Positions 1 through 64,000 of a stretch of DNA of 64,000 nt are shown here, piece after piece. The stretch is from Thermoplasmatota archaeon (GTDB lineage: Archaea > Thermoplasmatota > Penumbrarchaeia > Penumbrarchaeales > Penumbrarchaeaceae), in assembly GCA_016928095.1 (NCBI GenBank), contig JAFGLL010000005.1, forward strand, positions 1,102 through 65,101. Reading direction: 5' to 3'. Under the pieces are notes generated by a model. It was not told the origin of the DNA. It made no database searches and saw nothing but the letters and a program-made list of their open reading frames with translations. Numbering within the stretch: the stretch's first letter is position 1; every line of letters begins with the position of its first letter. The position numbers and the translations under genes are program-made.

Positions 1-303
1 CTCATAGGGGTGGTGATAGGGTCAAAACCCGGGCAGAACAGGAAGGACCTTGCCGGCAGAGCGCTATCGGCTTGCAGGGAAGAGGGACATCTCTCCTCTC
101 CGATCGTCATGGATGATCTTGACCCTATGAAATTACACTCCCTCGGGATCGATGTCGCCGTGATCACAGCATGTCCAAGGATAGCATACGATGATGCACC
201 GAGATACGCTGCGGAGAACGTTGTGGTCATCACTTACGACGAACTGATGATCGTCATCGGCAGGAAAATATGGGAGGAATATACCTTCGATGAGAGATGG
301 TGA
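1..303 (+). CDS. dph2: Diphthamide synthase Dph2 (2-(3-amino-3-carboxypropyl)histidine synthase), C-terminal fragment; 5' end lies outside the window
   Basis: Frame 1 is open from nt 1. The motif VITACPRIAYDDA matches the conserved C-terminal ACPRIAIDD region of archaeal Dph2. Stop at 301-303. Confidence 0.5.
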   Translation, partial: LIGVVIGSKPGQNRKDLAGRALSACREEGHLSSPIVMDDLDPMKLHSLGIDVAVITACPRIAYDDAPRYAAENVVVITYDELMIVIGRKIWEEYTFDERW

Positions 304-461
304 AGCATCAAAAAAGGTGTCTTCCCATGTGTATTTTCTGCCCGGGTGACTGGGGGTCATTCATGGAACCTTGATACATTGAAGGGGCATGAGAATGAGG
401 GGGACATCTACCCATATCTATTTAGCATAGGTACATTTACATACGTTAGGGATGAACCAAA

Positions 462-989
462 ATGGGCTCTGATATCTTTTCGGTCCGCATCGAAGAAAGC
501 AATGGGGTCAAGGTCTGGGAAATGGATGACATACCCCGACCCAACGAGGTGAACTGCGGTACGGCCCACTACCACGGACAGAGGAACGTTGAGCACCTCC
601 TCAAGGTAATAAATCAAAAGGCATTCATGAACCATGAGGACCGTTTCCTGGACCCGCTCTTCTCGATATTCCAGAGCAGTCTCGAACAGGGCGTCGAGGA
701 TGAGGGGACCATCCAGTGGGATGACCGCTCCCATTATACACGGATCAGCTGGACGGGATATACCTGGAAACTGCCTCCGGAGATCAAGAGAAGGATGGTC
801 ATCATAGATATCACCACACCGGGAGAGGACTTCCGGTCAGGTGAGATCATGGTACCTTTGAGGAAGATAGCCGATGATGGGGGCGACATCCTCATTCCGC
901 CCAAGATCGTATCGAAAATGAACCTGAGGATCGGCTGTCCTGTCAACGTCAGGATCCGCTTCCGTGACTGTGTGGACGTGCTTTCCTGA
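462..989 (+). CDS. Hypothetical protein with AbrB/SpoVT-like (swapped-hairpin) C-terminal segment
   Basis: 175-aa ORF with ATG start. C-terminal GEIMVPLRKIADDGGDILIPPKIVSKMNLRIGCPVNVRI resembles AbrB/MazE-type beta-barrel DNA-binding domains. No other recognisable motifs. Confidence 0.35.
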   Translation: MGSDIFSVRIEESNGVKVWEMDDIPRPNEVNCGTAHYHGQRNVEHLLKVINQKAFMNHEDRFLDPLFSIFQSSLEQGVEDEGTIQWDDRSHYTRISWTGYTWKLPPEIKRRMVIIDITTPGEDFRSGEIMVPLRKIADDGGDILIPPKIVSKMNLRIGCPVNVRIRFRDCVDVLS

Positions 990-1022
990 GGTTGTTGTTA
1001 TTTTAGGGTTCTGTATGGAGGA

Positions 1023-1661
1023 TCAGATCCTCTTGACCGAATCAAGAACCTCGAACCAGTTCTTCCACGGGATGCACTCCCTCCCCTCCTTTTTGCATAT
1101 CTCGAGAAGTCTGTCCCTGGCAAAGAGGATGTCTGCCTTCCTCGAGACGCATACATCGGTCGTTCCGTCACCAATGAAGATCACTCGATCCGCTCCTTCC
1201 TTGAGCCTTTCGAGATGGGAGCATTTGCAATTGGCATTCACGGGGCAACCCTTGCGATGATGCGGGAACTCTATGGTCGTTCCGATCTCTGAAGGGACCG
1301 TCCTGTTCGAAGTGTAAGGTATCCAATTCAGCCCCCAATGTCCCAACAGGATATCTATCGTGAAATCGAAGCCGTCGGAGCATATCTCGAGATATATATC
1401 GTTCTCCCTGCACCAATCAGCGAACTCGGTGAACCCATCCCTCATCTTCACCCTTCCTTTCAGGAAGGCTTCGGCCTCCTCCATGGACACCTTCACCATC
1501 CCCGCCTGCTGTCCGAGAGCTTCCATTATGGTGATCTCGTGGGCGTAAGCCCTCCTCTCTAGAGAATACCAATCACCAACTGCAAATCTGTAGAGGATCT
1601 CGTAGGATGCATCCCTGTCCGCGATGGTCCCGTCGAAATCCACCATGACCGCAAATGTCAT
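1023..1661 (-). CDS. HAD-superfamily IB hydrolase (phosphoserine phosphatase / MtnX-like)
   Basis: ATG verified at 1661 (MTFAVMVDFDGTIADRD, HAD motif I DxDGT). Later motifs GDGTTDV and IFIGDG fit HAD motif IV. The longer ORF to 1874 starts at a non-ATG codon and would overlap the start of the divergent gene at 1771. Confidence 0.65.
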   Translation of the reverse strand: MTFAVMVDFDGTIADRDASYEILYRFAVGDWYSLERRAYAHEITIMEALGQQAGMVKVSMEEAEAFLKGRVKMRDGFTEFADWCRENDIYLEICSDGFDFTIDILLGHWGLNWIPYTSNRTVPSEIGTTIEFPHHRKGCPVNANCKCSHLERLKEGADRVIFIGDGTTDVCVSRKADILFARDRLLEICKKEGRECIPWKNWFEVLDSVKRI

Positions 1662-1741
1662 CGATCGTTCAATATCAAGCTGCAATACTAATCTTGTGCT
1701 GTAGCCCTTCTTTAAAACAATGCACTTAAGATGATAATCGA

Positions 1742-1749
1742 TAAATATG
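1742..1749 (+). promoter_or_regulatory. TATA-box-like element (ATAAATAT) about 25 nt upstream of the ATG at 1771; likely leaderless transcript
   Basis: AT-rich octamer in an otherwise GC-rich spacer. A second TTTAAAA lies at 1713-1719. Confidence 0.4.
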
Positions 1750-1770
1750 CAGGCTACCTCTTGATGGTGC

Positions 1771-4746
1771 ATGGCCACTCTCGGAAGAAGGCTTGCTTCA
1801 TTCTTTATCGCCATCACAGTCCTGACAGGCTCCCTGCTCATTCTCGTTCCAAAAGAGACCTCTGGACTGAGCATTATGGCAGTTACACCTCTGGATGATC
1901 CGGATCTTCCCCCATGGGGGTACTACAAGGGGATCCTTCCGAACCCGATCGAAGGGGGGGACCTCTCGCTTGCATATCGAAACGCATCCCGGTTCACACA
2001 GTTCGTTCCGGTATGGGGCGCTCCCTCTCCGTTCTACAACCTATCGACGGACCTGGAAGGTCCATGGGGAGAGGTCAACGTGGACCAACTGATCAGGGAG
2101 AACGGCATGTTCCCTCTGGTCAATATGAACTTCTACGAAGAAGGTCTCACCCTTGTCCAACACCCATCCATTCCATCCTCCACCCTGAACTCGCCTGAAT
2201 GGAGGTCGCTCTACCTGCAGAGCGTCAAGGACGTGATCAACGCAAGCCGCCCCCTCTACATATCACTGGGCAACGAGGTCAACCTCTGGTTCGAGAAGTA
2301 CGGGAACGCTTCAGGCGACGATAACGGATTCCAGTACTACGTCAGCCTCTACCAGGAGGCCTATGATAAGGTCAAGGCCATCTCTCCCGCAACACAGGTC
2401 TTCTGCACTTTTGCCAGGGAGGTCGTCTCCGAGAACAGGGAGGCTGACATGTCCGTCACGGAGATGTTCGACCCGGACAGGCTGGACCTCGTCGTGCTGA
2501 CCTCCCATCCATTCTCGGTCACGGGTATCGACAGGGTCTCTGACATCGATGATGATTACTACTCCGGAGTGCTCGACCACACAGGCCCCAAACCCTTCGG
2601 ACTCTCGGAGATATCGTGGACGAGCCATACCGATAACGGGGGGGAAGAGGAGCAGGCCAACTTCATAAGGAACGCGACATCCAGGCTCACCATCGACCAG
2701 GGACTCGATATGGAGATCATCGGATGGACCCGGCTCCATGATCCCGCCCCCGGGGAAATGACAGGGCTCATGGACCAGGAAGGGACCGCGAAAAAAGCCC
2801 TTGCCGCATGGACCAACAATACAGGACCGTCCTATGACAGGGACCACCGGACCATCGAACTCTACGAGGATTTCGGTTCGTACGATCATGATCTCGGAAC
2901 CATATTCTTCGACATGGACCCCTGGGACGTTCTCGAATACGAGATCTGGAACGGGACAGCGTATTCGAACACAACGACCACGGTGAAAGTGAACGCCCTT
3001 ATCCGGGAGAGGACGCTGGTCCTCACATCTGTCGAGAACGCTACCGGGAGCATGCAGCTCAGGATCAAGGTTACGGATTGGATGGGCGATTCGAACTGGA
3101 CGTTCATACTTGTCGACCTTACCGGGATCAACGATGCACCCGCTTTGAAGGGGGCTATTGATGAGCTTGTTTTCTCCGAAGGGGGATCACCCTTCTATGA
3201 CCTTTCCTATTTCATCTTTGATGTGGATGACGCCTTGAACACTCTCCACCTGGAGATCATCGAGGCCCCGGGGCTCATCATATCGGTGGATCTTTCCATC
3301 TCACCCTACATGGTCATCTATTCGGACCAGGATGAATTCCACGGAGAGACCCATATATTCATGAGGGTCTCCGACCCCCATGACGCTGGTTGCGATATCC
3401 TGATCCCTGTAAGGATACTGCCAATAAACGATCCACCCACGATCGAAGCTCCGGCCGAGATAACCTTTCAGGAGGATTCCGTGAAGGAACTCGACTTCTC
3501 CGAATGGGCCATGGACCAGGATGACACCGATCTCCTCTGGAACTTCACCGTCAGCGAGGATGCCCAGGTTTTTCTCGAGATGGAGAACACCACCCTCAGG
3601 ATGACACCGGCATTGAACTGGTTCGGGTCGTTCGTTCTCGATGTGAACGTCTCGGATGGTGAGGAGTTCGTGTCCTGCGGTGTTCCAGTCATCGTGACCC
3701 CGGTGAACGACGCACCGATCATAAACGACCCTCCATCCATTTACATCCTTGAGGACGAGGATCACCTGTTCGACCTTGAGGACCTCTCCCCGTACGACCC
3801 TGATGGGGACATGCTCTACTGGTACCTGGAGAACGCATCGTCTCTTATTCGGTCCGTTGCGATCTATGAAAACAACACCATCAGGATCAGACCTTACCTG
3901 GACGGTTTCGGTGTGGGGACCTTCACCTTGAGGGTCCAGGACGGTAGGGGGGGAGTTGCCCATGCAGAATACATCGTGTATATCGAGGCTGTCAACGACC
4001 CACCGGAATTCATAGCTCCCGATGATTGGTCCCTTCAGGTCGAGAGGGGGACCTGCAGGATGGTCGATCTGAGGTTCGTACCCTATTTCGTCGAAGATGT
4101 GGACGATCCCTCGATATCATTGATGGCGGTTACGGACCATCCCACGGCTACCGTCAACGGTCTCGTGATCAACATCTCTGTTCCCCTTGACGCAGCCCCG
4201 GGGATCATCATGATGAAAGTATACATCACTGACCCCCATGGCGCCTCCTCGACTGCTCACAACCTTACCCTGGAAGTGATCGACCCCAACGGGAACATGG
4301 GGGATCTGGACATAGACGATATTTACATAATTAACGAGGATGGCGGTGTATTGATCACGGCCAGCGGTGAGACGGGACAGGTAATATGGGTCGTCTTCAC
4401 CAGGTTATCCGAACCGATCGGATCGTACCGGATGATAGAAAGCCACAAGGACCCGGGAACCTATACTCTGGAATTGATAGACCCGGGATGGGGGGACGGG
4501 ACCGAGGTCTCTGTACATCTCTCCAGGTCCAGAGATGGACCGAACGAATCGGGAGAGCTCCCGACGGTCTTCATCTACAGCACGGGGGATAAGGATCGAT
4601 CCGAAGATGGCGACCAGATCTATCCATACATTATCGGGATCACTTCGCTACTGCTGCTGGTCATACTTATAGGAGCGGTGATGTTTATAAGGAGCAGAAC
4701 GAAGATGGTTTCCGAACCCGATGATGGACCGGTCCTTGAGGAGTGA
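1771..4746 (+). CDS. Type-I membrane-anchored surface glycoprotein: N-terminal TIM-barrel glycosidase-like region (GNEV motif) followed by cadherin-like repeats
   Basis: ATG at 1771. N-terminal hydrophobic signal/anchor (FFIAITVLTGSLLILV). Repeated (V/I)NDAP and VNDPP motifs are typical of cadherin-like domains. LYISLGNEVNLW resembles the GH5-type NEP catalytic motif (weak). C-terminal TM LLLVILIGAVMFI plus short acidic tail. Many NxS/T sequons. Confidence 0.65.
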   Translation: MATLGRRLASFFIAITVLTGSLLILVPKETSGLSIMAVTPLDDPDLPPWGYYKGILPNPIEGGDLSLAYRNASRFTQFVPVWGAPSPFYNLSTDLEGPWGEVNVDQLIRENGMFPLVNMNFYEEGLTLVQHPSIPSSTLNSPEWRSLYLQSVKDVINASRPLYISLGNEVNLWFEKYGNASGDDNGFQYYVSLYQEAYDKVKAISPATQVFCTFAREVVSENREADMSVTEMFDPDRLDLVVLTSHPFSVTGIDRVSDIDDDYYSGVLDHTGPKPFGLSEISWTSHTDNGGEEEQANFIRNATSRLTIDQGLDMEIIGWTRLHDPAPGEMTGLMDQEGTAKKALAAWTNNTGPSYDRDHRTIELYEDFGSYDHDLGTIFFDMDPWDVLEYEIWNGTAYSNTTTTVKVNALIRERTLVLTSVENATGSMQLRIKVTDWMGDSNWTFILVDLTGINDAPALKGAIDELVFSEGGSPFYDLSYFIFDVDDALNTLHLEIIEAPGLIISVDLSISPYMVIYSDQDEFHGETHIFMRVSDPHDAGCDILIPVRILPINDPPTIEAPAEITFQEDSVKELDFSEWAMDQDDTDLLWNFTVSEDAQVFLEMENTTLRMTPALNWFGSFVLDVNVSDGEEFVSCGVPVIVTPVNDAPIINDPPSIYILEDEDHLFDLEDLSPYDPDGDMLYWYLENASSLIRSVAIYENNTIRIRPYLDGFGVGTFTLRVQDGRGGVAHAEYIVYIEAVNDPPEFIAPDDWSLQVERGTCRMVDLRFVPYFVEDVDDPSISLMAVTDHPTATVNGLVINISVPLDAAPGIIMMKVYITDPHGASSTAHNLTLEVIDPNGNMGDLDIDDIYIINEDGGVLITASGETGQVIWVVFTRLSEPIGSYRMIESHKDPGTYTLELIDPGWGDGTEVSVHLSRSRDGPNESGELPTVFIYSTGDKDRSEDGDQIYPYIIGITSLLLLVILIGAVMFIRSRTKMVSEPDDGPVLEE

Positions 4747-4852
4747 AGAACAGCTCCACCATGCTGGTACAAGTAAGCTGGGGCTTCAGGAGGCCATTTG
4801 CTTTCATCCAACCGGTCCGGGTCACGACATCCAGCAGGATCGACCCTGGTGA

Positions 4853-5701
4853 TCATTTTATGTAGTTGTAAGAAAAGCTCCCTGTAATATCGAAGCCTTT
4901 CTCATCGAAGGCGTATCTTACCCAGTCCCTGCCCTTCACATCCTGCAGCCCCTTGACCATCATCAAGAGCCCTACCTTTTCCTCCTTGAGGACGAAGGTA
5001 CCATCCATGACATGCTCCAGTGCGTTTATCTCCTCGGGTTTGTGGATGCCGCTTGCCAGATCGAACATGGCTATGCCGTTGTAAGCCTTCGTCTTGGCAA
5101 TCATGTTGGTCAAGAACGAAAGGGTCTTGTTGATCCCGTGGGTCCGGAGTATCGGCGATAGCGAATCGAAGATCAAACGGTGGTAGAAGAAATTCTCCCT
5201 GTACCCGGACTGGAAGTTGTCTATGGAGTGTGATACCGCATCCAGGTCCCCCACACCGTTCAGGTAAAGAGCGAAAGGGTTCTTTCCCATGAGCCCGACG
5301 GTCTTTGCATGGCAGTCAACATATGATAGAAGGCCGGACCGCTCCCTGTCCTCCAGTTTGAAGTCCATCTCGACTATGGTCTTCCTGAACTTCGAGGTGG
5401 TCGATTGAGTGAGGATGACAAGCGCGGGTATGCCGGACCTGATACCCTCGGCAATGAACTGGGACAGAAGGATGTCCTTACCGATGAATGCGGGACCCTG
5501 TATCAAACTGCATGATCTGAATGGTAATCCCCCCCCCAGCAGCTCATCTATCCGTTTCCCGCCCGACCTTGCCTTGGTGGGTTTTCCTCCGCTGGGTCTC
5601 TTGACCGGCATCTTCTTCTGTCCAAAGGAAGCTCCTACATTCGGTGCTCCTCCACCGGCATTTGCTTGATGGAAAACTGAAGCCGATCTCTCGAAATGCA
5701 T
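4853..5701 (-). CDS. KaiC/RecA-superfamily ATPase-like protein (ArlH/FlaH-like fold) with degenerate Walker A
   Basis: IDELLGGGLPFRSCSLIQGPAFIGKD is the canonical KaiC-domain N-terminus, but with GKD instead of GKT/S. ATG verified at 5701. The track start at 5758 is TTG. A Gly/Lys-rich low-complexity N-terminal extension is present. An alternative ATG lies at 5611. Confidence 0.55.
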   Translation of the reverse strand: MHFERSASVFHQANAGGGAPNVGASFGQKKMPVKRPSGGKPTKARSGGKRIDELLGGGLPFRSCSLIQGPAFIGKDILLSQFIAEGIRSGIPALVILTQSTTSKFRKTIVEMDFKLEDRERSGLLSYVDCHAKTVGLMGKNPFALYLNGVGDLDAVSHSIDNFQSGYRENFFYHRLIFDSLSPILRTHGINKTLSFLTNMIAKTKAYNGIAMFDLASGIHKPEEINALEHVMDGTFVLKEEKVGLLMMVKGLQDVKGRDWVRYAFDEKGFDITGSFSYNYIK

Positions 5702-5824
5702 AGGTATCACCTGGGGGAGATCTGCCGCGTCGGCATTTCTGGCGACCCCGACGAACAATGAACGGTTACTATTTAATCATAACGAGCATAGGATCATATC
5801 ATCGAAACATATCCCGGGGCCGTC

Positions 5825-6838
5825 TCAACTTATGCCAAGGGCCTTGTTCGTCTTGTGGATTGAGGCGAGATTGTCATCTGTGAGCCTGAACATCGCCCTT
5901 ATACAATCGACGTTCTCGGGAACGACATCGGATTCCTGATGTATGGCCTGGTAATAATAGAGGGTGTCGCCGACGACATGGACACCATCCTTCCATACGG
6001 CTATCTCGTTCAGGTCCGCGCGCGCTCTTTTCATGTCCCTTGCCATCTCCATGATCTGGGCTGTGGAAAGGACCCCTTCTCCTCCATCGACCAGTTTGAC
6101 CCTCGGGGTGTTCTTCCAGATCGAGATCACCTCTTCGGAAGTTGCCGGTCTGTTCAGAACGACCACGTTACAGTGCAGATGCATGATCGTTGTGGGAACG
6201 GCCACCGCCATGGTGTCTATATCGACGTTCTCTATGACCGTTTTAAGGTCGGGTCCATGGTGGGAGGGGACCTTGAGGACGGGGATTATGGCATTCATGG
6301 GGCCTTTTTTGGAATCGTTTGGATCCGTTCCCCTTCTCACCATGGTAGCATAGACCTTCTTGATACCGATCTCCTTCATCAGCGGAAATATCGTCCTGGC
6401 AAGTCCGGTAGTGTTGCAGCTGACCACCCTGGTGTAATCCACGCCAAGGTTCTGCGAATAATTGGATAGAGAGTTGAAAGAGCATCCCACCGCCTCGTGC
6501 TTCTCTCCCCCTTGGAATATTGCTTTTACCCCGGCCCTCCTGTAGGTTTCGAGGTTGTTCACACCGAGTTTCCCCGGGGTGCAATCGATGACAATGTCTG
6601 CGATCTTGAGGAGATCATCCAGGGTTCCCTTGACGGGGATCCCGGCCTCTTCGAACTTGACCCTGTTCTCGGGTATGGCAACGTAAAGGTCGAATCCCTT
6701 TTCAACTGCCATCCTGGCCTCGAATGTCGGCCTGGTCTTGGTAACTCCCACAATCGTCATATCGTCCTGTAGGGACACGGCATCTGCCACCCTCTTGCCG
6801 ATCGTCCCGTACCCGTTGACCGCTACTTTCACTATCAC
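5825..6838 (-). CDS. gap: Archaeal type-II glyceraldehyde-3-phosphate dehydrogenase, NAD(P)-dependent
   Basis: MIVKVAVNGYGTIGKRVADAV is the hallmark N-terminal Rossmann motif of archaeal GAPDH. 337 aa, full length. TATA-like AGATTTATCTATC lies 27-38 nt upstream on the minus strand. Confidence 0.9.
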   Translation of the reverse strand: MIVKVAVNGYGTIGKRVADAVSLQDDMTIVGVTKTRPTFEARMAVEKGFDLYVAIPENRVKFEEAGIPVKGTLDDLLKIADIVIDCTPGKLGVNNLETYRRAGVKAIFQGGEKHEAVGCSFNSLSNYSQNLGVDYTRVVSCNTTGLARTIFPLMKEIGIKKVYATMVRRGTDPNDSKKGPMNAIIPVLKVPSHHGPDLKTVIENVDIDTMAVAVPTTIMHLHCNVVVLNRPATSEEVISIWKNTPRVKLVDGGEGVLSTAQIMEMARDMKRARADLNEIAVWKDGVHVVGDTLYYYQAIHQESDVVPENVDCIRAMFRLTDDNLASIHKTNKALGIS

Positions 6839-6907
6839 GAGATCACCTGTTACCCTTATCGGGAGCAGATAGATAAATCTTGGTGGGGGTGGTCTTTTGG
6901 ATGTCGA

Positions 6908-6917
6908 AAAGTATTAA
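6908..6917 (+). promoter_or_regulatory. AAAGTATTAA motif (putative BRE/TATA) 29 nt upstream of the surface-protein gene ATG at 6946
   Basis: An identical decamer recurs at 8105-8114 upstream of the next surface-protein gene. Confidence 0.4.
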
Positions 6918-6945
6918 CCCGTCACAGAACAATTGGGTCAGGGGA

Positions 6946-8085
6946 ATGCAAATGCTCCTGATGGAACAACGGTCGAGATCGATGTATCTTGTTATCGGGG
7001 CGATGCTTGTACTGTACGGTCTGACGATCATGCACTGGGAGGTCTCCGCTCACCCGCCGGAGGACATCGAGCTTATGTATGATTACGCTTCCCAGATCCT
7101 CAACATCACCATAACGCACACCACACCGGCTCCATCCCAGCATTACATCGGGTCCGTTGAGGTTTTCAGGAACAATATCTCAGTGATCGAAGAGACCTAC
7201 GAGAGCCAGCCAACGGTCAGGGTGTTCTACCTTGAGTTCGAGGTATTGGCCGAGGACGGTGATGTCCTCAAGGTCAAGGCCGCATGCAACCTGTGGGGGG
7301 AACTGGAAGAGGAGACAATTGTCGAAGGACCCAGGGAACGTATGTACATCGAGGTGAACCCAAAGATCGAGGAGCTCGAGATGGGGGAGGAGCGGGATCT
7401 CACGGTCAATATCTATGAAGTGTCCGATGATGACCCACTTGAGGGGGTCGTCGTGCAGGTCACTGCATGGCTGGGTACGGTAACCGAGGTGAACGACCTT
7501 GGGTTGGGAGGCTACTCCTTCACATATACCGCGCCCGAGCTGGAGACCGAGGATATAGATGTCATCAATATTTCCGCGTCGAAGAACGGTTATCACAGCA
7601 CCTATCATGAGTTCGAGATCGACATACTGCTGCCTTTGGACCCTGACAGGATCATAGAGGTGACCCTATCGCCAAGGTTTACGATGATAGAAGAGGGAGA
7701 GAGCAAGGAGGTCACAGTTATAATTGAAGCTGGCGGATCAGGATTGGACGTCGATGATATCAAGGTGGACAGATCGGGAGGGACCTATTCCACCGAGAGG
7801 TCGGACGTCGGTGTCTTCATGATCACGTTCAAGGCAAGTGAGGTCACCACCAACCAGCAGGGGTGGCTCAAGGTCACTGCCGAGATGGAGGGATACCGGA
7901 GCGGTTCCGCGCAGATGTCATTCACCATCGTGGATATCGGCACCCCGGATGACGATGATGACACCGGCGTTTCGAACGATAAAGGGCTCTTCAACACTAC
8001 CACCATCGCCATATCGATCATCATCCTGGTAATTATCGTCGGGATAGTGGTATTCATCATCCATCAGAGGAGAAAAAAGGGATAG
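6946..8085 (+). CDS. Membrane-anchored surface protein, hypothetical
   Basis: N-terminal TM/signal (MYLVIGAMLVLYGLTI), acidic beta-rich ectodomain, C-terminal TM (IAISIIILVIIVGIVVFII) plus HQRRKKG stop-transfer. ATG at 6946 lies 29 nt after an AAAGTATTAA motif. The track ORF starts at 6880. Confidence 0.5.
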   Translation: MQMLLMEQRSRSMYLVIGAMLVLYGLTIMHWEVSAHPPEDIELMYDYASQILNITITHTTPAPSQHYIGSVEVFRNNISVIEETYESQPTVRVFYLEFEVLAEDGDVLKVKAACNLWGELEEETIVEGPRERMYIEVNPKIEELEMGEERDLTVNIYEVSDDDPLEGVVVQVTAWLGTVTEVNDLGLGGYSFTYTAPELETEDIDVINISASKNGYHSTYHEFEIDILLPLDPDRIIEVTLSPRFTMIEEGESKEVTVIIEAGGSGLDVDDIKVDRSGGTYSTERSDVGVFMITFKASEVTTNQQGWLKVTAEMEGYRSGSAQMSFTIVDIGTPDDDDDTGVSNDKGLFNTTTIAISIIILVIIVGIVVFIIHQRRKKG

Positions 8086-8104
8086 GTGTTTCACAGATGC
8101 ACCA

Positions 8105-8114
8105 AAGTATTAAG
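8105..8114 (+). promoter_or_regulatory. AAAGTATTAA motif, second copy, 82 nt upstream of the ATG at 8196
   Basis: Same decamer as at 6908-6917, in the same orientation. Confidence 0.35.
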
Positions 8115-8195
8115 CAAGGGGAACGGAGATTCCTTTGATATCCGGGTTCGAAGATCACAAAACACGATATTGCATGATATGGTAAACCATGAGGT

Positions 8196-11100
8196 ATGGA
8201 GATGATTATGGGCCGTTTCTTGATCTTATCCATCGTTACTCTTCTAATTTCTCCAGGCCTCCTGCAAAACCAGTCCTTTTCCCATGGACCGGACCATCAA
8301 GGCATCCTGGCAAGCTATGGACCGATAGAGATAGGCTCAGATCCTGAACTGATAACAACGGTCGGTAACGAAGGATGGCCCGGGAACGGTACTGAAGGCG
8401 ACCCTTTTATCATCAGAGACCTTGAATTAGATGGTGAGGGAAGAATATCATATGGTATTTTTATATACAACACGACATTGTATCTGACTATAGAAAACTG
8501 CACAATGATCGAATTCTCCCAGTCCGGAATAATCATCATTGATTGTTCGAACATCAAGATAACGAACAACCTTCTGGAAAATTGCACCCGGGGGGTCGAG
8601 GTTTTCAGCTGTTCTATCACGGAAATTTCGGATAATACTATCAAAGGAAGTGCTCTCGGTATATGTGCTTATAAGGGTAATTTCGATTCGATCATCGATA
8701 ATACGATCAACCTCCCTGAATTTGAAGGCATACACATCGAAAATGAAACGAATTGTATGGTGTACAGGAACAACATCAGTTTAGGGAGCGATGATGGATT
8801 CGGTGCCGATATCCGGGGATGTACCTACCTGGACCTGGATCATAACGAAATAATATCAGGTTCCGAAGTTCCAAAACCGCTGAAGGTCACCAACTGCGCT
8901 ATGATGCAAATAAGATACAATCATTTCGAGAACGGAAGCGAGATATATCTGGGAGACACCATCGGATACACTTTCGTAGAGAACGAGATGCATAATGTCC
9001 CGGTAAGACTCGATAGATGCACCTTAGAGATCCGGGACAACGATTTTTTCGGATGCGGTGTGATCATCGACGAATACTCCTCTGGTCCGTGGCTTCAGAA
9101 CCTCGATCTGGACACTACGAATTCTGTGAACGGCAAGATGATATTGTTTGCACGTTCGAACTCGTCACTGAACGAGCTGGCGCTGGGGTCAGAGATAGGC
9201 CAGCTGATAGTCTTCAATGTAAAGGAGGGTGTGGTGTCCCCAATCGAACTCGGCAATACGACGGTCGCGATCCAGGTTGTGGGATGTGACGGATTGACCA
9301 TCGACGGTCCGACGATATCCGATTGCTTATACGGAATGATCATACAGGACACCATGAATTCATCCATTTTGAATTCCAATATTTCACGATCAGGAAGGAA
9401 CGGCATAAGGATGTTCGAGAGCTGGAACAATGAAATTGTCGGCAACCTCATTCTTGATACGGAGAGATACGATCAGGAAGAGGGGGGCATATTTCTTCAC
9501 AAATGTCAAGATTGCATGATAGAGGGAAACACCGTGTTCAGCCATTTGGACCCGGACTCCCCTTACGGTATCCAACTCTCATGGTCCGATGAGAACGTCA
9601 TTACAAATAACTACATGTTCTACAACGGCGGCACTGGGGACTCCTACCGTAACTGGGAATTCCAATCATATGACCTAATGGGTAATAACTGGTGGAACTC
9701 TCCCACAGATATAGGCAATTACTGGAGGGACTGGAGAGGTCCGGATTCCGAAAGGGACGGCATCGTCGATCTGCCCTATACCATAGGAGCTACCGGAGCT
9801 TTGATGCCGCAAGACCATTATCCTCTAGCAACATGCCCGGTGGTCACCCCCCCGACCAATCTCTCGATAACAACCGTTGATAAAAAGCTCATGATATCCT
9901 GGAGTGAACCTGACCAAACAGCTTTCTTTAAGATCAGATCTTACAAAATATGGATCGGGACTGGCACTTTACTTGGACACCAGGCAACTGTAAATGCTGG
10001 ATCTCTGTATTATCACCATATTTTTGCGCAACCCGGTGTAGAATATCATTACATGGTAACAGCTGTGAACCAGTTGATAGAGAGTGATCCGTCCGAAGTG
10101 GTGAGAGGAACGCTTGAGATTGATCCCACAACTGTTAACATCACATCACCGATAAACGGGTCCTTCCATAGCAAAAAGGATATCACAGTGGAATGGGAGG
10201 TCTTCGATAACGGAAGCGGTCTAGACCATTTCGAGATAAAGCTGGACGAAGGTATGTGGAAAGAGGTCGAGCTGAACAGAACAAAGCTGTTCACCGATCT
10301 TCAGGAGGGTATGCATACTGTTCACGTGGCTGCCATTGACAACTACCACAGTGTTCAAATGGACTCCGTTAATTTCACGGTGGATCTGACAGAACCGGAC
10401 CTGACCATTATCAGGCCTGACAACGGCTCGTTCGTCAATACACGACACGTTATCATAGAATGGACCTCTTCCGATGAACTTTCGGGAACGGCAGGTTTCG
10501 AGGTAAGGGCGGACTTCGGTAACTGGACACCGGCGGATAATGATAAATGGCACACGCTCCTGTTCTCCAATGATGGCTTTCACACTGTGGAGGTCGCTGC
10601 CATTGATAAGGCGGGCAACAGGCTCGAGAAGGGCGTATCCTTCACCATGGACACCTATCTCCCGGAGCTCACGGTCCTCTCCCCTGATGAGGGGGTCTAT
10701 TACCGTAGCGGGGATGTGAAGGTAATATGGAACGGCAGCGACAATGGGACCGGACTGGAAAGTTACTGGTTCCGTATGAACGATCTGGGTTGGACATCCA
10801 TGGGGTTGAGGACCGACAGGTCCCTGTGGGGCCTTCCAGACGGCCATTACAGGATAGATATCAAGGCTGTCGATATAGCGGGGAACGGACGTGTGAGGTC
10901 CGTATCTTTTTTTATCGACGGAACTTCACCCAACCTGAGGATCCTGGATCCCGTGGACGGCTCGTTCATCAGCAATTCCCCGGTCACAGTCAGGTGGAAC
11001 GGTACGGATGATACCTCCGGTATCGATCACTTCGAGATAAGGATCGAGGGGGATCAATGGAGGGATGTCGGGGACGATCTCACCTTCACCATGGTCAACC

Positions 11101-11834
11101 TCATGGAGGGGATTTATCTGTTCAGCGTGAGGACGTGGGATAGAGCGGGGAACGACATCACGGTCTCCACTTCCTTCACCCTTGACCAGACCCGACCCGA
11201 GGTCGTAACCTTTTCTCCGGTCGGGAATGAGGTGGATGTCGATACAGTCATCTCAATGACGTTCAACGAGAGGATGCACATACCGACCATGCAGTTCCAT
11301 ATGGATGATGTCAAGGGCGAGCTGGTATGGAAAGGGGACCGTCTGATATTCATGCCGGGGGGGGACCTGAATTTCGGTACGGATTACACCGTCACTGCTG
11401 TCGGATGGGACCTCGCAGGAAATAGACTAGAGAACTTCGTCTGGAAGTTCACGACCCACAACAAAGGGACCGTTCAGGGGTATATCGTGGACAAAAGGGG
11501 GAGACCTGTCGAATTCGCAAGGATATATGCCCTGGGAGAGAACGGGACCAGGTCCAGAGAGGATGGGTTTTTCACCATCGACCTAACTGCCGGGAACCGG
11601 ACCGTCCTCTTCGAGGCCGAGGGTTTCAGGACCGTAAAGCTCGAGATGGAGATCGAACCCGGGGAGGTCCATGTAATAGACCGGTTGGTCCTCTCAGAGG
11701 ATAACAAGAGCCCTTTATCCTTGCTATCCTGTCTGCTTTGGGCCTTTTTGGTAATGGTGTCCATGATGCTTATAACAGGTGTGGCTCTGTGGTTGAGCTA
11801 CAGGGCCAGAGACCATGATATCCCGGAGGAATGA
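8196..11834 (+). CDS. Giant surface protein: right-handed parallel beta-helix region, four tandem ~93-aa Ig-like repeats, carboxypeptidase-regulatory-like domain, C-terminal TM anchor
   Basis: ATG at 8196 with GAGGT 5 nt upstream. Signal peptide MGRFLILSIVTLLISPGLL. Beta-helix repeats (ITNNLLENCTRG, ISDNTIKGS, IIDNTIN). Repeats with V(E/I)W..SD..SG...FE(I/V)R signatures run from about 10.12 to 11.22 kb. CarboxypepD_reg-like GTVQGYIVDKRGRPVEFARIYA. C-terminal TM LSCLLWAFLVMVSMMLITGVALW. Confidence 0.7.
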   Translation: MEMIMGRFLILSIVTLLISPGLLQNQSFSHGPDHQGILASYGPIEIGSDPELITTVGNEGWPGNGTEGDPFIIRDLELDGEGRISYGIFIYNTTLYLTIENCTMIEFSQSGIIIIDCSNIKITNNLLENCTRGVEVFSCSITEISDNTIKGSALGICAYKGNFDSIIDNTINLPEFEGIHIENETNCMVYRNNISLGSDDGFGADIRGCTYLDLDHNEIISGSEVPKPLKVTNCAMMQIRYNHFENGSEIYLGDTIGYTFVENEMHNVPVRLDRCTLEIRDNDFFGCGVIIDEYSSGPWLQNLDLDTTNSVNGKMILFARSNSSLNELALGSEIGQLIVFNVKEGVVSPIELGNTTVAIQVVGCDGLTIDGPTISDCLYGMIIQDTMNSSILNSNISRSGRNGIRMFESWNNEIVGNLILDTERYDQEEGGIFLHKCQDCMIEGNTVFSHLDPDSPYGIQLSWSDENVITNNYMFYNGGTGDSYRNWEFQSYDLMGNNWWNSPTDIGNYWRDWRGPDSERDGIVDLPYTIGATGALMPQDHYPLATCPVVTPPTNLSITTVDKKLMISWSEPDQTAFFKIRSYKIWIGTGTLLGHQATVNAGSLYYHHIFAQPGVEYHYMVTAVNQLIESDPSEVVRGTLEIDPTTVNITSPINGSFHSKKDITVEWEVFDNGSGLDHFEIKLDEGMWKEVELNRTKLFTDLQEGMHTVHVAAIDNYHSVQMDSVNFTVDLTEPDLTIIRPDNGSFVNTRHVIIEWTSSDELSGTAGFEVRADFGNWTPADNDKWHTLLFSNDGFHTVEVAAIDKAGNRLEKGVSFTMDTYLPELTVLSPDEGVYYRSGDVKVIWNGSDNGTGLESYWFRMNDLGWTSMGLRTDRSLWGLPDGHYRIDIKAVDIAGNGRVRSVSFFIDGTSPNLRILDPVDGSFISNSPVTVRWNGTDDTSGIDHFEIRIEGDQWRDVGDDLTFTMVNLMEGIYLFSVRTWDRAGNDITVSTSFTLDQTRPEVVTFSPVGNEVDVDTVISMTFNERMHIPTMQFHMDDVKGELVWKGDRLIFMPGGDLNFGTDYTVTAVGWDLAGNRLENFVWKFTTHNKGTVQGYIVDKRGRPVEFARIYALGENGTRSREDGFFTIDLTAGNRTVLFEAEGFRTVKLEMEIEPGEVHVIDRLVLSEDNKSPLSLLSCLLWAFLVMVSMMLITGVALWLSYRARDHDIPEE

Positions 11835-11837
11835 ACT

Positions 11838-14594
11838 CTATTCCTCCACCCAGTCCTCAGATCTTCTGGATGCTCCCACAAGGAAAATGGCAACAGCTGC
11901 AATGATAACAAGTGCAGATACGATGATGATCCACCACGGGATGTGGTTCTTTTCATCATGGACCGGTCCATTGGTCCTATCGTGATATAGGACCACGGTA
12001 AAATGAACAGTGCACTCCGCCCAACCGGGAGAGGGGGACTCGGCGGACACATTTAGCACTGCCGCGTAACTGCCAGGAAGCAATCCGGACAGGGTCACCG
12101 ACTGGCCTTCGTAAAAGGTGCCGTTGATGTACCAGGTGAACCTCAGCGTCCTGCTGTCGTTGTGTTCTGCCCTGAAGACGATCTCCTCGGTGTTATTGAA
12201 GACCTCTCCCTCCACGGGACTCGAGATCGATACTCCGGATGGAGGTCGGGGTTCGGGCTCCTCGGGGTCCGGAGGTGGGATGATCCTTATCGACCAGTTG
12301 AAGCTTTCCTCGTAGCTTCCAGCAGATATGACCAGCTCGAGGTCAACGGTCCCCTCCGAAATAAGGTTTTGTTCGATGGGAGAGAATATGAATTCGGTCA
12401 GGTTCCCCACCTCCGATCCCTCCAAGTACCATCGGGTATTGACAGGATCCCCATCGGGGTCTTCCACCTGAACGCTGAATTCCAGAGAACCGTTGTGGTC
12501 GACATCAATGGGGCCGGGAGTGGGAGTGACGTTCACGGTCGGATGGAGGTCGACATCAAGAACGTTCACCGTCCAGTTATGGGTAATGTTCAGGGATCGG
12601 TCCTCACTGTCGCTGATCCTGACCTCTATGATGAACGGAGAGCCTTCGGATGAGTTGGGACCCGTGTGGTCCGAGAAGAACACGACATAGGAACCGTCAG
12701 AGGGCTGCAGACCTCCGGATCCCCCATTGACGCTCCATTCGATCAAGGGGGCCGTCATATCCGGGTCCACGGTATCGATCGAAAGCGCCTGTGTCCCACC
12801 TTCGTAGATATCCAGCTCGGCTTCCTGGGGGGAGATGGTCAGCAGCTGCGGCGCTCTGTTGACATTGCTGACCGTCAGGTTCCAGACCAGTGTACCGTTC
12901 TCGTTCGCATGGATATATGAAGGGTCCAGCGAATATGCGATGATGTAAGGAGCGTCCCTCGAGGAAAGGTCCCCAAGGAAATCCAGTGATATGTTCAGGT
13001 CATTGTCCCGATCCACCTCGGTTCCGTCGATCGACCAGTTCCAGGTCGGTATCTGTTCTTCCCCCCTGTAGGCGACCGCGGTGATGTTCACCCAATCTCC
13101 CTCGCTGAAGAAGATATCACCAGCCGGAATGCTGGATGACAGATTTAGGTATGGTCTCTCCTTTACCGTGAACAGGACCTTCACCCTGTTGTTCGTTTCA
13201 TTGTACTCGTGCACCTCATCCATGACATCCACTATGAGCTCCAGCAAATGGTTCCCGGGGAGCAGCTTCCCGAGGATCACCGAGTTAGAATGGACCTCCT
13301 TGGCCTGAAGACCGTCCACCATCTCGGAATGGACCTCGGTCCCGTTCTCATCGAGGAGAAGCAGGGAGAACGGTCCGGTCCCGTGGTTCATGGTGTTGTA
13401 AACCTTTAACTCTGCTGTGAAGATGTCATCCTTTGTCCCCTCGTTAGTATGGGAGACCCTCAGGGAACTCTCATCCACCATGAGGTCCAGGGCTTTAGTG
13501 GTCACCGTGCAGACATCATGCTCCTCCGAAGCACCCACGAAAGCAAGTATTCCGAATGACCCATGATCGAAGGAGGTCGGAGTATTGTCCGGATACCTCG
13601 GGGCCGTAAGGGTCCTGGTGAATGTCTGCTGCGGCCCTGTCAATGGTATGGTTGCCGCAATATGACCTCCGGGGAACAGAATGGAAACGACGGTGTTCCC
13701 GGTCGTCAGGAAACCGCTCACATTAAAAGAGGAATCCTCCATGACAGGCTCCTCCGTATCGACCCATATCATTATCGTTGTCTCCTCGGGCTCCCGATGG
13801 TAATCCATCAGTTTCCAGGGGACGGTGAGCTGAAGTCCTTGAATGTCCAGGTCGAAGACCCTCTCTATCGTGTTACCCACCGTTCCATTGTTGTAAAGTA
13901 CCGGAACATCGTCATCGGAAACGGGATAGGTCATGAAGGTCCCGGCGGGCACGGTCCTCTCGACAGGCGAACCGCAGGACATGTTCTGAAGCACGGAAGT
14001 CACCTCACCCGTGCCTCCAGGGGTCCTGGTGGTGACGTTCACCTCCCATTCCTCATCGGGTATCAGAGGGAAATCGTACTGCTCCATGGGCGGGTCGTAC
14101 TCGTTACCGAATGGGTAATTCCCGTTGATGGAGGAGAGGGTGCCGGACACGCTTGCGTTGACCACCATCCTGTACATGGACAGGTCCTGTATCCTCTCCC
14201 ACATGTATCCCGTCAGGTTGACGTATATGGTCTCATCGATGCCTAATAATGGTATGTAGAGCCGCCCCGTGAGGTTCCCGACGATATCCGTGATAAACAC
14301 TGGAGAATTGTCCTTTGTCAGGTCCAGTGTTATCAGTACGGTGGACATGTTCATCCACCCCGTAACAGGGACATTGAAACCCAGATATGAAACCGAAAAA
14401 CTTGTCGAATAGTTCCAGTAGTCCCCCACCCTCCATGTGGGCATATCGACCCCTTCTGACGGATCGAACTCCGGATCGGGGACCAGGGTTCCCTCTGACC
14501 CGATACCGACCAGGCCCATAGGCGCAAGGCTCATCATCAAGAGTGCAATGGCCGTGGCCATTATCCTGCGGGGATCAAATGCGACCATATTCAT
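11838..14594 (-). CDS. Large surface protein with CARDB-like domain and C-terminal TM anchor
   Basis: ATG verified at 14594 (MNMVAF). N-terminal signal AIALLMMSLAPMGLVGIGS. CARDB-type motif EYNETNNRV. C-terminal TM IIIVSALVIIAAVAIFLVGA plus tail RRSEDWVEE. Convergent with the previous gene, 3-nt spacer. Confidence 0.65.
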   Translation of the reverse strand: MNMVAFDPRRIMATAIALLMMSLAPMGLVGIGSEGTLVPDPEFDPSEGVDMPTWRVGDYWNYSTSFSVSYLGFNVPVTGWMNMSTVLITLDLTKDNSPVFITDIVGNLTGRLYIPLLGIDETIYVNLTGYMWERIQDLSMYRMVVNASVSGTLSSINGNYPFGNEYDPPMEQYDFPLIPDEEWEVNVTTRTPGGTGEVTSVLQNMSCGSPVERTVPAGTFMTYPVSDDDVPVLYNNGTVGNTIERVFDLDIQGLQLTVPWKLMDYHREPEETTIMIWVDTEEPVMEDSSFNVSGFLTTGNTVVSILFPGGHIAATIPLTGPQQTFTRTLTAPRYPDNTPTSFDHGSFGILAFVGASEEHDVCTVTTKALDLMVDESSLRVSHTNEGTKDDIFTAELKVYNTMNHGTGPFSLLLLDENGTEVHSEMVDGLQAKEVHSNSVILGKLLPGNHLLELIVDVMDEVHEYNETNNRVKVLFTVKERPYLNLSSSIPAGDIFFSEGDWVNITAVAYRGEEQIPTWNWSIDGTEVDRDNDLNISLDFLGDLSSRDAPYIIAYSLDPSYIHANENGTLVWNLTVSNVNRAPQLLTISPQEAELDIYEGGTQALSIDTVDPDMTAPLIEWSVNGGSGGLQPSDGSYVVFFSDHTGPNSSEGSPFIIEVRISDSEDRSLNITHNWTVNVLDVDLHPTVNVTPTPGPIDVDHNGSLEFSVQVEDPDGDPVNTRWYLEGSEVGNLTEFIFSPIEQNLISEGTVDLELVISAGSYEESFNWSIRIIPPPDPEEPEPRPPSGVSISSPVEGEVFNNTEEIVFRAEHNDSRTLRFTWYINGTFYEGQSVTLSGLLPGSYAAVLNVSAESPSPGWAECTVHFTVVLYHDRTNGPVHDEKNHIPWWIIIVSALVIIAAVAIFLVGASRRSEDWVEE

Positions 14595-15559
14595 CCATCA
14601 ATGTCAGGGTTTAATATTCTTTTTCTCCGGATCTGTGATATCCCTACTCCTGCCAGAAGCACACATCCCGCTCCGAGCTGTACCGGACCCAGTCTGTCTC
14701 CCAGCATGAAGAAACCCACAAGATACGAGAACACCGGCAGGAGGAACACGAAGAAACCGACCCTCGAGAGCTCCCCCGAACGAATGACCCTGTACCATAT
14801 CGTAGGTGTTACCCCGTATAGACAGATGGAGATGTAAAAGAGTGCCAACCATACGTCGGCCCCTGCATGGAATATCCATGCGGGACCCTCCCACCCCATG
14901 ATCCAGGTGAACACCGTCACCGGGAGCAGAATTGCCGCACCGTACATAGCATTCACGGATACCAGATGGACCGGGCTTGCTCCGCGGTTCATGGCGTATT
15001 TCAGTATCAATCCGGATATTGAATAGCTCAAACCCGTGATAAGGTTCAGAAAGGCCCCGATGGTCTCACTTGACCCCAGGTCCCATTGACCTGACCCGTA
15101 GGTCGTCAACACCATGGCTGCCGGGACCGTGACCAGGAGACCTGCCAATTTCCAGGGACCGAGCTTCTCGTGAAGGAATATCACAGCAAGGATAATGGTA
15201 AAGACCGGACCCACACCCTGGATCATGGCTGTCAAGGAGGATGTGGAGCCCGGGTCCATCATCGTCATGCCCAGGTTCTGCAGGATGTTCGGCAGGACCG
15301 TGCTGAAAAAAGCAAAACAGACAACCGTCACCAGGCCTCCCTTCCCCTCGAGACCGGCCAGAAGGAGGTTCTTTCTTGCGAACAAGCCATTTCTGGACCC
15401 GAACCTGCCGAGAAGGAAGAACATGGACAACATGAAAACAGAGACCAGAAAAGCACGGAGGAACCCGAGGGTCACGGGAGGGATCACCTCCAGAGCAAGG
15501 ACCAGCCCCCAGAAACTGGTACCGAAAAGCACCATGCACAGGATGGCAAGACCGCTCAT
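14591..15559 (-). CDS. DMT-superfamily (EamA-like) transporter
   Basis: 10 predicted TM helices in two EamA-like halves. ATG verified at 15559 (MSGLAILCMV). The stop overlaps the ATG of the downstream surface-protein gene in an ATGA arrangement (14591-14594). Confidence 0.75.
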   Translation of the reverse strand: MSGLAILCMVLFGTSFWGLVLALEVIPPVTLGFLRAFLVSVFMLSMFFLLGRFGSRNGLFARKNLLLAGLEGKGGLVTVVCFAFFSTVLPNILQNLGMTMMDPGSTSSLTAMIQGVGPVFTIILAVIFLHEKLGPWKLAGLLVTVPAAMVLTTYGSGQWDLGSSETIGAFLNLITGLSYSISGLILKYAMNRGASPVHLVSVNAMYGAAILLPVTVFTWIMGWEGPAWIFHAGADVWLALFYISICLYGVTPTIWYRVIRSGELSRVGFFVFLLPVFSYLVGFFMLGDRLGPVQLGAGCVLLAGVGISQIRRKRILNPDIDG

Positions 15560-15915
15560 CCTGTCAATGATGGGGCGACCGGGGCGAACATCCCGCTGTC
15601 TTGGAACCATGAGTGGGAAATATACACCCGGTAAATGAAGATATCAAGACCCGGGCCGTTTTAAAAACCGAAAGGATTTAATCCGGACTTGGTCATGAAA
15701 GTGGTCGAACGGGTGAGATCGCCCATGACCGGGCAGGCTAATGTACCCATCGGGTCATGATCGCCCCGGAAAGGCTCCCACCCCGTATGAAGGACCGTCA
15801 AGAAGAACCATGGTGTTTTGAGATGAGGGACAGGGAGAACAGACTGGCGACCCGGAAAAGGGCGAAAAAGAGTGCACCGTGGGGAACACCGAAAAAGCTC
15901 ACTCCTCTGGGATAC

Positions 15916-16509
15916 ATGGTCCGTGAGGTCTGGAGGAACCGATCAAGGACCTTCATGTCCGCGGCAGGGATCGCCAGCCTTGCTCTCCTGTTCATCCTTT
16001 TTTCTTCCATGGAGCAAGGTCTGGACGATCACTTCAGGGGCGAGACCGAAGATGTACCGACCGAGGAGAGCATCGAATTGTTCAAGGTAAAGCAGGTCAT
16101 GGATGATTGGGTATACCTCATCTCGGCACTCTGCTGGACCTTGATGGTCCTGGTGATCGTGAATACCGCTACGATCACGGTGGTCGAGAGGAAGTTCGAA
16201 CTGGCGAGCCTGAGGGCACTTGGCCTGAGCTCGGTCCAGGTCTCTTTCCTTGTGGGAAGCTCAATGATGCTCATCGTGTCCTTCGGGATAATGGCCGGTA
16301 TCATCGCTTCTGTTGTGATCATCCCCCTACTCGATATTGCGAACCTGTCCTTGCTGGGAGGTGGATTGGACCTGCCGCTGGTCTACGATCCGATCTCCAT
16401 CGTCAACACCCTTCTCCTGGGCCTGGGGGCCGGTGCCCTGGGTCTTATCCCGCCACTATTGATGATCATCAGGTCCTCACCCATGGAGGTGCTCAGGGAT
16501 GCCGGATAG
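15916..16509 (+). CDS. ABC transporter permease, FtsX-like (short 4-TM form)
   Basis: MVREVWRNRSRTF...TM is the typical FtsX/MacB-type N-terminus. ASLRALGL motif. 4 TM segments. The track ORF starts upstream at 15757. The stop overlaps the ATPase gene start. Confidence 0.6.
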   Translation: MVREVWRNRSRTFMSAAGIASLALLFILFSSMEQGLDDHFRGETEDVPTEESIELFKVKQVMDDWVYLISALCWTLMVLVIVNTATITVVERKFELASLRALGLSSVQVSFLVGSSMMLIVSFGIMAGIIASVVIIPLLDIANLSLLGGGLDLPLVYDPISIVNTLLLGLGAGALGLIPPLLMIIRSSPMEVLRDAG

Positions 16510-17233
16510 ACCGTTCATAGAGACCATTGACGTTGTCAAGACATACAAGGTGGGATCATCCATGGTAACTGCCCTGGACCATTTCTCGATAGGGATAGAG
16601 GAAGGAGAAATGGTCGCTATAATGGGCCCCTCCGGATCGGGGAAGACGTCTCTGCTGAACATGATCGGCGGTCTTGACAGACCGGATTCGGGTGCGGTGA
16701 GGGTGAAAGAGGTGGAGATCAACAGACTCGGCGAGGAGCAGAGGGCCAGGTTCAGGAAGAACAACATCGGTTTCATATTCCAGTTCTTCAACCTGATTCC
16801 TTCGCTCACCGCCATCGAGAACGTCCTTGTCCCTGTCATGTTCGAAAGGGAGACCCCCGTGAAAAGGGCGGGAGAGCTGCTGGAGAGGGTGGGTCTCGGA
16901 GACCGCTTCGATCACCTGCCGGGAATGCTCTCGGGCGGGGAGAGGCAGAGGGTGGCCATTGCCAGAGCGCTCATCAATGACCCCATGCTCATCCTGGCGG
17001 ATGAGCCCACAGGGAACATCGACAGCGAGACCGCACGCGAGATAGTATCACTGTTCCGGGAATTGAACGACGAGGGCAAGACGCTGATACTGGCGACACA
17101 TGACAGGATCGTTGCCGGGAGGGCCAAGGTCATGATCAAGATCAGGGACGGACGTATGGTCAGGGGTAAGGCTCATTCAAGGGACGGCATGAGAAGCCTC
17201 TCTCCCGACAAAGGAGGGGGAGTGCCGGAATGA
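16499..17233 (+). CDS. ABC transporter ATP-binding protein (MacB/LolD type)
   Basis: Walker A GPSGSGKTS, Q-loop, signature LSGGERQRVAIARAL, Walker B ILADEPTGNID, H-loop ATHD. Confidence 0.9.
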   Translation: MPDRPFIETIDVVKTYKVGSSMVTALDHFSIGIEEGEMVAIMGPSGSGKTSLLNMIGGLDRPDSGAVRVKEVEINRLGEEQRARFRKNNIGFIFQFFNLIPSLTAIENVLVPVMFERETPVKRAGELLERVGLGDRFDHLPGMLSGGERQRVAIARALINDPMLILADEPTGNIDSETAREIVSLFRELNDEGKTLILATHDRIVAGRAKVMIKIRDGRMVRGKAHSRDGMRSLSPDKGGGVPE

Positions 17234-17916
17234 ACGAAACCGACAGGTCTTTCAATTCGGCCACATACGCCCTTTCCCATATCCGGCACGATCTGTTCAG
17301 GTCGATAACAACGGTGGTGACCATAAGCCTCACCATAGCTTTCATACTCCTGACCACTTCCCTGCTTTTCGGACTGGTGAACGAGATATCCGAAACCGAC
17401 GAGAAGGCGTCCATTCTCGACGGCATGATACCGGGATCGGTCTCCATGTTCGAGGAGTTCAGGATAGATGGGAGCCAGCTGTCAAAGGAGAGTAAGGCCT
17501 CACTGGTGAACTATCTGCTTGTCACATCGGTCCTGGTAATAATGGTGGCCTTCTTCATCATGTTCAATACCATGTCCATCTCGGTCCAGGAGCGGAGGGG
17601 TGAGATAGGGGTCCTCCGATCCGTGGGCTTTTCATCCAGAGAGGTCATGAAGATATTTCTTACAGAAGGAGGGGTCATTGGAATGATATCGTTCCTCAGT
17701 GCGCTGTTCTTGGGGACCCCATTCATCGTGAACCTTGCCGCTTATCTGATAGAACGGGGTGATGGTGGGATATTCTTCGTACAACCCATGATCCCCCTGC
17801 AGCTGGTGGCCATTATAGGGGCTCTGACAATGCTGCTGACGGTCTTCACGACATATCTGGCAGCAAAGAAGACCCTGAGGGTCCGTCCCGTGGAAATGCT
17901 CAGACCCACCAGATGA
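17230..17916 (+). CDS. ABC transporter permease, FtsX-like
   Basis: ATGA overlap with the ATPase gene. N-terminal TM, periplasmic loop, three C-terminal TM helices. SVGFSSREV motif of the FtsX family. Confidence 0.7.
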   Translation: MNETDRSFNSATYALSHIRHDLFRSITTVVTISLTIAFILLTTSLLFGLVNEISETDEKASILDGMIPGSVSMFEEFRIDGSQLSKESKASLVNYLLVTSVLVIMVAFFIMFNTMSISVQERRGEIGVLRSVGFSSREVMKIFLTEGGVIGMISFLSALFLGTPFIVNLAAYLIERGDGGIFFVQPMIPLQLVAIIGALTMLLTVFTTYLAAKKTLRVRPVEMLRPTR

Positions 17917-17979
17917 GGATCTCCAGGATCGAAGGTCCATGAGGCTATGGTTATATAGAAGCAGCGGATTGTAAACCGG

Positions 17980-18585
17980 ATGGCCCATATCGAAGCCCTG
18001 AGAAGTTCCCTTGTAAGTGTGCTTGATGAGGATGAGAAGGTCCGTGACGAGGCGTTCTCCCTGTCACGAGACCTGATCCGCTCATGCCGAAAGCTCATCT
18101 CCGAACTGGTGCAGGAGAAGATCGTGGACATGTCCGGATTGAGAAGCGAAGTGTCCAGGGTGATGGAGATACACGAAAGGGGAGGACGTGGACTGGCCTT
18201 CGTGGAAGATGCGCTTGCCGAGTACTGCGAGGTGGAGGTCCTCCGGTCAACGCTTATCGTGGAGGACATACCTCTCCCCGGATCGTTGGGGGTTCCTGAG
18301 AGGGCTTTTGTCCTTGGTCTGTGCGATTCGGTGGGAGAGATGAGGAGGGTGACGCTCAACAGACTGCTTCGCTCCGATCTCGGGGGTGCATCGGAGATGT
18401 ACGAGAATATGAAGGTGATAGGGCATCTCATCGAGGGTCTGGTATATCCTTCGGGGATGATCCCGCTCAAGAAAAAGCAGGATGTCGTCAGGTCGCTCCT
18501 GGACAGGACCGGAGGTGAATTAGCCGTTGCATTGTATTCACCGGGGCGGGTCCCGTTGGACCTCGGGGGCACCGAACATGAATGA
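17980..18585 (+). CDS. Translin-family protein (putative)
   Basis: All-helical ~200-aa protein. ERAFVLGLCDSVGEMRR matches the conserved translin/TRAX GxxDxxGELxR motif. Confidence 0.45.
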   Translation: MAHIEALRSSLVSVLDEDEKVRDEAFSLSRDLIRSCRKLISELVQEKIVDMSGLRSEVSRVMEIHERGGRGLAFVEDALAEYCEVEVLRSTLIVEDIPLPGSLGVPERAFVLGLCDSVGEMRRVTLNRLLRSDLGGASEMYENMKVIGHLIEGLVYPSGMIPLKKKQDVVRSLLDRTGGELAVALYSPGRVPLDLGGTEHE

Positions 18586-20170
18586 TAAGGGAAGCAGGAA
18601 GGACCCTGCGGATACGGTGAAAAAGGGAGGTAAGCTCGAGGATATGGTCGAATACTTCTCCGGGGTCGGCCACCCACACCCTATTTCAGAGGTCGTCGAG
18701 GACCTCAGACAGAAGATGCTCTCAAAAGGGTTCGATGAGGTCCAGACCTCCGACTTCCTGCCTCTAAGGGACATCAAACAGCTTACCGGAAACCTATATC
18801 CTGCCTTCATGGACTCGATCTACCATCTATCATGGCTCAGAATGAGACCGATAGCTCCCAGCAAGGAGATCGAAATGGTCCTCAATGAACGTGATCCGGG
18901 AATGGATCAGGCAAGACTGTGGAACATCCTTGACGCCATGGACGAAGATACCAGCGGAGAGGACCTCCTTGGGAAGTTAGTGGATGGACTTGGCATCTCA
19001 CACACCGAAGCTATCGCCATCATGAACATGGTCCCGGAGCTAACCCACGGAGAAAGGGTGGATGAGGAGGAAACGCTCAGGTCTTTCATGCCCACATCAT
19101 GGATATCCACCCTCGAAGCAACCTATGACCGCGAAGCGTTCCCTATCAGGCTTTTCACTATCGCATCACTCTTTAGAAGAGAACCCCGGCAGGACAGCAG
19201 GCATTTCAGGACATACCACATACTGTCCATTGCCATTCTTGATGAGGATATGGACCTGAGGAAGGGAAAACGCATCCTTCGTAGGTTGTTCGACCTGATC
19301 GAGCTGGACGATACCAGAACGATCGAGAAGCCATATCACTTCCCCTATTTCGAGAAGGGGACGGAGCTGGAGATCTTCGGTGGTGACCTGGAACTCGGAA
19401 CCTGCGGAATGGTGTCCAGGAATGTCCTCGGAGAGAGGAACATAGACGCTCCCGTGTTCATAGCGGATATTGGTGTCGAGAGGACCCTGATGTACAAGCA
19501 CGGATATCCCGATATAAGGGAACTCTACTTCCCGCAGTTCTTCGCGGCCTGGAACCTGACGGACGAGGAGATAGCAGCATCGATCAAATACATCAGAAGA
19601 CCCCAGACCGATTACGGCAGGGAGATCTCCAATGCCATTTACAAATGCTACAAGGAGAACGCAGAGAGCCCTGAAGTGAACAGGAAGGTAGCATGGAGCG
19701 GTATCCTTGTGGGCTCGGATTATGGCAACTTCCTCGTTTCCAGGGAGCGCGCTGCAGAGATGAGGATGCAGGGAAGGCCTGCAGAGGTCGTCCTCGTGGA
19801 GGGGGCCCCGGGCCACGGTCTGACGGGGCCGGCGGCCTTCAACGAGGTATGGGTCAAGGATGGAGAGATCATAGGGGCCCCTCCGGACCTTTCCAGGAAA
19901 ATGGAGGTGTCCGGAGCCATAAGGACGAACCGATCCTATGTGAAAGGGTTCGCAAGACTGGCCGCCTGGAAGATCGAAAAGGCGGTGGGGATCGGCCATA
20001 CCGTGAAGCTATTGGAGAACGTGAAAGACCTTGAAGGCATGAACATGAGGTTGACCTCCAAGGCCCTGCAATACATTCTGAGCCACAAGAAGAAAGTGGA
20101 CATCAGGGGTCCGGTCTATCTGAAGTTCCTGTTCCACACCTCGGGCAGTCCCAAGGACCTGGACGAATAG
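18578..20170 (+). CDS. sepS: O-phosphoserine--tRNA(Cys) ligase (SepRS)
   Basis: Class-II aaRS related to PheRS-alpha. LFTIASLFRREPRQDSRHFRTYH compares with SepRS motif-2 LFSIDRCFRREQGEDATRLYTY. DIGVERTLMYKHGYPDIRELYFPQ compares with GLGVERLAMILYGYDDVRKMVYPQ. C-terminal anticodon-binding end YILSHKKKVDIRGPVY. ATG verified at 18578 (8-nt overlap with the upstream stop). The track ORF begins at 18527. Confidence 0.8.
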   Translation: MNDKGSRKDPADTVKKGGKLEDMVEYFSGVGHPHPISEVVEDLRQKMLSKGFDEVQTSDFLPLRDIKQLTGNLYPAFMDSIYHLSWLRMRPIAPSKEIEMVLNERDPGMDQARLWNILDAMDEDTSGEDLLGKLVDGLGISHTEAIAIMNMVPELTHGERVDEEETLRSFMPTSWISTLEATYDREAFPIRLFTIASLFRREPRQDSRHFRTYHILSIAILDEDMDLRKGKRILRRLFDLIELDDTRTIEKPYHFPYFEKGTELEIFGGDLELGTCGMVSRNVLGERNIDAPVFIADIGVERTLMYKHGYPDIRELYFPQFFAAWNLTDEEIAASIKYIRRPQTDYGREISNAIYKCYKENAESPEVNRKVAWSGILVGSDYGNFLVSRERAAEMRMQGRPAEVVLVEGAPGHGLTGPAAFNEVWVKDGEIIGAPPDLSRKMEVSGAIRTNRSYVKGFARLAAWKIEKAVGIGHTVKLLENVKDLEGMNMRLTSKALQYILSHKKKVDIRGPVYLKFLFHTSGSPKDLDE

Positions 20171-20258
20171 GTGGGTCATCTGTTCGATGGTTTCTTTCGG
20201 CCAACCCCAGGTGGACGCTTTAAACCGGCAGCCGGTGAATGATGGTCGGTGGTAGTAC

Positions 20259-21977
20259 ATGGGAACCCTCACAGGACAGAGGTGGAGATATCACGAGGAG
20301 AACCCGGAATTCGCAGTCCATATCTCCGAGAAGCTGGATATACACCCTGTCCTGGCAAGGATCATGGTAGGTCGATCGGTGGCTAGCGCAGAGGAGGCCT
20401 ACGACCTGCTCCATCCAACTTTGAGGAACCTCCATGACCCCTTTCTGTTCTCGGGCATGGAAGAAGCGGTGAAAAGGATCGAAAAGGCCCTTTCGTGTGG
20501 GGAGGGTATCACCGTTCATGGTGACTATGATGTGGACGGGATCTCCTCCACGGCCCTTCTGGTGAATGCCTTCAAAGGTTCCAAAACACATGATGAAATC
20601 GGATATTTCCTTCCATCGAGGTTCGAGGAGGGATACGGTCTTTCCATGACATGTCTTGAAGATATGAAGGATCGGGGGGATACCTTACTGATCACAGTGG
20701 ATTGCGGGATCAAAGCGATCGAAGAGGTTAAAAAGGCAAGGGAAATTGGTATCGATGTCATAGTGACCGACCACCACGAACCGGGACCCCAGATACCTGA
20801 TGCATTATCTGTTATCGATCCCAAATGGAAAGGATCGGGATACCCCTTCCGTGAACTCGCTGGTGTGGGAGTCGCTTTCAAACTGGCCACGGCACTCAGG
20901 ATGAGAGAGCTTACAGACCTGGATGTCAGAGGGCTCCTTGACCTTGTTGCACTTGGAACGGTATCCGACCTGGTACCGTTGGTGGGAGAGAACAGGGTAC
21001 TTGTCCACTTCGGGCTAGAACAGATCGGCTCCACCTCACGCATAGGACTCTCATCGTTGATGGCAGGATCTGGGATAGACCCGAGGAACGGGGTCAGGAC
21101 CAGCGATATAGCTTTCAAAATCGGGCCAAGGTTGAACTCCGCGGGAAGATTGTCGCACCCCGGGATGGCTCTCGATCTCATGCTCACTTCGGACCGGTTC
21201 GATGCGGAGCTTTTCACCAGGGAGCTGAACACCCTGAACTTCAAGAGGCAGGCAATAGGGAAGAGGCTCGTATCGGAGATACTTGAAGAGATCGAGGGAT
21301 CTGGCCTTGGCGGGGATCCGGCGATAGTGGTCGGAAAGGAAGGATGGAACCCCGGCGTTATCGGGGTATCCGCTGCCAAACTCGTGGAGATCACCGGGAA
21401 ACCCAGCATAATCCTGTCCATCGATGGCGATACGGCCAGGGGTTCTGCCAGAGCACCCCGCGGATTCAACATCACGGAGATGCTGGGTCTTGTATCCGAC
21501 ATATTGAAGGAACATGGCGGCCATGAAAGAGCGGCCGGTCTGACCATCTCGAGTGAGCTGGTCCCCGAGCTTCGGAGAAGGTTCTGCGGACTTGTGGATG
21601 AATTATATCCGGACCGGACCTTCGAACCGGTGATCGACATCGATCTCGACCTGACCCTGTCGGAACTCGACCTCTCTGCGATCAGTGCCCTGGACCTGTT
21701 GGGTCCATTCGGGATGGGCAATCCTCAGCCTGTCATTTCCATCCGTGACGTCTCCATCGGATATGATATATCTTCTGTTGGGGAGGGAAAACACTTGAAG
21801 TTCTCCGTCACTGACCAGGAACTTACGCTTGGATGCATCTGGTTCAATATGGGCGAACATTCCGGAGAGCTTGCTCCGGGGACGATGGTCTCGATCGCCG
21901 GGATGCCCGAGGTCCACAGCTGGAGGGGTGATAAGGAACTGCAGCTCAGGGTTATAGACCTCTCCTTAATCGGATGA
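20259..21977 (+). CDS. recJ: Single-stranded-DNA-specific exonuclease RecJ (bacterial type, DHH/DHHA1 + C-terminal OB fold)
   Basis: DHH motifs VHGDYDVDGISS, IVTDHHEP, VIDHH-like. DHHA1 GGHERAAG. 572 aa. ATG at 20259. Confidence 0.85.
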   Translation: MGTLTGQRWRYHEENPEFAVHISEKLDIHPVLARIMVGRSVASAEEAYDLLHPTLRNLHDPFLFSGMEEAVKRIEKALSCGEGITVHGDYDVDGISSTALLVNAFKGSKTHDEIGYFLPSRFEEGYGLSMTCLEDMKDRGDTLLITVDCGIKAIEEVKKAREIGIDVIVTDHHEPGPQIPDALSVIDPKWKGSGYPFRELAGVGVAFKLATALRMRELTDLDVRGLLDLVALGTVSDLVPLVGENRVLVHFGLEQIGSTSRIGLSSLMAGSGIDPRNGVRTSDIAFKIGPRLNSAGRLSHPGMALDLMLTSDRFDAELFTRELNTLNFKRQAIGKRLVSEILEEIEGSGLGGDPAIVVGKEGWNPGVIGVSAAKLVEITGKPSIILSIDGDTARGSARAPRGFNITEMLGLVSDILKEHGGHERAAGLTISSELVPELRRRFCGLVDELYPDRTFEPVIDIDLDLTLSELDLSAISALDLLGPFGMGNPQPVISIRDVSIGYDISSVGEGKHLKFSVTDQELTLGCIWFNMGEHSGELAPGTMVSIAGMPEVHSWRGDKELQLRVIDLSLIG

Positions 21978-22057
21978 GGTGGGATAGCATCGTTCGATGG
22001 TAAGATATACCTCGTGATGGGTATGGACATGTTGGAAAATTTCTGCAGGGTGGCCTT

Positions 22058-22666
22058 ATGAGAAATGTCAAGATTATGGGATTCGATCTTGATGGGACAC
22101 TGGTCAAAATGAAGCTTGACTTTGGTGCCTTCCGAAAGGATCTGCAAATTCCCAAGGGGGATACCCTCCAGTATATAACATCGATGGTCGGACCGAAGAA
22201 AAAGGAGCTTCTATCCAGATTGGAGGAGATGGAAAAGGAGGCTGCCAGGAAAGCGGAGATCGCTCCCGGGGCAAGGGAGCTTCTTGAACTGTGTCGGGAC
22301 CTTGGGATGAAAGTGGTGGTGATCACCAGGAACTCTCTGGAAGCAACCACTCTGACCCTCGACGTTCTTGGTATCGAGGTGGATATGATACTCTCCAGAG
22401 AGCACGCCGCCCCCAAACCGTCCCCCGAGGCCATCAACATAGTTCTGGACCACTACGGCATCGAACCCTATCAGATGGCCTTCGTCGGGGATTATATCTA
22501 TGATGTACAGGCCGGCAACCGGGCAGGTGTAAGGACCATCCTCCTCACCTCACAGGAGAGAGCGGATGAGTGGATACCATTTGCGGACCACATCGCCGAG
22601 GACCTTTACGAGGTGATCGATATGATCAAGAGTTCAAGAGAGGTCATGTCCGATGAAAAAGGATGA
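22058..22666 (+). CDS. HAD-IA family hydrolase (phosphoglycolate phosphatase-like)
   Basis: Motif I FDLDGTLV, motif II ITRNS, motif III/IV K...FVGDYIYDVQAG. Confidence 0.75.
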   Translation: MRNVKIMGFDLDGTLVKMKLDFGAFRKDLQIPKGDTLQYITSMVGPKKKELLSRLEEMEKEAARKAEIAPGARELLELCRDLGMKVVVITRNSLEATTLTLDVLGIEVDMILSREHAAPKPSPEAINIVLDHYGIEPYQMAFVGDYIYDVQAGNRAGVRTILLTSQERADEWIPFADHIAEDLYEVIDMIKSSREVMSDEKG

Positions 22667-23426
22667 GCTATTCAACATGGAAGGTGGAACTCGACTCACG
22701 CTCCTGCTGGTAGATTCGGAGCTGGAACTCGTACCCCGGGAGTTCTGGTCGCACCCGGCCGTGGTGCAGAACGCCAGAAAACGCGGGAAGAGACCGCACA
22801 TGGTCCTTCTCGATTCATCTCTCCATCACTCGCTTTTTGCCAACCCGGATGAGAGGAACAGGAGGGGGAGGCCCGATATCGTCCATCAGTTCCTTCTCCT
22901 CTCCCTTGACTCCGTTCTGAACCAGCAAAGGAGGCTGGGCATCTATGTCCATACAAGGAACGACCAGCTCATCTGGGTCGATCCGGCCACCAGACTCCCG
23001 AAGAACTACAACCGTTACAGCGGCCTTTTCGAGGAACTCCTGATGACCGGGTCAGTACCGTCCGGAAGGGAGCCCCTTTTGATATCGACCGAAAAGATGG
23101 ACCTTTGTTCATCCATAGAGCTTATCAGGTCCGGTATGGACCCGGAAGGATCGGGTACCAAGATCATCCTTCTACATCCGGAAGGAGAGCTGACGGAGAG
23201 CTGGAACATGTTCTCAAAGGCCGTGAAGCAGGAAGGTAATAAGCAAATAATATGTCTTGTCGGCGGTTTCTCCAGCGGGGATTTCAGATCACCAGTGGGG
23301 GATATTTCCGATATCAGGGTAGCTCTTCCCGGCGGGATGCTGAAGGTATGGACGGTCATCTCCGAACTGCTGGTGGGTTTCAGGATCGCATGCTCAGAGG
23401 AAGCCGTATTTCTGAAGGAGCATTAG
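22653..23426 (+). CDS. nep1: Ribosomal RNA small-subunit pseudouridine-N1 methyltransferase Nep1 (Emg1, SPOUT fold)
   Basis: Hallmark RPDIVHQFLL motif. LLLVDSELELVP N-terminus. ~250 aa. 14-nt overlap with the HAD gene (alternative ATG at 22677). Confidence 0.8.
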   Translation: MKKDELFNMEGGTRLTLLLVDSELELVPREFWSHPAVVQNARKRGKRPHMVLLDSSLHHSLFANPDERNRRGRPDIVHQFLLLSLDSVLNQQRRLGIYVHTRNDQLIWVDPATRLPKNYNRYSGLFEELLMTGSVPSGREPLLISTEKMDLCSSIELIRSGMDPEGSGTKIILLHPEGELTESWNMFSKAVKQEGNKQIICLVGGFSSGDFRSPVGDISDIRVALPGGMLKVWTVISELLVGFRIACSEEAVFLKEH

Positions 23427-24293
23427 GTCCTCGGTGGATATCTTCTCCCCCTTCTTGAACTTCTCGTAGATCCTCTCTGCTTCGGCCTTGCCTGTCTGTG
23501 CGGGTGAAGAGGTCTGGACCTGGGTCTTCCCCGGTTTCCTCTCGGTAACCTTCTTCCTCTGCCTGAGGCCGAATATGATCTTATCGATATCGTGGACCAG
23601 ATGGATGAGGTCGATATGCTTGTGGTGCTCCTCGTCAGCCTTGATCTTCGATTCCACAAAGCTCTCCTGTGAACTGTCCGCTTCCTTCCTTATCCGGTCC
23701 GATTCGGAGAACCTCTCGATCATGGCTTCGTGCTCTTTCTGGGCCAGGTCCGCGTATTCGTTGACCCGATGGTGGGATTCATCCATCCTCTTCTTTGCAT
23801 CCCTAACCTTCTGGATGAGGTCGCGGATCTCATCGTTGCCTTCCATCTCCTTCTCTTTCTTCTTTATTTCCCTCTTGATCTGTGATATCTTCTCAATGAG
23901 CGCCCTTTCCTTATCGGCTTCCAGCACGGAGGTCTGCTGTTTGAACTCGAGCCCGTGAAGCTCCTTCTTGAGCTTTCCCAGGGATTGCTCCTCCGAGGAG
24001 GATATCCTGCTCTTCTTCAACTTGTCAAGCTGGGATTTCAGATCGGTGTAATCTCTTGTGAGGGTGTCCCTTGTGCTTTTCTCCTCGCGGACCTTGACGT
24101 TCAGATCGTCCCTCTTGTCCTTGAAGCGGTTGGCCTCCAGAAGCAGTTTCTTGACCTGGGAGTTCAGCTGGTCCCTCTGTTCCGCATAACGCTTGGTTTC
24201 CTGGTTCATACGGTCGCGTTTCTTCCTATGGGCTTCAGCTTCCTGGTTGAGCTTGTTCCTTTTATGGTCGAGTTCCTCAAGGTATTCCGACAT
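23394..24293 (-). CDS. Coiled-coil protein (long charged heptad-repeat helix), hypothetical
   Basis: ATG verified at 24293 (MSEYLEELDHKRNKL). ~250 residues of K/E/R/D-rich heptads. Conserved-looking C-terminal RIYEKFKKGEKISTEDLMLLQKYGFL. The track ORF extends to 24368. Confidence 0.45.
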   Translation of the reverse strand: MSEYLEELDHKRNKLNQEAEAHRKKRDRMNQETKRYAEQRDQLNSQVKKLLLEANRFKDKRDDLNVKVREEKSTRDTLTRDYTDLKSQLDKLKKSRISSSEEQSLGKLKKELHGLEFKQQTSVLEADKERALIEKISQIKREIKKKEKEMEGNDEIRDLIQKVRDAKKRMDESHHRVNEYADLAQKEHEAMIERFSESDRIRKEADSSQESFVESKIKADEEHHKHIDLIHLVHDIDKIIFGLRQRKKVTERKPGKTQVQTSSPAQTGKAEAERIYEKFKKGEKISTEDLMLLQKYGFL

Positions 24294-24505
24294 TGGACAT
24301 CCCACGTTCGCAGTTATTGGCACAAAAAGGGAGCTCAAACACTCCCCGGCAGGCAGAGCGACAGGCAATACAGGGGCTCCTTTTTAAGGGTTTCTCTTTT
24401 CAAATACCAAAGATGAACCAAGATTCCAGCAAGTAACTAGGGTCAGGAAGCCAAAGGATTATCTATCGCCACTTGAATTCCGTGGAACTTACGGAGGATA
24501 GGGAA

Positions 24506-25147
24506 ATGGACATCCTGGAGATCGGACTCATCGCATCGATCGTGATCCTCACCATGGTACTTCTTGTATGGGCCCTTTTCAGCTCCCTGATCATCATACA
24601 GGAATACGAGATCGGGGTGTACATGAGGTTGGGTCGATATAAAAGAAAGCTCCGTCCGGGGGTCCACCTGGTCACACCGTTCGTTTCCAGGGTGTTCAGG
24701 GCGGATACCCGGATACAGACATTGGACCTGGGGAGACAGGAGGTCATGTCCAGGGACCTTGCCCCTATGGTGGTCGAGACCATTGTGCAGTATAGATTGG
24801 CCGAACCCGACAAATGCATACTCAAGGTGGACAAGTACCGATCCACCCTCACACAGGTCGCACAGGCAACCATGCGAAAACTCGCCCTGATGTACGATCT
24901 CGAGGACCTGATACGTCTCCAGGGAAAGGTCAACGAAGAGTTCAGCAAGAAGATGATTGCCGAGGGTGAACCCTTCGGTGTTGATATTGTCAGGACCGAG
25001 ATCAAGGACATAGACCCGGCAGGCCCGATAAAGGCTGCAATAGAGGACAGAATAGCGGCGGAAAGGGAAAGGCAGGCGACGATCCTCCGGGCTGATGGGA
25101 GAAAACGCGCCCTGATCATGGAGATGGAGGGTCGGAGCGCCAAGTGA
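24506..25147 (+). CDS. SPFH/band-7 (stomatin/prohibitin-like) membrane protein
   Basis: ATG at 24506 preceded by GGAGGAT 8 nt upstream. The track start at 24473 is TTG. N-terminal TM, then SPFH core (YEIGVYMRLGRYKRKLRPGVHLVTPFV...), C-terminal coiled coil. Confidence 0.8.
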   Translation: MDILEIGLIASIVILTMVLLVWALFSSLIIIQEYEIGVYMRLGRYKRKLRPGVHLVTPFVSRVFRADTRIQTLDLGRQEVMSRDLAPMVVETIVQYRLAEPDKCILKVDKYRSTLTQVAQATMRKLALMYDLEDLIRLQGKVNEEFSKKMIAEGEPFGVDIVRTEIKDIDPAGPIKAAIEDRIAAERERQATILRADGRKRALIMEMEGRSAK

Positions 25148-25175
25148 TTTGAAAAAATATGTGCATAATGGGAAT

Positions 25176-25185
25176 TTTATAATAC
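25176..25185 (+). promoter_or_regulatory. TATA box TTTTATAATA about 25 nt upstream of the wHTH/TerB-like gene
   Basis: Strong AT-rich element preceded by a purine-rich stretch (GAAAAAA) that could act as a BRE. Confidence 0.5.
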
Positions 25186-25209
25186 CTGATAATTTGTTAT
25201 ATCGGCCTG

Positions 25210-26226
25210 ATGACCAAGAAGATCACCCTCACCGTGGATGAAAGGGCCATTATACATCTCATGGAGTTCATTCCCAATGAGGATGAGTTCGAAGCCCCCG
25301 AAGGAGCAACGCAGGCAGGGATAGCCAGAGGGATCGGGATCGAGAGAAAACATATACCCAGGGCCGTAAATAAACTGATAACCGACAATATCCTCGATAC
25401 GAAGGTATCCCACGTGAAAGGTGGCAGGCAGCGGAAGAAGGTCTATTTCCTGACCTTCGAGGGGAAGGCCCTCGCAAGGAGGATCTGGGAGAACCTTTCC
25501 AAGAAAAGGGTGCTCCTGAGGGACGAGACAGGGAACGATAAGGAGATCACTTTCTCCGAGCTGTGCTTTACATTCCAGGTGAACAAGACCCCCGTCCAGC
25601 TCATGATGGAGATGGAGGAAGGGAATGTATACAATCCGCACAGAACCTCTCAGCGAGAGGTTTCTGTGGACCGTAAAGGACCCAGGACACAGGCCACTTC
25701 CGATGCCAAGGACATCTACATGAAAGCCCTGAAGGTCGCCTGGGAGGATTCCATACTGACCAAGGAAGAGGTTGCTTTACTGAAGGGGTTGAGGGAATCC
25801 CTAGGGATATCGGAACGGGAGCACATGGACCTCCAAAGCGGATTGATAGGGCTTGAAGAGGTAAAAAAGGGATTGAACAAGACCGAGATCTACCGACGTA
25901 TCCTTGAGGTCGCACTCAGGGATGGTATATTGACCTCGGATGAGCAGGATATCCTCAATGAGCTCGAGAGGAGCCTGGGACTGGAAGAGAGCCAGGCTAC
26001 CAAATTGAAGATGGAGATGAAGCTTCTGGAGGGGGAAGGAATCATGACCTCCGACAGGAAGAGGGAGAACTTCAAGGAGATATACGGCTCCGTGATCCGG
26101 GAATCCATGAAAGACGGCAGGATCAGCCGGGACGAGCAGAACATCATCATCCTTCTCAAGAAGCTCCTGGACATAGGAGACAGAGAGCACCTGGACATCT
26201 TCGAGGAGGTAAACAGGGAGAGTTGA
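25210..26226 (+). CDS. Winged-helix DNA-binding protein fused to three tandem ~55-aa TerB/DjlA-N-like helical repeats
   Basis: N-terminal wHTH (TQAGIARGIGIERKHIPRAVNKLI...KVYFLTFEGKALARRI). Three repeats share (D/E)IY..(A/I)L..A..DG.(I/L)(T/S).(D/E)E...L..L...LG. Strong TATA TTTTATAATA at 25176-25185, 25 nt before the ATG. Confidence 0.55.
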   Translation: MTKKITLTVDERAIIHLMEFIPNEDEFEAPEGATQAGIARGIGIERKHIPRAVNKLITDNILDTKVSHVKGGRQRKKVYFLTFEGKALARRIWENLSKKRVLLRDETGNDKEITFSELCFTFQVNKTPVQLMMEMEEGNVYNPHRTSQREVSVDRKGPRTQATSDAKDIYMKALKVAWEDSILTKEEVALLKGLRESLGISEREHMDLQSGLIGLEEVKKGLNKTEIYRRILEVALRDGILTSDEQDILNELERSLGLEESQATKLKMEMKLLEGEGIMTSDRKRENFKEIYGSVIRESMKDGRISRDEQNIIILLKKLLDIGDREHLDIFEEVNRES

Positions 26227-26302
26227 GTCCATGTCCCTGTAAGAATGTTAAAATACCATCAACAGATTTGGCACGAACATACATGAAAAGAGGTGCATGA
26301 AC

Positions 26303-26581
26303 ATGCTCGAGGAGGTCAGTGTGCTTAACAACCTGGAGGTATTCACTCCATGGGGCGTAAGGATCGGGGATGTAAACAATGTGGAGATCGACTCCGAGAC
26401 TTCGACGATAGAGAACCTTTTCCTTGAAACGACCAATGAAAAGCTCGTTTCCAGAGGGGACAGCATCCTGATCCCGTTCAGATGGGTCCAGGCTGTCGGG
26501 GATATCATCATCCTGAAGCATTTTCCGGAGGATCTCCCGATCAGGTCCAAGGATGACGATGGACTGGAAGAATACAGGTAG
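26303..26581 (+). CDS. PRC-barrel domain protein
   Basis: LEVFTPWGVRIGDVNNVEIDSETSTIENLFLE and ILIPFRWVQAVGDIIILK fit the PRC barrel. GAGGTG lies 7 nt upstream of the ATG at 26303. The track start is 26297. Confidence 0.6.
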   Translation: MLEEVSVLNNLEVFTPWGVRIGDVNNVEIDSETSTIENLFLETTNEKLVSRGDSILIPFRWVQAVGDIIILKHFPEDLPIRSKDDDGLEEYR

Positions 26582-26590
26582 GCGGTCGCT

Positions 26591-26800
26591 GTGGCTCAGC
26601 GCAAGGAACCCGTGGAAAAGACCTGCGATGTAAGCGGATGCAAAGAGCAGGCTGTCAGGTCTGTGAGTATCAAGAAGGCTAAAGCCTCCGGCCTATCCCT
26701 GGAGGGGGATAGAGGCAACGTTCATCTCTGCAGGGAACATTACAGGGAGTTCAAGAAGAGCACGAAGGAGGACCGGAAGCTTCAGAGAATGGGCTGGTGA
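26591..26800 (+). CDS. Small putative zinc-binding protein (C-x4-C...H-x-C-x2-H)
   Basis: 69-aa ORF with GTG start. Ligand pattern CDVSGC...HLCREH. Basic and K-rich. No similarity I can name. Confidence 0.3.
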   Translation: MAQRKEPVEKTCDVSGCKEQAVRSVSIKKAKASGLSLEGDRGNVHLCREHYREFKKSTKEDRKLQRMGW

Positions 26801-26887
26801 ACCTTCGGGATGTTCTGCCGGCCAATATTACCACCTTCCGTCAGATATATATCGGAGTATGTTTTCAACCAGTTCGAGCCATTGCAC

Positions 26888-26969
<82 letters not shown>

Positions 26970-27199
26970 TAATCTCTCAGAAAGGATATTTTCTGATCCG
27001 ATATTCTCATAGCATTTCAATACACCCACACGATCCGCTTGATACCTGGGCATTCCACGCACCGACCATCATGAGATGGTCCGAACAAGTAGCTTGAAAA
27101 GGATGATCACTCCACCTGGACCGGAAATACAACAAAGCTTATTGTGGATGACGTCATTCTTCGGATGCATCCATTTCTAGCATATCAGGTGATCGGACA

Positions 27200-27730
27200 A
27201 TGGCAGACAGGAAAGAGGAAAGGGAACTCCTGAAGGAACTCGACGGGGACAGGTACTCCGCTCTGACCTTCATGCATCTTCGGAACTTGTGGGCGGTGGA
27301 TGGACTGTACTATCTGGGGATAGAGAAGAGGTTCGGAACGGAAGCAGCCACCGAGATAGATGCCGAGGTCTGGGCCGTCATGGGAAAGATCGAGGCCAGG
27401 AGATTGAAGAAGCTGTTGGGTCTGGGGAACACACTCGAGGATATGATAAGAGGCCTCAAGTATTCCGGTTGGACAATGGACCTCGAGGACAAGGAATGGG
27501 AATATCACCCGGGAAGGACCGTCCTGAGGAACGTCGAATGCAGGGTCCAGAACACCCGTTTGAAGGACGGTCTTTCGGTATTCCCCTGCAAGAAGGTACG
27601 CTTCGGCTTCCTGAAGGCCTTCGCCAGGGAGTTCAATGAGGATCTGGAAGTGAACTGTATCCGGTGCCCCCCCGACGATCGGATGGGGCGTATATGGTGC
27701 GAATGGACGTTCAGTATGAAGGAGGGATGA
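27200..27730 (+). CDS. Hypothetical Cys-containing protein, first gene of a CoA-metabolism cluster
   Basis: ATG at 27200 with AGGTGA 9 nt upstream. 176 aa. Cys residues in ECRV, FPCKK, CIRCPPDD and WCEW contexts. Immediately followed by the dehydratase gene (stop and start 1 nt apart). Confidence 0.45.
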   Translation: MADRKEERELLKELDGDRYSALTFMHLRNLWAVDGLYYLGIEKRFGTEAATEIDAEVWAVMGKIEARRLKKLLGLGNTLEDMIRGLKYSGWTMDLEDKEWEYHPGRTVLRNVECRVQNTRLKDGLSVFPCKKVRFGFLKAFAREFNEDLEVNCIRCPPDDRMGRIWCEWTFSMKEG

Positions 27731-27731
27731 A

Positions 27732-29189
27732 ATGAGGACATCTGAAGAGTACAGGGAGAGCCTGAGACGGATGAGGCCGAACATCTACAAGTTCGGCGAA
27801 TTGATCAAGGACGTGACCGCACATCCTTCCACAAAAAGGACGGTGGAGGGCCACGCCCAGATATTCGATGCCGCATTGAAGGAAGATTACAGGGACCTGC
27901 TGACAACCACCTCCCACCTCACGGGGAAGAGGGTGGTCCGCTATCTTTCCATCATCAGGAACGCCGAGGACATGATCAACAATTGCCGGATGAAGAGGCT
28001 CATGTTCAACCTGACAGGAACATGCACCGGGGGAAGGTGCGCCGGTTTCAACGGTATCAACGCCATGTGGGCGGCCACTTACGACATGGACCAGGAGCTG
28101 GGGACGGATTACCATCAAAGGCTGACCGAATGGTTGATAGGGGCGCAGGAGGCCGACATCACCCTTGCGGGAGCGCTGACCGATCCGAAAGGGGACAGGT
28201 CAAGGTCCGCCTCACAGCAGGACGACCCTGACATGAACCTGAGGGTCGTGGAGAGAAGGGATGATGGCATAGTTGTCCGGGGTGCAAAGGTGATGATATG
28301 CGGAATAGCGGCAGCCAACGAGATATTCATCCTCCCCGGAACAGGGTACAAGGAGCCAGATAAGGACTATGCCGTATCCTTTGCGATACCAAGGGATATC
28401 GAGAACCTTACCATTGTCGAGACCAGACACCCGAGCGACAGGAGGGAGGAGGAGGAGGGGTTCGACAACCCGGTAGACCATGGCGGGATCACACAGGCGT
28501 ACCTGCTCTTTGAGGATGTGTTCATACCCAGGGAGCGCGTGTTCATGTGCGGAGAGCACACCTATTCCATGAAGGCCGTTATGAACTTCATCGCCCCTTA
28601 CAGGGCTGCCATAGGAGGATGCGTGGCAGGACAGGGGGACCTGATGATAGGTGCCTCTATCCTGATCGCAAGGTCGAACGGCCTTCACGAGAAGGTCTTC
28701 AAGGACAAGATCACCCAGATGGCCATCAACAATGAGACGACCTTCGGAATGGGCGTGGCCGCAAGCGCGCTCGGAAAACTCCATCCTTCCGGTGCATGGG
28801 CCCCCGACATGCTCATATCCAACGTGAACAAGGTCCACGTTGCCACGCTGCCGTACGAAACAAAGAGGCTCGCCCAGGAGATCGCAGGCGGGATCGCAGA
28901 GACCGGATGCCTCCCATCATACAGGGACATCCAGGATCCCAGGTACGGGAGTCTTCTGAAGAAGTACCTCGGTGCAAGTATCGATGGCGAAACTCGGGCA
29001 AGGATAGGGAGATTGATAGAATGGCTCACCATCGGCGCTGGCGTTCCCGGTTGTATGCACGGAGGGGGGTCCCCCGATGGTGCCAAGCTCATGATCAACC
29101 TTAATTCGAACCTTCGATCATACATTGACATGGCCAGGAACGTCGGAGGGATAACAGAAGAGATCCCCGCACCCGAGAAGAAGAAATGA
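27732..29189 (+). CDS. 4-hydroxybutyryl-CoA dehydratase / vinylacetyl-CoA isomerase family protein (AbfD/HpaB fold)
   Basis: ~485 aa, acyl-CoA-dehydrogenase-like fold. CTGGRC cluster consistent with the [4Fe-4S] CxxxC ligand pair of AbfD. GGAGGGA 6 nt upstream of the ATG. Confidence 0.65.
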   Translation: MRTSEEYRESLRRMRPNIYKFGELIKDVTAHPSTKRTVEGHAQIFDAALKEDYRDLLTTTSHLTGKRVVRYLSIIRNAEDMINNCRMKRLMFNLTGTCTGGRCAGFNGINAMWAATYDMDQELGTDYHQRLTEWLIGAQEADITLAGALTDPKGDRSRSASQQDDPDMNLRVVERRDDGIVVRGAKVMICGIAAANEIFILPGTGYKEPDKDYAVSFAIPRDIENLTIVETRHPSDRREEEEGFDNPVDHGGITQAYLLFEDVFIPRERVFMCGEHTYSMKAVMNFIAPYRAAIGGCVAGQGDLMIGASILIARSNGLHEKVFKDKITQMAINNETTFGMGVAASALGKLHPSGAWAPDMLISNVNKVHVATLPYETKRLAQEIAGGIAETGCLPSYRDIQDPRYGSLLKKYLGASIDGETRARIGRLIEWLTIGAGVPGCMHGGGSPDGAKLMINLNSNLRSYIDMARNVGGITEEIPAPEKKK

Positions 29190-29333
29190 CCACCTTCGAA
29201 CTGCCGGACATGGTTATGATAACGGTTAAGTAGGACTACCTTTTTCCGTTTTCTGCCCCCCCCTGAACGATAGCTATCCCGGTAGATCAAGGGACGATGG
29301 ATATCCGATGGGGTGGACGGAAAGGTGATGGAA

Positions 29334-30983
29334 ATGGATCCCGTTGAGTGCCGATCGGAAAGCCCAAAGGATTACGACACATTGTACAAGGAATTCAAAT
29401 GGGAGGTCCCAGAATACTACAACTTCGGCTTCGATGTGGTAGATAGATGGGCAGAGGACAGGACCAAGTTGGCACTTGTATCCATCCACGCGGATGGGGA
29501 GAAATCCAGCTACCACACTTTCTATGACCTGAAGGTACTCTCCGACCGTTTCGCCAACGTCCTGCTGGACCTCGGGGTCAGAAAAGGGGACAGGGTCCTG
29601 GTCATGCTGGAATCCATTCCACAGTGGTATGTCGTCCTGATAGCCATGTTCAAACTCGGGGTCATCCCGATGCCGGGTACCGTCCTCCTCACTTCGAAGG
29701 ACATCAAGTTCCGTATCAACCGCGCGGAAGCGAACATGGTGATCACCGATGTCAATCACATAGGAAGGGTGGAGAGGATCGCAGAAGAATGCCCTTCGCT
29801 CAAGTACAAGATGGTCATCGACGCCCCGGTCATGGAATGGCTTTACTACAGAGATGAGATGGAAAAGGTCTCGATGGACCTGGACGCTGGCAGGATCGCA
29901 CGGACACGGTCCGATGATCCGATGCTCATTTATTTCACATCAGGCACGACAGGTCACCCGAAGATGGTACTTCACACGCACGCCTACCCGCTTGGGCACC
30001 TTGTCACCGCAAAGTTCGCCCAGGCTCTGACATCCTGCGATCTCCACTGGACCATATCCGAGACGGGCTGGGCGAAGGCTGCCTGGGGCAAACTGTTCGG
30101 GCAGATGATAGTGGGCGCTGCTATAATACAGTGGGAGACCCCCGGCAGGTTCGATCCGGACGGCCTCCTTCGGGCAATGGAGAAATACGGTGTGACGACC
30201 TTCTGCGCACCGCCGACAGTTTACAGGATGCTTATACAGCAGGATCTTCGCAAGTACAAATTGTGCCTTCGTCACTGCATGTCCGCGGGGGAGCCCCTCA
30301 ATCCCGAAGTCATAAAGGTCTGGAAGGAGACCTTCGGACTGGACATCTACGATTTCTTCGGGCAGACCGAGACCGTATGCGTCCTGTCTAACTTTCCCTT
30401 CATGCCCATCAGGTACGGGTCGGTGGGAAAGCCCACACCGGGGCATGATGTCAGGATCGTGGACGATGAAGGGAAAGAGATGCCTCCAGGAGTGGAGGGG
30501 AATATAGCCATCTACCTTGGAGGCGTCAGGCCTCCGGGCCTGCTGAAGGAATACTGGAAGGACCCCGAAGCCATGGAGAAGGCCTTTCACCACGGGTACT
30601 ACTACACCGGAGATATGGCCTACAGGGATGAGGACGGCTATTTCTGGTTCGTTGGACGGGATGACGACGTCATCAAATCCTCGGGCTACCGCATAGGTCC
30701 CTTCGAGGTGGAATCAGCACTGATGGAGCATCCGGCCGTGGCAGAATGCGCGGTGGTCGGTGCCTCAGACCCCAAAGGTATCAGAGGCATCCTGGTGAAG
30801 GCCTATATCATCCTGGCCAAAGGGTATGAACCATCAACAGAGCTGACAAAGGATATCCAGGACCATGTGAAGACCACCACGGCCCCATACAAGTACCCGA
30901 GGCTCGTGGAATATGTCAAGGAGCTTCCCAAGACCATTTCCGGAAAGATCAAACGAAAGGAACTCCGGGAATCTGGAGGGTGA
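29334..30983 (+). CDS. AMP-forming acyl-CoA synthetase (ANL superfamily)
   Basis: AMP-binding motif YFTSGTTGHPKMV, YGQTE, C-terminal SGKIKRKEL. ATG at 29334 with AGGTG 6 nt upstream. The track ORF starts at GTG 29313. Confidence 0.85.
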   Translation: MDPVECRSESPKDYDTLYKEFKWEVPEYYNFGFDVVDRWAEDRTKLALVSIHADGEKSSYHTFYDLKVLSDRFANVLLDLGVRKGDRVLVMLESIPQWYVVLIAMFKLGVIPMPGTVLLTSKDIKFRINRAEANMVITDVNHIGRVERIAEECPSLKYKMVIDAPVMEWLYYRDEMEKVSMDLDAGRIARTRSDDPMLIYFTSGTTGHPKMVLHTHAYPLGHLVTAKFAQALTSCDLHWTISETGWAKAAWGKLFGQMIVGAAIIQWETPGRFDPDGLLRAMEKYGVTTFCAPPTVYRMLIQQDLRKYKLCLRHCMSAGEPLNPEVIKVWKETFGLDIYDFFGQTETVCVLSNFPFMPIRYGSVGKPTPGHDVRIVDDEGKEMPPGVEGNIAIYLGGVRPPGLLKEYWKDPEAMEKAFHHGYYYTGDMAYRDEDGYFWFVGRDDDVIKSSGYRIGPFEVESALMEHPAVAECAVVGASDPKGIRGILVKAYIILAKGYEPSTELTKDIQDHVKTTTAPYKYPRLVEYVKELPKTISGKIKRKELRESGG

Positions 30984-30986
30984 TGT

Positions 30987-33900
30987 TCACTTTTTCGGAG
31001 GTAGGGCCTTCTTACCAGCCTTTTCGCCCTTGAGCTCCTTCCTTCCGGTCTTGCCGTCGGGGATCTGCTTCCTGGGAGTTTCGACGATCTCCGCGTTCTC
31101 CTCCCTCTGCTGCTTGTCCATCCGGTAATAGGCATACCCCATGGCGGCGATTATCAGCAGGAGCAGTACAACGAACACGATCATGAGGGCCTGTACATTC
31201 GACCCGTTCTCATCGTCAGCATCACTATCCGGGCCGACATGGATATCTTTCGGATCGACTACCTGGATGGTCAGAGGCTGGGTATAGGAACTGATCCCGT
31301 CCAGCGAGGTGATGGTGATGTTCAGTGAGTACATTCCCACCTTGGCATCCTTTGCGGCATCGACGTGGAACGTCGTGTTGACGGAGGAGCCCGGTGCCAC
31401 CTCTATCTGGTTCGCGCCCGTCGTGATCTCCATATCCGATCTCAGCAACGCATCTCCATCCACCCTGATCTTGATATTGTCGAAGGTGAACCCGTGGTTG
31501 GAGACCGTCATATTGATGGTCACACCGCTGTCCTGATAGACGACCACAAGCATCCTCTGGAGCTTCAGGACCGGATTGTAAACACCGACGGACATGGAGA
31601 AATGCGATATCGGAGCGAAATCCTTTCCGTCAGAGGAGAGCAGATCGATATAGTACACCCCCTCCTGAAGGGGGGAGAGGATCGGATATCTGGTATCGGT
31701 CAGGACGGATATCCATGGAAGGACATCCGACCCTCCGTAGTATCTTCCTATTCTGATGAAATAATAGACCTTGTCGCCATCAGGGTCCTCTGCCGGCGTC
31801 CAGCTGATCACCGGAGTTCTATCACTGGTCGCCTTCGGCTCGAAGTCCACCACCGGATCGGGCGGGTAATTGGCATCGGTGGATATGATCAGGGTCGAAT
31901 TGGCCGCCGGACCTTTCAAACCATTCGATTCAGGTACGACCTCCACAAGATAGAGGTGACCCGGAACGAATAGCTGGTCGATCTCGGGGTCCCAGTAGGT
32001 GTTCCCGGGAGTTATCTCCTCATCCGTTGCAATGTAGATGAACGAAGACTGGTCGTACACGGATATCCTGTAGGTCACGAGATCACCATCCGGATCGAAC
32101 GAAGGGGACCAGGTGATATGCGGCCTTACGGACCCTGAGACCTTTGGTTGGATGGAGGAAACCTTAGACGGCGGGCGATCTCCCGCTTCTTCCTGGTCCT
32201 CCCGGACCACGATCTGTATGTTGGCGGACAGCCCCGAGTTGCCAAGGAGGTCCCTGGCCCTGACCCGGACGAAATTATAAAAACCGAACGAGAGGGACAG
32301 GTTGAAGCGGATCTCGACCGCATCCTCCACAACCTCATAGCTCCCCTTTATGCTGGACAGGTTCTGCCATGGAAGGAACTTATCTACACCGTCAACTGAA
32401 TAGGAGACATCTATGTTCTCCGGATCGACCCCTATTCCACCATCAGTGATGCTGGCCGTGAAGGACACGACAGTCTCGTTGAAAACGGCCCCCGACCTGG
32501 GTGATGTCATGAGAACGGATGGACCGGTCGCATCCACCCAAACCTTGTAGGTCTCGCTGATGGAGTACTCCTCGTCCTCCCCCCCGTTCCCCAGCATGTC
32601 CTTTGCCCTGAACCTGATCAGGTTATTCATTCCCTCGAGGAATGTGACATTGACATCGTAGAGAACGGTCAGGTTGTCTATTATGTTGACGTCACCCTTC
32701 CTCTGCCATCGGTCCCATTCGCCCTTCTCCTCCTGAAAGGTCTGATAGAATACGGACCATGGATCGACCCCGGAGATATCATCCTTGATCAACAGCTGGA
32801 ACCTTACTATGTTCCGGTCGATCCATTCGTTCTCCTCCGGTTCCCAGAGCTCGAAGGTCGGACCGTTCTGATCGATCTTCGGAAGGTTCATCACGGGGGT
32901 GGTCACCAAGGTCCTGTTCCCGGAAGCGGCCCTTGCCTCGAAGAAGAAGTAGAGGTCAAGCTCTCTTTCAACATCAAGCGAGAGCAGATATGTCTCACCG
33001 TTGCGGTAATCGAAATCCGGGGCCGGGCTTTTTCGCATTGTCATGGGGAAAGGGGAACCGGGGTACGGGAACAGAGACCCGCCCATGGTCCGGTAGGAGA
33101 TGTTCACCTTGGGGAAGCCCAGATCGGGAGGATCGTTCTCGACATCGTAGTAAGTGACCTTGAAATGGAAGGTATCGTCCACGACACCCATCACCGGGTC
33201 CACTGACCCTTCCTCTAGCCTGGGTCCAGAACCGGCTTCCCCGGACTGTGTGGTCCTGGTGAAGAATATATCCGTCTGTCCCTCCCTCCGATTATCTCTC
33301 CAGACGAAATATCCCAATCCTCCATCCTCCACTGCAACTGCCGGATCGTCCTGTACAGTTCCCTGGACCGGCTCGTTCACAGTATAGGTTCGATCGAATG
33401 TTCCATTGGAGAATATCCTTGTCATCATGATATCGGACTTGAAATCAGAGATACCGGGTGATGACGTCCACGCTATGGTGATGTTACCCCCTGTGTCCAT
33501 GGCGATCCTGGGCTCCATCTGATAACCGGAGGTCTCGTTGGGGTGCACGCATCGGTCCAGAGTGAACGTCATACCTAGGTCCATGGATGATGCCATGTAG
33601 ATATCGGCAGAGGTTGATCTGGGGTCCCTCCACACTATGTGAACAACATCCTGGTCCGCTACGATATCGGGCTCGCCCTGGTCCGATCCGGTCGGGTCCC
33701 TGCTGATCCTGATGGACGGATCGAAGGTATCGCCCCCATCCAGCGAGGTGGCCATGTAGATGTCATCGTCCCAGACCCTGTCGTCCACCCAGGTAACATG
33801 AACGCGGTCGCTCTCGGGAAAGCTCACCCTGGGGACAGTGCATTTGTAGATCGTTGTCACGTCGGAGATCTTTACAGCTCCCTCGAAACCGGAACCTCTA

Positions 33901-34487
33901 TCGATCGATCCGTAGATCTGAGGATATCCTGGCCGGTCCCTGGTGTCCTCCCAGACCACTGCCAGCTCATCATAAGGCGAGACATCGATGTCGGGGAAGG
34001 ACTGGGTTCCGGAAAAATGGTCGTTCACCTTGGTGTTGGTCGAATAACTGGACCCGTGATCCTCGGAGCGAGCATAGAATATCATCGACCTGCCTTCGCG
34101 GTCGTCGCTCCATACCACATGGACCGTTCCGTCCGAAGCCACTACCGCATGTGGATACATCTGGCTTGTGAGATCGTCCGTCAAGGTCGCTGTCTTCATA
34201 GTATCGTCCACCCTGACCTCCTGACCAAAGGTCAGACCGCCATCATGCGATGCTCTCGAAAATACATCCCAGTTACCATCCCTCCGGTCCTGCCAGAATA
34301 TGTACACATCATTGCCATCCGCCACGATGTCCGGTGAACTCTGGGACTCGGTGCCAAGGTCCTTGTTGATGATCCGGTCGCTTTCGAAAGCTATGGAACC
34401 CCCGGCATCGTCAACATTGAACAGCATCAAGGTCGTGCACACCAGCATCAAGATGACCAGTGCGCTCCATGCTCTCACGTTGTTCAT
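30987..34487 (-). CDS. Large surface protein with BNR/Asp-box beta-propeller (sialidase-like fold) and FN3-like domains, C-terminal TM with basic cytoplasmic tail
   Basis: ATG at 34487 preceded by GGAGGTGG. Signal peptide WSALVILMLVCTTLML. Asp-boxes SHDGGLTF, SEDHGSSY, SLDGGDTF, SSMDLGMTF. C-terminal TM ALMIVFVVLLLLIIAAMGYAYY plus K-rich tail. The start overlaps the upstream gene's stop (ATGA). Confidence 0.7.
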   Translation of the reverse strand: MNNVRAWSALVILMLVCTTLMLFNVDDAGGSIAFESDRIINKDLGTESQSSPDIVADGNDVYIFWQDRRDGNWDVFSRASHDGGLTFGQEVRVDDTMKTATLTDDLTSQMYPHAVVASDGTVHVVWSDDREGRSMIFYARSEDHGSSYSTNTKVNDHFSGTQSFPDIDVSPYDELAVVWEDTRDRPGYPQIYGSIDRGSGFEGAVKISDVTTIYKCTVPRVSFPESDRVHVTWVDDRVWDDDIYMATSLDGGDTFDPSIRISRDPTGSDQGEPDIVADQDVVHIVWRDPRSTSADIYMASSMDLGMTFTLDRCVHPNETSGYQMEPRIAMDTGGNITIAWTSSPGISDFKSDIMMTRIFSNGTFDRTYTVNEPVQGTVQDDPAVAVEDGGLGYFVWRDNRREGQTDIFFTRTTQSGEAGSGPRLEEGSVDPVMGVVDDTFHFKVTYYDVENDPPDLGFPKVNISYRTMGGSLFPYPGSPFPMTMRKSPAPDFDYRNGETYLLSLDVERELDLYFFFEARAASGNRTLVTTPVMNLPKIDQNGPTFELWEPEENEWIDRNIVRFQLLIKDDISGVDPWSVFYQTFQEEKGEWDRWQRKGDVNIIDNLTVLYDVNVTFLEGMNNLIRFRAKDMLGNGGEDEEYSISETYKVWVDATGPSVLMTSPRSGAVFNETVVSFTASITDGGIGVDPENIDVSYSVDGVDKFLPWQNLSSIKGSYEVVEDAVEIRFNLSLSFGFYNFVRVRARDLLGNSGLSANIQIVVREDQEEAGDRPPSKVSSIQPKVSGSVRPHITWSPSFDPDGDLVTYRISVYDQSSFIYIATDEEITPGNTYWDPEIDQLFVPGHLYLVEVVPESNGLKGPAANSTLIISTDANYPPDPVVDFEPKATSDRTPVISWTPAEDPDGDKVYYFIRIGRYYGGSDVLPWISVLTDTRYPILSPLQEGVYYIDLLSSDGKDFAPISHFSMSVGVYNPVLKLQRMLVVVYQDSGVTINMTVSNHGFTFDNIKIRVDGDALLRSDMEITTGANQIEVAPGSSVNTTFHVDAAKDAKVGMYSLNITITSLDGISSYTQPLTIQVVDPKDIHVGPDSDADDENGSNVQALMIVFVVLLLLIIAAMGYAYYRMDKQQREENAEIVETPRKQIPDGKTGRKELKGEKAGKKALPPKK

Positions 34488-37400
34488 TGCCCCACCTCCC
34501 ATTCATCCTCATCATCCGGATCTTCCTCCTCCATCTCCAGGTCCTCGAGGTCCTCCTCATCGTAGAGGTCAAGGTCCTCCTCATCCACCTCTTCCTCTTC
34601 CTCGTCCTCCTCCTCGTCCGATACCGGAATTTCCTCTGCCTCATCGTTCACATCCTCTTCCGTTAGTTCCTCCGGTTCCTCCTCCAGGTCCTGGTCGGTA
34701 TCTTCCACCAGTCCCTCCTCACCAGGTTTTAAAAGGAGCTCTTTCCTTTTCCGTCCTCTCTTCTTTTTACCTGCCTTTTCCATCTTTACCTTGTCCTCGG
34801 CTGTGAAAACGGAACCGCATTTCATGCAGTACTCGTCCGTTAGCCTGACATCGTTTCCGCAGTAAGGGCATACCGGAACAAAGTGGTCAGGTTCGTAAAC
34901 AGCATCCACCAGAGGTTGATCGGGCTCGCGTGGAGATCCCGATCTGCTCCTTTTTATCAGCAGATAGACCAGCAGCCCACCTATGATGAGGCCGATGAGG
35001 AGAGAGACCAGCAGGAGCGGGAACCAGTCACAGAACCTGTCCCATATCGAACCTTTGTTCCCGCCATCTCCCGATGACTCCTCATCCTGCACAACAACAC
35101 TTAGGAGGTACCTTTCGGATTCAACCACATTCTTTCCGTCGGAGACCACCAGCCATATCCTGTGTACACCGGGAGTGTTCAATGTTGCATTGAGGACCCT
35201 TCCGCTGCCCAGGCTGTCCTGCAATGGATAGAACTCGAGGTCGGAATACCAGACATAAGTGAGTTCCAGTCCTTCCGGATCGTATGAGACCGACCCATCA
35301 AGGACAATGGTATCACCCTGCTTGATGGTGTCCACGGCCGGGTAGATCGTGAAGACCGAGATCGGTAGGAGGTCCCTTTCGGTGATCGCAACCTCTATCT
35401 TGACAGGGGCCGAGACCACCCATCCGTTGCCAGCACTGTCTATGACCCGGAACTTTATCTGGTTGAAAGGACCTTCGTCGAAGAGGACCTCGACGGAAGC
35501 TGCGTACGACCCGCCCCCCCGATCCTCCAGATCGTCAACCTTCAGCCACGGGGAATACCCACCAACACCAAATTGGACCCACCCGCTAATCGTCGAATAG
35601 GAGAACTCTACATTGGATGTTTCCAATCCGGACCCCTCCTCCATTATGAAAGCGGTCACCATCACATCTCGGTCCCTGAGCACCGTGGACCCGTTGGGGA
35701 GGAAACCGTTGAATACGGGCATCTCGTCATCTATGTAGATAGAAACGAGATCGCTCTCCACCATATTTCCCGCAATATCGCTCACCATCCACTGGCCGAA
35801 ACCCCAACCACGGTAGGATGGTAGTACATTGACCGAAGGGGAAGCGCTGGCACCGGCTCCGGACATACCCAGATCGGTCCAGGGCAGGGTATAAAGCTCA
35901 TCCCTCGAGCCGATCCGGTAGTTTATGGAATCCAGCAGGAGACCCGATCCGGTATCCTCGATATAACAGCCCAACGAGAAGGATCCCGGACCGACAAGCA
36001 TGCCGTCCTGATCGCCGATATCGATGGTGGGAAGGTTGATGTCCATATTGTAGGAGAATGGAAGAGATATCGAGGTCTGTCCGGCCAGATCGCTCACCTT
36101 CCATTGTATGTAATTCCCGAAACCATTGGCGGAGGGGACCGTCGCATTCAACCGGACTGAACCATCGAAGGTCGTGATCTCCCTGACAGGCATCCAATCC
36201 GATAAGATCCTCACATCCGAGCGGAAGACCCGATACATTGCAGAGGATATGTCGATACCCACACCGTCATCGGAGACCATTATGGAAAAGCCGTTCGTGA
36301 AGTCGTTTATCCATGCGTTATCCCCTGGGAGAGCACCGTAGAACCTGGGATCATTGATATCCAAAAATAAGGTACGGTTCTCGAAAGGACCGATGTTCCC
36401 GGCCCTGTCACAGGCGAAGAACGAGAGGGTATAGGCTCCTCCGGGAAGGAATATCAGATCGCCGGGGACCAGGTAATCCATCTCAGAAATGATGTTCAGA
36501 TCCTGCCCCAAGACCCGCAGGGTGTAGTTCGATATACCGGAACCTCCCTGGTCCGAAACCTCGGTCCAGTAGACCTCTATGAACTGATCATCATCCACGT
36601 CCGAGATGCCGGATTCCTTCCCGTCGGGGAAGATATTGAAAGATGAGACCGGAGGTGGTTTTACCGTATCGACGTTTAGCTTGAAGGTTACATCCTGACT
36701 CCATTCGGCCCCCCTGGGAAGCGTCCCGTTCGTCAGCCTGTATGTCAGGTCCCTTCCATATAACCCCCCACCAGGAACGGCTGTGATATTGTCCAGGAAG
36801 GACCCGTTCATAACTGCCTTACCGATGGTGATACCATCGGGGCGTTTCAGGGATATCTCCACTCTCGTGGCGTTGGGACCGAACGGTACTCCGGATGTCC
36901 CGTGGACCAGTGAGACATTGCAGACATTGAATTCCGAATCCTCCTTCATCCAGCCTTTGACGGGGGATCCTTCGGGGTCAAGTACCTTGAGATATGAGCT
37001 GTCCAGCCCGATCTCCCTATCGACAACGAACTCGTCGTTGAGGTAATTGGAGTGCGATCCGACCGTGCCACTGGTCGAGGTCACTATCAGGTCGGGGTCC
37101 GGAAGGTCCCAGCCGACCTTGACCATGAACACAACGAACCAAGATTGGACCCCATCGGTCCTGCCAGTACTCAGTGAAGGATATAACATGAGCTGGTCCT
37201 CGAAGTCCCCGGTGGCGATGATGGAGAATTCTTTGGTAGATGTGTCGAAGCTGAGCTCGGCGAAACCTGCAGCATCCTGGCTCATCATCTGGACATTTAC
37301 TGTGTCAATATGTTCGTAACCTACCTGGGAGCGTGCCGCTACCTTGAACTGATAAGGACCCTCCCCGGGTGCCAGGATATCCCTTGGTCTATCGAGTGGG

Positions 37401-40400
37401 CCGGCTATCTCCACAGCGCCTGAGATCTCAAGGGGTTGGGTCCTTACCGATAGGCTGAACAGGTCCTTCCCCTCCCAAAGATATACCACGCCAGGGCTGC
37501 TGCCGTCCAGCAAGGGATCGGCACCCGGAGCTCCGATGAACAGGTCATACTTGCCATCACCCGTGATGTCCTTCCCCGCAAGGGCGGACCCTGCCTCATC
37601 ATTGTCCATGAAGCCGGAGATCAGCGGCAGGGAGGAAGTATTGATGGTCAAAGAGGAGGTCAGTAAAGAATGTGGGAACACATGGACACAACCCGTGACG
37701 AGACCGCTTATCGGGTCCTGAAACCCCTTGGCCCCTATGAACACGTCCAGATCTCCATTCCCGTCAATATCCCCCAGGTCCACCGAGGATCCGGTCCTCT
37801 GATTGACCTGATCACCGCATACCGACACATTGAACTCTGTCCTCAGGGAGATCGTTCCCGAGGGCATCCTTGATGCAAGGAACTCCCCCTGAAGTATGAA
37901 TAGGTTCCCTCCTTCCTTGACGGTTCTCTGAAATCCATCTCCCGATGGGCTTCCCAGGAAGAGTTCGGCCTTCCCATCATCATCCATATCCCTGGCCACA
38001 AGAGATGATCCCACCTCATCATAGGGCCAGGCTCCGAATATACGAAGGCTCGGTTCTGTTACAAGATCGATATCCTGGTTCCAGGTACTCCTGCCCCGCA
38101 GGACATAGGTCACTCCCTGTCTGGTGATGGACCCGGCCTTCGACTTGGGTGCCCCTATCGCCAGGTCACCGATCCCGTCCCCATCCATGTCATCGATGGC
38201 CAGGGTCTCCCCGATGAACTCTGTATCCTCCGTTCCGATGATCTTGACATCATAGATATTGCGGACGCTCCTACTTGTCGTTCCGGAGAGGGGTCCGAAC
38301 ATGATATAGACCATTCCGGCATGGTACCTGTCAGCGGTCTCGGCTCCGTGATCGTAGGGAGCGCCGAATGCCAGGTCGTCGATCCCGTCACCGTTCAGGT
38401 CTCCCACTGCAATTGCGGACCCGATCCGTTCGACAAGGTAGCCGGTATAGGTCAGGTTGGTTCTGGTCATCATGTAGGACCTCGTGCCCCCCCAGAAGAT
38501 GTGGACACTTCCAGCGTCGTTGTACAGCCCGCTGATCTGTGCGGAGGGCGCACCGACCACAAGATCGGGATAGCCATCATTGTTGAGGTCTCCTGTTGCC
38601 ATTGCCCAGCCGAAACGGGAAAAGCTCATGGCATCATTGTAGCGAATATCAGTAGAATCCGCTGCGTAATATCTGCCGCTCCAACCAGCTGGCTCACCGA
38701 AGAACATATGCGCGTATCCTGTCCGACCCGGGTCACCTCCGAGATAATCCCCCACTACCAGGTCATCGTTCCCATCCTGGTCGAAGTCCTCCACTACCAT
38801 CGCGGACCCGAAGCAGGAGGCATTGAACTGACCGACGAACGATGCATCGAAAGAACTTGATTGAGATAGGAAGCTTACAAGGCCGGTCCCCACCGTGGGG
38901 CCCAGATCGACGACCTCTTTGGGGGAGGATATCAGGACCTCCTCCTGACCGTCGATCAGCATCTCCGATGCGGCCATGCTCTGGAAAGCACCGCATTCCC
39001 TTGACCTGCCCTTGTATGCTTTTATGGAGTCTTGGAATGTGAGGACGGAAGGGAACGATCCATCAATGTCGAACAGATAGGCCTCTCCGCAGTCGAACTC
39101 AAGGTTGTCCACACCGTCACCTCCCGGTGCGGCTACAAGCAGTTCGTCGTAACCATCACCGTCAATATCCGCCCCGAGGGTCGTCTTCCCCCAAAGATCG
39201 GATGAATCCACTCCGTACGATGTTGTACTGGCATCCGAACGCCCCAGCTGAATGTCGGTTGTGACATTGCGTCCGATGTGGATATCGAACTGTCCGGCCT
39301 TCTTCCTCCAGGTTTCCACACCAGGTGCATAGGGAAGGCCGATCACGAGATCGTCCTCATCCCCGCCCCCAAGGTCCGCGAACGTCAGGGAAGCCTCCTC
39401 CCAACCACCGGATCGGAGGCTGAACTGAACATCTGGATAGAAATCTGTTCCCTGGTGGACCTGGATGTCGGTTCCCAGAGGGACCCCCGGATATGTGTAA
39501 CCCCCGAGCATGATGACGGCATAACCCTCCCCATTGAACCTGTAGCTGAACGAGAGATCGCCAATGGAATCTCCATTGAAATCCCCCACTGCCAGGCCAT
39601 TCCCTATATGAGTGGCATATGCATCGGCGGTCACGACGGCTTCTCCGAAATATCTTACCATGGGTCTGGAAAAGGAAAGATCGACCGTACCAATGCCCGT
39701 TCCAACCCCTTTGATCACCTCGATCTCCCAGGAGCCAAAGCATTCGTTATCATATTCGGATTCGACCGGATCAGCTTTCCCACCGTGCCCCTCGCTCCGT
39801 ATTACCAATTCAGGTACACCATCGTCGTCGAGGTCGCCCGCCTCGAGAGCAGTACCCAGCCGGTCGCCACCTTCCCTGCCGTATACATGACAGAAAAGCC
39901 CCACCCTGTCGATCTGCATCGAAGTACCAAAGGAGACCCGCTGCCTGCCCGTTATCACATAAACCTCTCCCGAGTCCCTCCGGCCGTTCAGGGGACCATC
40001 TGCAAAGGGAGCTCCGATCATCAGATCGTCCCTTCCGTCCAGGTTGAGGTCCTCAACGAGAAGGGAGCTTCCGAACCAATCATCGACATCACCCGCTGTA
40101 ATGACAAGGTCAGCATCGTAGTGCCCGATCAATGTGAAAAGTTCATCCGGTTCACGAGCAAAATATACCATAACCGCACCTCCACCCGCACCAAGTCTTG
40201 ACATCGGGGCCCCGATCACGATGTCACCCCTTCCGTCTCCGTCGAGGTCGCCGGATGCGACCGTTGAACCGAAGGGTACCCCCGATTCTCCCCCCAGTAT
40301 GGACATGGTATCATCCCTGCCAAGGACCACGTATGAATCCTGGTCCAGGGATGCGGGGGTTTCAGACCGTGTTTCGTTCCCCCCGATTACCGTTGGCAGG

Positions 40401-40501
40401 GCTGATGTTATTAGGGTGATCATTATTACAAGAGATGATAGTACGGGACTTCGGGACACGCTCTTCCTCCTCTTGATATTGGTCAGGTGGCATTTGCGCA
40501 T
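34484..40501 (-). CDS. Giant (2005 aa) integrin-alpha-like surface receptor: ~14 FG-GAP repeats (two beta-propellers), Ig-like domains, TM helix, cytoplasmic zinc ribbon and polyacidic tail
   Basis: ATG verified at 40501. FG-GAP/Ca-binding repeats such as GDLDGDGRGDIVIGAP, EDLNLDGRDDLMIGAPF, GDLNNDGYPDLVVGAPS, DDMDGDGIGDLAIGAPKS. TM LLLVSLLIGLIIGGLLVYLLI. Cytoplasmic CPYCGNDVRLTDEYCMKCG followed by ~75 residues that are mostly D/E. Confidence 0.75.
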   Translation of the reverse strand: MRKCHLTNIKRRKSVSRSPVLSSLVIMITLITSALPTVIGGNETRSETPASLDQDSYVVLGRDDTMSILGGESGVPFGSTVASGDLDGDGRGDIVIGAPMSRLGAGGGAVMVYFAREPDELFTLIGHYDADLVITAGDVDDWFGSSLLVEDLNLDGRDDLMIGAPFADGPLNGRRDSGEVYVITGRQRVSFGTSMQIDRVGLFCHVYGREGGDRLGTALEAGDLDDDGVPELVIRSEGHGGKADPVESEYDNECFGSWEIEVIKGVGTGIGTVDLSFSRPMVRYFGEAVVTADAYATHIGNGLAVGDFNGDSIGDLSFSYRFNGEGYAVIMLGGYTYPGVPLGTDIQVHQGTDFYPDVQFSLRSGGWEEASLTFADLGGGDEDDLVIGLPYAPGVETWRKKAGQFDIHIGRNVTTDIQLGRSDASTTSYGVDSSDLWGKTTLGADIDGDGYDELLVAAPGGDGVDNLEFDCGEAYLFDIDGSFPSVLTFQDSIKAYKGRSRECGAFQSMAASEMLIDGQEEVLISSPKEVVDLGPTVGTGLVSFLSQSSSFDASFVGQFNASCFGSAMVVEDFDQDGNDDLVVGDYLGGDPGRTGYAHMFFGEPAGWSGRYYAADSTDIRYNDAMSFSRFGWAMATGDLNNDGYPDLVVGAPSAQISGLYNDAGSVHIFWGGTRSYMMTRTNLTYTGYLVERIGSAIAVGDLNGDGIDDLAFGAPYDHGAETADRYHAGMVYIMFGPLSGTTSRSVRNIYDVKIIGTEDTEFIGETLAIDDMDGDGIGDLAIGAPKSKAGSITRQGVTYVLRGRSTWNQDIDLVTEPSLRIFGAWPYDEVGSSLVARDMDDDGKAELFLGSPSGDGFQRTVKEGGNLFILQGEFLASRMPSGTISLRTEFNVSVCGDQVNQRTGSSVDLGDIDGNGDLDVFIGAKGFQDPISGLVTGCVHVFPHSLLTSSLTINTSSLPLISGFMDNDEAGSALAGKDITGDGKYDLFIGAPGADPLLDGSSPGVVYLWEGKDLFSLSVRTQPLEISGAVEIAGPLDRPRDILAPGEGPYQFKVAARSQVGYEHIDTVNVQMMSQDAAGFAELSFDTSTKEFSIIATGDFEDQLMLYPSLSTGRTDGVQSWFVVFMVKVGWDLPDPDLIVTSTSGTVGSHSNYLNDEFVVDREIGLDSSYLKVLDPEGSPVKGWMKEDSEFNVCNVSLVHGTSGVPFGPNATRVEISLKRPDGITIGKAVMNGSFLDNITAVPGGGLYGRDLTYRLTNGTLPRGAEWSQDVTFKLNVDTVKPPPVSSFNIFPDGKESGISDVDDDQFIEVYWTEVSDQGGSGISNYTLRVLGQDLNIISEMDYLVPGDLIFLPGGAYTLSFFACDRAGNIGPFENRTLFLDINDPRFYGALPGDNAWINDFTNGFSIMVSDDGVGIDISSAMYRVFRSDVRILSDWMPVREITTFDGSVRLNATVPSANGFGNYIQWKVSDLAGQTSISLPFSYNMDINLPTIDIGDQDGMLVGPGSFSLGCYIEDTGSGLLLDSINYRIGSRDELYTLPWTDLGMSGAGASASPSVNVLPSYRGWGFGQWMVSDIAGNMVESDLVSIYIDDEMPVFNGFLPNGSTVLRDRDVMVTAFIMEEGSGLETSNVEFSYSTISGWVQFGVGGYSPWLKVDDLEDRGGGSYAASVEVLFDEGPFNQIKFRVIDSAGNGWVVSAPVKIEVAITERDLLPISVFTIYPAVDTIKQGDTIVLDGSVSYDPEGLELTYVWYSDLEFYPLQDSLGSGRVLNATLNTPGVHRIWLVVSDGKNVVESERYLLSVVVQDEESSGDGGNKGSIWDRFCDWFPLLLVSLLIGLIIGGLLVYLLIKRSRSGSPREPDQPLVDAVYEPDHFVPVCPYCGNDVRLTDEYCMKCGSVFTAEDKVKMEKAGKKKRGRKRKELLLKPGEEGLVEDTDQDLEEEPEELTEEDVNDEAEEIPVSDEEEDEEEEEVDEEDLDLYDEEDLEDLEMEEEDPDDEDEWEVGQ
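34492..34499 (-). promoter_or_regulatory. Shine-Dalgarno GGAGGTGG, 4 nt upstream of the ATG at 34487
   Basis: Placement favours the internal Met as the true start. The same motif recurs before the ATGs at 42546, 24506 and 27732. Confidence 0.5.
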
Positions 40502-40522
40502 GAACTACGATGCCGTCGCCCA

Positions 40523-40533
40523 GATATCTTTAG
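40523..40533 (-). promoter_or_regulatory. TATA-like TAAAGATAT about 22-32 nt upstream of the 2005-aa integrin-like gene ATG (40501)
   Basis: A further TTATAAAAAG at 40555-40565 could serve the divergent DUF2085 gene. Confidence 0.35.
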
Positions 40534-40653
40534 CCCGATTTCAACAATTACAGATTATAAAAAGATTGTGGGGCAGATATGTATTGGCAGAGCGAGGCCA
40601 GAGGTGCCTATCCATAAAGATTTATCTCCTATGGACACCTCTGCATACCGAAA

Positions 40654-41061
40654 ATGAACGAAAATGACAGCGTTCTCAGGTCGAAAATGACCGTTAATGA
40701 CCTCGGTGGTCCGATCGTGGATGACAGGTGTAGATCTCTTAGGATCGCCTGCCACGGTGACCCTGACCGATGTTTCTGGCTAAGAGGGAGACCTTTACCT
40801 CTCTGTTCGCGATGCACGACATTCTACCCCTCTATACTGATCGGTCTGGTCCTGGGGATCCCCCTTGTCATCACTCTGGAGATCTCTGCATTGATCGTCC
40901 TCATATCATTCATCCTGCTCCAGCTCCCGCTTGTTATCGACGGCTTCACGCAGTACAATGGTTGGAGGAGGTCCAACAATGTATTGAGAGCGGTCACCGG
41001 TGTCCTCTCAGGGTTCGGTATCGGTGGTGGAATAACCTACATGATGACAACGATCTTCTGA
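40654..41061 (+). CDS. DUF2085-family membrane protein
   Basis: CFWLRGRPLPLCSRCTTFY matches the DUF2085 signature. Three predicted TM helices. An alternative ATG at 40687 is possible. Confidence 0.6.
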   Translation: MNENDSVLRSKMTVNDLGGPIVDDRCRSLRIACHGDPDRCFWLRGRPLPLCSRCTTFYPSILIGLVLGIPLVITLEISALIVLISFILLQLPLVIDGFTQYNGWRRSNNVLRAVTGVLSGFGIGGGITYMMTTIF

Positions 41062-41062
41062 T

Positions 41063-41463
41063 TCAGTAGAAGCTCTTGCACTTCGGGCAGAACCAGGATT
41101 CCACCCTCTCTTTATAGACCATTCCGGTCCCGCAGACCGGGCAGGATTCACCTTTCTTCTTCTTACCGTCCTGGTCCATGAACATCCTATCGTATGCCGG
41201 CTCTTTCTGTACCCCTGCCTCATCGGGGCCTTTGAAATCAAAATCATCACTGGAGTGGGACGCGATCTTCTGCCCGGCCCCGCATTCGGAACATCTTCCG
41301 GATCCCTTCGAGACCTTCGCGCCGCAGTTCCAGCATTTTATCTTGGAGGCTTTTTTTACAGGTCGTTGAGGTTCGATCTCATCCTCTTCTTCATAAGAGG
41401 ACGAGCGCTTCTTCTTTTTTTTCTTGTGAGGGGGTTCCTCTTCGACCGCTAGAGAGGCTTTAC
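41063..41463 (-). pseudogene. Out-of-frame (+1) continuation of the poly-Glu zinc-ribbon gene, encoding two further zinc ribbons; probable frameshift at an A10 homopolymer
   Basis: Frame is open from 41463 with no ATG before KIKCWNCGAKVSKGSGRCSECG...CPVCGTGMVYKERVESWFCPKCKSFY*. It opens with EEEPPHKKKKKKR, continuing the repeat style of the upstream ORF. A stop lies just upstream in this frame. Confidence 0.45.
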
Positions 41464-42546
41464 CTACCTTCTTTTTTTTTTCCTCTTGGGAATATCTATC
41501 TCCTCATCCTCTTCATGATGAGCCGGATGCTTCTTCTTCATCTTGCGGGGAGGTTCTTCTTCATCATCGTCATAATTGGTCGGACGCTTCTTCTTCTTCA
41601 TCTTGCGGGGAGGTTCTTCTTCTTCCTCTTCCTCCTCGGGTTCTTCCCTCAGAACACCTTTACGACCGCAATCATCGCATATGAATTTCAATGGTCTCCT
41701 TCTGGACCTTATCTTGATGATATTTCCGCATTTACACCGGATCTTGAGGACTTCTTCCTCCTCGTCTTCTTCCTCCTCTTCGTCCTCTTCCTCTTCCTCC
41801 TCTTCCTCTTCTTCCTCTTCGTCCTCTTCCTCTTCCTCCTCCTCGTCCTCTTCCTCTTCCTCCTCCTCGTCCTCTTCCTCCTCCTCGTCCTCTTCTTCCT
41901 CCTCGTCCTCTTCCTCTTCTTCCTCCTCGTCCTCTTCCTCTTCCTCCTCCTCGTCCTCTTCCTCTTCTTCCTCCTCGTCCTCTTCCTCTTCCTCCTCCTC
42001 GTCCTCTTCCTCTTCTTCCTCCTCTTCTTCCTCTTCGTATCGATCTCTGGACTTCTTCTTTCCAGTTCCCACTACGAAGATCTCCTCCTCATCATCCTCG
42101 AGGCTTATAGGACGGTAGCTGGACCTTACAGCTCCCTCATCTCCATCGCTGGTGATGTCAAAGCCTCTCTTTTTTACTGGCTTCTTCCCCTTCTCCTCAC
42201 CTTTTGGTTTCTTTTTTGAGACAGTGGTCTCTTCTTCCAGAACCACCTTCTTCTTGAGAGGCTTGCCCTCGTCCTTGTGCTTCTTTTTAAGAGGCTTTTC
42301 CCCGTCAGTATGCTTCTTCTTGAGAGGCTTGCCTTCGTCAGCATGCTTCTTCTTCAAAGGCTTGCCCTCGTCCTTGTGCTTCTTTTTAAGAGGCTTCTTC
42401 TCGGGAACCCCGTACTTTTCCTCGTATTTTTTAGCGAACACCCTGGCCTTCTTGGCAAGGTCCCCCTTGGGGACCCAACCACATTCTTGACACCTGTCAA
42501 AGGGATAATCCATTTTAGCCTTGCATTTCTTGCACGGGACCTTCAT
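41464..42546 (-). CDS. Cytoplasmic multi-zinc-ribbon protein with five KPLKKKH(K/A/T)DEG repeats and a ~94-residue poly-Glu/Asp tract
   Basis: ATG at 42546 (MKVPCKKCK) preceded by GAGGTGGG. The track ORF starts at ATG 42573. Zinc ribbons CKKC...CQECG and CKCG...CDDCG. E/D tract encoded at 41758-42039. C-terminal EEEPPRKMKKK repeats. The ORF stops just after an A10 run. Confidence 0.6.
   Translation of the reverse strand: MKVPCKKCKAKMDYPFDRCQECGWVPKGDLAKKARVFAKKYEEKYGVPEKKPLKKKHKDEGKPLKKKHADEGKPLKKKHTDGEKPLKKKHKDEGKPLKKKVVLEEETTVSKKKPKGEEKGKKPVKKRGFDITSDGDEGAVRSSYRPISLEDDEEEIFVVGTGKKKSRDRYEEEEEEEEEEEDEEEEEEEDEEEEEEEDEEEEEEEDEEEEEEEDEEEEEDEEEEEDEEEEEEEDEEEEEEEDEEEEEEEEEEEEDEEEEEDEEEEVLKIRCKCGNIIKIRSRRRPLKFICDDCGRKGVLREEPEEEEEEEEPPRKMKKKKRPTNYDDDEEEPPRKMKKKHPAHHEEDEEIDIPKRKKKRR
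41758..42039 (-). repeat. Imperfect GAG/GAA/GAC trinucleotide array (~94 codons) encoding poly-Glu/Asp
   Basis: The plus strand reads (CTC/TTC/GTC)n with a periodic 7E+D or 5E+D pattern. Visible directly in the sequence at 41.76-42.04 kb. Confidence 0.9.
42250..42399 (-). repeat. Five tandem 33-nt repeats encoding KPLKKKH(K/A/T)DEG
   Basis: The plus strand shows five iterations of gaggcttgccctcgtccttgtgcttctttttaa-like units. Confidence 0.85.
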
Positions 42547-42715
42547 CCATCCCACCTCTTGTATCGATGACATACATCATGCATACAAAATAAAAAGGTT
42601 TCCCACTTTTTCAATGATTCTTCATCACCTATGTATAGGAACCCGCAGATATCATCATTTGCCTCCGATGGAGGCTGACCCGCGGTCTCCACGGAGGGTG
42701 GACGGTCCAAGACTG

Positions 42716-45700
42716 TCAGTCCGCCATCATTTCTCTATCCTCTTCCGAGGCTCCCGCTCCATCAGGGTCAATAAGGTCCTCCGGTCCGGGATGGCTGATC
42801 TCTTCCTCCCTGTGATCCTCCATAGGATGATCGCCGGATGGACCCTCATCCAATGAGCCCTCCTCGATCTCGTCCTCGGGAAGGTCCATTCCGCATTCAG
42901 GGCAGTAGGACATGCTTTCCTCGATGGACGCACTGCAGAAAGGGCACTCCTTACGGGTCATTTTCTCCTGCTCGGACCATGTTGGTCCATCGTTCGTCTT
43001 CTCCGGTTCGGCAGCTTCTTCCGATCCCTGCGTCATATCATCTTTTCTCTTGTGGAACAGGACGACCGCCAAGATCACCGCCCCCAGCAATATGATGATG
43101 ACGACCACTATCAATATAACAAGCCAGAGTCCAGAACTCGTTCCATCCACCTCTGGAACACTTTCAGGATCAAGGGGGTCCGAACCCTTCTCGTATTCCT
43201 CCAGGTTCGTATAACCGTCCACATCCATATCACCCTGGGCATCTGATGCCCATTTCGGGTTCATTCCCCAACCTACTTCTATACCGTCCGGAATGCCGTC
43301 ATCGTCCGTATCGGGATTGTCCGGTTCCGTCCCCAACTGGTATTCCTGGAGGTTTGTCAGTCCGTCCCTGTCCTGGTCTTCGGCCGCATCCGTATTGTCT
43401 GCGGGGGACAGGAAATCGTAGCCGATCTCGTAGATGTCCGGTATGCCGTCACCATCCCCGTCGATATCCTCGACCGAGATGGTCCTGAACGTGATCACGA
43501 GATCATTTGCGGAATTCCCGCTAAGGTCCCTGATGGGTCCAAGGGTGAAGGTATAGTTCGTTCCATCCTGGAGTGAATCCTCAGGGTGATAAGTGATGGT
43601 CCTGGTCTCCACGTTCAGTTCGAAATCAAGTATCACGGAGGAATACCCGCCCTCGGGGACCAAGGATGCCAGAAGAGCATCCCATTCTATGAGCTCGGAG
43701 AACCTTATGGAGATAGAGGGTCCGAGTTCGATGTTGACCGCTCCATCCTCCGGTTCGACCGATATGACACCCGGTGCCTGAGTGTCCGGGATGGCCACGA
43801 TGAGATCATACTCCAGGGTCTCCCAGTTCCCCGCGATATCGTAACCTGTTACCGTCAAAGAATAGGAACCGACATCAAGGTCTATCGATAGGTCCGTTCC
43901 CTGGACCTCTTCATAAGTGTAGTTGTTCGAAATGGTCCAGGTGACATGATCGACCCCGCTCTCATCGGTTATATTCAGCTCAAGGTCGACGTTCTGTCCC
44001 TCGTAGGACATGATCGTCCCTCCGTCGACCCCCTCTATGAACATTTCAGGGTCCTTCAGGTCCACCCATATGTTCGATGAGTTAAATGGACCAGCATTCA
44101 GGGATGGGTCAATGGACCTGAACTGGGCAGTGTGTTTTCCTTCGTTGAGGAAGAAATAGTACTGGAATACACCCCCATAGGTGGTCCATCTCTCTATTAT
44201 CCCTTCGGGGTCCGTGAAATCCTTTCCGTCCAGCTTGATCTCGATCACTGTCCTGTTCTCTCCTGTGACATTGACCTTGAACCCAACGAGAGATGTGTTG
44301 AAGAACAAAGAGCCAGGTATATACTGTACTGCATCCAAGGGGAAGAACTCAAGCCTTGGTGCGACAGGGGGTGTAATATCAAGGGTTGTAAATGCTACGG
44401 TCGAAGATGGAGGGCCGAAGTTCGGGGTCTCGGCATCATCGACCGCAACGATATAGGCTTCTATCTCGGTTTCGGAGGGCAGGCCGGTGATCTTCTCGGT
44501 CACTGACATCCAGTTGTCGATATAGATCGAGAGGTTCCATGAACTATCGACGGCTTCCAAGAATATCCAGAAGCCGATAATATCATCACTTGGACTTGGG
44601 GTCCATTTCAGCTGCACCCAATCCCCTCCGAAACCCTCTACAGTGAAATTCCTGGGAGGTTGGGGTGGAATGATATCGAGGGTCTTTCCAAAGACCGGAC
44701 CGAAGAACCCCAACGTATTTGCATAATAATCCTCTGATCGGATGCTGATATTCCAGAGAGTATCATGCTCCAGGCCATCGATGATGAAACTCCTTGCCTT
44801 GTCCTTGGCATTCACGGACTTGGTCTCGGAAATATGAGCGCCATCTCTCCTGTAATCTATTCTGAACCATTGTAGATCTCCCGGAGGGTTCGGAAGGTCC
44901 CATAGAACTTCTATCGTTGTCCCGGTCCTATTGCCGACGGTCAGGTTTTCCACTTTTGGAGGTGGTGTGAAATCCAGGTACCAGGTCATATTGAAGTTAT
45001 CTCCAATAAAAAGACCCGGATCCTTGAGGTCGTTCCGCCAGTATGCTGCTGACGCGGACCGCTCCCACCTCATTGTGATCTCGACCTTGACAGACGATGT
45101 GGATCCCATATGCTTGTACTGATTGACAGCAATAGGAGGCATTATTCCATCCGATCCGGTCACCAGACCGGTCAATGTGGGATCGAAGACCGTCCATTCA
45201 TCAAGCTCGGTCGGATATTTTTTACCATATACCTTGACCGATACAAGATCCACACCCTTTTGTTCGTAATCATCGATCGCCCTTAAGAAGAACCATTTAC
45301 CCTCGTGCACTTCTGCAGAACTCTGAGCCGTGACGTTTCTTGGAGCGTTGAATGTGCAGTTGACGACCCAGCCATAGCCACCCGTCATACCCCTGAAACC
45401 TGCCGAATTCCCCATGAGGGTCGAATTGTAGACATATGCTCTTGACCCCATGCCCATCGTCTTTACCCCTCCAGCAGACCCCATCATCAGTATATGGTCC
45501 AGGTATCCGTATCCTCCCTGAGTGATGTTGATACCATCGTAAAAGAAGGATGTATGAGATCTATCGAAAATTATTGGAGATGCTTCTGTTCCGGCGGCCA
45601 GAATGGCACCTTCCACCCAGATCCCGACCGACGGAGGGAGTTGGACCGTAACTCCGGGATCGATCCTCAGGGTCCTGCCCACAGGTACTGACACGTTCCC

Positions 45701-45898
45701 CTCGAGCAATACGGGGGAGTCTGCAATTCCCCATCGGGTGTCACCGGTAAGAGGCCCCTCCGGGACCACGATCCCCGACACTATCTCGGGAACCATGAAC
45801 GTGAAGATGAGGGTCAGTGACGATAGAAGCAGTAAGGATATCACTGCCATGGTCGACAAGTTACGAGAACTGGCGGTGTAATTTATATCGAGGCCCAT
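42716..45898 (-). CDS. Large (1060 aa) surface protein with thrombospondin type-3-like Ca-binding repeats, TM helix, cytoplasmic zinc ribbon and acidic tail
   Basis: ATG verified at 45898 with GGAGAG upstream. N-terminal anchor [23 protein letters not shown]3-like DxDxDGxxD repeats ([38 protein letters not shown]). [27 protein letters not shown]. Cytoplasmic [19 protein letters not shown] followed by a D/E-rich tail. Confidence 0.65.
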
Positions 45899-46006
45899 GA
45901 TCGCTACTCTCCTGATATTTCACTCCAACTTGGGTTGTGTGGTAAGGGTGGGATCTTGTAATAAACCTTTACTCTGAGATCAAAAAGAATAACAAAGGTG
46001 CAAACC

Positions 46007-46207
46007 TTATATCAGACTCCAGACCCAACCCTTCTTTGCAGGGTCCATCCGGCTCTTGATGATACCTTTGGTCTTCATGAGCATCAGCGTCCTTACCGCC
46101 CCGTCGGGACAGGCCTCTCCTCTCCTCTTGATCTCCCTCTCAAGCTCCGAGGTGGACATCTCCCCTTGCTCCCTAAGGATCTTCAATATCTTCTCTTCTT
46201 CCGTCAT
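46007..46207 (-). CDS. Small winged-helix DNA-binding protein (putative transcriptional regulator)
   Basis: 66 aa. EEKILKILREQGEMSTSELEREI is HTH-like, followed by a beta-hairpin wing KGIIKSRMDPAKKGWVWSL. ATGA overlap with the upstream SNF transporter gene. Confidence 0.45.
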   Translation of the reverse strand: MTEEEKILKILREQGEMSTSELEREIKRRGEACPDGAVRTLMLMKTKGIIKSRMDPAKKGWVWSLI

Positions 46208-47829
46208 GTACCTACCTCCTGGGTCATGGGTCCCTCACTATCCATCGCTTCCCTGATCTCCAATACCTCGACCAGAGGGCCTTCAAGGATATCTATATCG
46301 TCATCTATGGACCGTCCCATGTCCATTCCCTCATCTATCATCCTCGGTCCCACCCTTTTACTTATGAAGATCAGGACCGCCAGTGATACCCCCCACTGGA
46401 GCAGGAGGATGCCGAGACCTAACACACCTCCCAACCACCACTCCTCCGAAGGAGCGGTCAAGGTCTGGATCAGGAACCAACCGGACATCACCGCGAGCTC
46501 GATGGGTATGATGAACTTGAAAAGGACATCGAACCATCTTCCTACCTTGATATCATCATATCTGCTGTTGATCATATTGTTCCTGAACCGGGTTATCCCG
46601 TACTTCACGACAAGGTAGTATATGAACGCACCAGACACAATAAGACCAAGACCCCATACGAAGTCCTGATTGTCAAGGAACACGGGTAGGGGGGTCCCGC
46701 TTACCGGGAGAATTATCAGAGCCGAGGGAAGGCCCAATATCAACATACCCACTGTGAGAAGGCGGATCGCCTTCTTCCTGTCCCATCCCGCATCGACGAA
46801 GTTCTTCACGGCATTCTCATATGTCGCTATCATTGAGGTCAGCGCTGCAAAGGCCATCGCCATGAAGAAAAACACTGCGATAATGGGGCCTCCCGCCATC
46901 TCGCCGAAAAGGCTTGGGAGATAGATGAACGTAAGGCCTGAACCCCCTTCCTCAACGGCAGCTTCTGCCATTGCAGGTGATGGGCTGACGGCGAAAACCG
47001 TTGCAAATATCATGATCCCCGCAACCAATGCAATGGTGGTATCCCCCAGACCTGTCAGGAAGGTATTGAGGTTCGTGTCGCTCTTCCTCTTCGTATAAGC
47101 CCCATAGGTTATGGCCATGCCCATACCGGCGCTGCAAGACCAGGCCGATTGGGCCAGTGCAGATATCCAGGTCCTTGCATTGAGCAGAGACCCCATATGC
47201 GGCGTGAATAGATATGCGATCCCATCAAACGCTCCCGGGAGGAGAAGCGCCCTGATCATTCCAATTATAAGAAGTACGAAAAGTGCCGGTATGAGGACCT
47301 TGTTCACTCTCTCAACGCCCTTTTCAACACCCCGGTATACGATGATGACGGTTATTGCAATGGCCAACACCTGAAAGAACACGACAAGGAGCGGGGAGCC
47401 GAGGAAACCCTCCCAAGAATCCCTGGCACCCTGTGCGCTGTGGAACGAGACCGATCCGGTGACGGAACCCAATGCATACCGAAGGGTCCAGCCCATCACG
47501 ACAGCGTAGTAGAAACCGATGGCTGTGGATATCCATGTAAGCCAGGCACCCATCCAGGTCTTCTTTATCCCCAGGAACTGTGCGAACGTCCCCATTGTCC
47601 CCCTTCGAGACTTCTTGCCGAGATTGAACTCCACAAGCAGTATCGGTATAGACCAGATGAAGAGAAAGATGACATAGGGGATCATGAAGGACCCGCCTCC
47701 GTTGTTGGCCACCTCCTTGGGGAACCTCCAGATATTACCGGTCCCGATGGCTGCACCAAGTGCGGCCATGAGAAGACCCCACCGGTTCGTGAACAGCCCT
47801 CCGACCTTGGAAGCCGTTTCAATCACCAC
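46204..47829 (-). CDS. Sodium-dependent transporter, SNF/NSS (SLC6) family
   Basis: TM1 signature WGLLMAALGAAIGTGNIWRFP. 11-12 TM helices. GTG start at 47829. Overlaps the M14 peptidase gene by 11 nt and the downstream HTH gene by 4 nt. Confidence 0.85.
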   Translation of the reverse strand: MVIETASKVGGLFTNRWGLLMAALGAAIGTGNIWRFPKEVANNGGGSFMIPYVIFLFIWSIPILLVEFNLGKKSRRGTMGTFAQFLGIKKTWMGAWLTWISTAIGFYYAVVMGWTLRYALGSVTGSVSFHSAQGARDSWEGFLGSPLLVVFFQVLAIAITVIIVYRGVEKGVERVNKVLIPALFVLLIIGMIRALLLPGAFDGIAYLFTPHMGSLLNARTWISALAQSAWSCSAGMGMAITYGAYTKRKSDTNLNTFLTGLGDTTIALVAGIMIFATVFAVSPSPAMAEAAVEEGGSGLTFIYLPSLFGEMAGGPIIAVFFFMAMAFAALTSMIATYENAVKNFVDAGWDRKKAIRLLTVGMLILGLPSALIILPVSGTPLPVFLDNQDFVWGLGLIVSGAFIYYLVVKYGITRFRNNMINSRYDDIKVGRWFDVLFKFIIPIELAVMSGWFLIQTLTAPSEEWWLGGVLGLGILLLQWGVSLAVLIFISKRVGPRMIDEGMDMGRSIDDDIDILEGPLVEVLEIREAMDSEGPMTQEVGT

Positions 47830-49549
47830 CTTTCTTGGACCTCAGGGCTATCGTTATTCCACCGACGAAACCACCCCAGATCGTTCCAAGGGTGAAGAGC
47901 ATCACGAACATCGTCGAGACCCCGAACACGAGATACCTTACCCTCTCACCATCCACCCTCAGGATATGGAACTGGTTCGGGGCGAATGTGGGTTCCGTGA
48001 CCGACCTTCCCTCTGAATCCACCAACTTGAAATAGAACCTGAGCTCGCTGTCCTTTGAGACCCTGAGGACCTCCGCTGTCAGACCGCCCTCATCGTCCTT
48101 CACGATGGGTGCGGTCATCCATTCGCCTTCTCCCCAGCAATAATATACCCTCGTACGGTCAAGGTTGATGGGATACGGGTATCCATGGTCCATGTATGTG
48201 AGTTTCAGCCGGATACCGTCACGTGTCTGCTCCCAGCTGGTCGAATTCTCATCGAACCTTATGAAACTCTCATAAGGGTTCGCGGCGGCATGGCAGAGAT
48301 AGAGGGTCGGATCCAGATTGATCCTGCAGTTGGTCATGATCTCTTCAGCAGGGATGGTATGACGGTCCCCTATCTCGAACGTGTATCCGAAGGTCCCATA
48401 CTGGGAGTAGAACCAATCGTTGAACTCGCCTGTAACGGGGTAGAGGTCGTATCCCTGCATGGGGGCATAACCGTTCATCTCCGCCATCCTGGTCCCGAGC
48501 TGCTCCATTACCTCTGCGTCCCTCGTCGGCTCCGGGGTATTGCCCCAGGGCCAGAGGACAAGCTCGGAATACGAGTGATAGGTGATCGCGACCGGATAAT
48601 GATGACTGTCGCCCAGGGCCCTTATTGCTATGGTCTCAGCTGATGAGAAACCCCCTGCCGGATCCTCGTCGACCTTTCCATCGCCATCATTATCGATCCC
48701 ATCCCAAGGGTCCTCATCTACTCCTTCGTCCGGCCCTAACGGTATGTATCCAGGACGTACATCTATCGGGATGATGGCATCTCCGTCATCATCGACATTG
48801 TCCGGTGGCCCTCTGTAAGAAGACCCGCTTGTAACCAAAACGTTCGACCCTCCAGACTCATGCCATGCCCACCCATAGTTCCTGTTGATGTCGACACCAT
48901 ACGATAGAGGGACCACATCCGGGGAGAGCAGACCACCTGGGCCGAACTCGATCAGATAATTGGGCTCCCTGTTCTTCCTCCAATTCCTATCGACCTCATG
49001 CGAATACTGAACCCCGTCGGGGTTCACCATCGGGATAAAATAGACCTCACGGTTGTCAACGATGTACGTGGATATGCTTCCATTCACCCCTCCACCTCCA
49101 TAATTGTTCACAAGGAACGAAAGGACATAGAGAGGGACCTCATATGATATCCATTCGTTACCATGATGGGCTCCAACAAGCAGGACGTTCTCCTCCACGG
49201 TAACTCCCCCATCATCCTCCAGGCCGGGATTGTCGGATAGCTTCAGGCACCATAGATCCCTGCCCTCATGGGTCTTCCCCATGGACCAGAGCTTGACTAT
49301 ATCGGATCTGGTCTGTTCCAGGAATTGCAGATACTCTGTCATGGTATTGTAATCGAAATATGATGTGAAGTTGGACTCCTCCATGACACCAGAGGGTGCC
49401 AGGATGGACAATGAGGTCCCGGCAGAACCTGTGCCGGTCCATTCCGCTTCCCTTGGCCCGCCCGATAGGAACAGAAGCGCGGAGCTTAGTAAAAGCACCG
49501 TGAACAGAATGGTCCTGGACAGGGGCCCTGAGGTGTTGGAGCCCTGCAT
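47819..49549 (-). CDS. Secreted and membrane-anchored M14-family zinc carboxypeptidase
   Basis: ATG verified at 49549. Signal peptide TILFTVLLLSSALLFL. Zinc-binding HHGNEW (HxxE). Ca-binding-like insert DGIDNDGDGKVDED. C-terminal TM MFVMLFTLGTIWGGFVGGITIAL. TATA-like TTATAT lies 24-29 nt upstream. Confidence 0.75.
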   Translation of the reverse strand: MQGSNTSGPLSRTILFTVLLLSSALLFLSGGPREAEWTGTGSAGTSLSILAPSGVMEESNFTSYFDYNTMTEYLQFLEQTRSDIVKLWSMGKTHEGRDLWCLKLSDNPGLEDDGGVTVEENVLLVGAHHGNEWISYEVPLYVLSFLVNNYGGGGVNGSISTYIVDNREVYFIPMVNPDGVQYSHEVDRNWRKNREPNYLIEFGPGGLLSPDVVPLSYGVDINRNYGWAWHESGGSNVLVTSGSSYRGPPDNVDDDGDAIIPIDVRPGYIPLGPDEGVDEDPWDGIDNDGDGKVDEDPAGGFSSAETIAIRALGDSHHYPVAITYHSYSELVLWPWGNTPEPTRDAEVMEQLGTRMAEMNGYAPMQGYDLYPVTGEFNDWFYSQYGTFGYTFEIGDRHTIPAEEIMTNCRINLDPTLYLCHAAANPYESFIRFDENSTSWEQTRDGIRLKLTYMDHGYPYPINLDRTRVYYCWGEGEWMTAPIVKDDEGGLTAEVLRVSKDSELRFYFKLVDSEGRSVTEPTFAPNQFHILRVDGERVRYLVFGVSTMFVMLFTLGTIWGGFVGGITIALRSKKGGD

Positions 49550-49572
49550 CGTGCTGGTAAGGTAACCTGGTG

Positions 49573-49578
49573 TTATAT
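49573..49578 (-). promoter_or_regulatory. TATA-like element (ATATAA on the minus strand) 24-29 nt upstream of the M14 carboxypeptidase ATG
   Basis: Only AT-rich hexamer at the appropriate distance on the minus strand. Confidence 0.4.
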
Positions 49579-49768
49579 CGTTTTCTATTCATCCAGAGGA
49601 ACGTTCAGGCATGGCTGGTTACGAGGGGCTACAAGAGGCCTTGGCGTGCCATGTTTCAGCGGGTCACGGGGCCGTCCGATGTTACTTTTAAAAAGGGGGA
49701 TCGGTCTCCACAGGAAATCCCCCCCAACCTTGAAATAATACCAATATGATAGGTCCTTATCCCCGCGG

Positions 49769-49779
49769 ATAAAATAAAT
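49769..49779 (+). promoter_or_regulatory. TATA box ATAAAATAAAT 17-27 nt upstream of the sensor-like gene ATG at 49796
   Basis: Sits in the 246-nt divergent intergenic region. The transcript is probably leaderless. Confidence 0.45.
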
Positions 49780-49795
49780 TCTGGGGTAATTCCGT

Positions 49796-51310
49796 ATGGG
49801 TGAATGGATACGCAAACTCTTCTCGGATAGCGTTAGCCAGTCCGCGAAGCAAAAAGGGGAAGACGCCTCCAACGAACAGCTAAGAGCTACCCGTGGTTCT
49901 TTCCGGATCGATAGATCGGGTTCGACTAGGAACGGGGAAACCGAGCTTGAGGATATCTTGGATATACGCTCCGCCATCTCCGGTCTCCTGTCCTCCCTTC
50001 TCGATGTCGAGGATATGCCCACCCTGACCGAGGTACTTTCCAGAGAACTCCCCGCCATAATACCTTTCGATATCGGTACCTTGAGATGGAACTCTCCCGA
50101 TAGCGGGTCCGAAGACCCTCTTTACCAGGTGGAGGACGATTTTCCGGAGAGCGCGGAGTTCATCGCCCTGGGAAGCATTCTTGAAGGTGCCAGCGACGTC
50201 CGGGTCCAAGGCCCTGAAGGGTTCCAGTGCGATGGAACATGGAGCGGGCATATGGATGGGATCTGTCGTGCCAGGACAATGGCGGGTGAACCTCTCCTTG
50301 TCCGTATGCACTCCGGACTCATCATTCCCCTTAACAGCAGGGACGGGTCGATCGGTGTGATACTGCTGTTCTCGACCCGGGAGGGAGCGATGGACGGAAA
50401 GGCCGATGATGAAGAAATGAGGCCGATCTGGAATGGGATCGGTTCAACACTTCGCCGGATCCTCGGGTCCATCGATGCTATGGACGAACTGCAACGGACC
50501 AGAGAGCTCCTCAACAGCAGCGATGAGCTTCTCGTCCTCTGGAAAGAGGCAGGGAACCTGTGGGAAATAGATTGCAACTCCAGAGCCGAGAGCTTTATCC
50601 AGAAGGACCGGATAACCCCCGAGATGATGGAGGGGCCTTTCTTCGCTCCACCCGGCAAGGAGTGGGACCGTGCCATGTCCGCATGGAGAAAGGCTTTCGA
50701 GGAGGGGGGAACGGACCTGGTGGAACTGAAACTCGTTTCGGTGAAAGGTGAGAGGATCCCGCATCTGTGCATCTTCTCCCCATATCAGAAGGATGACGAT
50801 GTCCTTGGTGTGAGGATGACCGGCATCCCCTCGGATTTCCTTATGAGGTCCATGGCCATGGTCAGGTCGGAGGAACCTCAAGTTCACCACGAACGGGTGG
50901 ACCTGTTCTCCCTCATCGGGGAAGAGATATGTTCACTCGGTGAGGATAGATACGGGATGGAAGTCCAAATGGAACCTCCCACCGGACCTCTGGAGATCAG
51001 CGGTCATCCAATGCTAAGGGTAGCTTTCAGGTCTCTCCTCGAGAGGGCCAGGGAGCTCTCTTTGCCCGGGCATGCGGTCTCGGTAGGGATCTCGACCGAT
51101 ATCCGGGGGATCAAGGTCTCGATCAAGTGCAAGGAGATACCCACGAGAGAAGAAGTCCACGAGGACGCTTCAGGGGGTGGGTCAGGGACCAAAGAGAAGA
51201 TACAATATGCAAGATGCATCATCGAGCTTCACGGTGGAAGCCTTGATAACGGAAGCAAGGGAGGAGAGGGCTCGATGTTCAGGGTCATGCTCCCATGGTC
51301 AACGCACTGA
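49796..51310 (+). CDS. Sensor-like protein with GAF/PAS-type regions and C-terminal HATPase_c-like domain (histidine-kinase-like ATPase)
   Basis: C-terminal GGGSGTKEKIQYARCIIELHGGSLDNGSKGGEGSMFRVMLPW resembles the G2 box/ATP lid of HATPase_c. No clear H-box. TATA ATAAAATAAAT lies 17-27 nt before the ATG. Confidence 0.4.
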   Translation: MGEWIRKLFSDSVSQSAKQKGEDASNEQLRATRGSFRIDRSGSTRNGETELEDILDIRSAISGLLSSLLDVEDMPTLTEVLSRELPAIIPFDIGTLRWNSPDSGSEDPLYQVEDDFPESAEFIALGSILEGASDVRVQGPEGFQCDGTWSGHMDGICRARTMAGEPLLVRMHSGLIIPLNSRDGSIGVILLFSTREGAMDGKADDEEMRPIWNGIGSTLRRILGSIDAMDELQRTRELLNSSDELLVLWKEAGNLWEIDCNSRAESFIQKDRITPEMMEGPFFAPPGKEWDRAMSAWRKAFEEGGTDLVELKLVSVKGERIPHLCIFSPYQKDDDVLGVRMTGIPSDFLMRSMAMVRSEEPQVHHERVDLFSLIGEEICSLGEDRYGMEVQMEPPTGPLEISGHPMLRVAFRSLLERARELSLPGHAVSVGISTDIRGIKVSIKCKEIPTREEVHEDASGGGSGTKEKIQYARCIIELHGGSLDNGSKGGEGSMFRVMLPWSTH

Positions 51311-52129
51311 TCACCATGGGTCGATCAGACCTCTCTTTACCGCATGTTCATAAGACCCGGATGTGAAATGGACCAGAAGATGGTTTCTGGCCGAGGAGGC
51401 TAGCTCCATTACCTGGTCAAGTGTTAGATGGACACCTGTTGACTCCGGTGAGGTTTCGGCAAACGTGGCCTCCATTATCAGAAGGTCGGAACCCTTGGCG
51501 AACTCCGTTATGGGCGAAATGTCACCAGTATCACCGGTATATACTACCGACTCGCCGTCCATTTCGAAGCGGTACGAGAGCGCGACCACAGGCCCCCCGA
51601 CCTTGCCGGGTCTGCTGTTGCGGTGCATTGAAGATATGCAGGATATTCCTACAAGGCCCATGTTCGCTCGAGCCCCATCATCTAGCGGTACAAGGTCTAT
51701 ATCGAACAGCGGCTCTTCCCAGAGATGGTCGGTGAAATGGTCGACGATGGATTCGATGGGGGCCGCATCCTGCGGATACAGTATCGGGAACGGGGCCTCC
51801 CTTCCTGAAAGCTGAAGGAAGTTGAGAAGTGTGACAAGACCCGCATAATGATCGTAATGCGGGTGAGATATCACAGCCCCGATGATGGCCTCTCCGGCTT
51901 CCTTCAGATTCCTTTCCGAAACATCATACCCTGTTTTCCTCCGGTAACGTTCGACCTCGATGATGTCCTGGACACAACCGTCCCCGCAGTCGACAATGAT
52001 GCGGCCTTGCGGGGTATCCAGAAAAATGTTGGTGGACAGACCGGCCAATGAATACCGGGTGAATACCTTGAAGACCCTGCCGGACCATGTCCTGACATGG
52101 GGTGGTGGGGGGAGATCGTGATCCGCCAT
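51311..52129 (-). CDS. Metallo-beta-lactamase (MBL)-fold metallohydrolase (RNase Z-like)
   Basis: HxHxDH motif ISHPHYDHYAG. Additional D/H ligands (TGDTGD, HFT). 272 aa. Confidence 0.65.
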   Translation of the reverse strand: MADHDLPPPPHVRTWSGRVFKVFTRYSLAGLSTNIFLDTPQGRIIVDCGDGCVQDIIEVERYRRKTGYDVSERNLKEAGEAIIGAVISHPHYDHYAGLVTLLNFLQLSGREAPFPILYPQDAAPIESIVDHFTDHLWEEPLFDIDLVPLDDGARANMGLVGISCISSMHRNSRPGKVGGPVVALSYRFEMDGESVVYTGDTGDISPITEFAKGSDLLIMEATFAETSPESTGVHLTLDQVMELASSARNHLLVHFTSGSYEHAVKRGLIDPW

Positions 52130-52163
52130 GGGACCGAAATGACGACCTGAATGAAAACCTTAT

Positions 52164-53300
52164 CTAATTATAGAGCGGGACCGGAAGCTTCTTTCTCCTC
52201 CGACGTTCGACGTTCCTGGAATAATGCCTCCTCTTCCTGTATCCCACGAAAAGGTCCGTGATGTCCTGCGACCGTGATTTCTTGAACGATGACCTTTTCA
52301 GGTACCCCCGATCCTCCGCGTTCCTCACAAGCTCCATACCCCTGTCGGTCCTTATCACCGGGGCTCCGAAAGAGATATCCGAGAGCTCGCCTGAATAGTC
52401 CGGACAGAACATGCACCTGGGCCATTTGGGACCCATATTGACGTTTCGGAGAAAACTGCTGATGAGCATCTCCTTTGTTATGATATTTCCATCGATGGTC
52501 CTGACCTCCAATCCGATCCTTGTCGAGGAGACCTTTCGATAACGGAAGGACCTTACATTATTCGCGGGGACGTCCATCAACCTCGATACCGTCGCTCTCC
52601 AACCATCCTCGCTCATATTGGGAGCTCCGCAGTTCAATGATATCAGGTATTCGATCTTCGATGTGAGGTGTTCCAAGGCAGGGTCGGCCTGCATGTTCCT
52701 CACCGCCTGGACCTGACATGGCAGGCCAACGACTGCGATCTTCTTGATATCCGGGTCCTTTTGGACCAATGGTAGCAACGTCAGCACCGAGCTGAAAACA
52801 TATTTGGATGATGCAGCCTGGATGACCTCCTCCTTTGTCCGGGCTATGATCCCTTTCCCGGTCGATAGACTGCCATTGTCCGACCAGTCGGTGACCAGTG
52901 CAGCATCGATCGATCGCGCCTCCAGTGCGGCGGCCAGGACAGAAGATACCCTGCCCCCGAAATATCCGGCCTTCATGAATTCCCGGGAGACAGAGGTCAG
53001 ATGCCTCCTCTCTTGGTATATTCCGTTCTTCCCCCCTGGGCGGGACCTCCTTGAACGTGAGAAAAGACGCTTCTCATGGGCCGACATGTCCACACCTTTT
53101 CCGGGACATATCCTGAGACATGCTCCGCATTTGATACAATCGCCGATCAGCACAATACTCTCTTTTCCAAACTCAAGGACATTGACCGGACAGGAAGCAA
53201 CACATCCCCCGCAACGGGTGCACAGCCCTGCATCCACGACCTCCCTTCTGAGGTCCTCGAAACCCACCCCGTTCAGAAGACAACCTCCCTCAACCTTCAT
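52164..53300 (-). CDS. Coenzyme F420-dependent oxidoreductase beta-subunit family protein (FrhB/FdhB/FqoF-like) with N-terminal 2x[4Fe-4S] ferredoxin domain
   Basis: CTRCGGCVASCP and CIKCGACLRICP ferredoxin motifs. FrhB_FdhB N and C regions follow (VVGLPCQVQAVR, LISLNCGAP, CMFCPDYSGELSDISFG). Start taken at ATG 53300 (GGTGGA upstream) to avoid a 62-nt overlap. Confidence 0.65.
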   Translation of the reverse strand: MKVEGGCLLNGVGFEDLRREVVDAGLCTRCGGCVASCPVNVLEFGKESIVLIGDCIKCGACLRICPGKGVDMSAHEKRLFSRSRRSRPGGKNGIYQERRHLTSVSREFMKAGYFGGRVSSVLAAALEARSIDAALVTDWSDNGSLSTGKGIIARTKEEVIQAASSKYVFSSVLTLLPLVQKDPDIKKIAVVGLPCQVQAVRNMQADPALEHLTSKIEYLISLNCGAPNMSEDGWRATVSRLMDVPANNVRSFRYRKVSSTRIGLEVRTIDGNIITKEMLISSFLRNVNMGPKWPRCMFCPDYSGELSDISFGAPVIRTDRGMELVRNAEDRGYLKRSSFKKSRSQDITDLFVGYRKRRHYSRNVERRRRKKLPVPLYN

Positions 53301-56300
53301 CTTCGGTCCACTTTCCACCTGTCCCTCCGACCGAGGCGATGTCCTCATCATAGAGTGCCTCCGAACCTTCGAGCTCCATTACGACCTGAGGGTCGGCCGG
53401 CGTCCTTCTGAGAAAAACGAACAGGAGGAACAGCAGTGCGATCAGGGCTATCGCGATCCCGATCCCGCCCAGTATCATCTGAAGGTCCACCTTGCTGTCT
53501 GACCCATTTTCATCTTCAATATCGCCTATGATGTTCACCTTGAACACCAGATACACGGTGTTCACTCCATCCGAGATCGAGACCCTGACATGGTTCAGAC
53601 CAGTATCTTCCGAGGACCCGTTGATGTGCAGGAACCCGTCCTCCCCTACCCATACAATGGATGAATTGCTGCCGAATGCCAGCGGGTCCCCTTCCTCGTC
53701 TGTCACATTGATACGGATAACCCTTATCTCCCCCACGTTCAGCGTTACATCGGGCACCTCCTGAACCTCAGGCGGATCGTTGACCCCGATAACGGTGATC
53801 CTTAGTGTAAGGAAAGACCGTTCACCCTCCGCATCCCTGATGATCAATTCAAGATCGTTGATGCCCACATCCTCCTGCACCGGCTCCCACTGGACAATTC
53901 CGGTGAATTGGTCAACAGAAATGCGGTCGCCCTCGTAATGGAAAGTAAAGGACCCGCTATCCACATCGGCACCTATCAACTGGAACGAGAAGGGTTCATC
54001 CTCGAGGATGGAAAGCTCGATGACACCCTGAACCGCATCAACGAAGATGGGGGGGTCGTTGACTGGCAAGACAGTGATATTGACGGTCGTCATCAAAATG
54101 GAGAGGCCGTCGGAAACGGATAGCTCGACCCGGGCGTCTCCCCACCAATCCGGAGGGGGGAAGTAAATAAGGAACTTGCCCTCATCCCCCCGGTCATCGA
54201 TACTGGCGGTCATGTTCGCAGTGGAAAAGACCAGGAACTCCAGGCCTTCCGCCAGGGTATCATCGTCCGTGACCATTCCATCGAGACGGAGGGTGTTCGA
54301 CCTGGAATCCTCCAATATGGTGATCGTCGGAGGAGTCTCCCATCTCGGTGGAAGGTCTATCTGCAATAGTGAACGTACCGGTTCATCCGTGAAGTCCGGC
54401 GGATACCTGTCCATCGGGTCCATGATAATGAACATCAGGCTATCTTTTAGCGGAGCCTGGAAAGGTATGGTTCCATTTCCCCAGCCATCCGCTGCTATTA
54501 CATTCAGAGGGATAACTTCTGAGATGGCTGTACCGTTCAGGTCGGGGTCCCCAATGAACAGCTGGACCTCGAGCGGAGCATCGACAAGACCCAGGTTGAG
54601 GACGCTGAAGTCTATGGTGAGCTCTGCATCCGGAGCCGACATGGAAAACGGTCTGATAGCTCCGGAATCCACACTGAACTCGAATTGAGGCCCCGGATTA
54701 TCGAACCATATCTCCAGATGATCGTTCATATGGTCCAGATCGGGAGATGTGGAATCCAGGTCCATCAGGAAACCATGGTATCCCGGCCTCACGGTCCAGT
54801 TGAAGGACGTTCCCACCACCTGGTCAGGCTCTATCGTTCCGAGCTGATATGACACATAAGGTCCTGAAGGGTCCCCGTTACCACCTTCGTATGTGACGTG
54901 AAAGCCCACGTTCTCGGCTGACATCCCGCCTCTGTTTCCCACTTCCAGGTTGACCGAGACCTCCTCCCCTATGGACGAGTTCTCGGGGGTCACCTGATAT
55001 GATGCCGAGATGTAGATGTCAGAGACCGCAGGTTGAACCGTGTATTGATAGAAAGATGGGACCATGTTGTGTCCCGAAAGTGTAAGGTTTATGCTTTTAG
55101 AGCTTCCAAGGTCAAGTGTCGCATTGACCCATCCGTCAGCGTTCCCGGTGAGAACGATATAGACATCATCGTTGTAAATGGTGACCCGTGGGTTCGGGAC
55201 CGGTACCTTGTCACGGTCGTAAATTATGAACCTTGTCGTATGGTTGCCGTTGTAGAAGTTCGTGCCTACCGCTGCCGTTCCCATGAACTTCCTTGCCGGT
55301 GCCGTGTAGATGTCAACATATGGATCGCCCAACAATATATATCCATAGATCATGCTCAATATCGTCTCTTTGACCTCCATTTCCGGGGTCAGCCACTTGT
55401 TCTCGTACCTGTCCTTCAGGACGAAAAGGGTCCTCCCAGGTCGGGTCTCTCCAGACCCCAAGAAGAGCTTCCAGAACTCCTCGTCGAGGTACCAGTTACC
55501 CCAGGATCTGGTCATCTCTTCACCCCTTGCCGAGGTCCCGGTGGATGATATCAGGCCGATGGCCCCACCGGTGGACGAGGTCAGCCAGGTCTCCAGGGAC
55601 TTATCCTCATAGTAGCCTGTCTGGAAGAACTTGGCCGAATCGCAGGTCGATGCATATATGAAAGACATCATGTCCCCGTTGGAGAATATCGAATGGTCCG
55701 AGTACCCCAAAGGCTCGTTCCAGATCCATGTGGTCCCGTTACCCGTGGGGGGCCCGTAGTCGTTCAGGGCATAGGCCTCATACCTTGCCTGACCGGCGAA
55801 GTTCAGCATGGATGCACCGGCATTGAACGCACTCAGCATGTTGGCCCTGTTCAGAGTATCCTTCCCATCCGTGGTAGAGTAGTTGCCACCCTCCAGCTGC
55901 GGATAGTCATAGAGGGCTTTCAGTTCGATCTGAGGTGGCAGGTTCCCTTCCACCTTCTTTGCCACCTTATATGCGTTGGACTTGTAATCATAGTAACGGT
56001 TAGGGTCGAAGTTCCTGTTGGGGGGCTCCATCACCGATGCCCAGTTCAGGAACCTCTCCATCCATGAACCCAGGGGCGGGTTCTTCTCGTATCTTAGCAG
56101 TTTGTTCACGTAGTTGGCGGCCTGTCCCTCGGTGGAAGCGGGGACCCTTCCGACGTAAATATCCCATTCCAGATCCCCTTCTACCTCCCCGAGGACGGAC
56201 AATTCTCCGAACTTGGAATCCCCATCCGCATCCCAATCGGAATCGAGACCGGCATAATAAACGTCCGAATAATGATAGTTATCGAACGGCTGGCCCCTGT

Positions 56301-56829
56301 CGTAAGCATAGTGCCACAACGGTCTTGGCATAAGATGCTCTGAATCTCCGACTATGAGGAGCCACATGAAGGAGGGATAGGCATCATGAAGGGAGCGGAG
56401 GAAATTATGGACCTTCTGTTCGCGGTCAATACCGGAGTATGTGCTCTCGATCGGCTCGATGGTGTATACCCTTGCGGGAAGTCCGGTCTTTGTCCTGTGA
56501 ACGGCCAGCGGTATTACCTTCTCTTTGAACTCATCCGGACACAGGATAACATACGCTGGATCGAGTTTTGGGAACACCACTCCCAGTGGTATCTCGTCAA
56601 CAAGCACACCCCCGGCCCGTGTCATGGGCTCGGTTACGGGTTTCGAGGAACCCCCCGTATAGAGAGTGGGCACCAGCAGTATGATGACCAGCAGAAGGAC
56701 AGATAGTTGTAAACATGCACCGCCGGAGAGCTTCCGCTCGAGTGATGGTGGATACATTTCAAGGCTCCCGAATGGCACCATCTGATAGATGGAAGATATC
56801 CTTTTCGGTCCCATGTGAAGATCGAGCAA
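53290..56829 (-). CDS. Large surface protein: putative clan CD gingipain-like (C25) cysteine peptidase domain plus cadherin-like repeats, C-terminal TM anchor
   Basis: Signal-anchor LQLSVLLLVIILLV. GYSDHSIF ... IYASTCDSAKF resembles the gingipain His/Cys dyad motifs (HGSETAW / ACVNGDF), with shorter spacing. IYVGRVPASTEGQAANYVNKLLRYE is C25-like. VNDPP cadherin-like repeats. C-terminal TM IGIAIALIALLFLLFVFL. Confidence 0.45.
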   Translation of the reverse strand: MLDLHMGPKRISSIYQMVPFGSLEMYPPSLERKLSGGACLQLSVLLLVIILLVPTLYTGGSSKPVTEPMTRAGGVLVDEIPLGVVFPKLDPAYVILCPDEFKEKVIPLAVHRTKTGLPARVYTIEPIESTYSGIDREQKVHNFLRSLHDAYPSFMWLLIVGDSEHLMPRPLWHYAYDRGQPFDNYHYSDVYYAGLDSDWDADGDSKFGELSVLGEVEGDLEWDIYVGRVPASTEGQAANYVNKLLRYEKNPPLGSWMERFLNWASVMEPPNRNFDPNRYYDYKSNAYKVAKKVEGNLPPQIELKALYDYPQLEGGNYSTTDGKDTLNRANMLSAFNAGASMLNFAGQARYEAYALNDYGPPTGNGTTWIWNEPLGYSDHSIFSNGDMMSFIYASTCDSAKFFQTGYYEDKSLETWLTSSTGGAIGLISSTGTSARGEEMTRSWGNWYLDEEFWKLFLGSGETRPGRTLFVLKDRYENKWLTPEMEVKETILSMIYGYILLGDPYVDIYTAPARKFMGTAAVGTNFYNGNHTTRFIIYDRDKVPVPNPRVTIYNDDVYIVLTGNADGWVNATLDLGSSKSINLTLSGHNMVPSFYQYTVQPAVSDIYISASYQVTPENSSIGEEVSVNLEVGNRGGMSAENVGFHVTYEGGNGDPSGPYVSYQLGTIEPDQVVGTSFNWTVRPGYHGFLMDLDSTSPDLDHMNDHLEIWFDNPGPQFEFSVDSGAIRPFSMSAPDAELTIDFSVLNLGLVDAPLEVQLFIGDPDLNGTAISEVIPLNVIAADGWGNGTIPFQAPLKDSLMFIIMDPMDRYPPDFTDEPVRSLLQIDLPPRWETPPTITILEDSRSNTLRLDGMVTDDDTLAEGLEFLVFSTANMTASIDDRGDEGKFLIYFPPPDWWGDARVELSVSDGLSILMTTVNITVLPVNDPPIFVDAVQGVIELSILEDEPFSFQLIGADVDSGSFTFHYEGDRISVDQFTGIVQWEPVQEDVGINDLELIIRDAEGERSFLTLRITVIGVNDPPEVQEVPDVTLNVGEIRVIRINVTDEEGDPLAFGSNSSIVWVGEDGFLHINGSSEDTGLNHVRVSISDGVNTVYLVFKVNIIGDIEDENGSDSKVDLQMILGGIGIAIALIALLFLLFVFLRRTPADPQVVMELEGSEALYDEDIASVGGTGGKWTEDEG

Positions 56830-56859
56830 TGTAATTTGTATATCGTGATACGCGAGGTT

Positions 56860-58434
56860 TCAGAAGCTCATGGCACCCACTCCCCAGTCGGGATGCTGCC
56901 TTATGGATGCATCGATCGGAAGATAATATATCCGGTACTCGTGGACATCGGGATCGAGGAAGTGGTCCTCCTGCTCTATGATGGCCTTAATACGGTAGTT
57001 CGTTTCGACGAAATCCACGAAACCCTCCATTTCCTGTATGCGGTAGGTGATCACCACGGCTTCCACCGCGAACTCGATACAGGTCTTGTTGAGCTCGTCA
57101 TCCGTTATGTAAGGATACTGCAGGACGGCCACGTTCACCAGGTTCGGGGGAACGGGGCGGTAAGCCTTGACCGGTACGAGCGGGTCCCCCGATATGACAA
57201 AATCGTTCTCGTCGGTGATCTCCATCAATATGTCAGCTGCACGATCATCTATGGACCGGCCGCTCTCCTTCACCAACCATGAGAAACCGCCACCGATGAC
57301 CGCGGCGAAGAGAATGAGACCGACCTCGGTGTAGATGAGCATCCTTCGGGTTGCCCTCGGATGCCTGCTGATATACTTCTTTTTCGAAAGCCATCTTGTG
57401 AAATTGATGATGCCCACACCCGCAGTGAGCGATATCGCGGGGGACAAAAAGATGAGATGGTGTATCCAGGTGGTCGCCTGGAATATGAACCACAGCAGAT
57501 ACACGCCGGAAATTATCAGTATCACCCCTTCAGGTCTTCTATAGAGGGACCTTAACCCGAATGGTAGGAATGGGATCGCACCGGCGTTCAGAAGGAGGAA
57601 CAATCCGAAAAATGAAAGCTTGGTGCTGAAGGGGGAGATCGGTCTGCCGAGCTGATTGAACAATACTCCCTGGATCACCTCTCCCACCCCGTACCTTGCC
57701 ATGATGAAAAGGATTATGAGTGTGAACGATAGGGAGAACAGGAGTATATGCTCTATCCTGACCTTCGCCTTCTTTGGAGGCGTGAACCGGTCAAGTCCGA
57801 ACCTCCTGGCTGCTTCCCATCCGGACACCCAGTCATACACGAGGATGAGGCCTGCCGCCCCTGCAGCCAGGACACCGAACAATTTGACCATCGAAGCGAC
57901 CGCCATCATAGCACCCAGAAGGAAAAGGGACCTCTTCTCCCCGCTTTGTCTGAACTTGACCAGCGAAGCGACCCCCATGGATACCCAGAAAAGGCAGAAC
58001 ATATCAAGCGATGCCAACCTGGCCTCGTGGAGGAACATGATGTCCAGGGCGGCAAAGGCCCCTGCGGCGACCATGACATGCCTGCCGCCTATCCTGAAGC
58101 CCACCCACATTACAAAGGCCATTACCACAAGCGAGGACAGTGTCGAAAAAAGCCTGAATATCACCGGATCGGCCTCGATGATACTGTAGACCGTCAACAT
58201 CAGCGGAGCCTGGACCGTGTTTATCTGGGAGTACAGCTCGTAGCCGAAATTGTACATCCTCCCTGCCATGATGTCTATTCCTTCGTCGACCCCGTTCGGA
58301 AGGAGCCCTTTTGAGATGTAGAACACCCTTGGGATCGTTGCTATTAGCAGGATGATCGCGGCAAGGACCATGTTGCTGTGTCTGGAATGGATTATACTAT
58401 CTTGGAACCTGAGGAAGGCGGAGGTCTTCTCCAT
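56860..58434 (-). CDS. GT-C fold glycosyltransferase (GT39/PMT- or ArnT-like, polyprenyl-phosphate-sugar dependent)
   Basis: ATG verified at 58434. ~12 TM helices. First extracytoplasmic loop carries acidic residues (NGVDEGIDIM). C-terminal soluble domain. The track ORF extends to 58986 at a non-ATG start. Confidence 0.5.
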   Translation of the reverse strand: MEKTSAFLRFQDSIIHSRHSNMVLAAIILLIATIPRVFYISKGLLPNGVDEGIDIMAGRMYNFGYELYSQINTVQAPLMLTVYSIIEADPVIFRLFSTLSSLVVMAFVMWVGFRIGGRHVMVAAGAFAALDIMFLHEARLASLDMFCLFWVSMGVASLVKFRQSGEKRSLFLLGAMMAVASMVKLFGVLAAGAAGLILVYDWVSGWEAARRFGLDRFTPPKKAKVRIEHILLFSLSFTLIILFIMARYGVGEVIQGVLFNQLGRPISPFSTKLSFFGLFLLLNAGAIPFLPFGLRSLYRRPEGVILIISGVYLLWFIFQATTWIHHLIFLSPAISLTAGVGIINFTRWLSKKKYISRHPRATRRMLIYTEVGLILFAAVIGGGFSWLVKESGRSIDDRAADILMEITDENDFVISGDPLVPVKAYRPVPPNLVNVAVLQYPYITDDELNKTCIEFAVEAVVITYRIQEMEGFVDFVETNYRIKAIIEQEDHFLDPDVHEYRIYYLPIDASIRQHPDWGVGAMSF

Positions 58435-58651
58435 TTCGAGATCGTTGTCATCGACCGCCAAGTAACGACCCGGAGTCCCAACCCGTTCGGGGTTATTTCT
58501 GTTTTGGTATATACCCCCCAAGGACAAGGGGGCCAACGTCCAATAACTGTTCCACATGCTATATAACGGCACAAGGATATGAGGCCTTGCAGAGGGTCCC
58601 AGCTCGGAGCATCGGTTCCAGGGGTCGGGACACATCACAGGGGTCTTTCGT

Positions 58652-61600
58652 ATGGAGCTTGGCAATAGCAATACAGGAAAGGATAGGACAAAGATGCTGG
58701 TCATGGCACTTATTACAATGGGATTCGTGCTCCTTCTGGTCGTCCCATTGCTCGGGGTGCTGATACTCAATGATGAGGAAGGACCCGGCGATGACATCAT
58801 GTATGTGGACCAGAAAGGAGCCGTGACCGGTGATGCTTCAATGAGTTCCGCATCCAGAGAGGCCTGGGAAAGGTATCTCGAAACCGCCCCGTCGGTCAAG
58901 CTGGAACCCCAGGGGATGAGGACAGACATAGAGGAAAGGGATCTCCAACTTCTCGATGATCTGCCCGGGAGTGTCACGGACAACACGGATTACGAGGAGC
59001 CTCCGGTTCCTGGAAGCTATGATGACCAGGAAACCGGGGCCCCGGGCGAGATGAGCAACGATAGGGAGGCCGATGATGATGATTCGAAAGCCTCCGAAGA
59101 GAGGGAGGTCGAGGAGGCAGATATCGTCAGGTCCGTTGGCGATCGTATCTACGTTCTGAACAATTACATGGGTTTCCTCTCCGTCAATATGGAGGAACCG
59201 TCCGCCCCGTACATCGAGGGCAGGACACCGGTCCTTGGAACCCCGGTGAGCATGTATATAGTTGATTTCCTGGGCTTTGTAATAGCATCGAACGCCCCGG
59301 CCCTTGACGGGTCCGCGGGAGGCTCATCCGGCAGGTTGTACATACTCGACCTCACGGACAATACCGATCCGAGGATAGTGAAGACCGTGGAGCTGGATGG
59401 TTATCCTCTGGACAGCAGAAGGGTGGGCGAGGTGATATATGTCGTGACCAATGACTATGATTATTATTACGGGAACGGGATCTGGTGGGATGGAGCTGTT
59501 CGGGGCATCGAAGCGGATATGGCAATGGTGGAGGATCTTGATATTGACACCATGGAGGATGGCACGACCACCACGATAGTTTCCATAAGCTTCCGGAACC
59601 CTGAAAGCCTTGGAGAGGTGGATAGGGAGGAGATCCCCGGAGACTCCGGGAAGATCCACGCAAGCCAGTTCGCGATCTTTATCCCTCAGATAAAAGGAGA
59701 CTGGGATTCACCCGAAACGAAGTTCACATATGTTGATATCTCCGACCCTGAGGGGAGCATCAGGATAAAAGGCTCCATAACGATCCCCGGATATCTGGTG
59801 GACAGATACCAGATGGACCATTACAGGGGGATGTTCAGGGTCGTCACCCAGGAGAACCCGGACTGGGAAGAGACGGGGGATGTGTTCCCTTCATCCACCC
59901 TCTATGTGGTGGATGCACGGGACCCTGATGACATGGATATCATTGCCGACCTTTTGATAGACGATGAGGGGAACCTTATGGCTACAAGGTTCGAGGGCGA
60001 CCGTGCCTATACCATCCACCTCCCGGAATCGCTAGATCCGCTGGATGTGATCGACCTTGAATATCCGGATGACCCCAGATTGACCGACGTCCTGGAAATA
60101 CCGGGATGGGTCGAGCACATGGAGGTCCTAGGTTACAATATAATCGCCATCGGTGTGGACAACGAGGAAGGGCAGAAGGTCGCACTCTACCTCTTCGATG
60201 TCAACGACCCTGAGAACGCTATCCTGGAGGACCGCGTCGTCATTGGCGACGGTTACACGTACTCCGAAGCTAACTGGGACCCCAAGGCCTTGACGATCCT
60301 CGAGGATGAGAAGCTCGTGGTCCTTCCATACTCGAGCTACAGCTGGGGGTGGCTGGGAACGTCGGAGTACGGTGTCCAGCTTGTCTCCTACGACCTGGAA
60401 AAGGGAAACCTGGAAGCGAGGGGAAAGATAACCGGCACCTCACCTGTCACCCGGTCCAGGTCGGTGAACGGCAACCTGGTGACCACATCCGACAGGGTTC
60501 TCCAATCCATAGATCACAGTGATCCTGACCAACCTGTGTTGGAGGCTGTCCTGGACCTTGCAACCAATGTCAAGGATGCGTTCATCCAGGACAACAAGAT
60601 AGTTTCCCTCATCATGCCCGACTGGTCAAGCACCGGTGCCAAGATAAGGGTCTCCGAGATAGCGACACCTTACGATCCCGTTCTGGAGCTCGGGCCTGAA
60701 GGTCTGCAGTTCGAGGATATCAGGAGATCGGGGAGCATGGTCTTTATAAAAGGTATCAGACAGGGTCCAGATGTGGAGGATGGCCCTTACTGGGAGCTTT
60801 ATGCCTACGATATGACCGATCCTACGTCACCCGTAGAATTCAGGAAGGCCAGGACCGCCATACCGTATGAATACACCTCGGAAGCATTTTACGGGGAGCC
60901 CGAGATCATCCGGATGGACGAGAATAACTTCACAACGACGATAGATGATGGAGTACCGATCGAATACGTTAACTACGACCCTTACTCATGGACGATCATC
61001 GACGGTCCTGCAGTGGCGGTCTATCTGTCATATTACTACTATGGAGGATATTACAAGGAGGAGAGCAGACCATCGGGAACGACCGAGAGGGTCACGATCT
61101 TCCGATGGGGATCGGCCACGGAAGTGGAAAGACGGTCCATCGACCTCCCTGTCGATACCAACATCAACCACATTGTCGGTGGGTGGGACGGTGTCTATAT
61201 CCAATCCTACGATCGGTACTATGGAATGGACCTGACGAGGGTGGAATTCTACAGAGGCGTACCCGTGGTCACGGACAACCTCAGCGTCCAGGGGAGGCTG
61301 ATTGGTATGTCGGACGATATGGACCTGGTCTATACGGCCCTCGATTACTGGTGGGAGAACGACCAGCATAACACGATCAACGTCTACGATGTCTCATCGG
61401 GGTCCGCGGAATTCGTCATGGGGGTGGACCTCGGACAGTATTACGATAGGATCGACTTCCAGGGAGACAGGATCGTGGTCATATCCCAAGATCACGGTTA
61501 CCCCTATTACTATGAGGATAACATTGCGGAACCAACGATCCGCGAAGGAGCGGAGCCTTCCGAAGGGGGATCCTCGGACGAGAAGGTATCTTCCGACACG

Positions 61601-61906
61601 GATGCTCCTCAGGAGTGGATCGAACCCGAATACAAGACGACCGTCCATGTCATCGGACTGGTGGATGGTGTCTTCGAGACGCACGATACCTTCACGGTCG
61701 AAGGCATCTACTACTCGAGCATCGTCCTTGATGACATGGTCCTCCTTAACAGGGACTTCACCCTTCTGGGCATCTCCCTGTCCGGGGAGGGTCTTGAAGA
61801 GGTCGGTCCCTGGTCCGTTCATGGCTACATCCAGGGCGGTGATGTCTCCGGAGACCGACTGGTGCTCGCAATGGGAAATTGGGGTATAGAGACCGTCGAG
61901 CTCTGA
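58652..61906 (+). CDS. Secreted beta-propeller-domain protein (Beta_propel-like family), 1084 aa
   Basis: N-terminal TM/signal LVMALITMGFVLLLVVPLLGVLIL. Acidic linker. Repeated hydrophobic and YxxD-rich beta-strand blades. No C-terminal anchor. An alternative ATG lies at 58694. Confidence 0.45.
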   Translation: MELGNSNTGKDRTKMLVMALITMGFVLLLVVPLLGVLILNDEEGPGDDIMYVDQKGAVTGDASMSSASREAWERYLETAPSVKLEPQGMRTDIEERDLQLLDDLPGSVTDNTDYEEPPVPGSYDDQETGAPGEMSNDREADDDDSKASEEREVEEADIVRSVGDRIYVLNNYMGFLSVNMEEPSAPYIEGRTPVLGTPVSMYIVDFLGFVIASNAPALDGSAGGSSGRLYILDLTDNTDPRIVKTVELDGYPLDSRRVGEVIYVVTNDYDYYYGNGIWWDGAVRGIEADMAMVEDLDIDTMEDGTTTTIVSISFRNPESLGEVDREEIPGDSGKIHASQFAIFIPQIKGDWDSPETKFTYVDISDPEGSIRIKGSITIPGYLVDRYQMDHYRGMFRVVTQENPDWEETGDVFPSSTLYVVDARDPDDMDIIADLLIDDEGNLMATRFEGDRAYTIHLPESLDPLDVIDLEYPDDPRLTDVLEIPGWVEHMEVLGYNIIAIGVDNEEGQKVALYLFDVNDPENAILEDRVVIGDGYTYSEANWDPKALTILEDEKLVVLPYSSYSWGWLGTSEYGVQLVSYDLEKGNLEARGKITGTSPVTRSRSVNGNLVTTSDRVLQSIDHSDPDQPVLEAVLDLATNVKDAFIQDNKIVSLIMPDWSSTGAKIRVSEIATPYDPVLELGPEGLQFEDIRRSGSMVFIKGIRQGPDVEDGPYWELYAYDMTDPTSPVEFRKARTAIPYEYTSEAFYGEPEIIRMDENNFTTTIDDGVPIEYVNYDPYSWTIIDGPAVAVYLSYYYYGGYYKEESRPSGTTERVTIFRWGSATEVERRSIDLPVDTNINHIVGGWDGVYIQSYDRYYGMDLTRVEFYRGVPVVTDNLSVQGRLIGMSDDMDLVYTALDYWWENDQHNTINVYDVSSGSAEFVMGVDLGQYYDRIDFQGDRIVVISQDHGYPYYYEDNIAEPTIREGAEPSEGGSSDEKVSSDTDAPQEWIEPEYKTTVHVIGLVDGVFETHDTFTVEGIYYSSIVLDDMVLLNRDFTLLGISLSGEGLEEVGPWSVHGYIQGGDVSGDRLVLAMGNWGIETVEL

Positions 61907-61951
61907 TCATGGTCCAATAGACCTATTAACCCCAAGGAAGCTTCGGAACCG

Positions 61952-62944
61952 ATGACGGATGAGACCGTTCCGGGAGAGTTCGGGAGGTTAAAGAGGGCTT
62001 TCTTGCGGTTGAGCGACTTACCCGCAGTGAAGTACCTGAAATGGTCCAGATACACCAAGGGTGCATACAAGAAAATGTGGAAGGGGTTGTTGAAGTCACT
62101 CAAAGGCATCGCCTATATCATGATCCTGCTCTATTCCGTTCGGGAAATACCTGATCTGCCCCTCGGAATGGGTGTCCTGGTGATCCTTATCGGATTGAAG
62201 GGTGTCTACAATGTGGCAAGGGGCATCCAGATGTCCCGCAAGGCCAGATCGATGGCGGAAAAGAGCAAAGGTCCAAGGGACGAGCGCAGATGGCGGTACT
62301 TCATGTTATGGACGCACTCGACGGTCCTGATAGCCCTTGTTTCACTCAGCTTCTTGTTCATTGTCGAGCATTTCAAAGCTCCTCAGGTAATAAGGGGTGA
62401 CCACCCCTGGTATATGTGGCCTTTTATCTACACTGCGATATGGATCGTCTGGTCCGTTGTCACCAGATCGATGGTGATCGGGGGTGCACGGGCGTTCAAA
62501 GTTGGGGATAGACTTGCCAAGGTCCACCATGACAGAAAGATGCTTGCAGATGTCATCGGGAAGGACCGGAACGGGCGCTTCATTCTGGCATCAGTATATG
62601 TTCCCCTGTTCGGCCTGGCCTTCATGGTCATCCTGATCATTTTCGCAAAGGTGCTGCTGCGCTTCCTCCTCGAGAAAGTGTTCGAGATCGAGAATGCCAC
62701 CTCCATCGGTGAGGAGATGACGAGGATGGCATTCGGGTCCGGTTTCACCCTGTCGGACATAGACCCGTTCTTCGGAACGTGGTTCGGGCCTCTCATCCTC
62801 TATCTGGTCGTTGTGTTCCTGATATGCGTGTTCGCCTATCTCAGGTCCTTCGCGATGATCAGGGCGAATTACAGGAACAGGTTCCATTCGCATCTTGGCC
62901 GGAGGATCGTGCTCGCGAACGAGCTGAAGAAGCAGTTCAAGTGA
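61952..62944 (+). CDS. Multi-pass membrane protein, hypothetical
   Basis: 330 aa. ~6 predicted TM helices interspersed with basic loops. No recognisable motifs. Confidence 0.45.
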   Translation: MTDETVPGEFGRLKRAFLRLSDLPAVKYLKWSRYTKGAYKKMWKGLLKSLKGIAYIMILLYSVREIPDLPLGMGVLVILIGLKGVYNVARGIQMSRKARSMAEKSKGPRDERRWRYFMLWTHSTVLIALVSLSFLFIVEHFKAPQVIRGDHPWYMWPFIYTAIWIVWSVVTRSMVIGGARAFKVGDRLAKVHHDRKMLADVIGKDRNGRFILASVYVPLFGLAFMVILIIFAKVLLRFLLEKVFEIENATSIGEEMTRMAFGSGFTLSDIDPFFGTWFGPLILYLVVVFLICVFAYLRSFAMIRANYRNRFHSHLGRRIVLANELKKQFK

Positions 62945-64000
62945 TCATTCCCAATCAGCTTCTTCCTCATCCTCTTCCCATTCCATCCCGGCATTCTCGA
63001 GGTCCATACCGGAAGTCCTTCTGTATATCCTCACCAGCATGAACACCGTGAGCAGGACCATCCCTATCCCGGCGATCGATGCTATCAGGATCGGTAATGG
63101 ATCGATGCGGGAGAACAGAGCAGCCGCTCCCTTCTCCTCGACCTTCACTGTAAGGTTCAACCGCTCCGCCGGGATATCCCCGTTGGAACCCACCCATATC
63201 AATATATGATACTCCCCTACAATGATGTCCCCGGGGACATCGATGATGACCTGGAATGTCCTGTTATCACCCGGGTCTATCCTGTTGAAATTGGACGAGG
63301 AGAGCGATATCCATTCTTCCATGTACGAGGAGGAGGATATCCCTATATCGACACTGTCGATCGCGTTGCCCATGTTCCAGACAGTAACATCGAATTGAAC
63401 CATCTTTCCGGGACGCGTCCTGACCACCAAGTCCTGCAGGTCCGCCTCAATGATGAGGGAATAGACCTCATCGACGAAGATGGTCCTCTCGTAGTTCCTG
63501 AAGGTCCCCGCACCCTCGCTCCGAACGCTCAGCGAGAGGATGTAACTTCCCGCTAATGTCTCTTCGGGTATATCCAGTGTAATGCCGATCCGGCCCGACA
63601 TTGATGAGTTGAGGCTCATGTTCGTCATCGAGAGACTTACAGGCCATCCCTTTTCCATGGAGGCGTTGATGAAGAAAAGATCATTCGTATTCCCGAGGTT
63701 CCACAGGTCGAGCACGGCCTCAAACGTACTTCCGGGCAACACCTCCGGTCCAAAGAACTCTCCCCGAAGGTCGAACCCGAAGCTTTTTCTGATCTCCACG
63801 AGAAGGTCGACCGACCGGGGCATTCCACCGGACCATGGTGAGACCTCAACGGAGAAAAGGTATGTCCCGTTCTCGGGGAATTCCGATGTGATATCCAGGT
63901 AGACCCTTTTCCAGGAACCCTTTGCGACGCTGAACGACCGTGGGTTAAGTGCAATGGTCCAGTTGCCCTCGGGAAACGCGGTCATGGTGAGATTGTACTG
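62945..64000 (-). CDS. Surface protein with C-terminal TM anchor and acidic tail; N-terminus outside the window
   Basis: Frame is open to the window edge. Beta-rich ectodomain with NxS/T sequons. TM LPILIASIAGIGMVLLTVFML. Tail MEWEEDEEEADWE. No signal peptide after M at 63985, so the true start is probably upstream. Confidence 0.5.
   Translation of the reverse strand, partial: QYNLTMTAFPEGNWTIALNPRSFSVAKGSWKRVYLDITSEFPENGTYLFSVEVSPWSGGMPRSVDLLVEIRKSFGFDLRGEFFGPEVLPGSTFEAVLDLWNLGNTNDLFFINASMEKGWPVSLSMTNMSLNSSMSGRIGITLDIPEETLAGSYILSLSVRSEGAGTFRNYERTIFVDEVYSLIIEADLQDLVVRTRPGKMVQFDVTVWNMGNAIDSVDIGISSSSYMEEWISLSSSNFNRIDPGDNRTFQVIIDVPGDIIVGEYHILIWVGSNGDIPAERLNLTVKVEEKGAAALFSRIDPLPILIASIAGIGMVLLTVFMLVRIYRRTSGMDLENAGMEWEEDEEEADWE

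Follow-up and report, generated by a model that had tools for sequence, protein, structure and literature searches.

Two surface proteins with ribbon-bearing tails

The window, that is the whole stretch of 64,000 nucleotides of Thermoplasmatota DNA analysed here, encodes eight TM-anchored surface proteins, two of which possess a zinc ribbon in their cytoplasmic tail. Their genes and tail features are listed in Table 1. The shorter one (1060 aa) is identical (100%) to an NCBI protein from a Candidatus Thermoplasmatota MAG. It comprises an N-terminal signal/anchor segment, fn3 and Big_5 domains (both identified by Pfam search), a TSP3-like D-rich region (TSP3_bac reaches 22.8 bits, the cut-off being 25), a C-terminal TM helix and the cytoplasmic tail. 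The initial annotation placed a zinc ribbon followed by a D/E-rich cytoplasmic tail at 42719..43054. Both elements are present there, and the segment corresponds exactly to residues 949-1060, i.e. to the whole tail, which ends in ..REMMAD.

The second carrier is a 2005-aa FG-GAP protein. Its TM helix (residues 1826-1849) is followed by a 28-aa linker, the ribbon, a K-rich patch and a poly-acidic tail. The C-terminus shows the conserved pattern ..(D/E)W(E/G)V.., which in this protein reads ..DEWEVGQ.

Table 1. Positions of both genes and of the elements of their tails in the window.
Feature	Coordinates	Strand	Basis or remark
Gene for 1060-aa type-I surface protein	42716..45898	(-)	ORF
C-terminal TM helix, residues 924-948	43055..43129	(-)	hydropathy scan; AF2 helix, pLDDT ~90
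HKRK and linker, residues 949-984	42947..43054	(-)	proximal part variable, distal P972-E984 conserved
C4 zinc ribbon CPFC-x10-CPECG, residues 985-1003	42890..42946	(-)	motif scan, PF13240, conservation, AF2
Conserved acidic post-ribbon segment, residues 1004-1018	42845..42889	(-)	column identity 0.56 over 1004-1020
Distal acidic tail, residues 1019-1060	42719..42844	(-)	column identity 0.29, sequence varies between orthologues
2005-aa FG-GAP protein	34484..40501	(-)	ORF
Cytoplasmic tail of 2005-aa FG-GAP protein, residues 1850-2005	34487..34954	(-)	
Ribbon of 2005-aa protein, CPYCGNDVRLTDEYCMKCG, CPYC-x10-CMKCG	34814..34870	(-)	motif scan

In both proteins a hydrophobic signal/anchor segment is present at the N-terminus and the C-terminal TM helix precedes K/R residues, which fits N-out, C-in topology. 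As the remaining six TM-anchored surface proteins of the window lack a ribbon, anchoring as such does not require it. Four other surface proteins have net-acidic tails without ribbon, and neighbours of equal size (991-1212 aa) end in ribbonless tails of 9-45 aa. Cytoplasmic tails longer than 100 aa are found in the window only in the two ribbon carriers.

Conservation of the tails is highest in the ribbon

PF13240 is the top Pfam match for both tails. Within the whole protein, the ribbon scores 18.4 bits in the 1060-aa protein and 22.6 bits in the 2005-aa protein; the isolated segments reach 24.5 and 28.7 bits, respectively, the Pfam gathering cut-off being 25. All seven members of the 1060-aa family match PF13240 (best E=1.3e-6). 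Judged from these matches, the ribbons of both tails belong to the generic PF13240/PF13248 zinc-ribbon class. NCBIfam gave no match at cut-off and only weak ones to TcaA and 'ribbon_DG_selen'. A sequence search for relatives with solved structure yielded nothing better than E>=0.014 (bL32, eL43, Rpo12, LysW and designed fingers).

The four cysteines are invariant in seven orthologues of the 1060-aa protein (51-69% identity), in the FG-GAP family and in the merged alignment of both families. Column identity of the ribbon amounts to 0.75 in the 1060-aa family and 0.73 in the FG-GAP family; the corresponding values are 0.26 and 0.25 for linkers, 0.29 and 0.39 for distal tails, 0.62 and 0.55 for ectodomains. 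No other stretch of either tail is conserved as well, and the ribbon equals or exceeds the ectodomains in this respect. The linker value of the 1060-aa family refers to residues 949-970, and residues 971-984 reach 0.65. AF2 pLDDT falls below 50 in the variable part of this linker, and again from residue 1016 until the model stops at residue 1026. The remainder of the tail, which lies outside the AF2 model, is probably disordered too, to judge from its low conservation.

AF2 modelling of a 60-sequence ribbon alignment resulted in mean pLDDT of 82, with values of ~90 over the ribbon core. The model predicts a zinc-ribbon fold in which beta-hairpins (strands at 7-9 and 16-18) present the knuckles. 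In the PDB it matches C4 zinc ribbons and NZF fingers best, with rmsd of 1.1-1.4 Å across 26-28 residues. They comprise Nup153 and RanBP2 fingers in complex with Ran, the ubiquitin-bound NZF fingers of TRABID and HOIL-1L, and the ribbons of RadD, ArnA and archaeal ribosomes. Foldseek E-values are at least 0.14 and not significant because the ribbon domain is tiny. Both tails are presumed to bind zinc.

Only the ribbon is shared by the two tails

According to the initial annotation, the CPxC-x10-CPxCG pattern recurs in both proteins at the same distance from the TM helix, on unrelated ectodomains and with an acidic tail behind it, which was taken to argue for a modular cytoplasmic cassette. The x10 spacing is indeed common to both ribbons, but the second knuckle of the 2005-aa protein is CMKCG, not CPxCG. 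This spacing is found in 889/914 ribbons among the profile-search matches described below and, together with CPxCG, is the norm for the PF13240/PF13248 class. The distances to the TM helix are similar rather than the same (36 vs 28 aa). A D/E-rich region does follow both ribbons: it comprises 57 aa with 40% D+E in the 1060-aa protein, and 109 aa with 50% D+E overall in the 2005-aa protein when the K-rich patch is counted in (baseline D+E within the window proteins is 15%, cysteine 0.8%). The ectodomains differ in overall architecture, a single 38-aa Ig-like motif being common to both.

When the two tails were aligned, similarity of the ribbons was significant (score 54 vs 19.8±4.4 for shuffled sequences, reached by 0/2000 shuffles), whereas linkers (15 vs 17.0±3.4) and post-ribbon tails (43 vs 44.7±6.5) resembled each other no better than shuffles. 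BLASTP between the tails aligns 19 residues only, and in hhalign comparison of the two family profiles (probability 94%, E=1.4e-7, 29 columns) the match is confined to the ribbon. No similarity between the tails was detected at DNA level; blastn-short gave GAA/GAG words only, and recent DNA duplication or gene conversion was rejected. Each family possesses conserved flanks of its own: one is marked by PTWSEQEE..KE and GMxLPEDExEEGSMDE, the other by YEPDYFVP and GTVFSAEDKxKMEK. A scan of genome contigs did not find the 1060-aa-type tail on any other ectodomain: it occurred in four Thermoplasmatota genomes, always on the same orthologue, and elsewhere only generic ribbons were retrieved. In a search of 1.84 billion proteins, full-length single-stretch matches likewise fall within the two ectodomain families only.

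These results bear on the proposal that ribbon and acidic tail form one homologous cassette, copied or moved as a unit between the two genes or among numerous genes of this genome. The identical order of TM helix, linker, ribbon and acidic tail in both proteins and the significant likeness of the ribbons would agree with it. However, similarity of linkers and acidic tails at shuffled level, a protein alignment restricted to the ribbon, lack of DNA similarity, distinct flanks, confinement of the tail to orthologues and of full-length matches to two families, as well as the existence of acidic tails without ribbons, all argue against such a unit. The comparisons largely refute it, and we regard it as very unlikely. 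The 2005-aa protein appears to have the same type of domain at the equivalent position, as a copy that has diverged independently, with no larger cassette shared.

The same layout occurs on unrelated ectodomains

Search with a profile comprising TM helix, linker and ribbon produced 6371 matches at E<=1e-3, and layout was judged on the best 149. Among these, 15 display ectodomain-TM-ribbon(s) organization, and in 15/15 type-I matches the last TM helix and the ribbon are 23-49 residues apart, the ribbon coming second. In other matches examined, the ribbon precedes the TM segment (23 proteins) or belongs to TM-free soluble arrays (95). Unrelated ectodomains with this layout are those of P0046 (PKD), P0116 (NosD/beta-helix and Big), P0152 (five PKD), P0109 (PKD/CARDB), P0130 and P0033. 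Tails of three carriers on unrelated ectodomains contain 34-41% D+E, and many carriers hold 3-10 ribbons. The arrangement of large ectodomain, TM helix and ribbon(s), often acidic, recurs on unrelated ectodomains in metagenomes, and the layout seen here exemplifies a widespread tendency of large surface proteins to have one or several ribbons after their TM anchor. We found no published description of archaeal surface proteins that carry a zinc ribbon at their cytoplasmic C-terminus.

Comparison with known zinc-ribbon systems

The closest sequence counterparts are PF13240 (Zn_Ribbon_1), PF13248 (Zn_ribbon_3) and PF12773 (DZR), generic prokaryotic domains that are the top matches for both tails and all orthologues. 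They share with our ribbons two CxxC knuckles ~10 residues apart, Gly after the knuckles and a length of ~23 residues, and are often found near TM segments and in tandem arrays. The ribbons described here differ from them in occurring only once, at the cytoplasmic C-terminus of a giant type-I protein, within an acidic disordered tail. NZF/RanBP2-type fingers (Nup153, RanBP2, TRABID, HOIL-1L) are the closest solved folds (rmsd 1.1-1.4 Å, 26-27 residues) and represent compact C4 modules binding Ran or ubiquitin; they are eukaryotic, unlike the tails. The likeness probably reflects a shared minimal zinc-ribbon scaffold in the model and not family membership.

Cytosolic ribbons of two bacterial bitopic membrane proteins have known partners: in Myxococcus GltJ the ribbon binds MglB as well as the linker of GltJ itself, in Caulobacter ZitP it binds PopZ (PMC11135422). 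Compared by layout alone, they resemble the present tails as small cytoplasmic C4 ribbons beside a flexible linker, but they are N-terminal and in type-II orientation, whereas the archaeal ones are C-terminal. In archaea, CPxCG-type C4 ribbons are abundant; in CdpC, a two-ribbon membrane anchor of FtsZ1, zinc ribbons occur at the membrane together with a long disordered linker, and distant multi-ribbon relatives of it are reported in Thermoplasmatota (bioRxiv 10.64898/2026.07.16.738847). In contrast to the tails, haloarchaeal CPxCG proteins and CdpC are small, soluble or attached by amphipathic helix, and do not form tails of type-I proteins.

The amino-group carrier LysW consists of a zinc ribbon and an acidic flexible tail ending in EDWGE. 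The FG-GAP family resembles it in its ..(D/E)W(E/G)V.. end, a motif which the 1060-aa tail lacks. Unlike in LysW, 2-3 residues follow the motif, there is no terminal Glu, and the tails are membrane-tethered instead of being free carriers. A LysW-like carrier was therefore rejected: PF21344 matches the 2005-aa ribbon with E=0.038 and the 1060-aa ribbon not at all, and terminal EDWGE is missing. An 'acidic-W' C-terminal motif shared across surface-protein tails was also discarded, as the W in the tail of the C25 protein is not conserved in relatives; the motif stands within the FG-GAP family only.

Putative function of the tail

The tail bears on the question of how large surface adhesins and enzymes are linked to the cell interior in archaea without rigid wall. 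We propose, with a probability of roughly 60%, that the 1060-aa protein is a bitopic adhesin-like protein whose C4 ribbon serves as a docking surface, flanked by disordered linker and acidic tail. In this reading, the segment 42719..43054 encodes the cytoplasmic tail of an adhesin-like Thermoplasmatota surface protein in N-out, C-in orientation, with a compact C4 ribbon of ~20-30 residues held ~36 residues past the C-terminal TM anchor. This zinc-stabilised knob, together with its family-specific conserved flanks, could provide the surface on which a cytoplasmic partner docks or through which the protein self-associates, and the surface protein would thereby be coupled or positioned from inside the cell; the acidic low-complexity tail may act as a flexible charged spacer. 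By analogy with the ribbons discussed above, docking is the most likely role. Conservation of family-specific flanks points to a surface for specific binding and not just to a site for metal.

Alternatively, ribbon and tail might be a topology or retention device: a zinc domain that folds fast on the inner side of the membrane, with a strongly charged tail behind it, would lock the C-terminus inside and secure the stop-transfer anchor for secreted ectodomains of very large size, in which case no specific partner would be needed. The constant placement of the ribbon closely behind the last TM helix in the type-I matches judged, and the restriction of tails longer than 100 aa to ribbon carriers in the window, are compatible with this. 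Yet neighbours of similar size are anchored by short tails without ribbon, many carriers have far more ribbons than a plug would need, and conserved family-specific flanks are not expected of a purely physical plug; we consider this explanation unlikely. Even less probable is a role in metal handling, with Cys knuckles and carboxylate-rich tail sensing or buffering Zn2+ or other cations at the membrane. Invariant cysteines and high D+E content would suit it, but one structural C4 site is a poor buffer and the distal acidic sequence is not conserved. Moreover, no metal-transport or metal-regulator genes were found beside the 1060-aa gene, except for a weak ArsR-like match (E=0.043) on a 66-aa ORF. 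Finally, compositional bias of both tails and the Pfam score of the 1060-aa protein below cut-off raise the question of whether a functionless Cys pattern has arisen by chance in a low-complexity tail. Since the ribbon and its cysteines are conserved, the ribbon being the best-conserved tail segment across the orthologues, this reading is refuted; the ribbon alignment also exceeds 2000/2000 shuffles, and we assign chance a negligible probability.

The docking reading does not invoke a new system: the domain in the tail is already known and promiscuous, and the place where it sits is plausible. For annotation, such tails can be labelled as cytoplasmic PF13240-type zinc ribbon. A conserved ribbon right behind the membrane anchor offers a concrete mutable handle for seeking cytoplasmic partners.

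The neighbouring multi-ribbon gene

Between the two adhesin genes, the region encodes a soluble, possibly recoded, K/E-rich multi-zinc-ribbon protein with CdpC-like layout. In terms of layout, the likeness to CdpC fits this protein better than the tail. Far-reaching speculation would see in the tails the cytoplasmic side of a system that, like integrins, provides inside-out coupling in wall-less Thermoplasmatota and operates via the multi-ribbon protein; we give it little credence. Equally doubtful is its more specific part, in which the two giant adhesins, an FG-GAP beta-propeller protein and a TSP3/Ig protein, would be tied by their ribbons to the multi-ribbon protein. Through the latter, the adhesins might then be connected to FtsZ or to some other component of the cytoskeleton. 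Gene order of the whole ~30-kb neighbourhood is kept in all relatives, and adjacency is therefore no argument for a functional link; we dropped it as evidence connecting the tail with the soluble multi-ribbon gene.

The multi-ribbon gene contains a conserved A10 run (41472..41481) with -1 frame continuation, present in seven loci. A review describes -1 frameshifting in Archaea as unequivocally shown only for Saccharolobus alpha-L-fucosidase (PMC8037382). This A10/-1 frame junction may be a more valuable lead than the tail.

The ribbon-bearing tails of two surface proteins

The 1060-aa protein, which an NCBI protein from a Candidatus Thermoplasmatota MAG (68-kb contig) matches at 100% identity, begins with a hydrophobic signal or anchor segment and contains fn3, Big_5 and TSP3-like regions. 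Its C-terminal TM helix is followed by HKRK, a 36-aa linker, a 19-residue ribbon and 57 aa with 40% D+E; the ribbon and acidic tail that the initial annotation had placed here are present, exactly as residues 949-1060. We infer that the tail is cytoplasmic, because K/R residues follow the TM helix, the N-terminus bears the signal/anchor segment, and a Cys4 site is sensible only in the reducing cytoplasm. In the 2005-aa FG-GAP protein, the TM helix is followed by a 28-aa linker, the ribbon CPYCGNDVRLTDEYCMKCG, a lysine-rich patch and a poly-acidic tail, and the 109 aa past the ribbon (patch included) contain 50% D+E. A D/E-rich tail behind each ribbon had been annotated correctly. The other claimed parallels hold in part: x10 spacing is shared, but the FG-GAP ribbon has CMKCG instead of CPxCG as its second knuckle, and the TM-to-ribbon distances are similar, not equal. 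Since 889 of 914 ribbons in profile matches have x10 spacing (673 start with CP, 847 have Gly past the second knuckle), the common spacing carries little information.

A single 38-aa Ig-like motif (..D.AGN.GPF......D..DP; E=1e-4) is common to the two ectodomains; therefore, otherwise different, they are not entirely unrelated in their repeat building blocks. The FG-GAP C-terminus, ..DEDEWEVGQ, is kept as (D/E)(D/E)W(E/G)V-x-x in all eight family members seen (proteins P0017-19, P0042, P0086 and P0105, and those of relative loci L002 and L004). This ending is reminiscent of the EDWGE terminus of LysW, a zinc-ribbon carrier, although the family does not qualify as LysW.

Positions of features in the window and, for junctions, in relative loci
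Feature	Position	Strand	Remark
1060-aa protein ORF	42716..45898	-
C-terminal TM helix			residues 924-948
Whole tail of 1060-aa protein	42719..43054	-	residues 949-1060; all residues past TM helix
Ribbon of 1060-aa protein	42890..42946	-	residues 985-1003; C4 motif
2005-aa FG-GAP protein ORF	34484..40501	-
TM helix of FG-GAP protein			residues 1826-1849
FG-GAP extreme C-terminus	34487..34510
Shared Ig-like motif			residues 583-620 (1060-aa) and 1351-1388 (2005-aa)
K/E-rich gene ORF1	41464..42573	-	369 aa, two ribbons, soluble
K/E-rich gene with -1 extension	41063..42573	-
Candidate A10 slip site	41472..41481	-
ORF1 stop	41464..41466	-
Poly-Glu tract	41600..42120	-
Shadow ORFs	41515..42219; 41576..42118	+
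CxxC motif stretch	34814..42946	-
DUF2085	40654..41061	+	Cys-rich
66-aa ORF	46007..46207	-
Surface proteins ending -EE	1771..4746; 8196..11834; 11838..14594	+; +; -
Conserved gene order	~30987..56829
A10-11/-1 junction, L004	~14251-14265
A10-11/-1 junction, L002	~14491-14506
A10-11/-1 junction, L009	~8255-8275
A10-11/-1 junction, L017	~588-604
A10-11/-1 junction, L018	~165-180
A10-11/-1 junction, L019	~12520-12540

Similarity is confined to the ribbon

BLASTP of the two tails aligned only the 19 ribbon residues (7/19 identical, E=3e-4). In Smith-Waterman shuffle tests, ribbon against ribbon scored 54 vs 19.8±4.4, with none of 2000 shuffles as high, whereas neither the linkers (15 vs 17.0±3.4) nor the acidic tails (43 vs 44.7±6.5) showed any excess over shuffles. 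Profile-profile comparison of the two orthologue families matched 29 columns around the ribbon (probability 94%, E=1.4e-7), and at DNA level no similarity of the tails was found past GAA/GAG words. By these sequence comparisons, resemblance exceeds chance and composition for the ribbon and not for the remainder, so that the annotation's own refuting condition, no similarity beyond composition, applies to the acidic-tail half of the proposed cassette but not to its ribbon.

Six other TM-anchored surface proteins (576-1212 aa) of the window, which has a GC content of 53%, have ribbon-less tails of 7-45 aa. Four of these six tails are net acidic, and the ribbon-less acidic tail of the C25-peptidase protein is retained in relatives; so acidity does not go hand in hand with the ribbon. 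Besides the two ribbon carriers, three TM-anchored surface proteins end their very short cytoplasmic tails in -EE (..DGPVLEE, ..DHDIPEE, ..SEDWVEE), which may be a C-terminal short linear motif.

Domain class, fold and conservation

Both ribbons match PF13240 (Zn_Ribbon_1) best, then PF13248, DZR and other zinc-ribbon families. Against the PF13240 cut-off of 25 bits, the isolated FG-GAP ribbon passes with 28.7 and the isolated 1060-aa ribbon lies just below with 24.5; Pfam zinc-ribbon matches occur in 7/7 members of the 1060-aa family and 6/6 of the FG-GAP family. Sequence searches of PDB and NCBIfam gave nothing significant. In the AF2 model of TM helix and tail, the helix is confident, the ribbon has beta-strands (pLDDT 73-77), and both the linker (pLDDT below 50) and the acidic tail are disordered; in a ribbon-only model (60-sequence alignment), pLDDT rises to about 90 within the ribbon. 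The solved folds closest to this second model are C4 zinc ribbons without exception (rmsd 1.1-1.4 Å over about 26-28 residues), with E-values that are not significant because the domain is so small. They comprise Nup153 and RanBP2 fingers (bound to Ran), TRABID and HOIL-1L NZF fingers (bound to ubiquitin), RadD, ArnA and archaeal ribosomal ribbons.

Orthologues of the 1060-aa protein (51-69% identity) are P0002-P0006, P0008 and the truncated P0007, in which the tail is absent. Their tail core reads PTWSEQEE..KKECPFCxASLEExMxYCPECGMxLPEDExEEGSMDE, and conserved flanks in the FG-GAP family are YEPDYFVP... and ...GTVFSAEDKxKMEK. Judged by column identity, the ribbon is under selection. Each family keeps the ribbon plus its own flanks, a pattern that suggests specific contacts and not a mere metal site.

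Mean pairwise column identities from the family alignments
Region	1060-aa family	FG-GAP family
Ectodomain	0.62	0.55
TM helix	0.34	0.44
Proximal linker	0.26	0.25
Pre-ribbon	0.65	0.44
Ribbon	0.75	0.73
Post-ribbon	0.56	0.64
Distal tail	0.29	0.39

Recurrence behind the anchor

Using the A5 profile (TM+linker+ribbon, built from both families), 1.84 billion representative proteins were searched, with 6371 matches at E<=1e-3. Among the best 149 of these, 95 are soluble multi-ribbon proteins, 23 carry the ribbon N-terminal to the TM helix, and 15 have type-I layout, in which an ectodomain precedes the last TM and the ribbon(s) follow 23-49 aa behind it. Ten of the 15 come from the two ectodomain families, among them the distant members P0056, P0070 and P0145. 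The remaining type-I matches within these 149 have unrelated ectodomains: PKD with 3 ribbons (P0046; tail 41% D+E), NosD/beta-helix plus Big domains (P0116; 35%), 5 PKD with 6 ribbons (P0152; 34%), PKD/CARDB (P0109), and those of P0130 and P0033; the last three tails are not acidic. Since the layout occurs on unrelated ectodomains, the attachment of a generic ribbon past the anchor of a large surface protein is a recurring architecture, its tail often, not always, acidic.

The tail of the 1060-aa family was found in four Thermoplasmatota genomes only, each time on the same orthologous protein. Of the modular cytoplasmic cassette proposed initially, with an HMM scan for further carriers, the generic layout survives, on PKD and NosD/beta-helix ectodomains among others. 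Ribbon plus acidic tail as a shared unit is largely refuted; the scan found no such family tail on other ectodomains. The zinc ribbon of the tail is real, under selection and of generic type, and its position behind the anchor recurs; it adds to a known domain class, within an architecture that makes sense, and its function is putative.

Possible role of the ribbon

Ribbon and conserved flanks probably form a docking or self-association surface, through which the surface protein would be coupled to a component of the cell interior; the acidic tail would act as flexible charged spacer. Precedents come from two bacterial membrane proteins with cytosolic ZnR domains: the one in GltJ binds its own linker and MglB, the one in ZitP binds PopZ (PMC11135422). 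Where heliorhodopsins of Thermoplasmatales are fused to zinc ribbons, these too have been interpreted as modules that recruit partners (bioRxiv 10.1101/2021.02.01.429150), and the predicted ribbon structure most closely resembles Ran- and ubiquitin-binding NZF fingers. The ribbon could instead be a topology or retention plug, an explanation weakened by equally large neighbouring surface proteins without ribbon and by up to 10 ribbons in other carriers. Metal sensing or buffering by the tail is a rival to docking.

Gene neighbourhood and the multi-ribbon gene

Gene order is conserved in every relative examined (L002, L004, L005, L009, L019/L020; 40-70% protein identity): C25 protein, FrhB, beta-lactamase fold, histidine kinase, M14 peptidase, SNF transporter, 66-aa ORF, 1060-aa protein, K/E-rich multi-ribbon gene, DUF2085 (opposite strand), FG-GAP protein and 1171-aa protein. 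Because the order is kept throughout the region, being neighbours is by itself no sign of a link between the tails and the soluble multi-ribbon protein. This strict conservation extends over about 25-30 kb of Thermoplasmatota MAGs. The 64-kb window has five CxxC-x(10 or 14)-CxxC motifs, and all lie within one 8-kb stretch: the tails of the surface proteins account for two, the soluble K/E-rich gene with its -1 extension for three; this gene has a fourth, irregular ribbon (CKCG..CDDCG). DUF2085 lies between the ribbon-bearing genes. Directly upstream of the 1060-aa gene, the 66-aa ORF (MTEEEKILKILREQGEMSTSELERE...) is kept in place in all five relative loci with covering gene calls (66-74 aa; L002, L003, L004, L005, L019); it has a weak ArsR/SmtB-like HTH match (E=0.043) and may encode a small winged-helix regulator.

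ORF1 of the K/E-rich gene stops 5 nt past an A10 run in the window, and the -1 frame is open through this run for about 134 further codons, to 41063, extending the same EEPP(R/H)KKKK repeat and adding two ribbons. No ATG, GTG or TTG occurs in this frame of the window before the last 40 codons; in the window, L004 and L009, no start codon lies upstream of the ORF2 ribbons. An A10-11 run, a stop 2-8 nt later and a -1 ORF are also found in L004, L002, L009, L017, L018 and L019. Across loci, ORF2 has one or two further zinc ribbons and ends in ..CPKCKSFY; gene callers skip it or begin it at an internal codon (82-115 aa). This layout in seven loci suggests a conserved -1 ribosomal frameshift or transcriptional-slippage site in an archaeon, recoding of a kind seldom documented for Archaea (PMC8037382). 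The fused product would consist of ribbon, disordered K/E region and ribbons, recalling, in layout alone, CdpC, which anchors FtsZ1 in haloarchaea and has distant multi-ribbon relatives in Thermoplasmatota (bioRxiv 10.64898/2026.07.16.738847).

Within the K/E-rich gene, Glu interrupted by Asp at regular intervals (EEEEEEED repeats) makes up a very long poly-Glu tract, whose length varies widely among relatives (ORF1 of 307-394 aa) and which gives rise to long spurious poly-Ser and poly-Leu/Phe shadow ORFs on the opposite strand.
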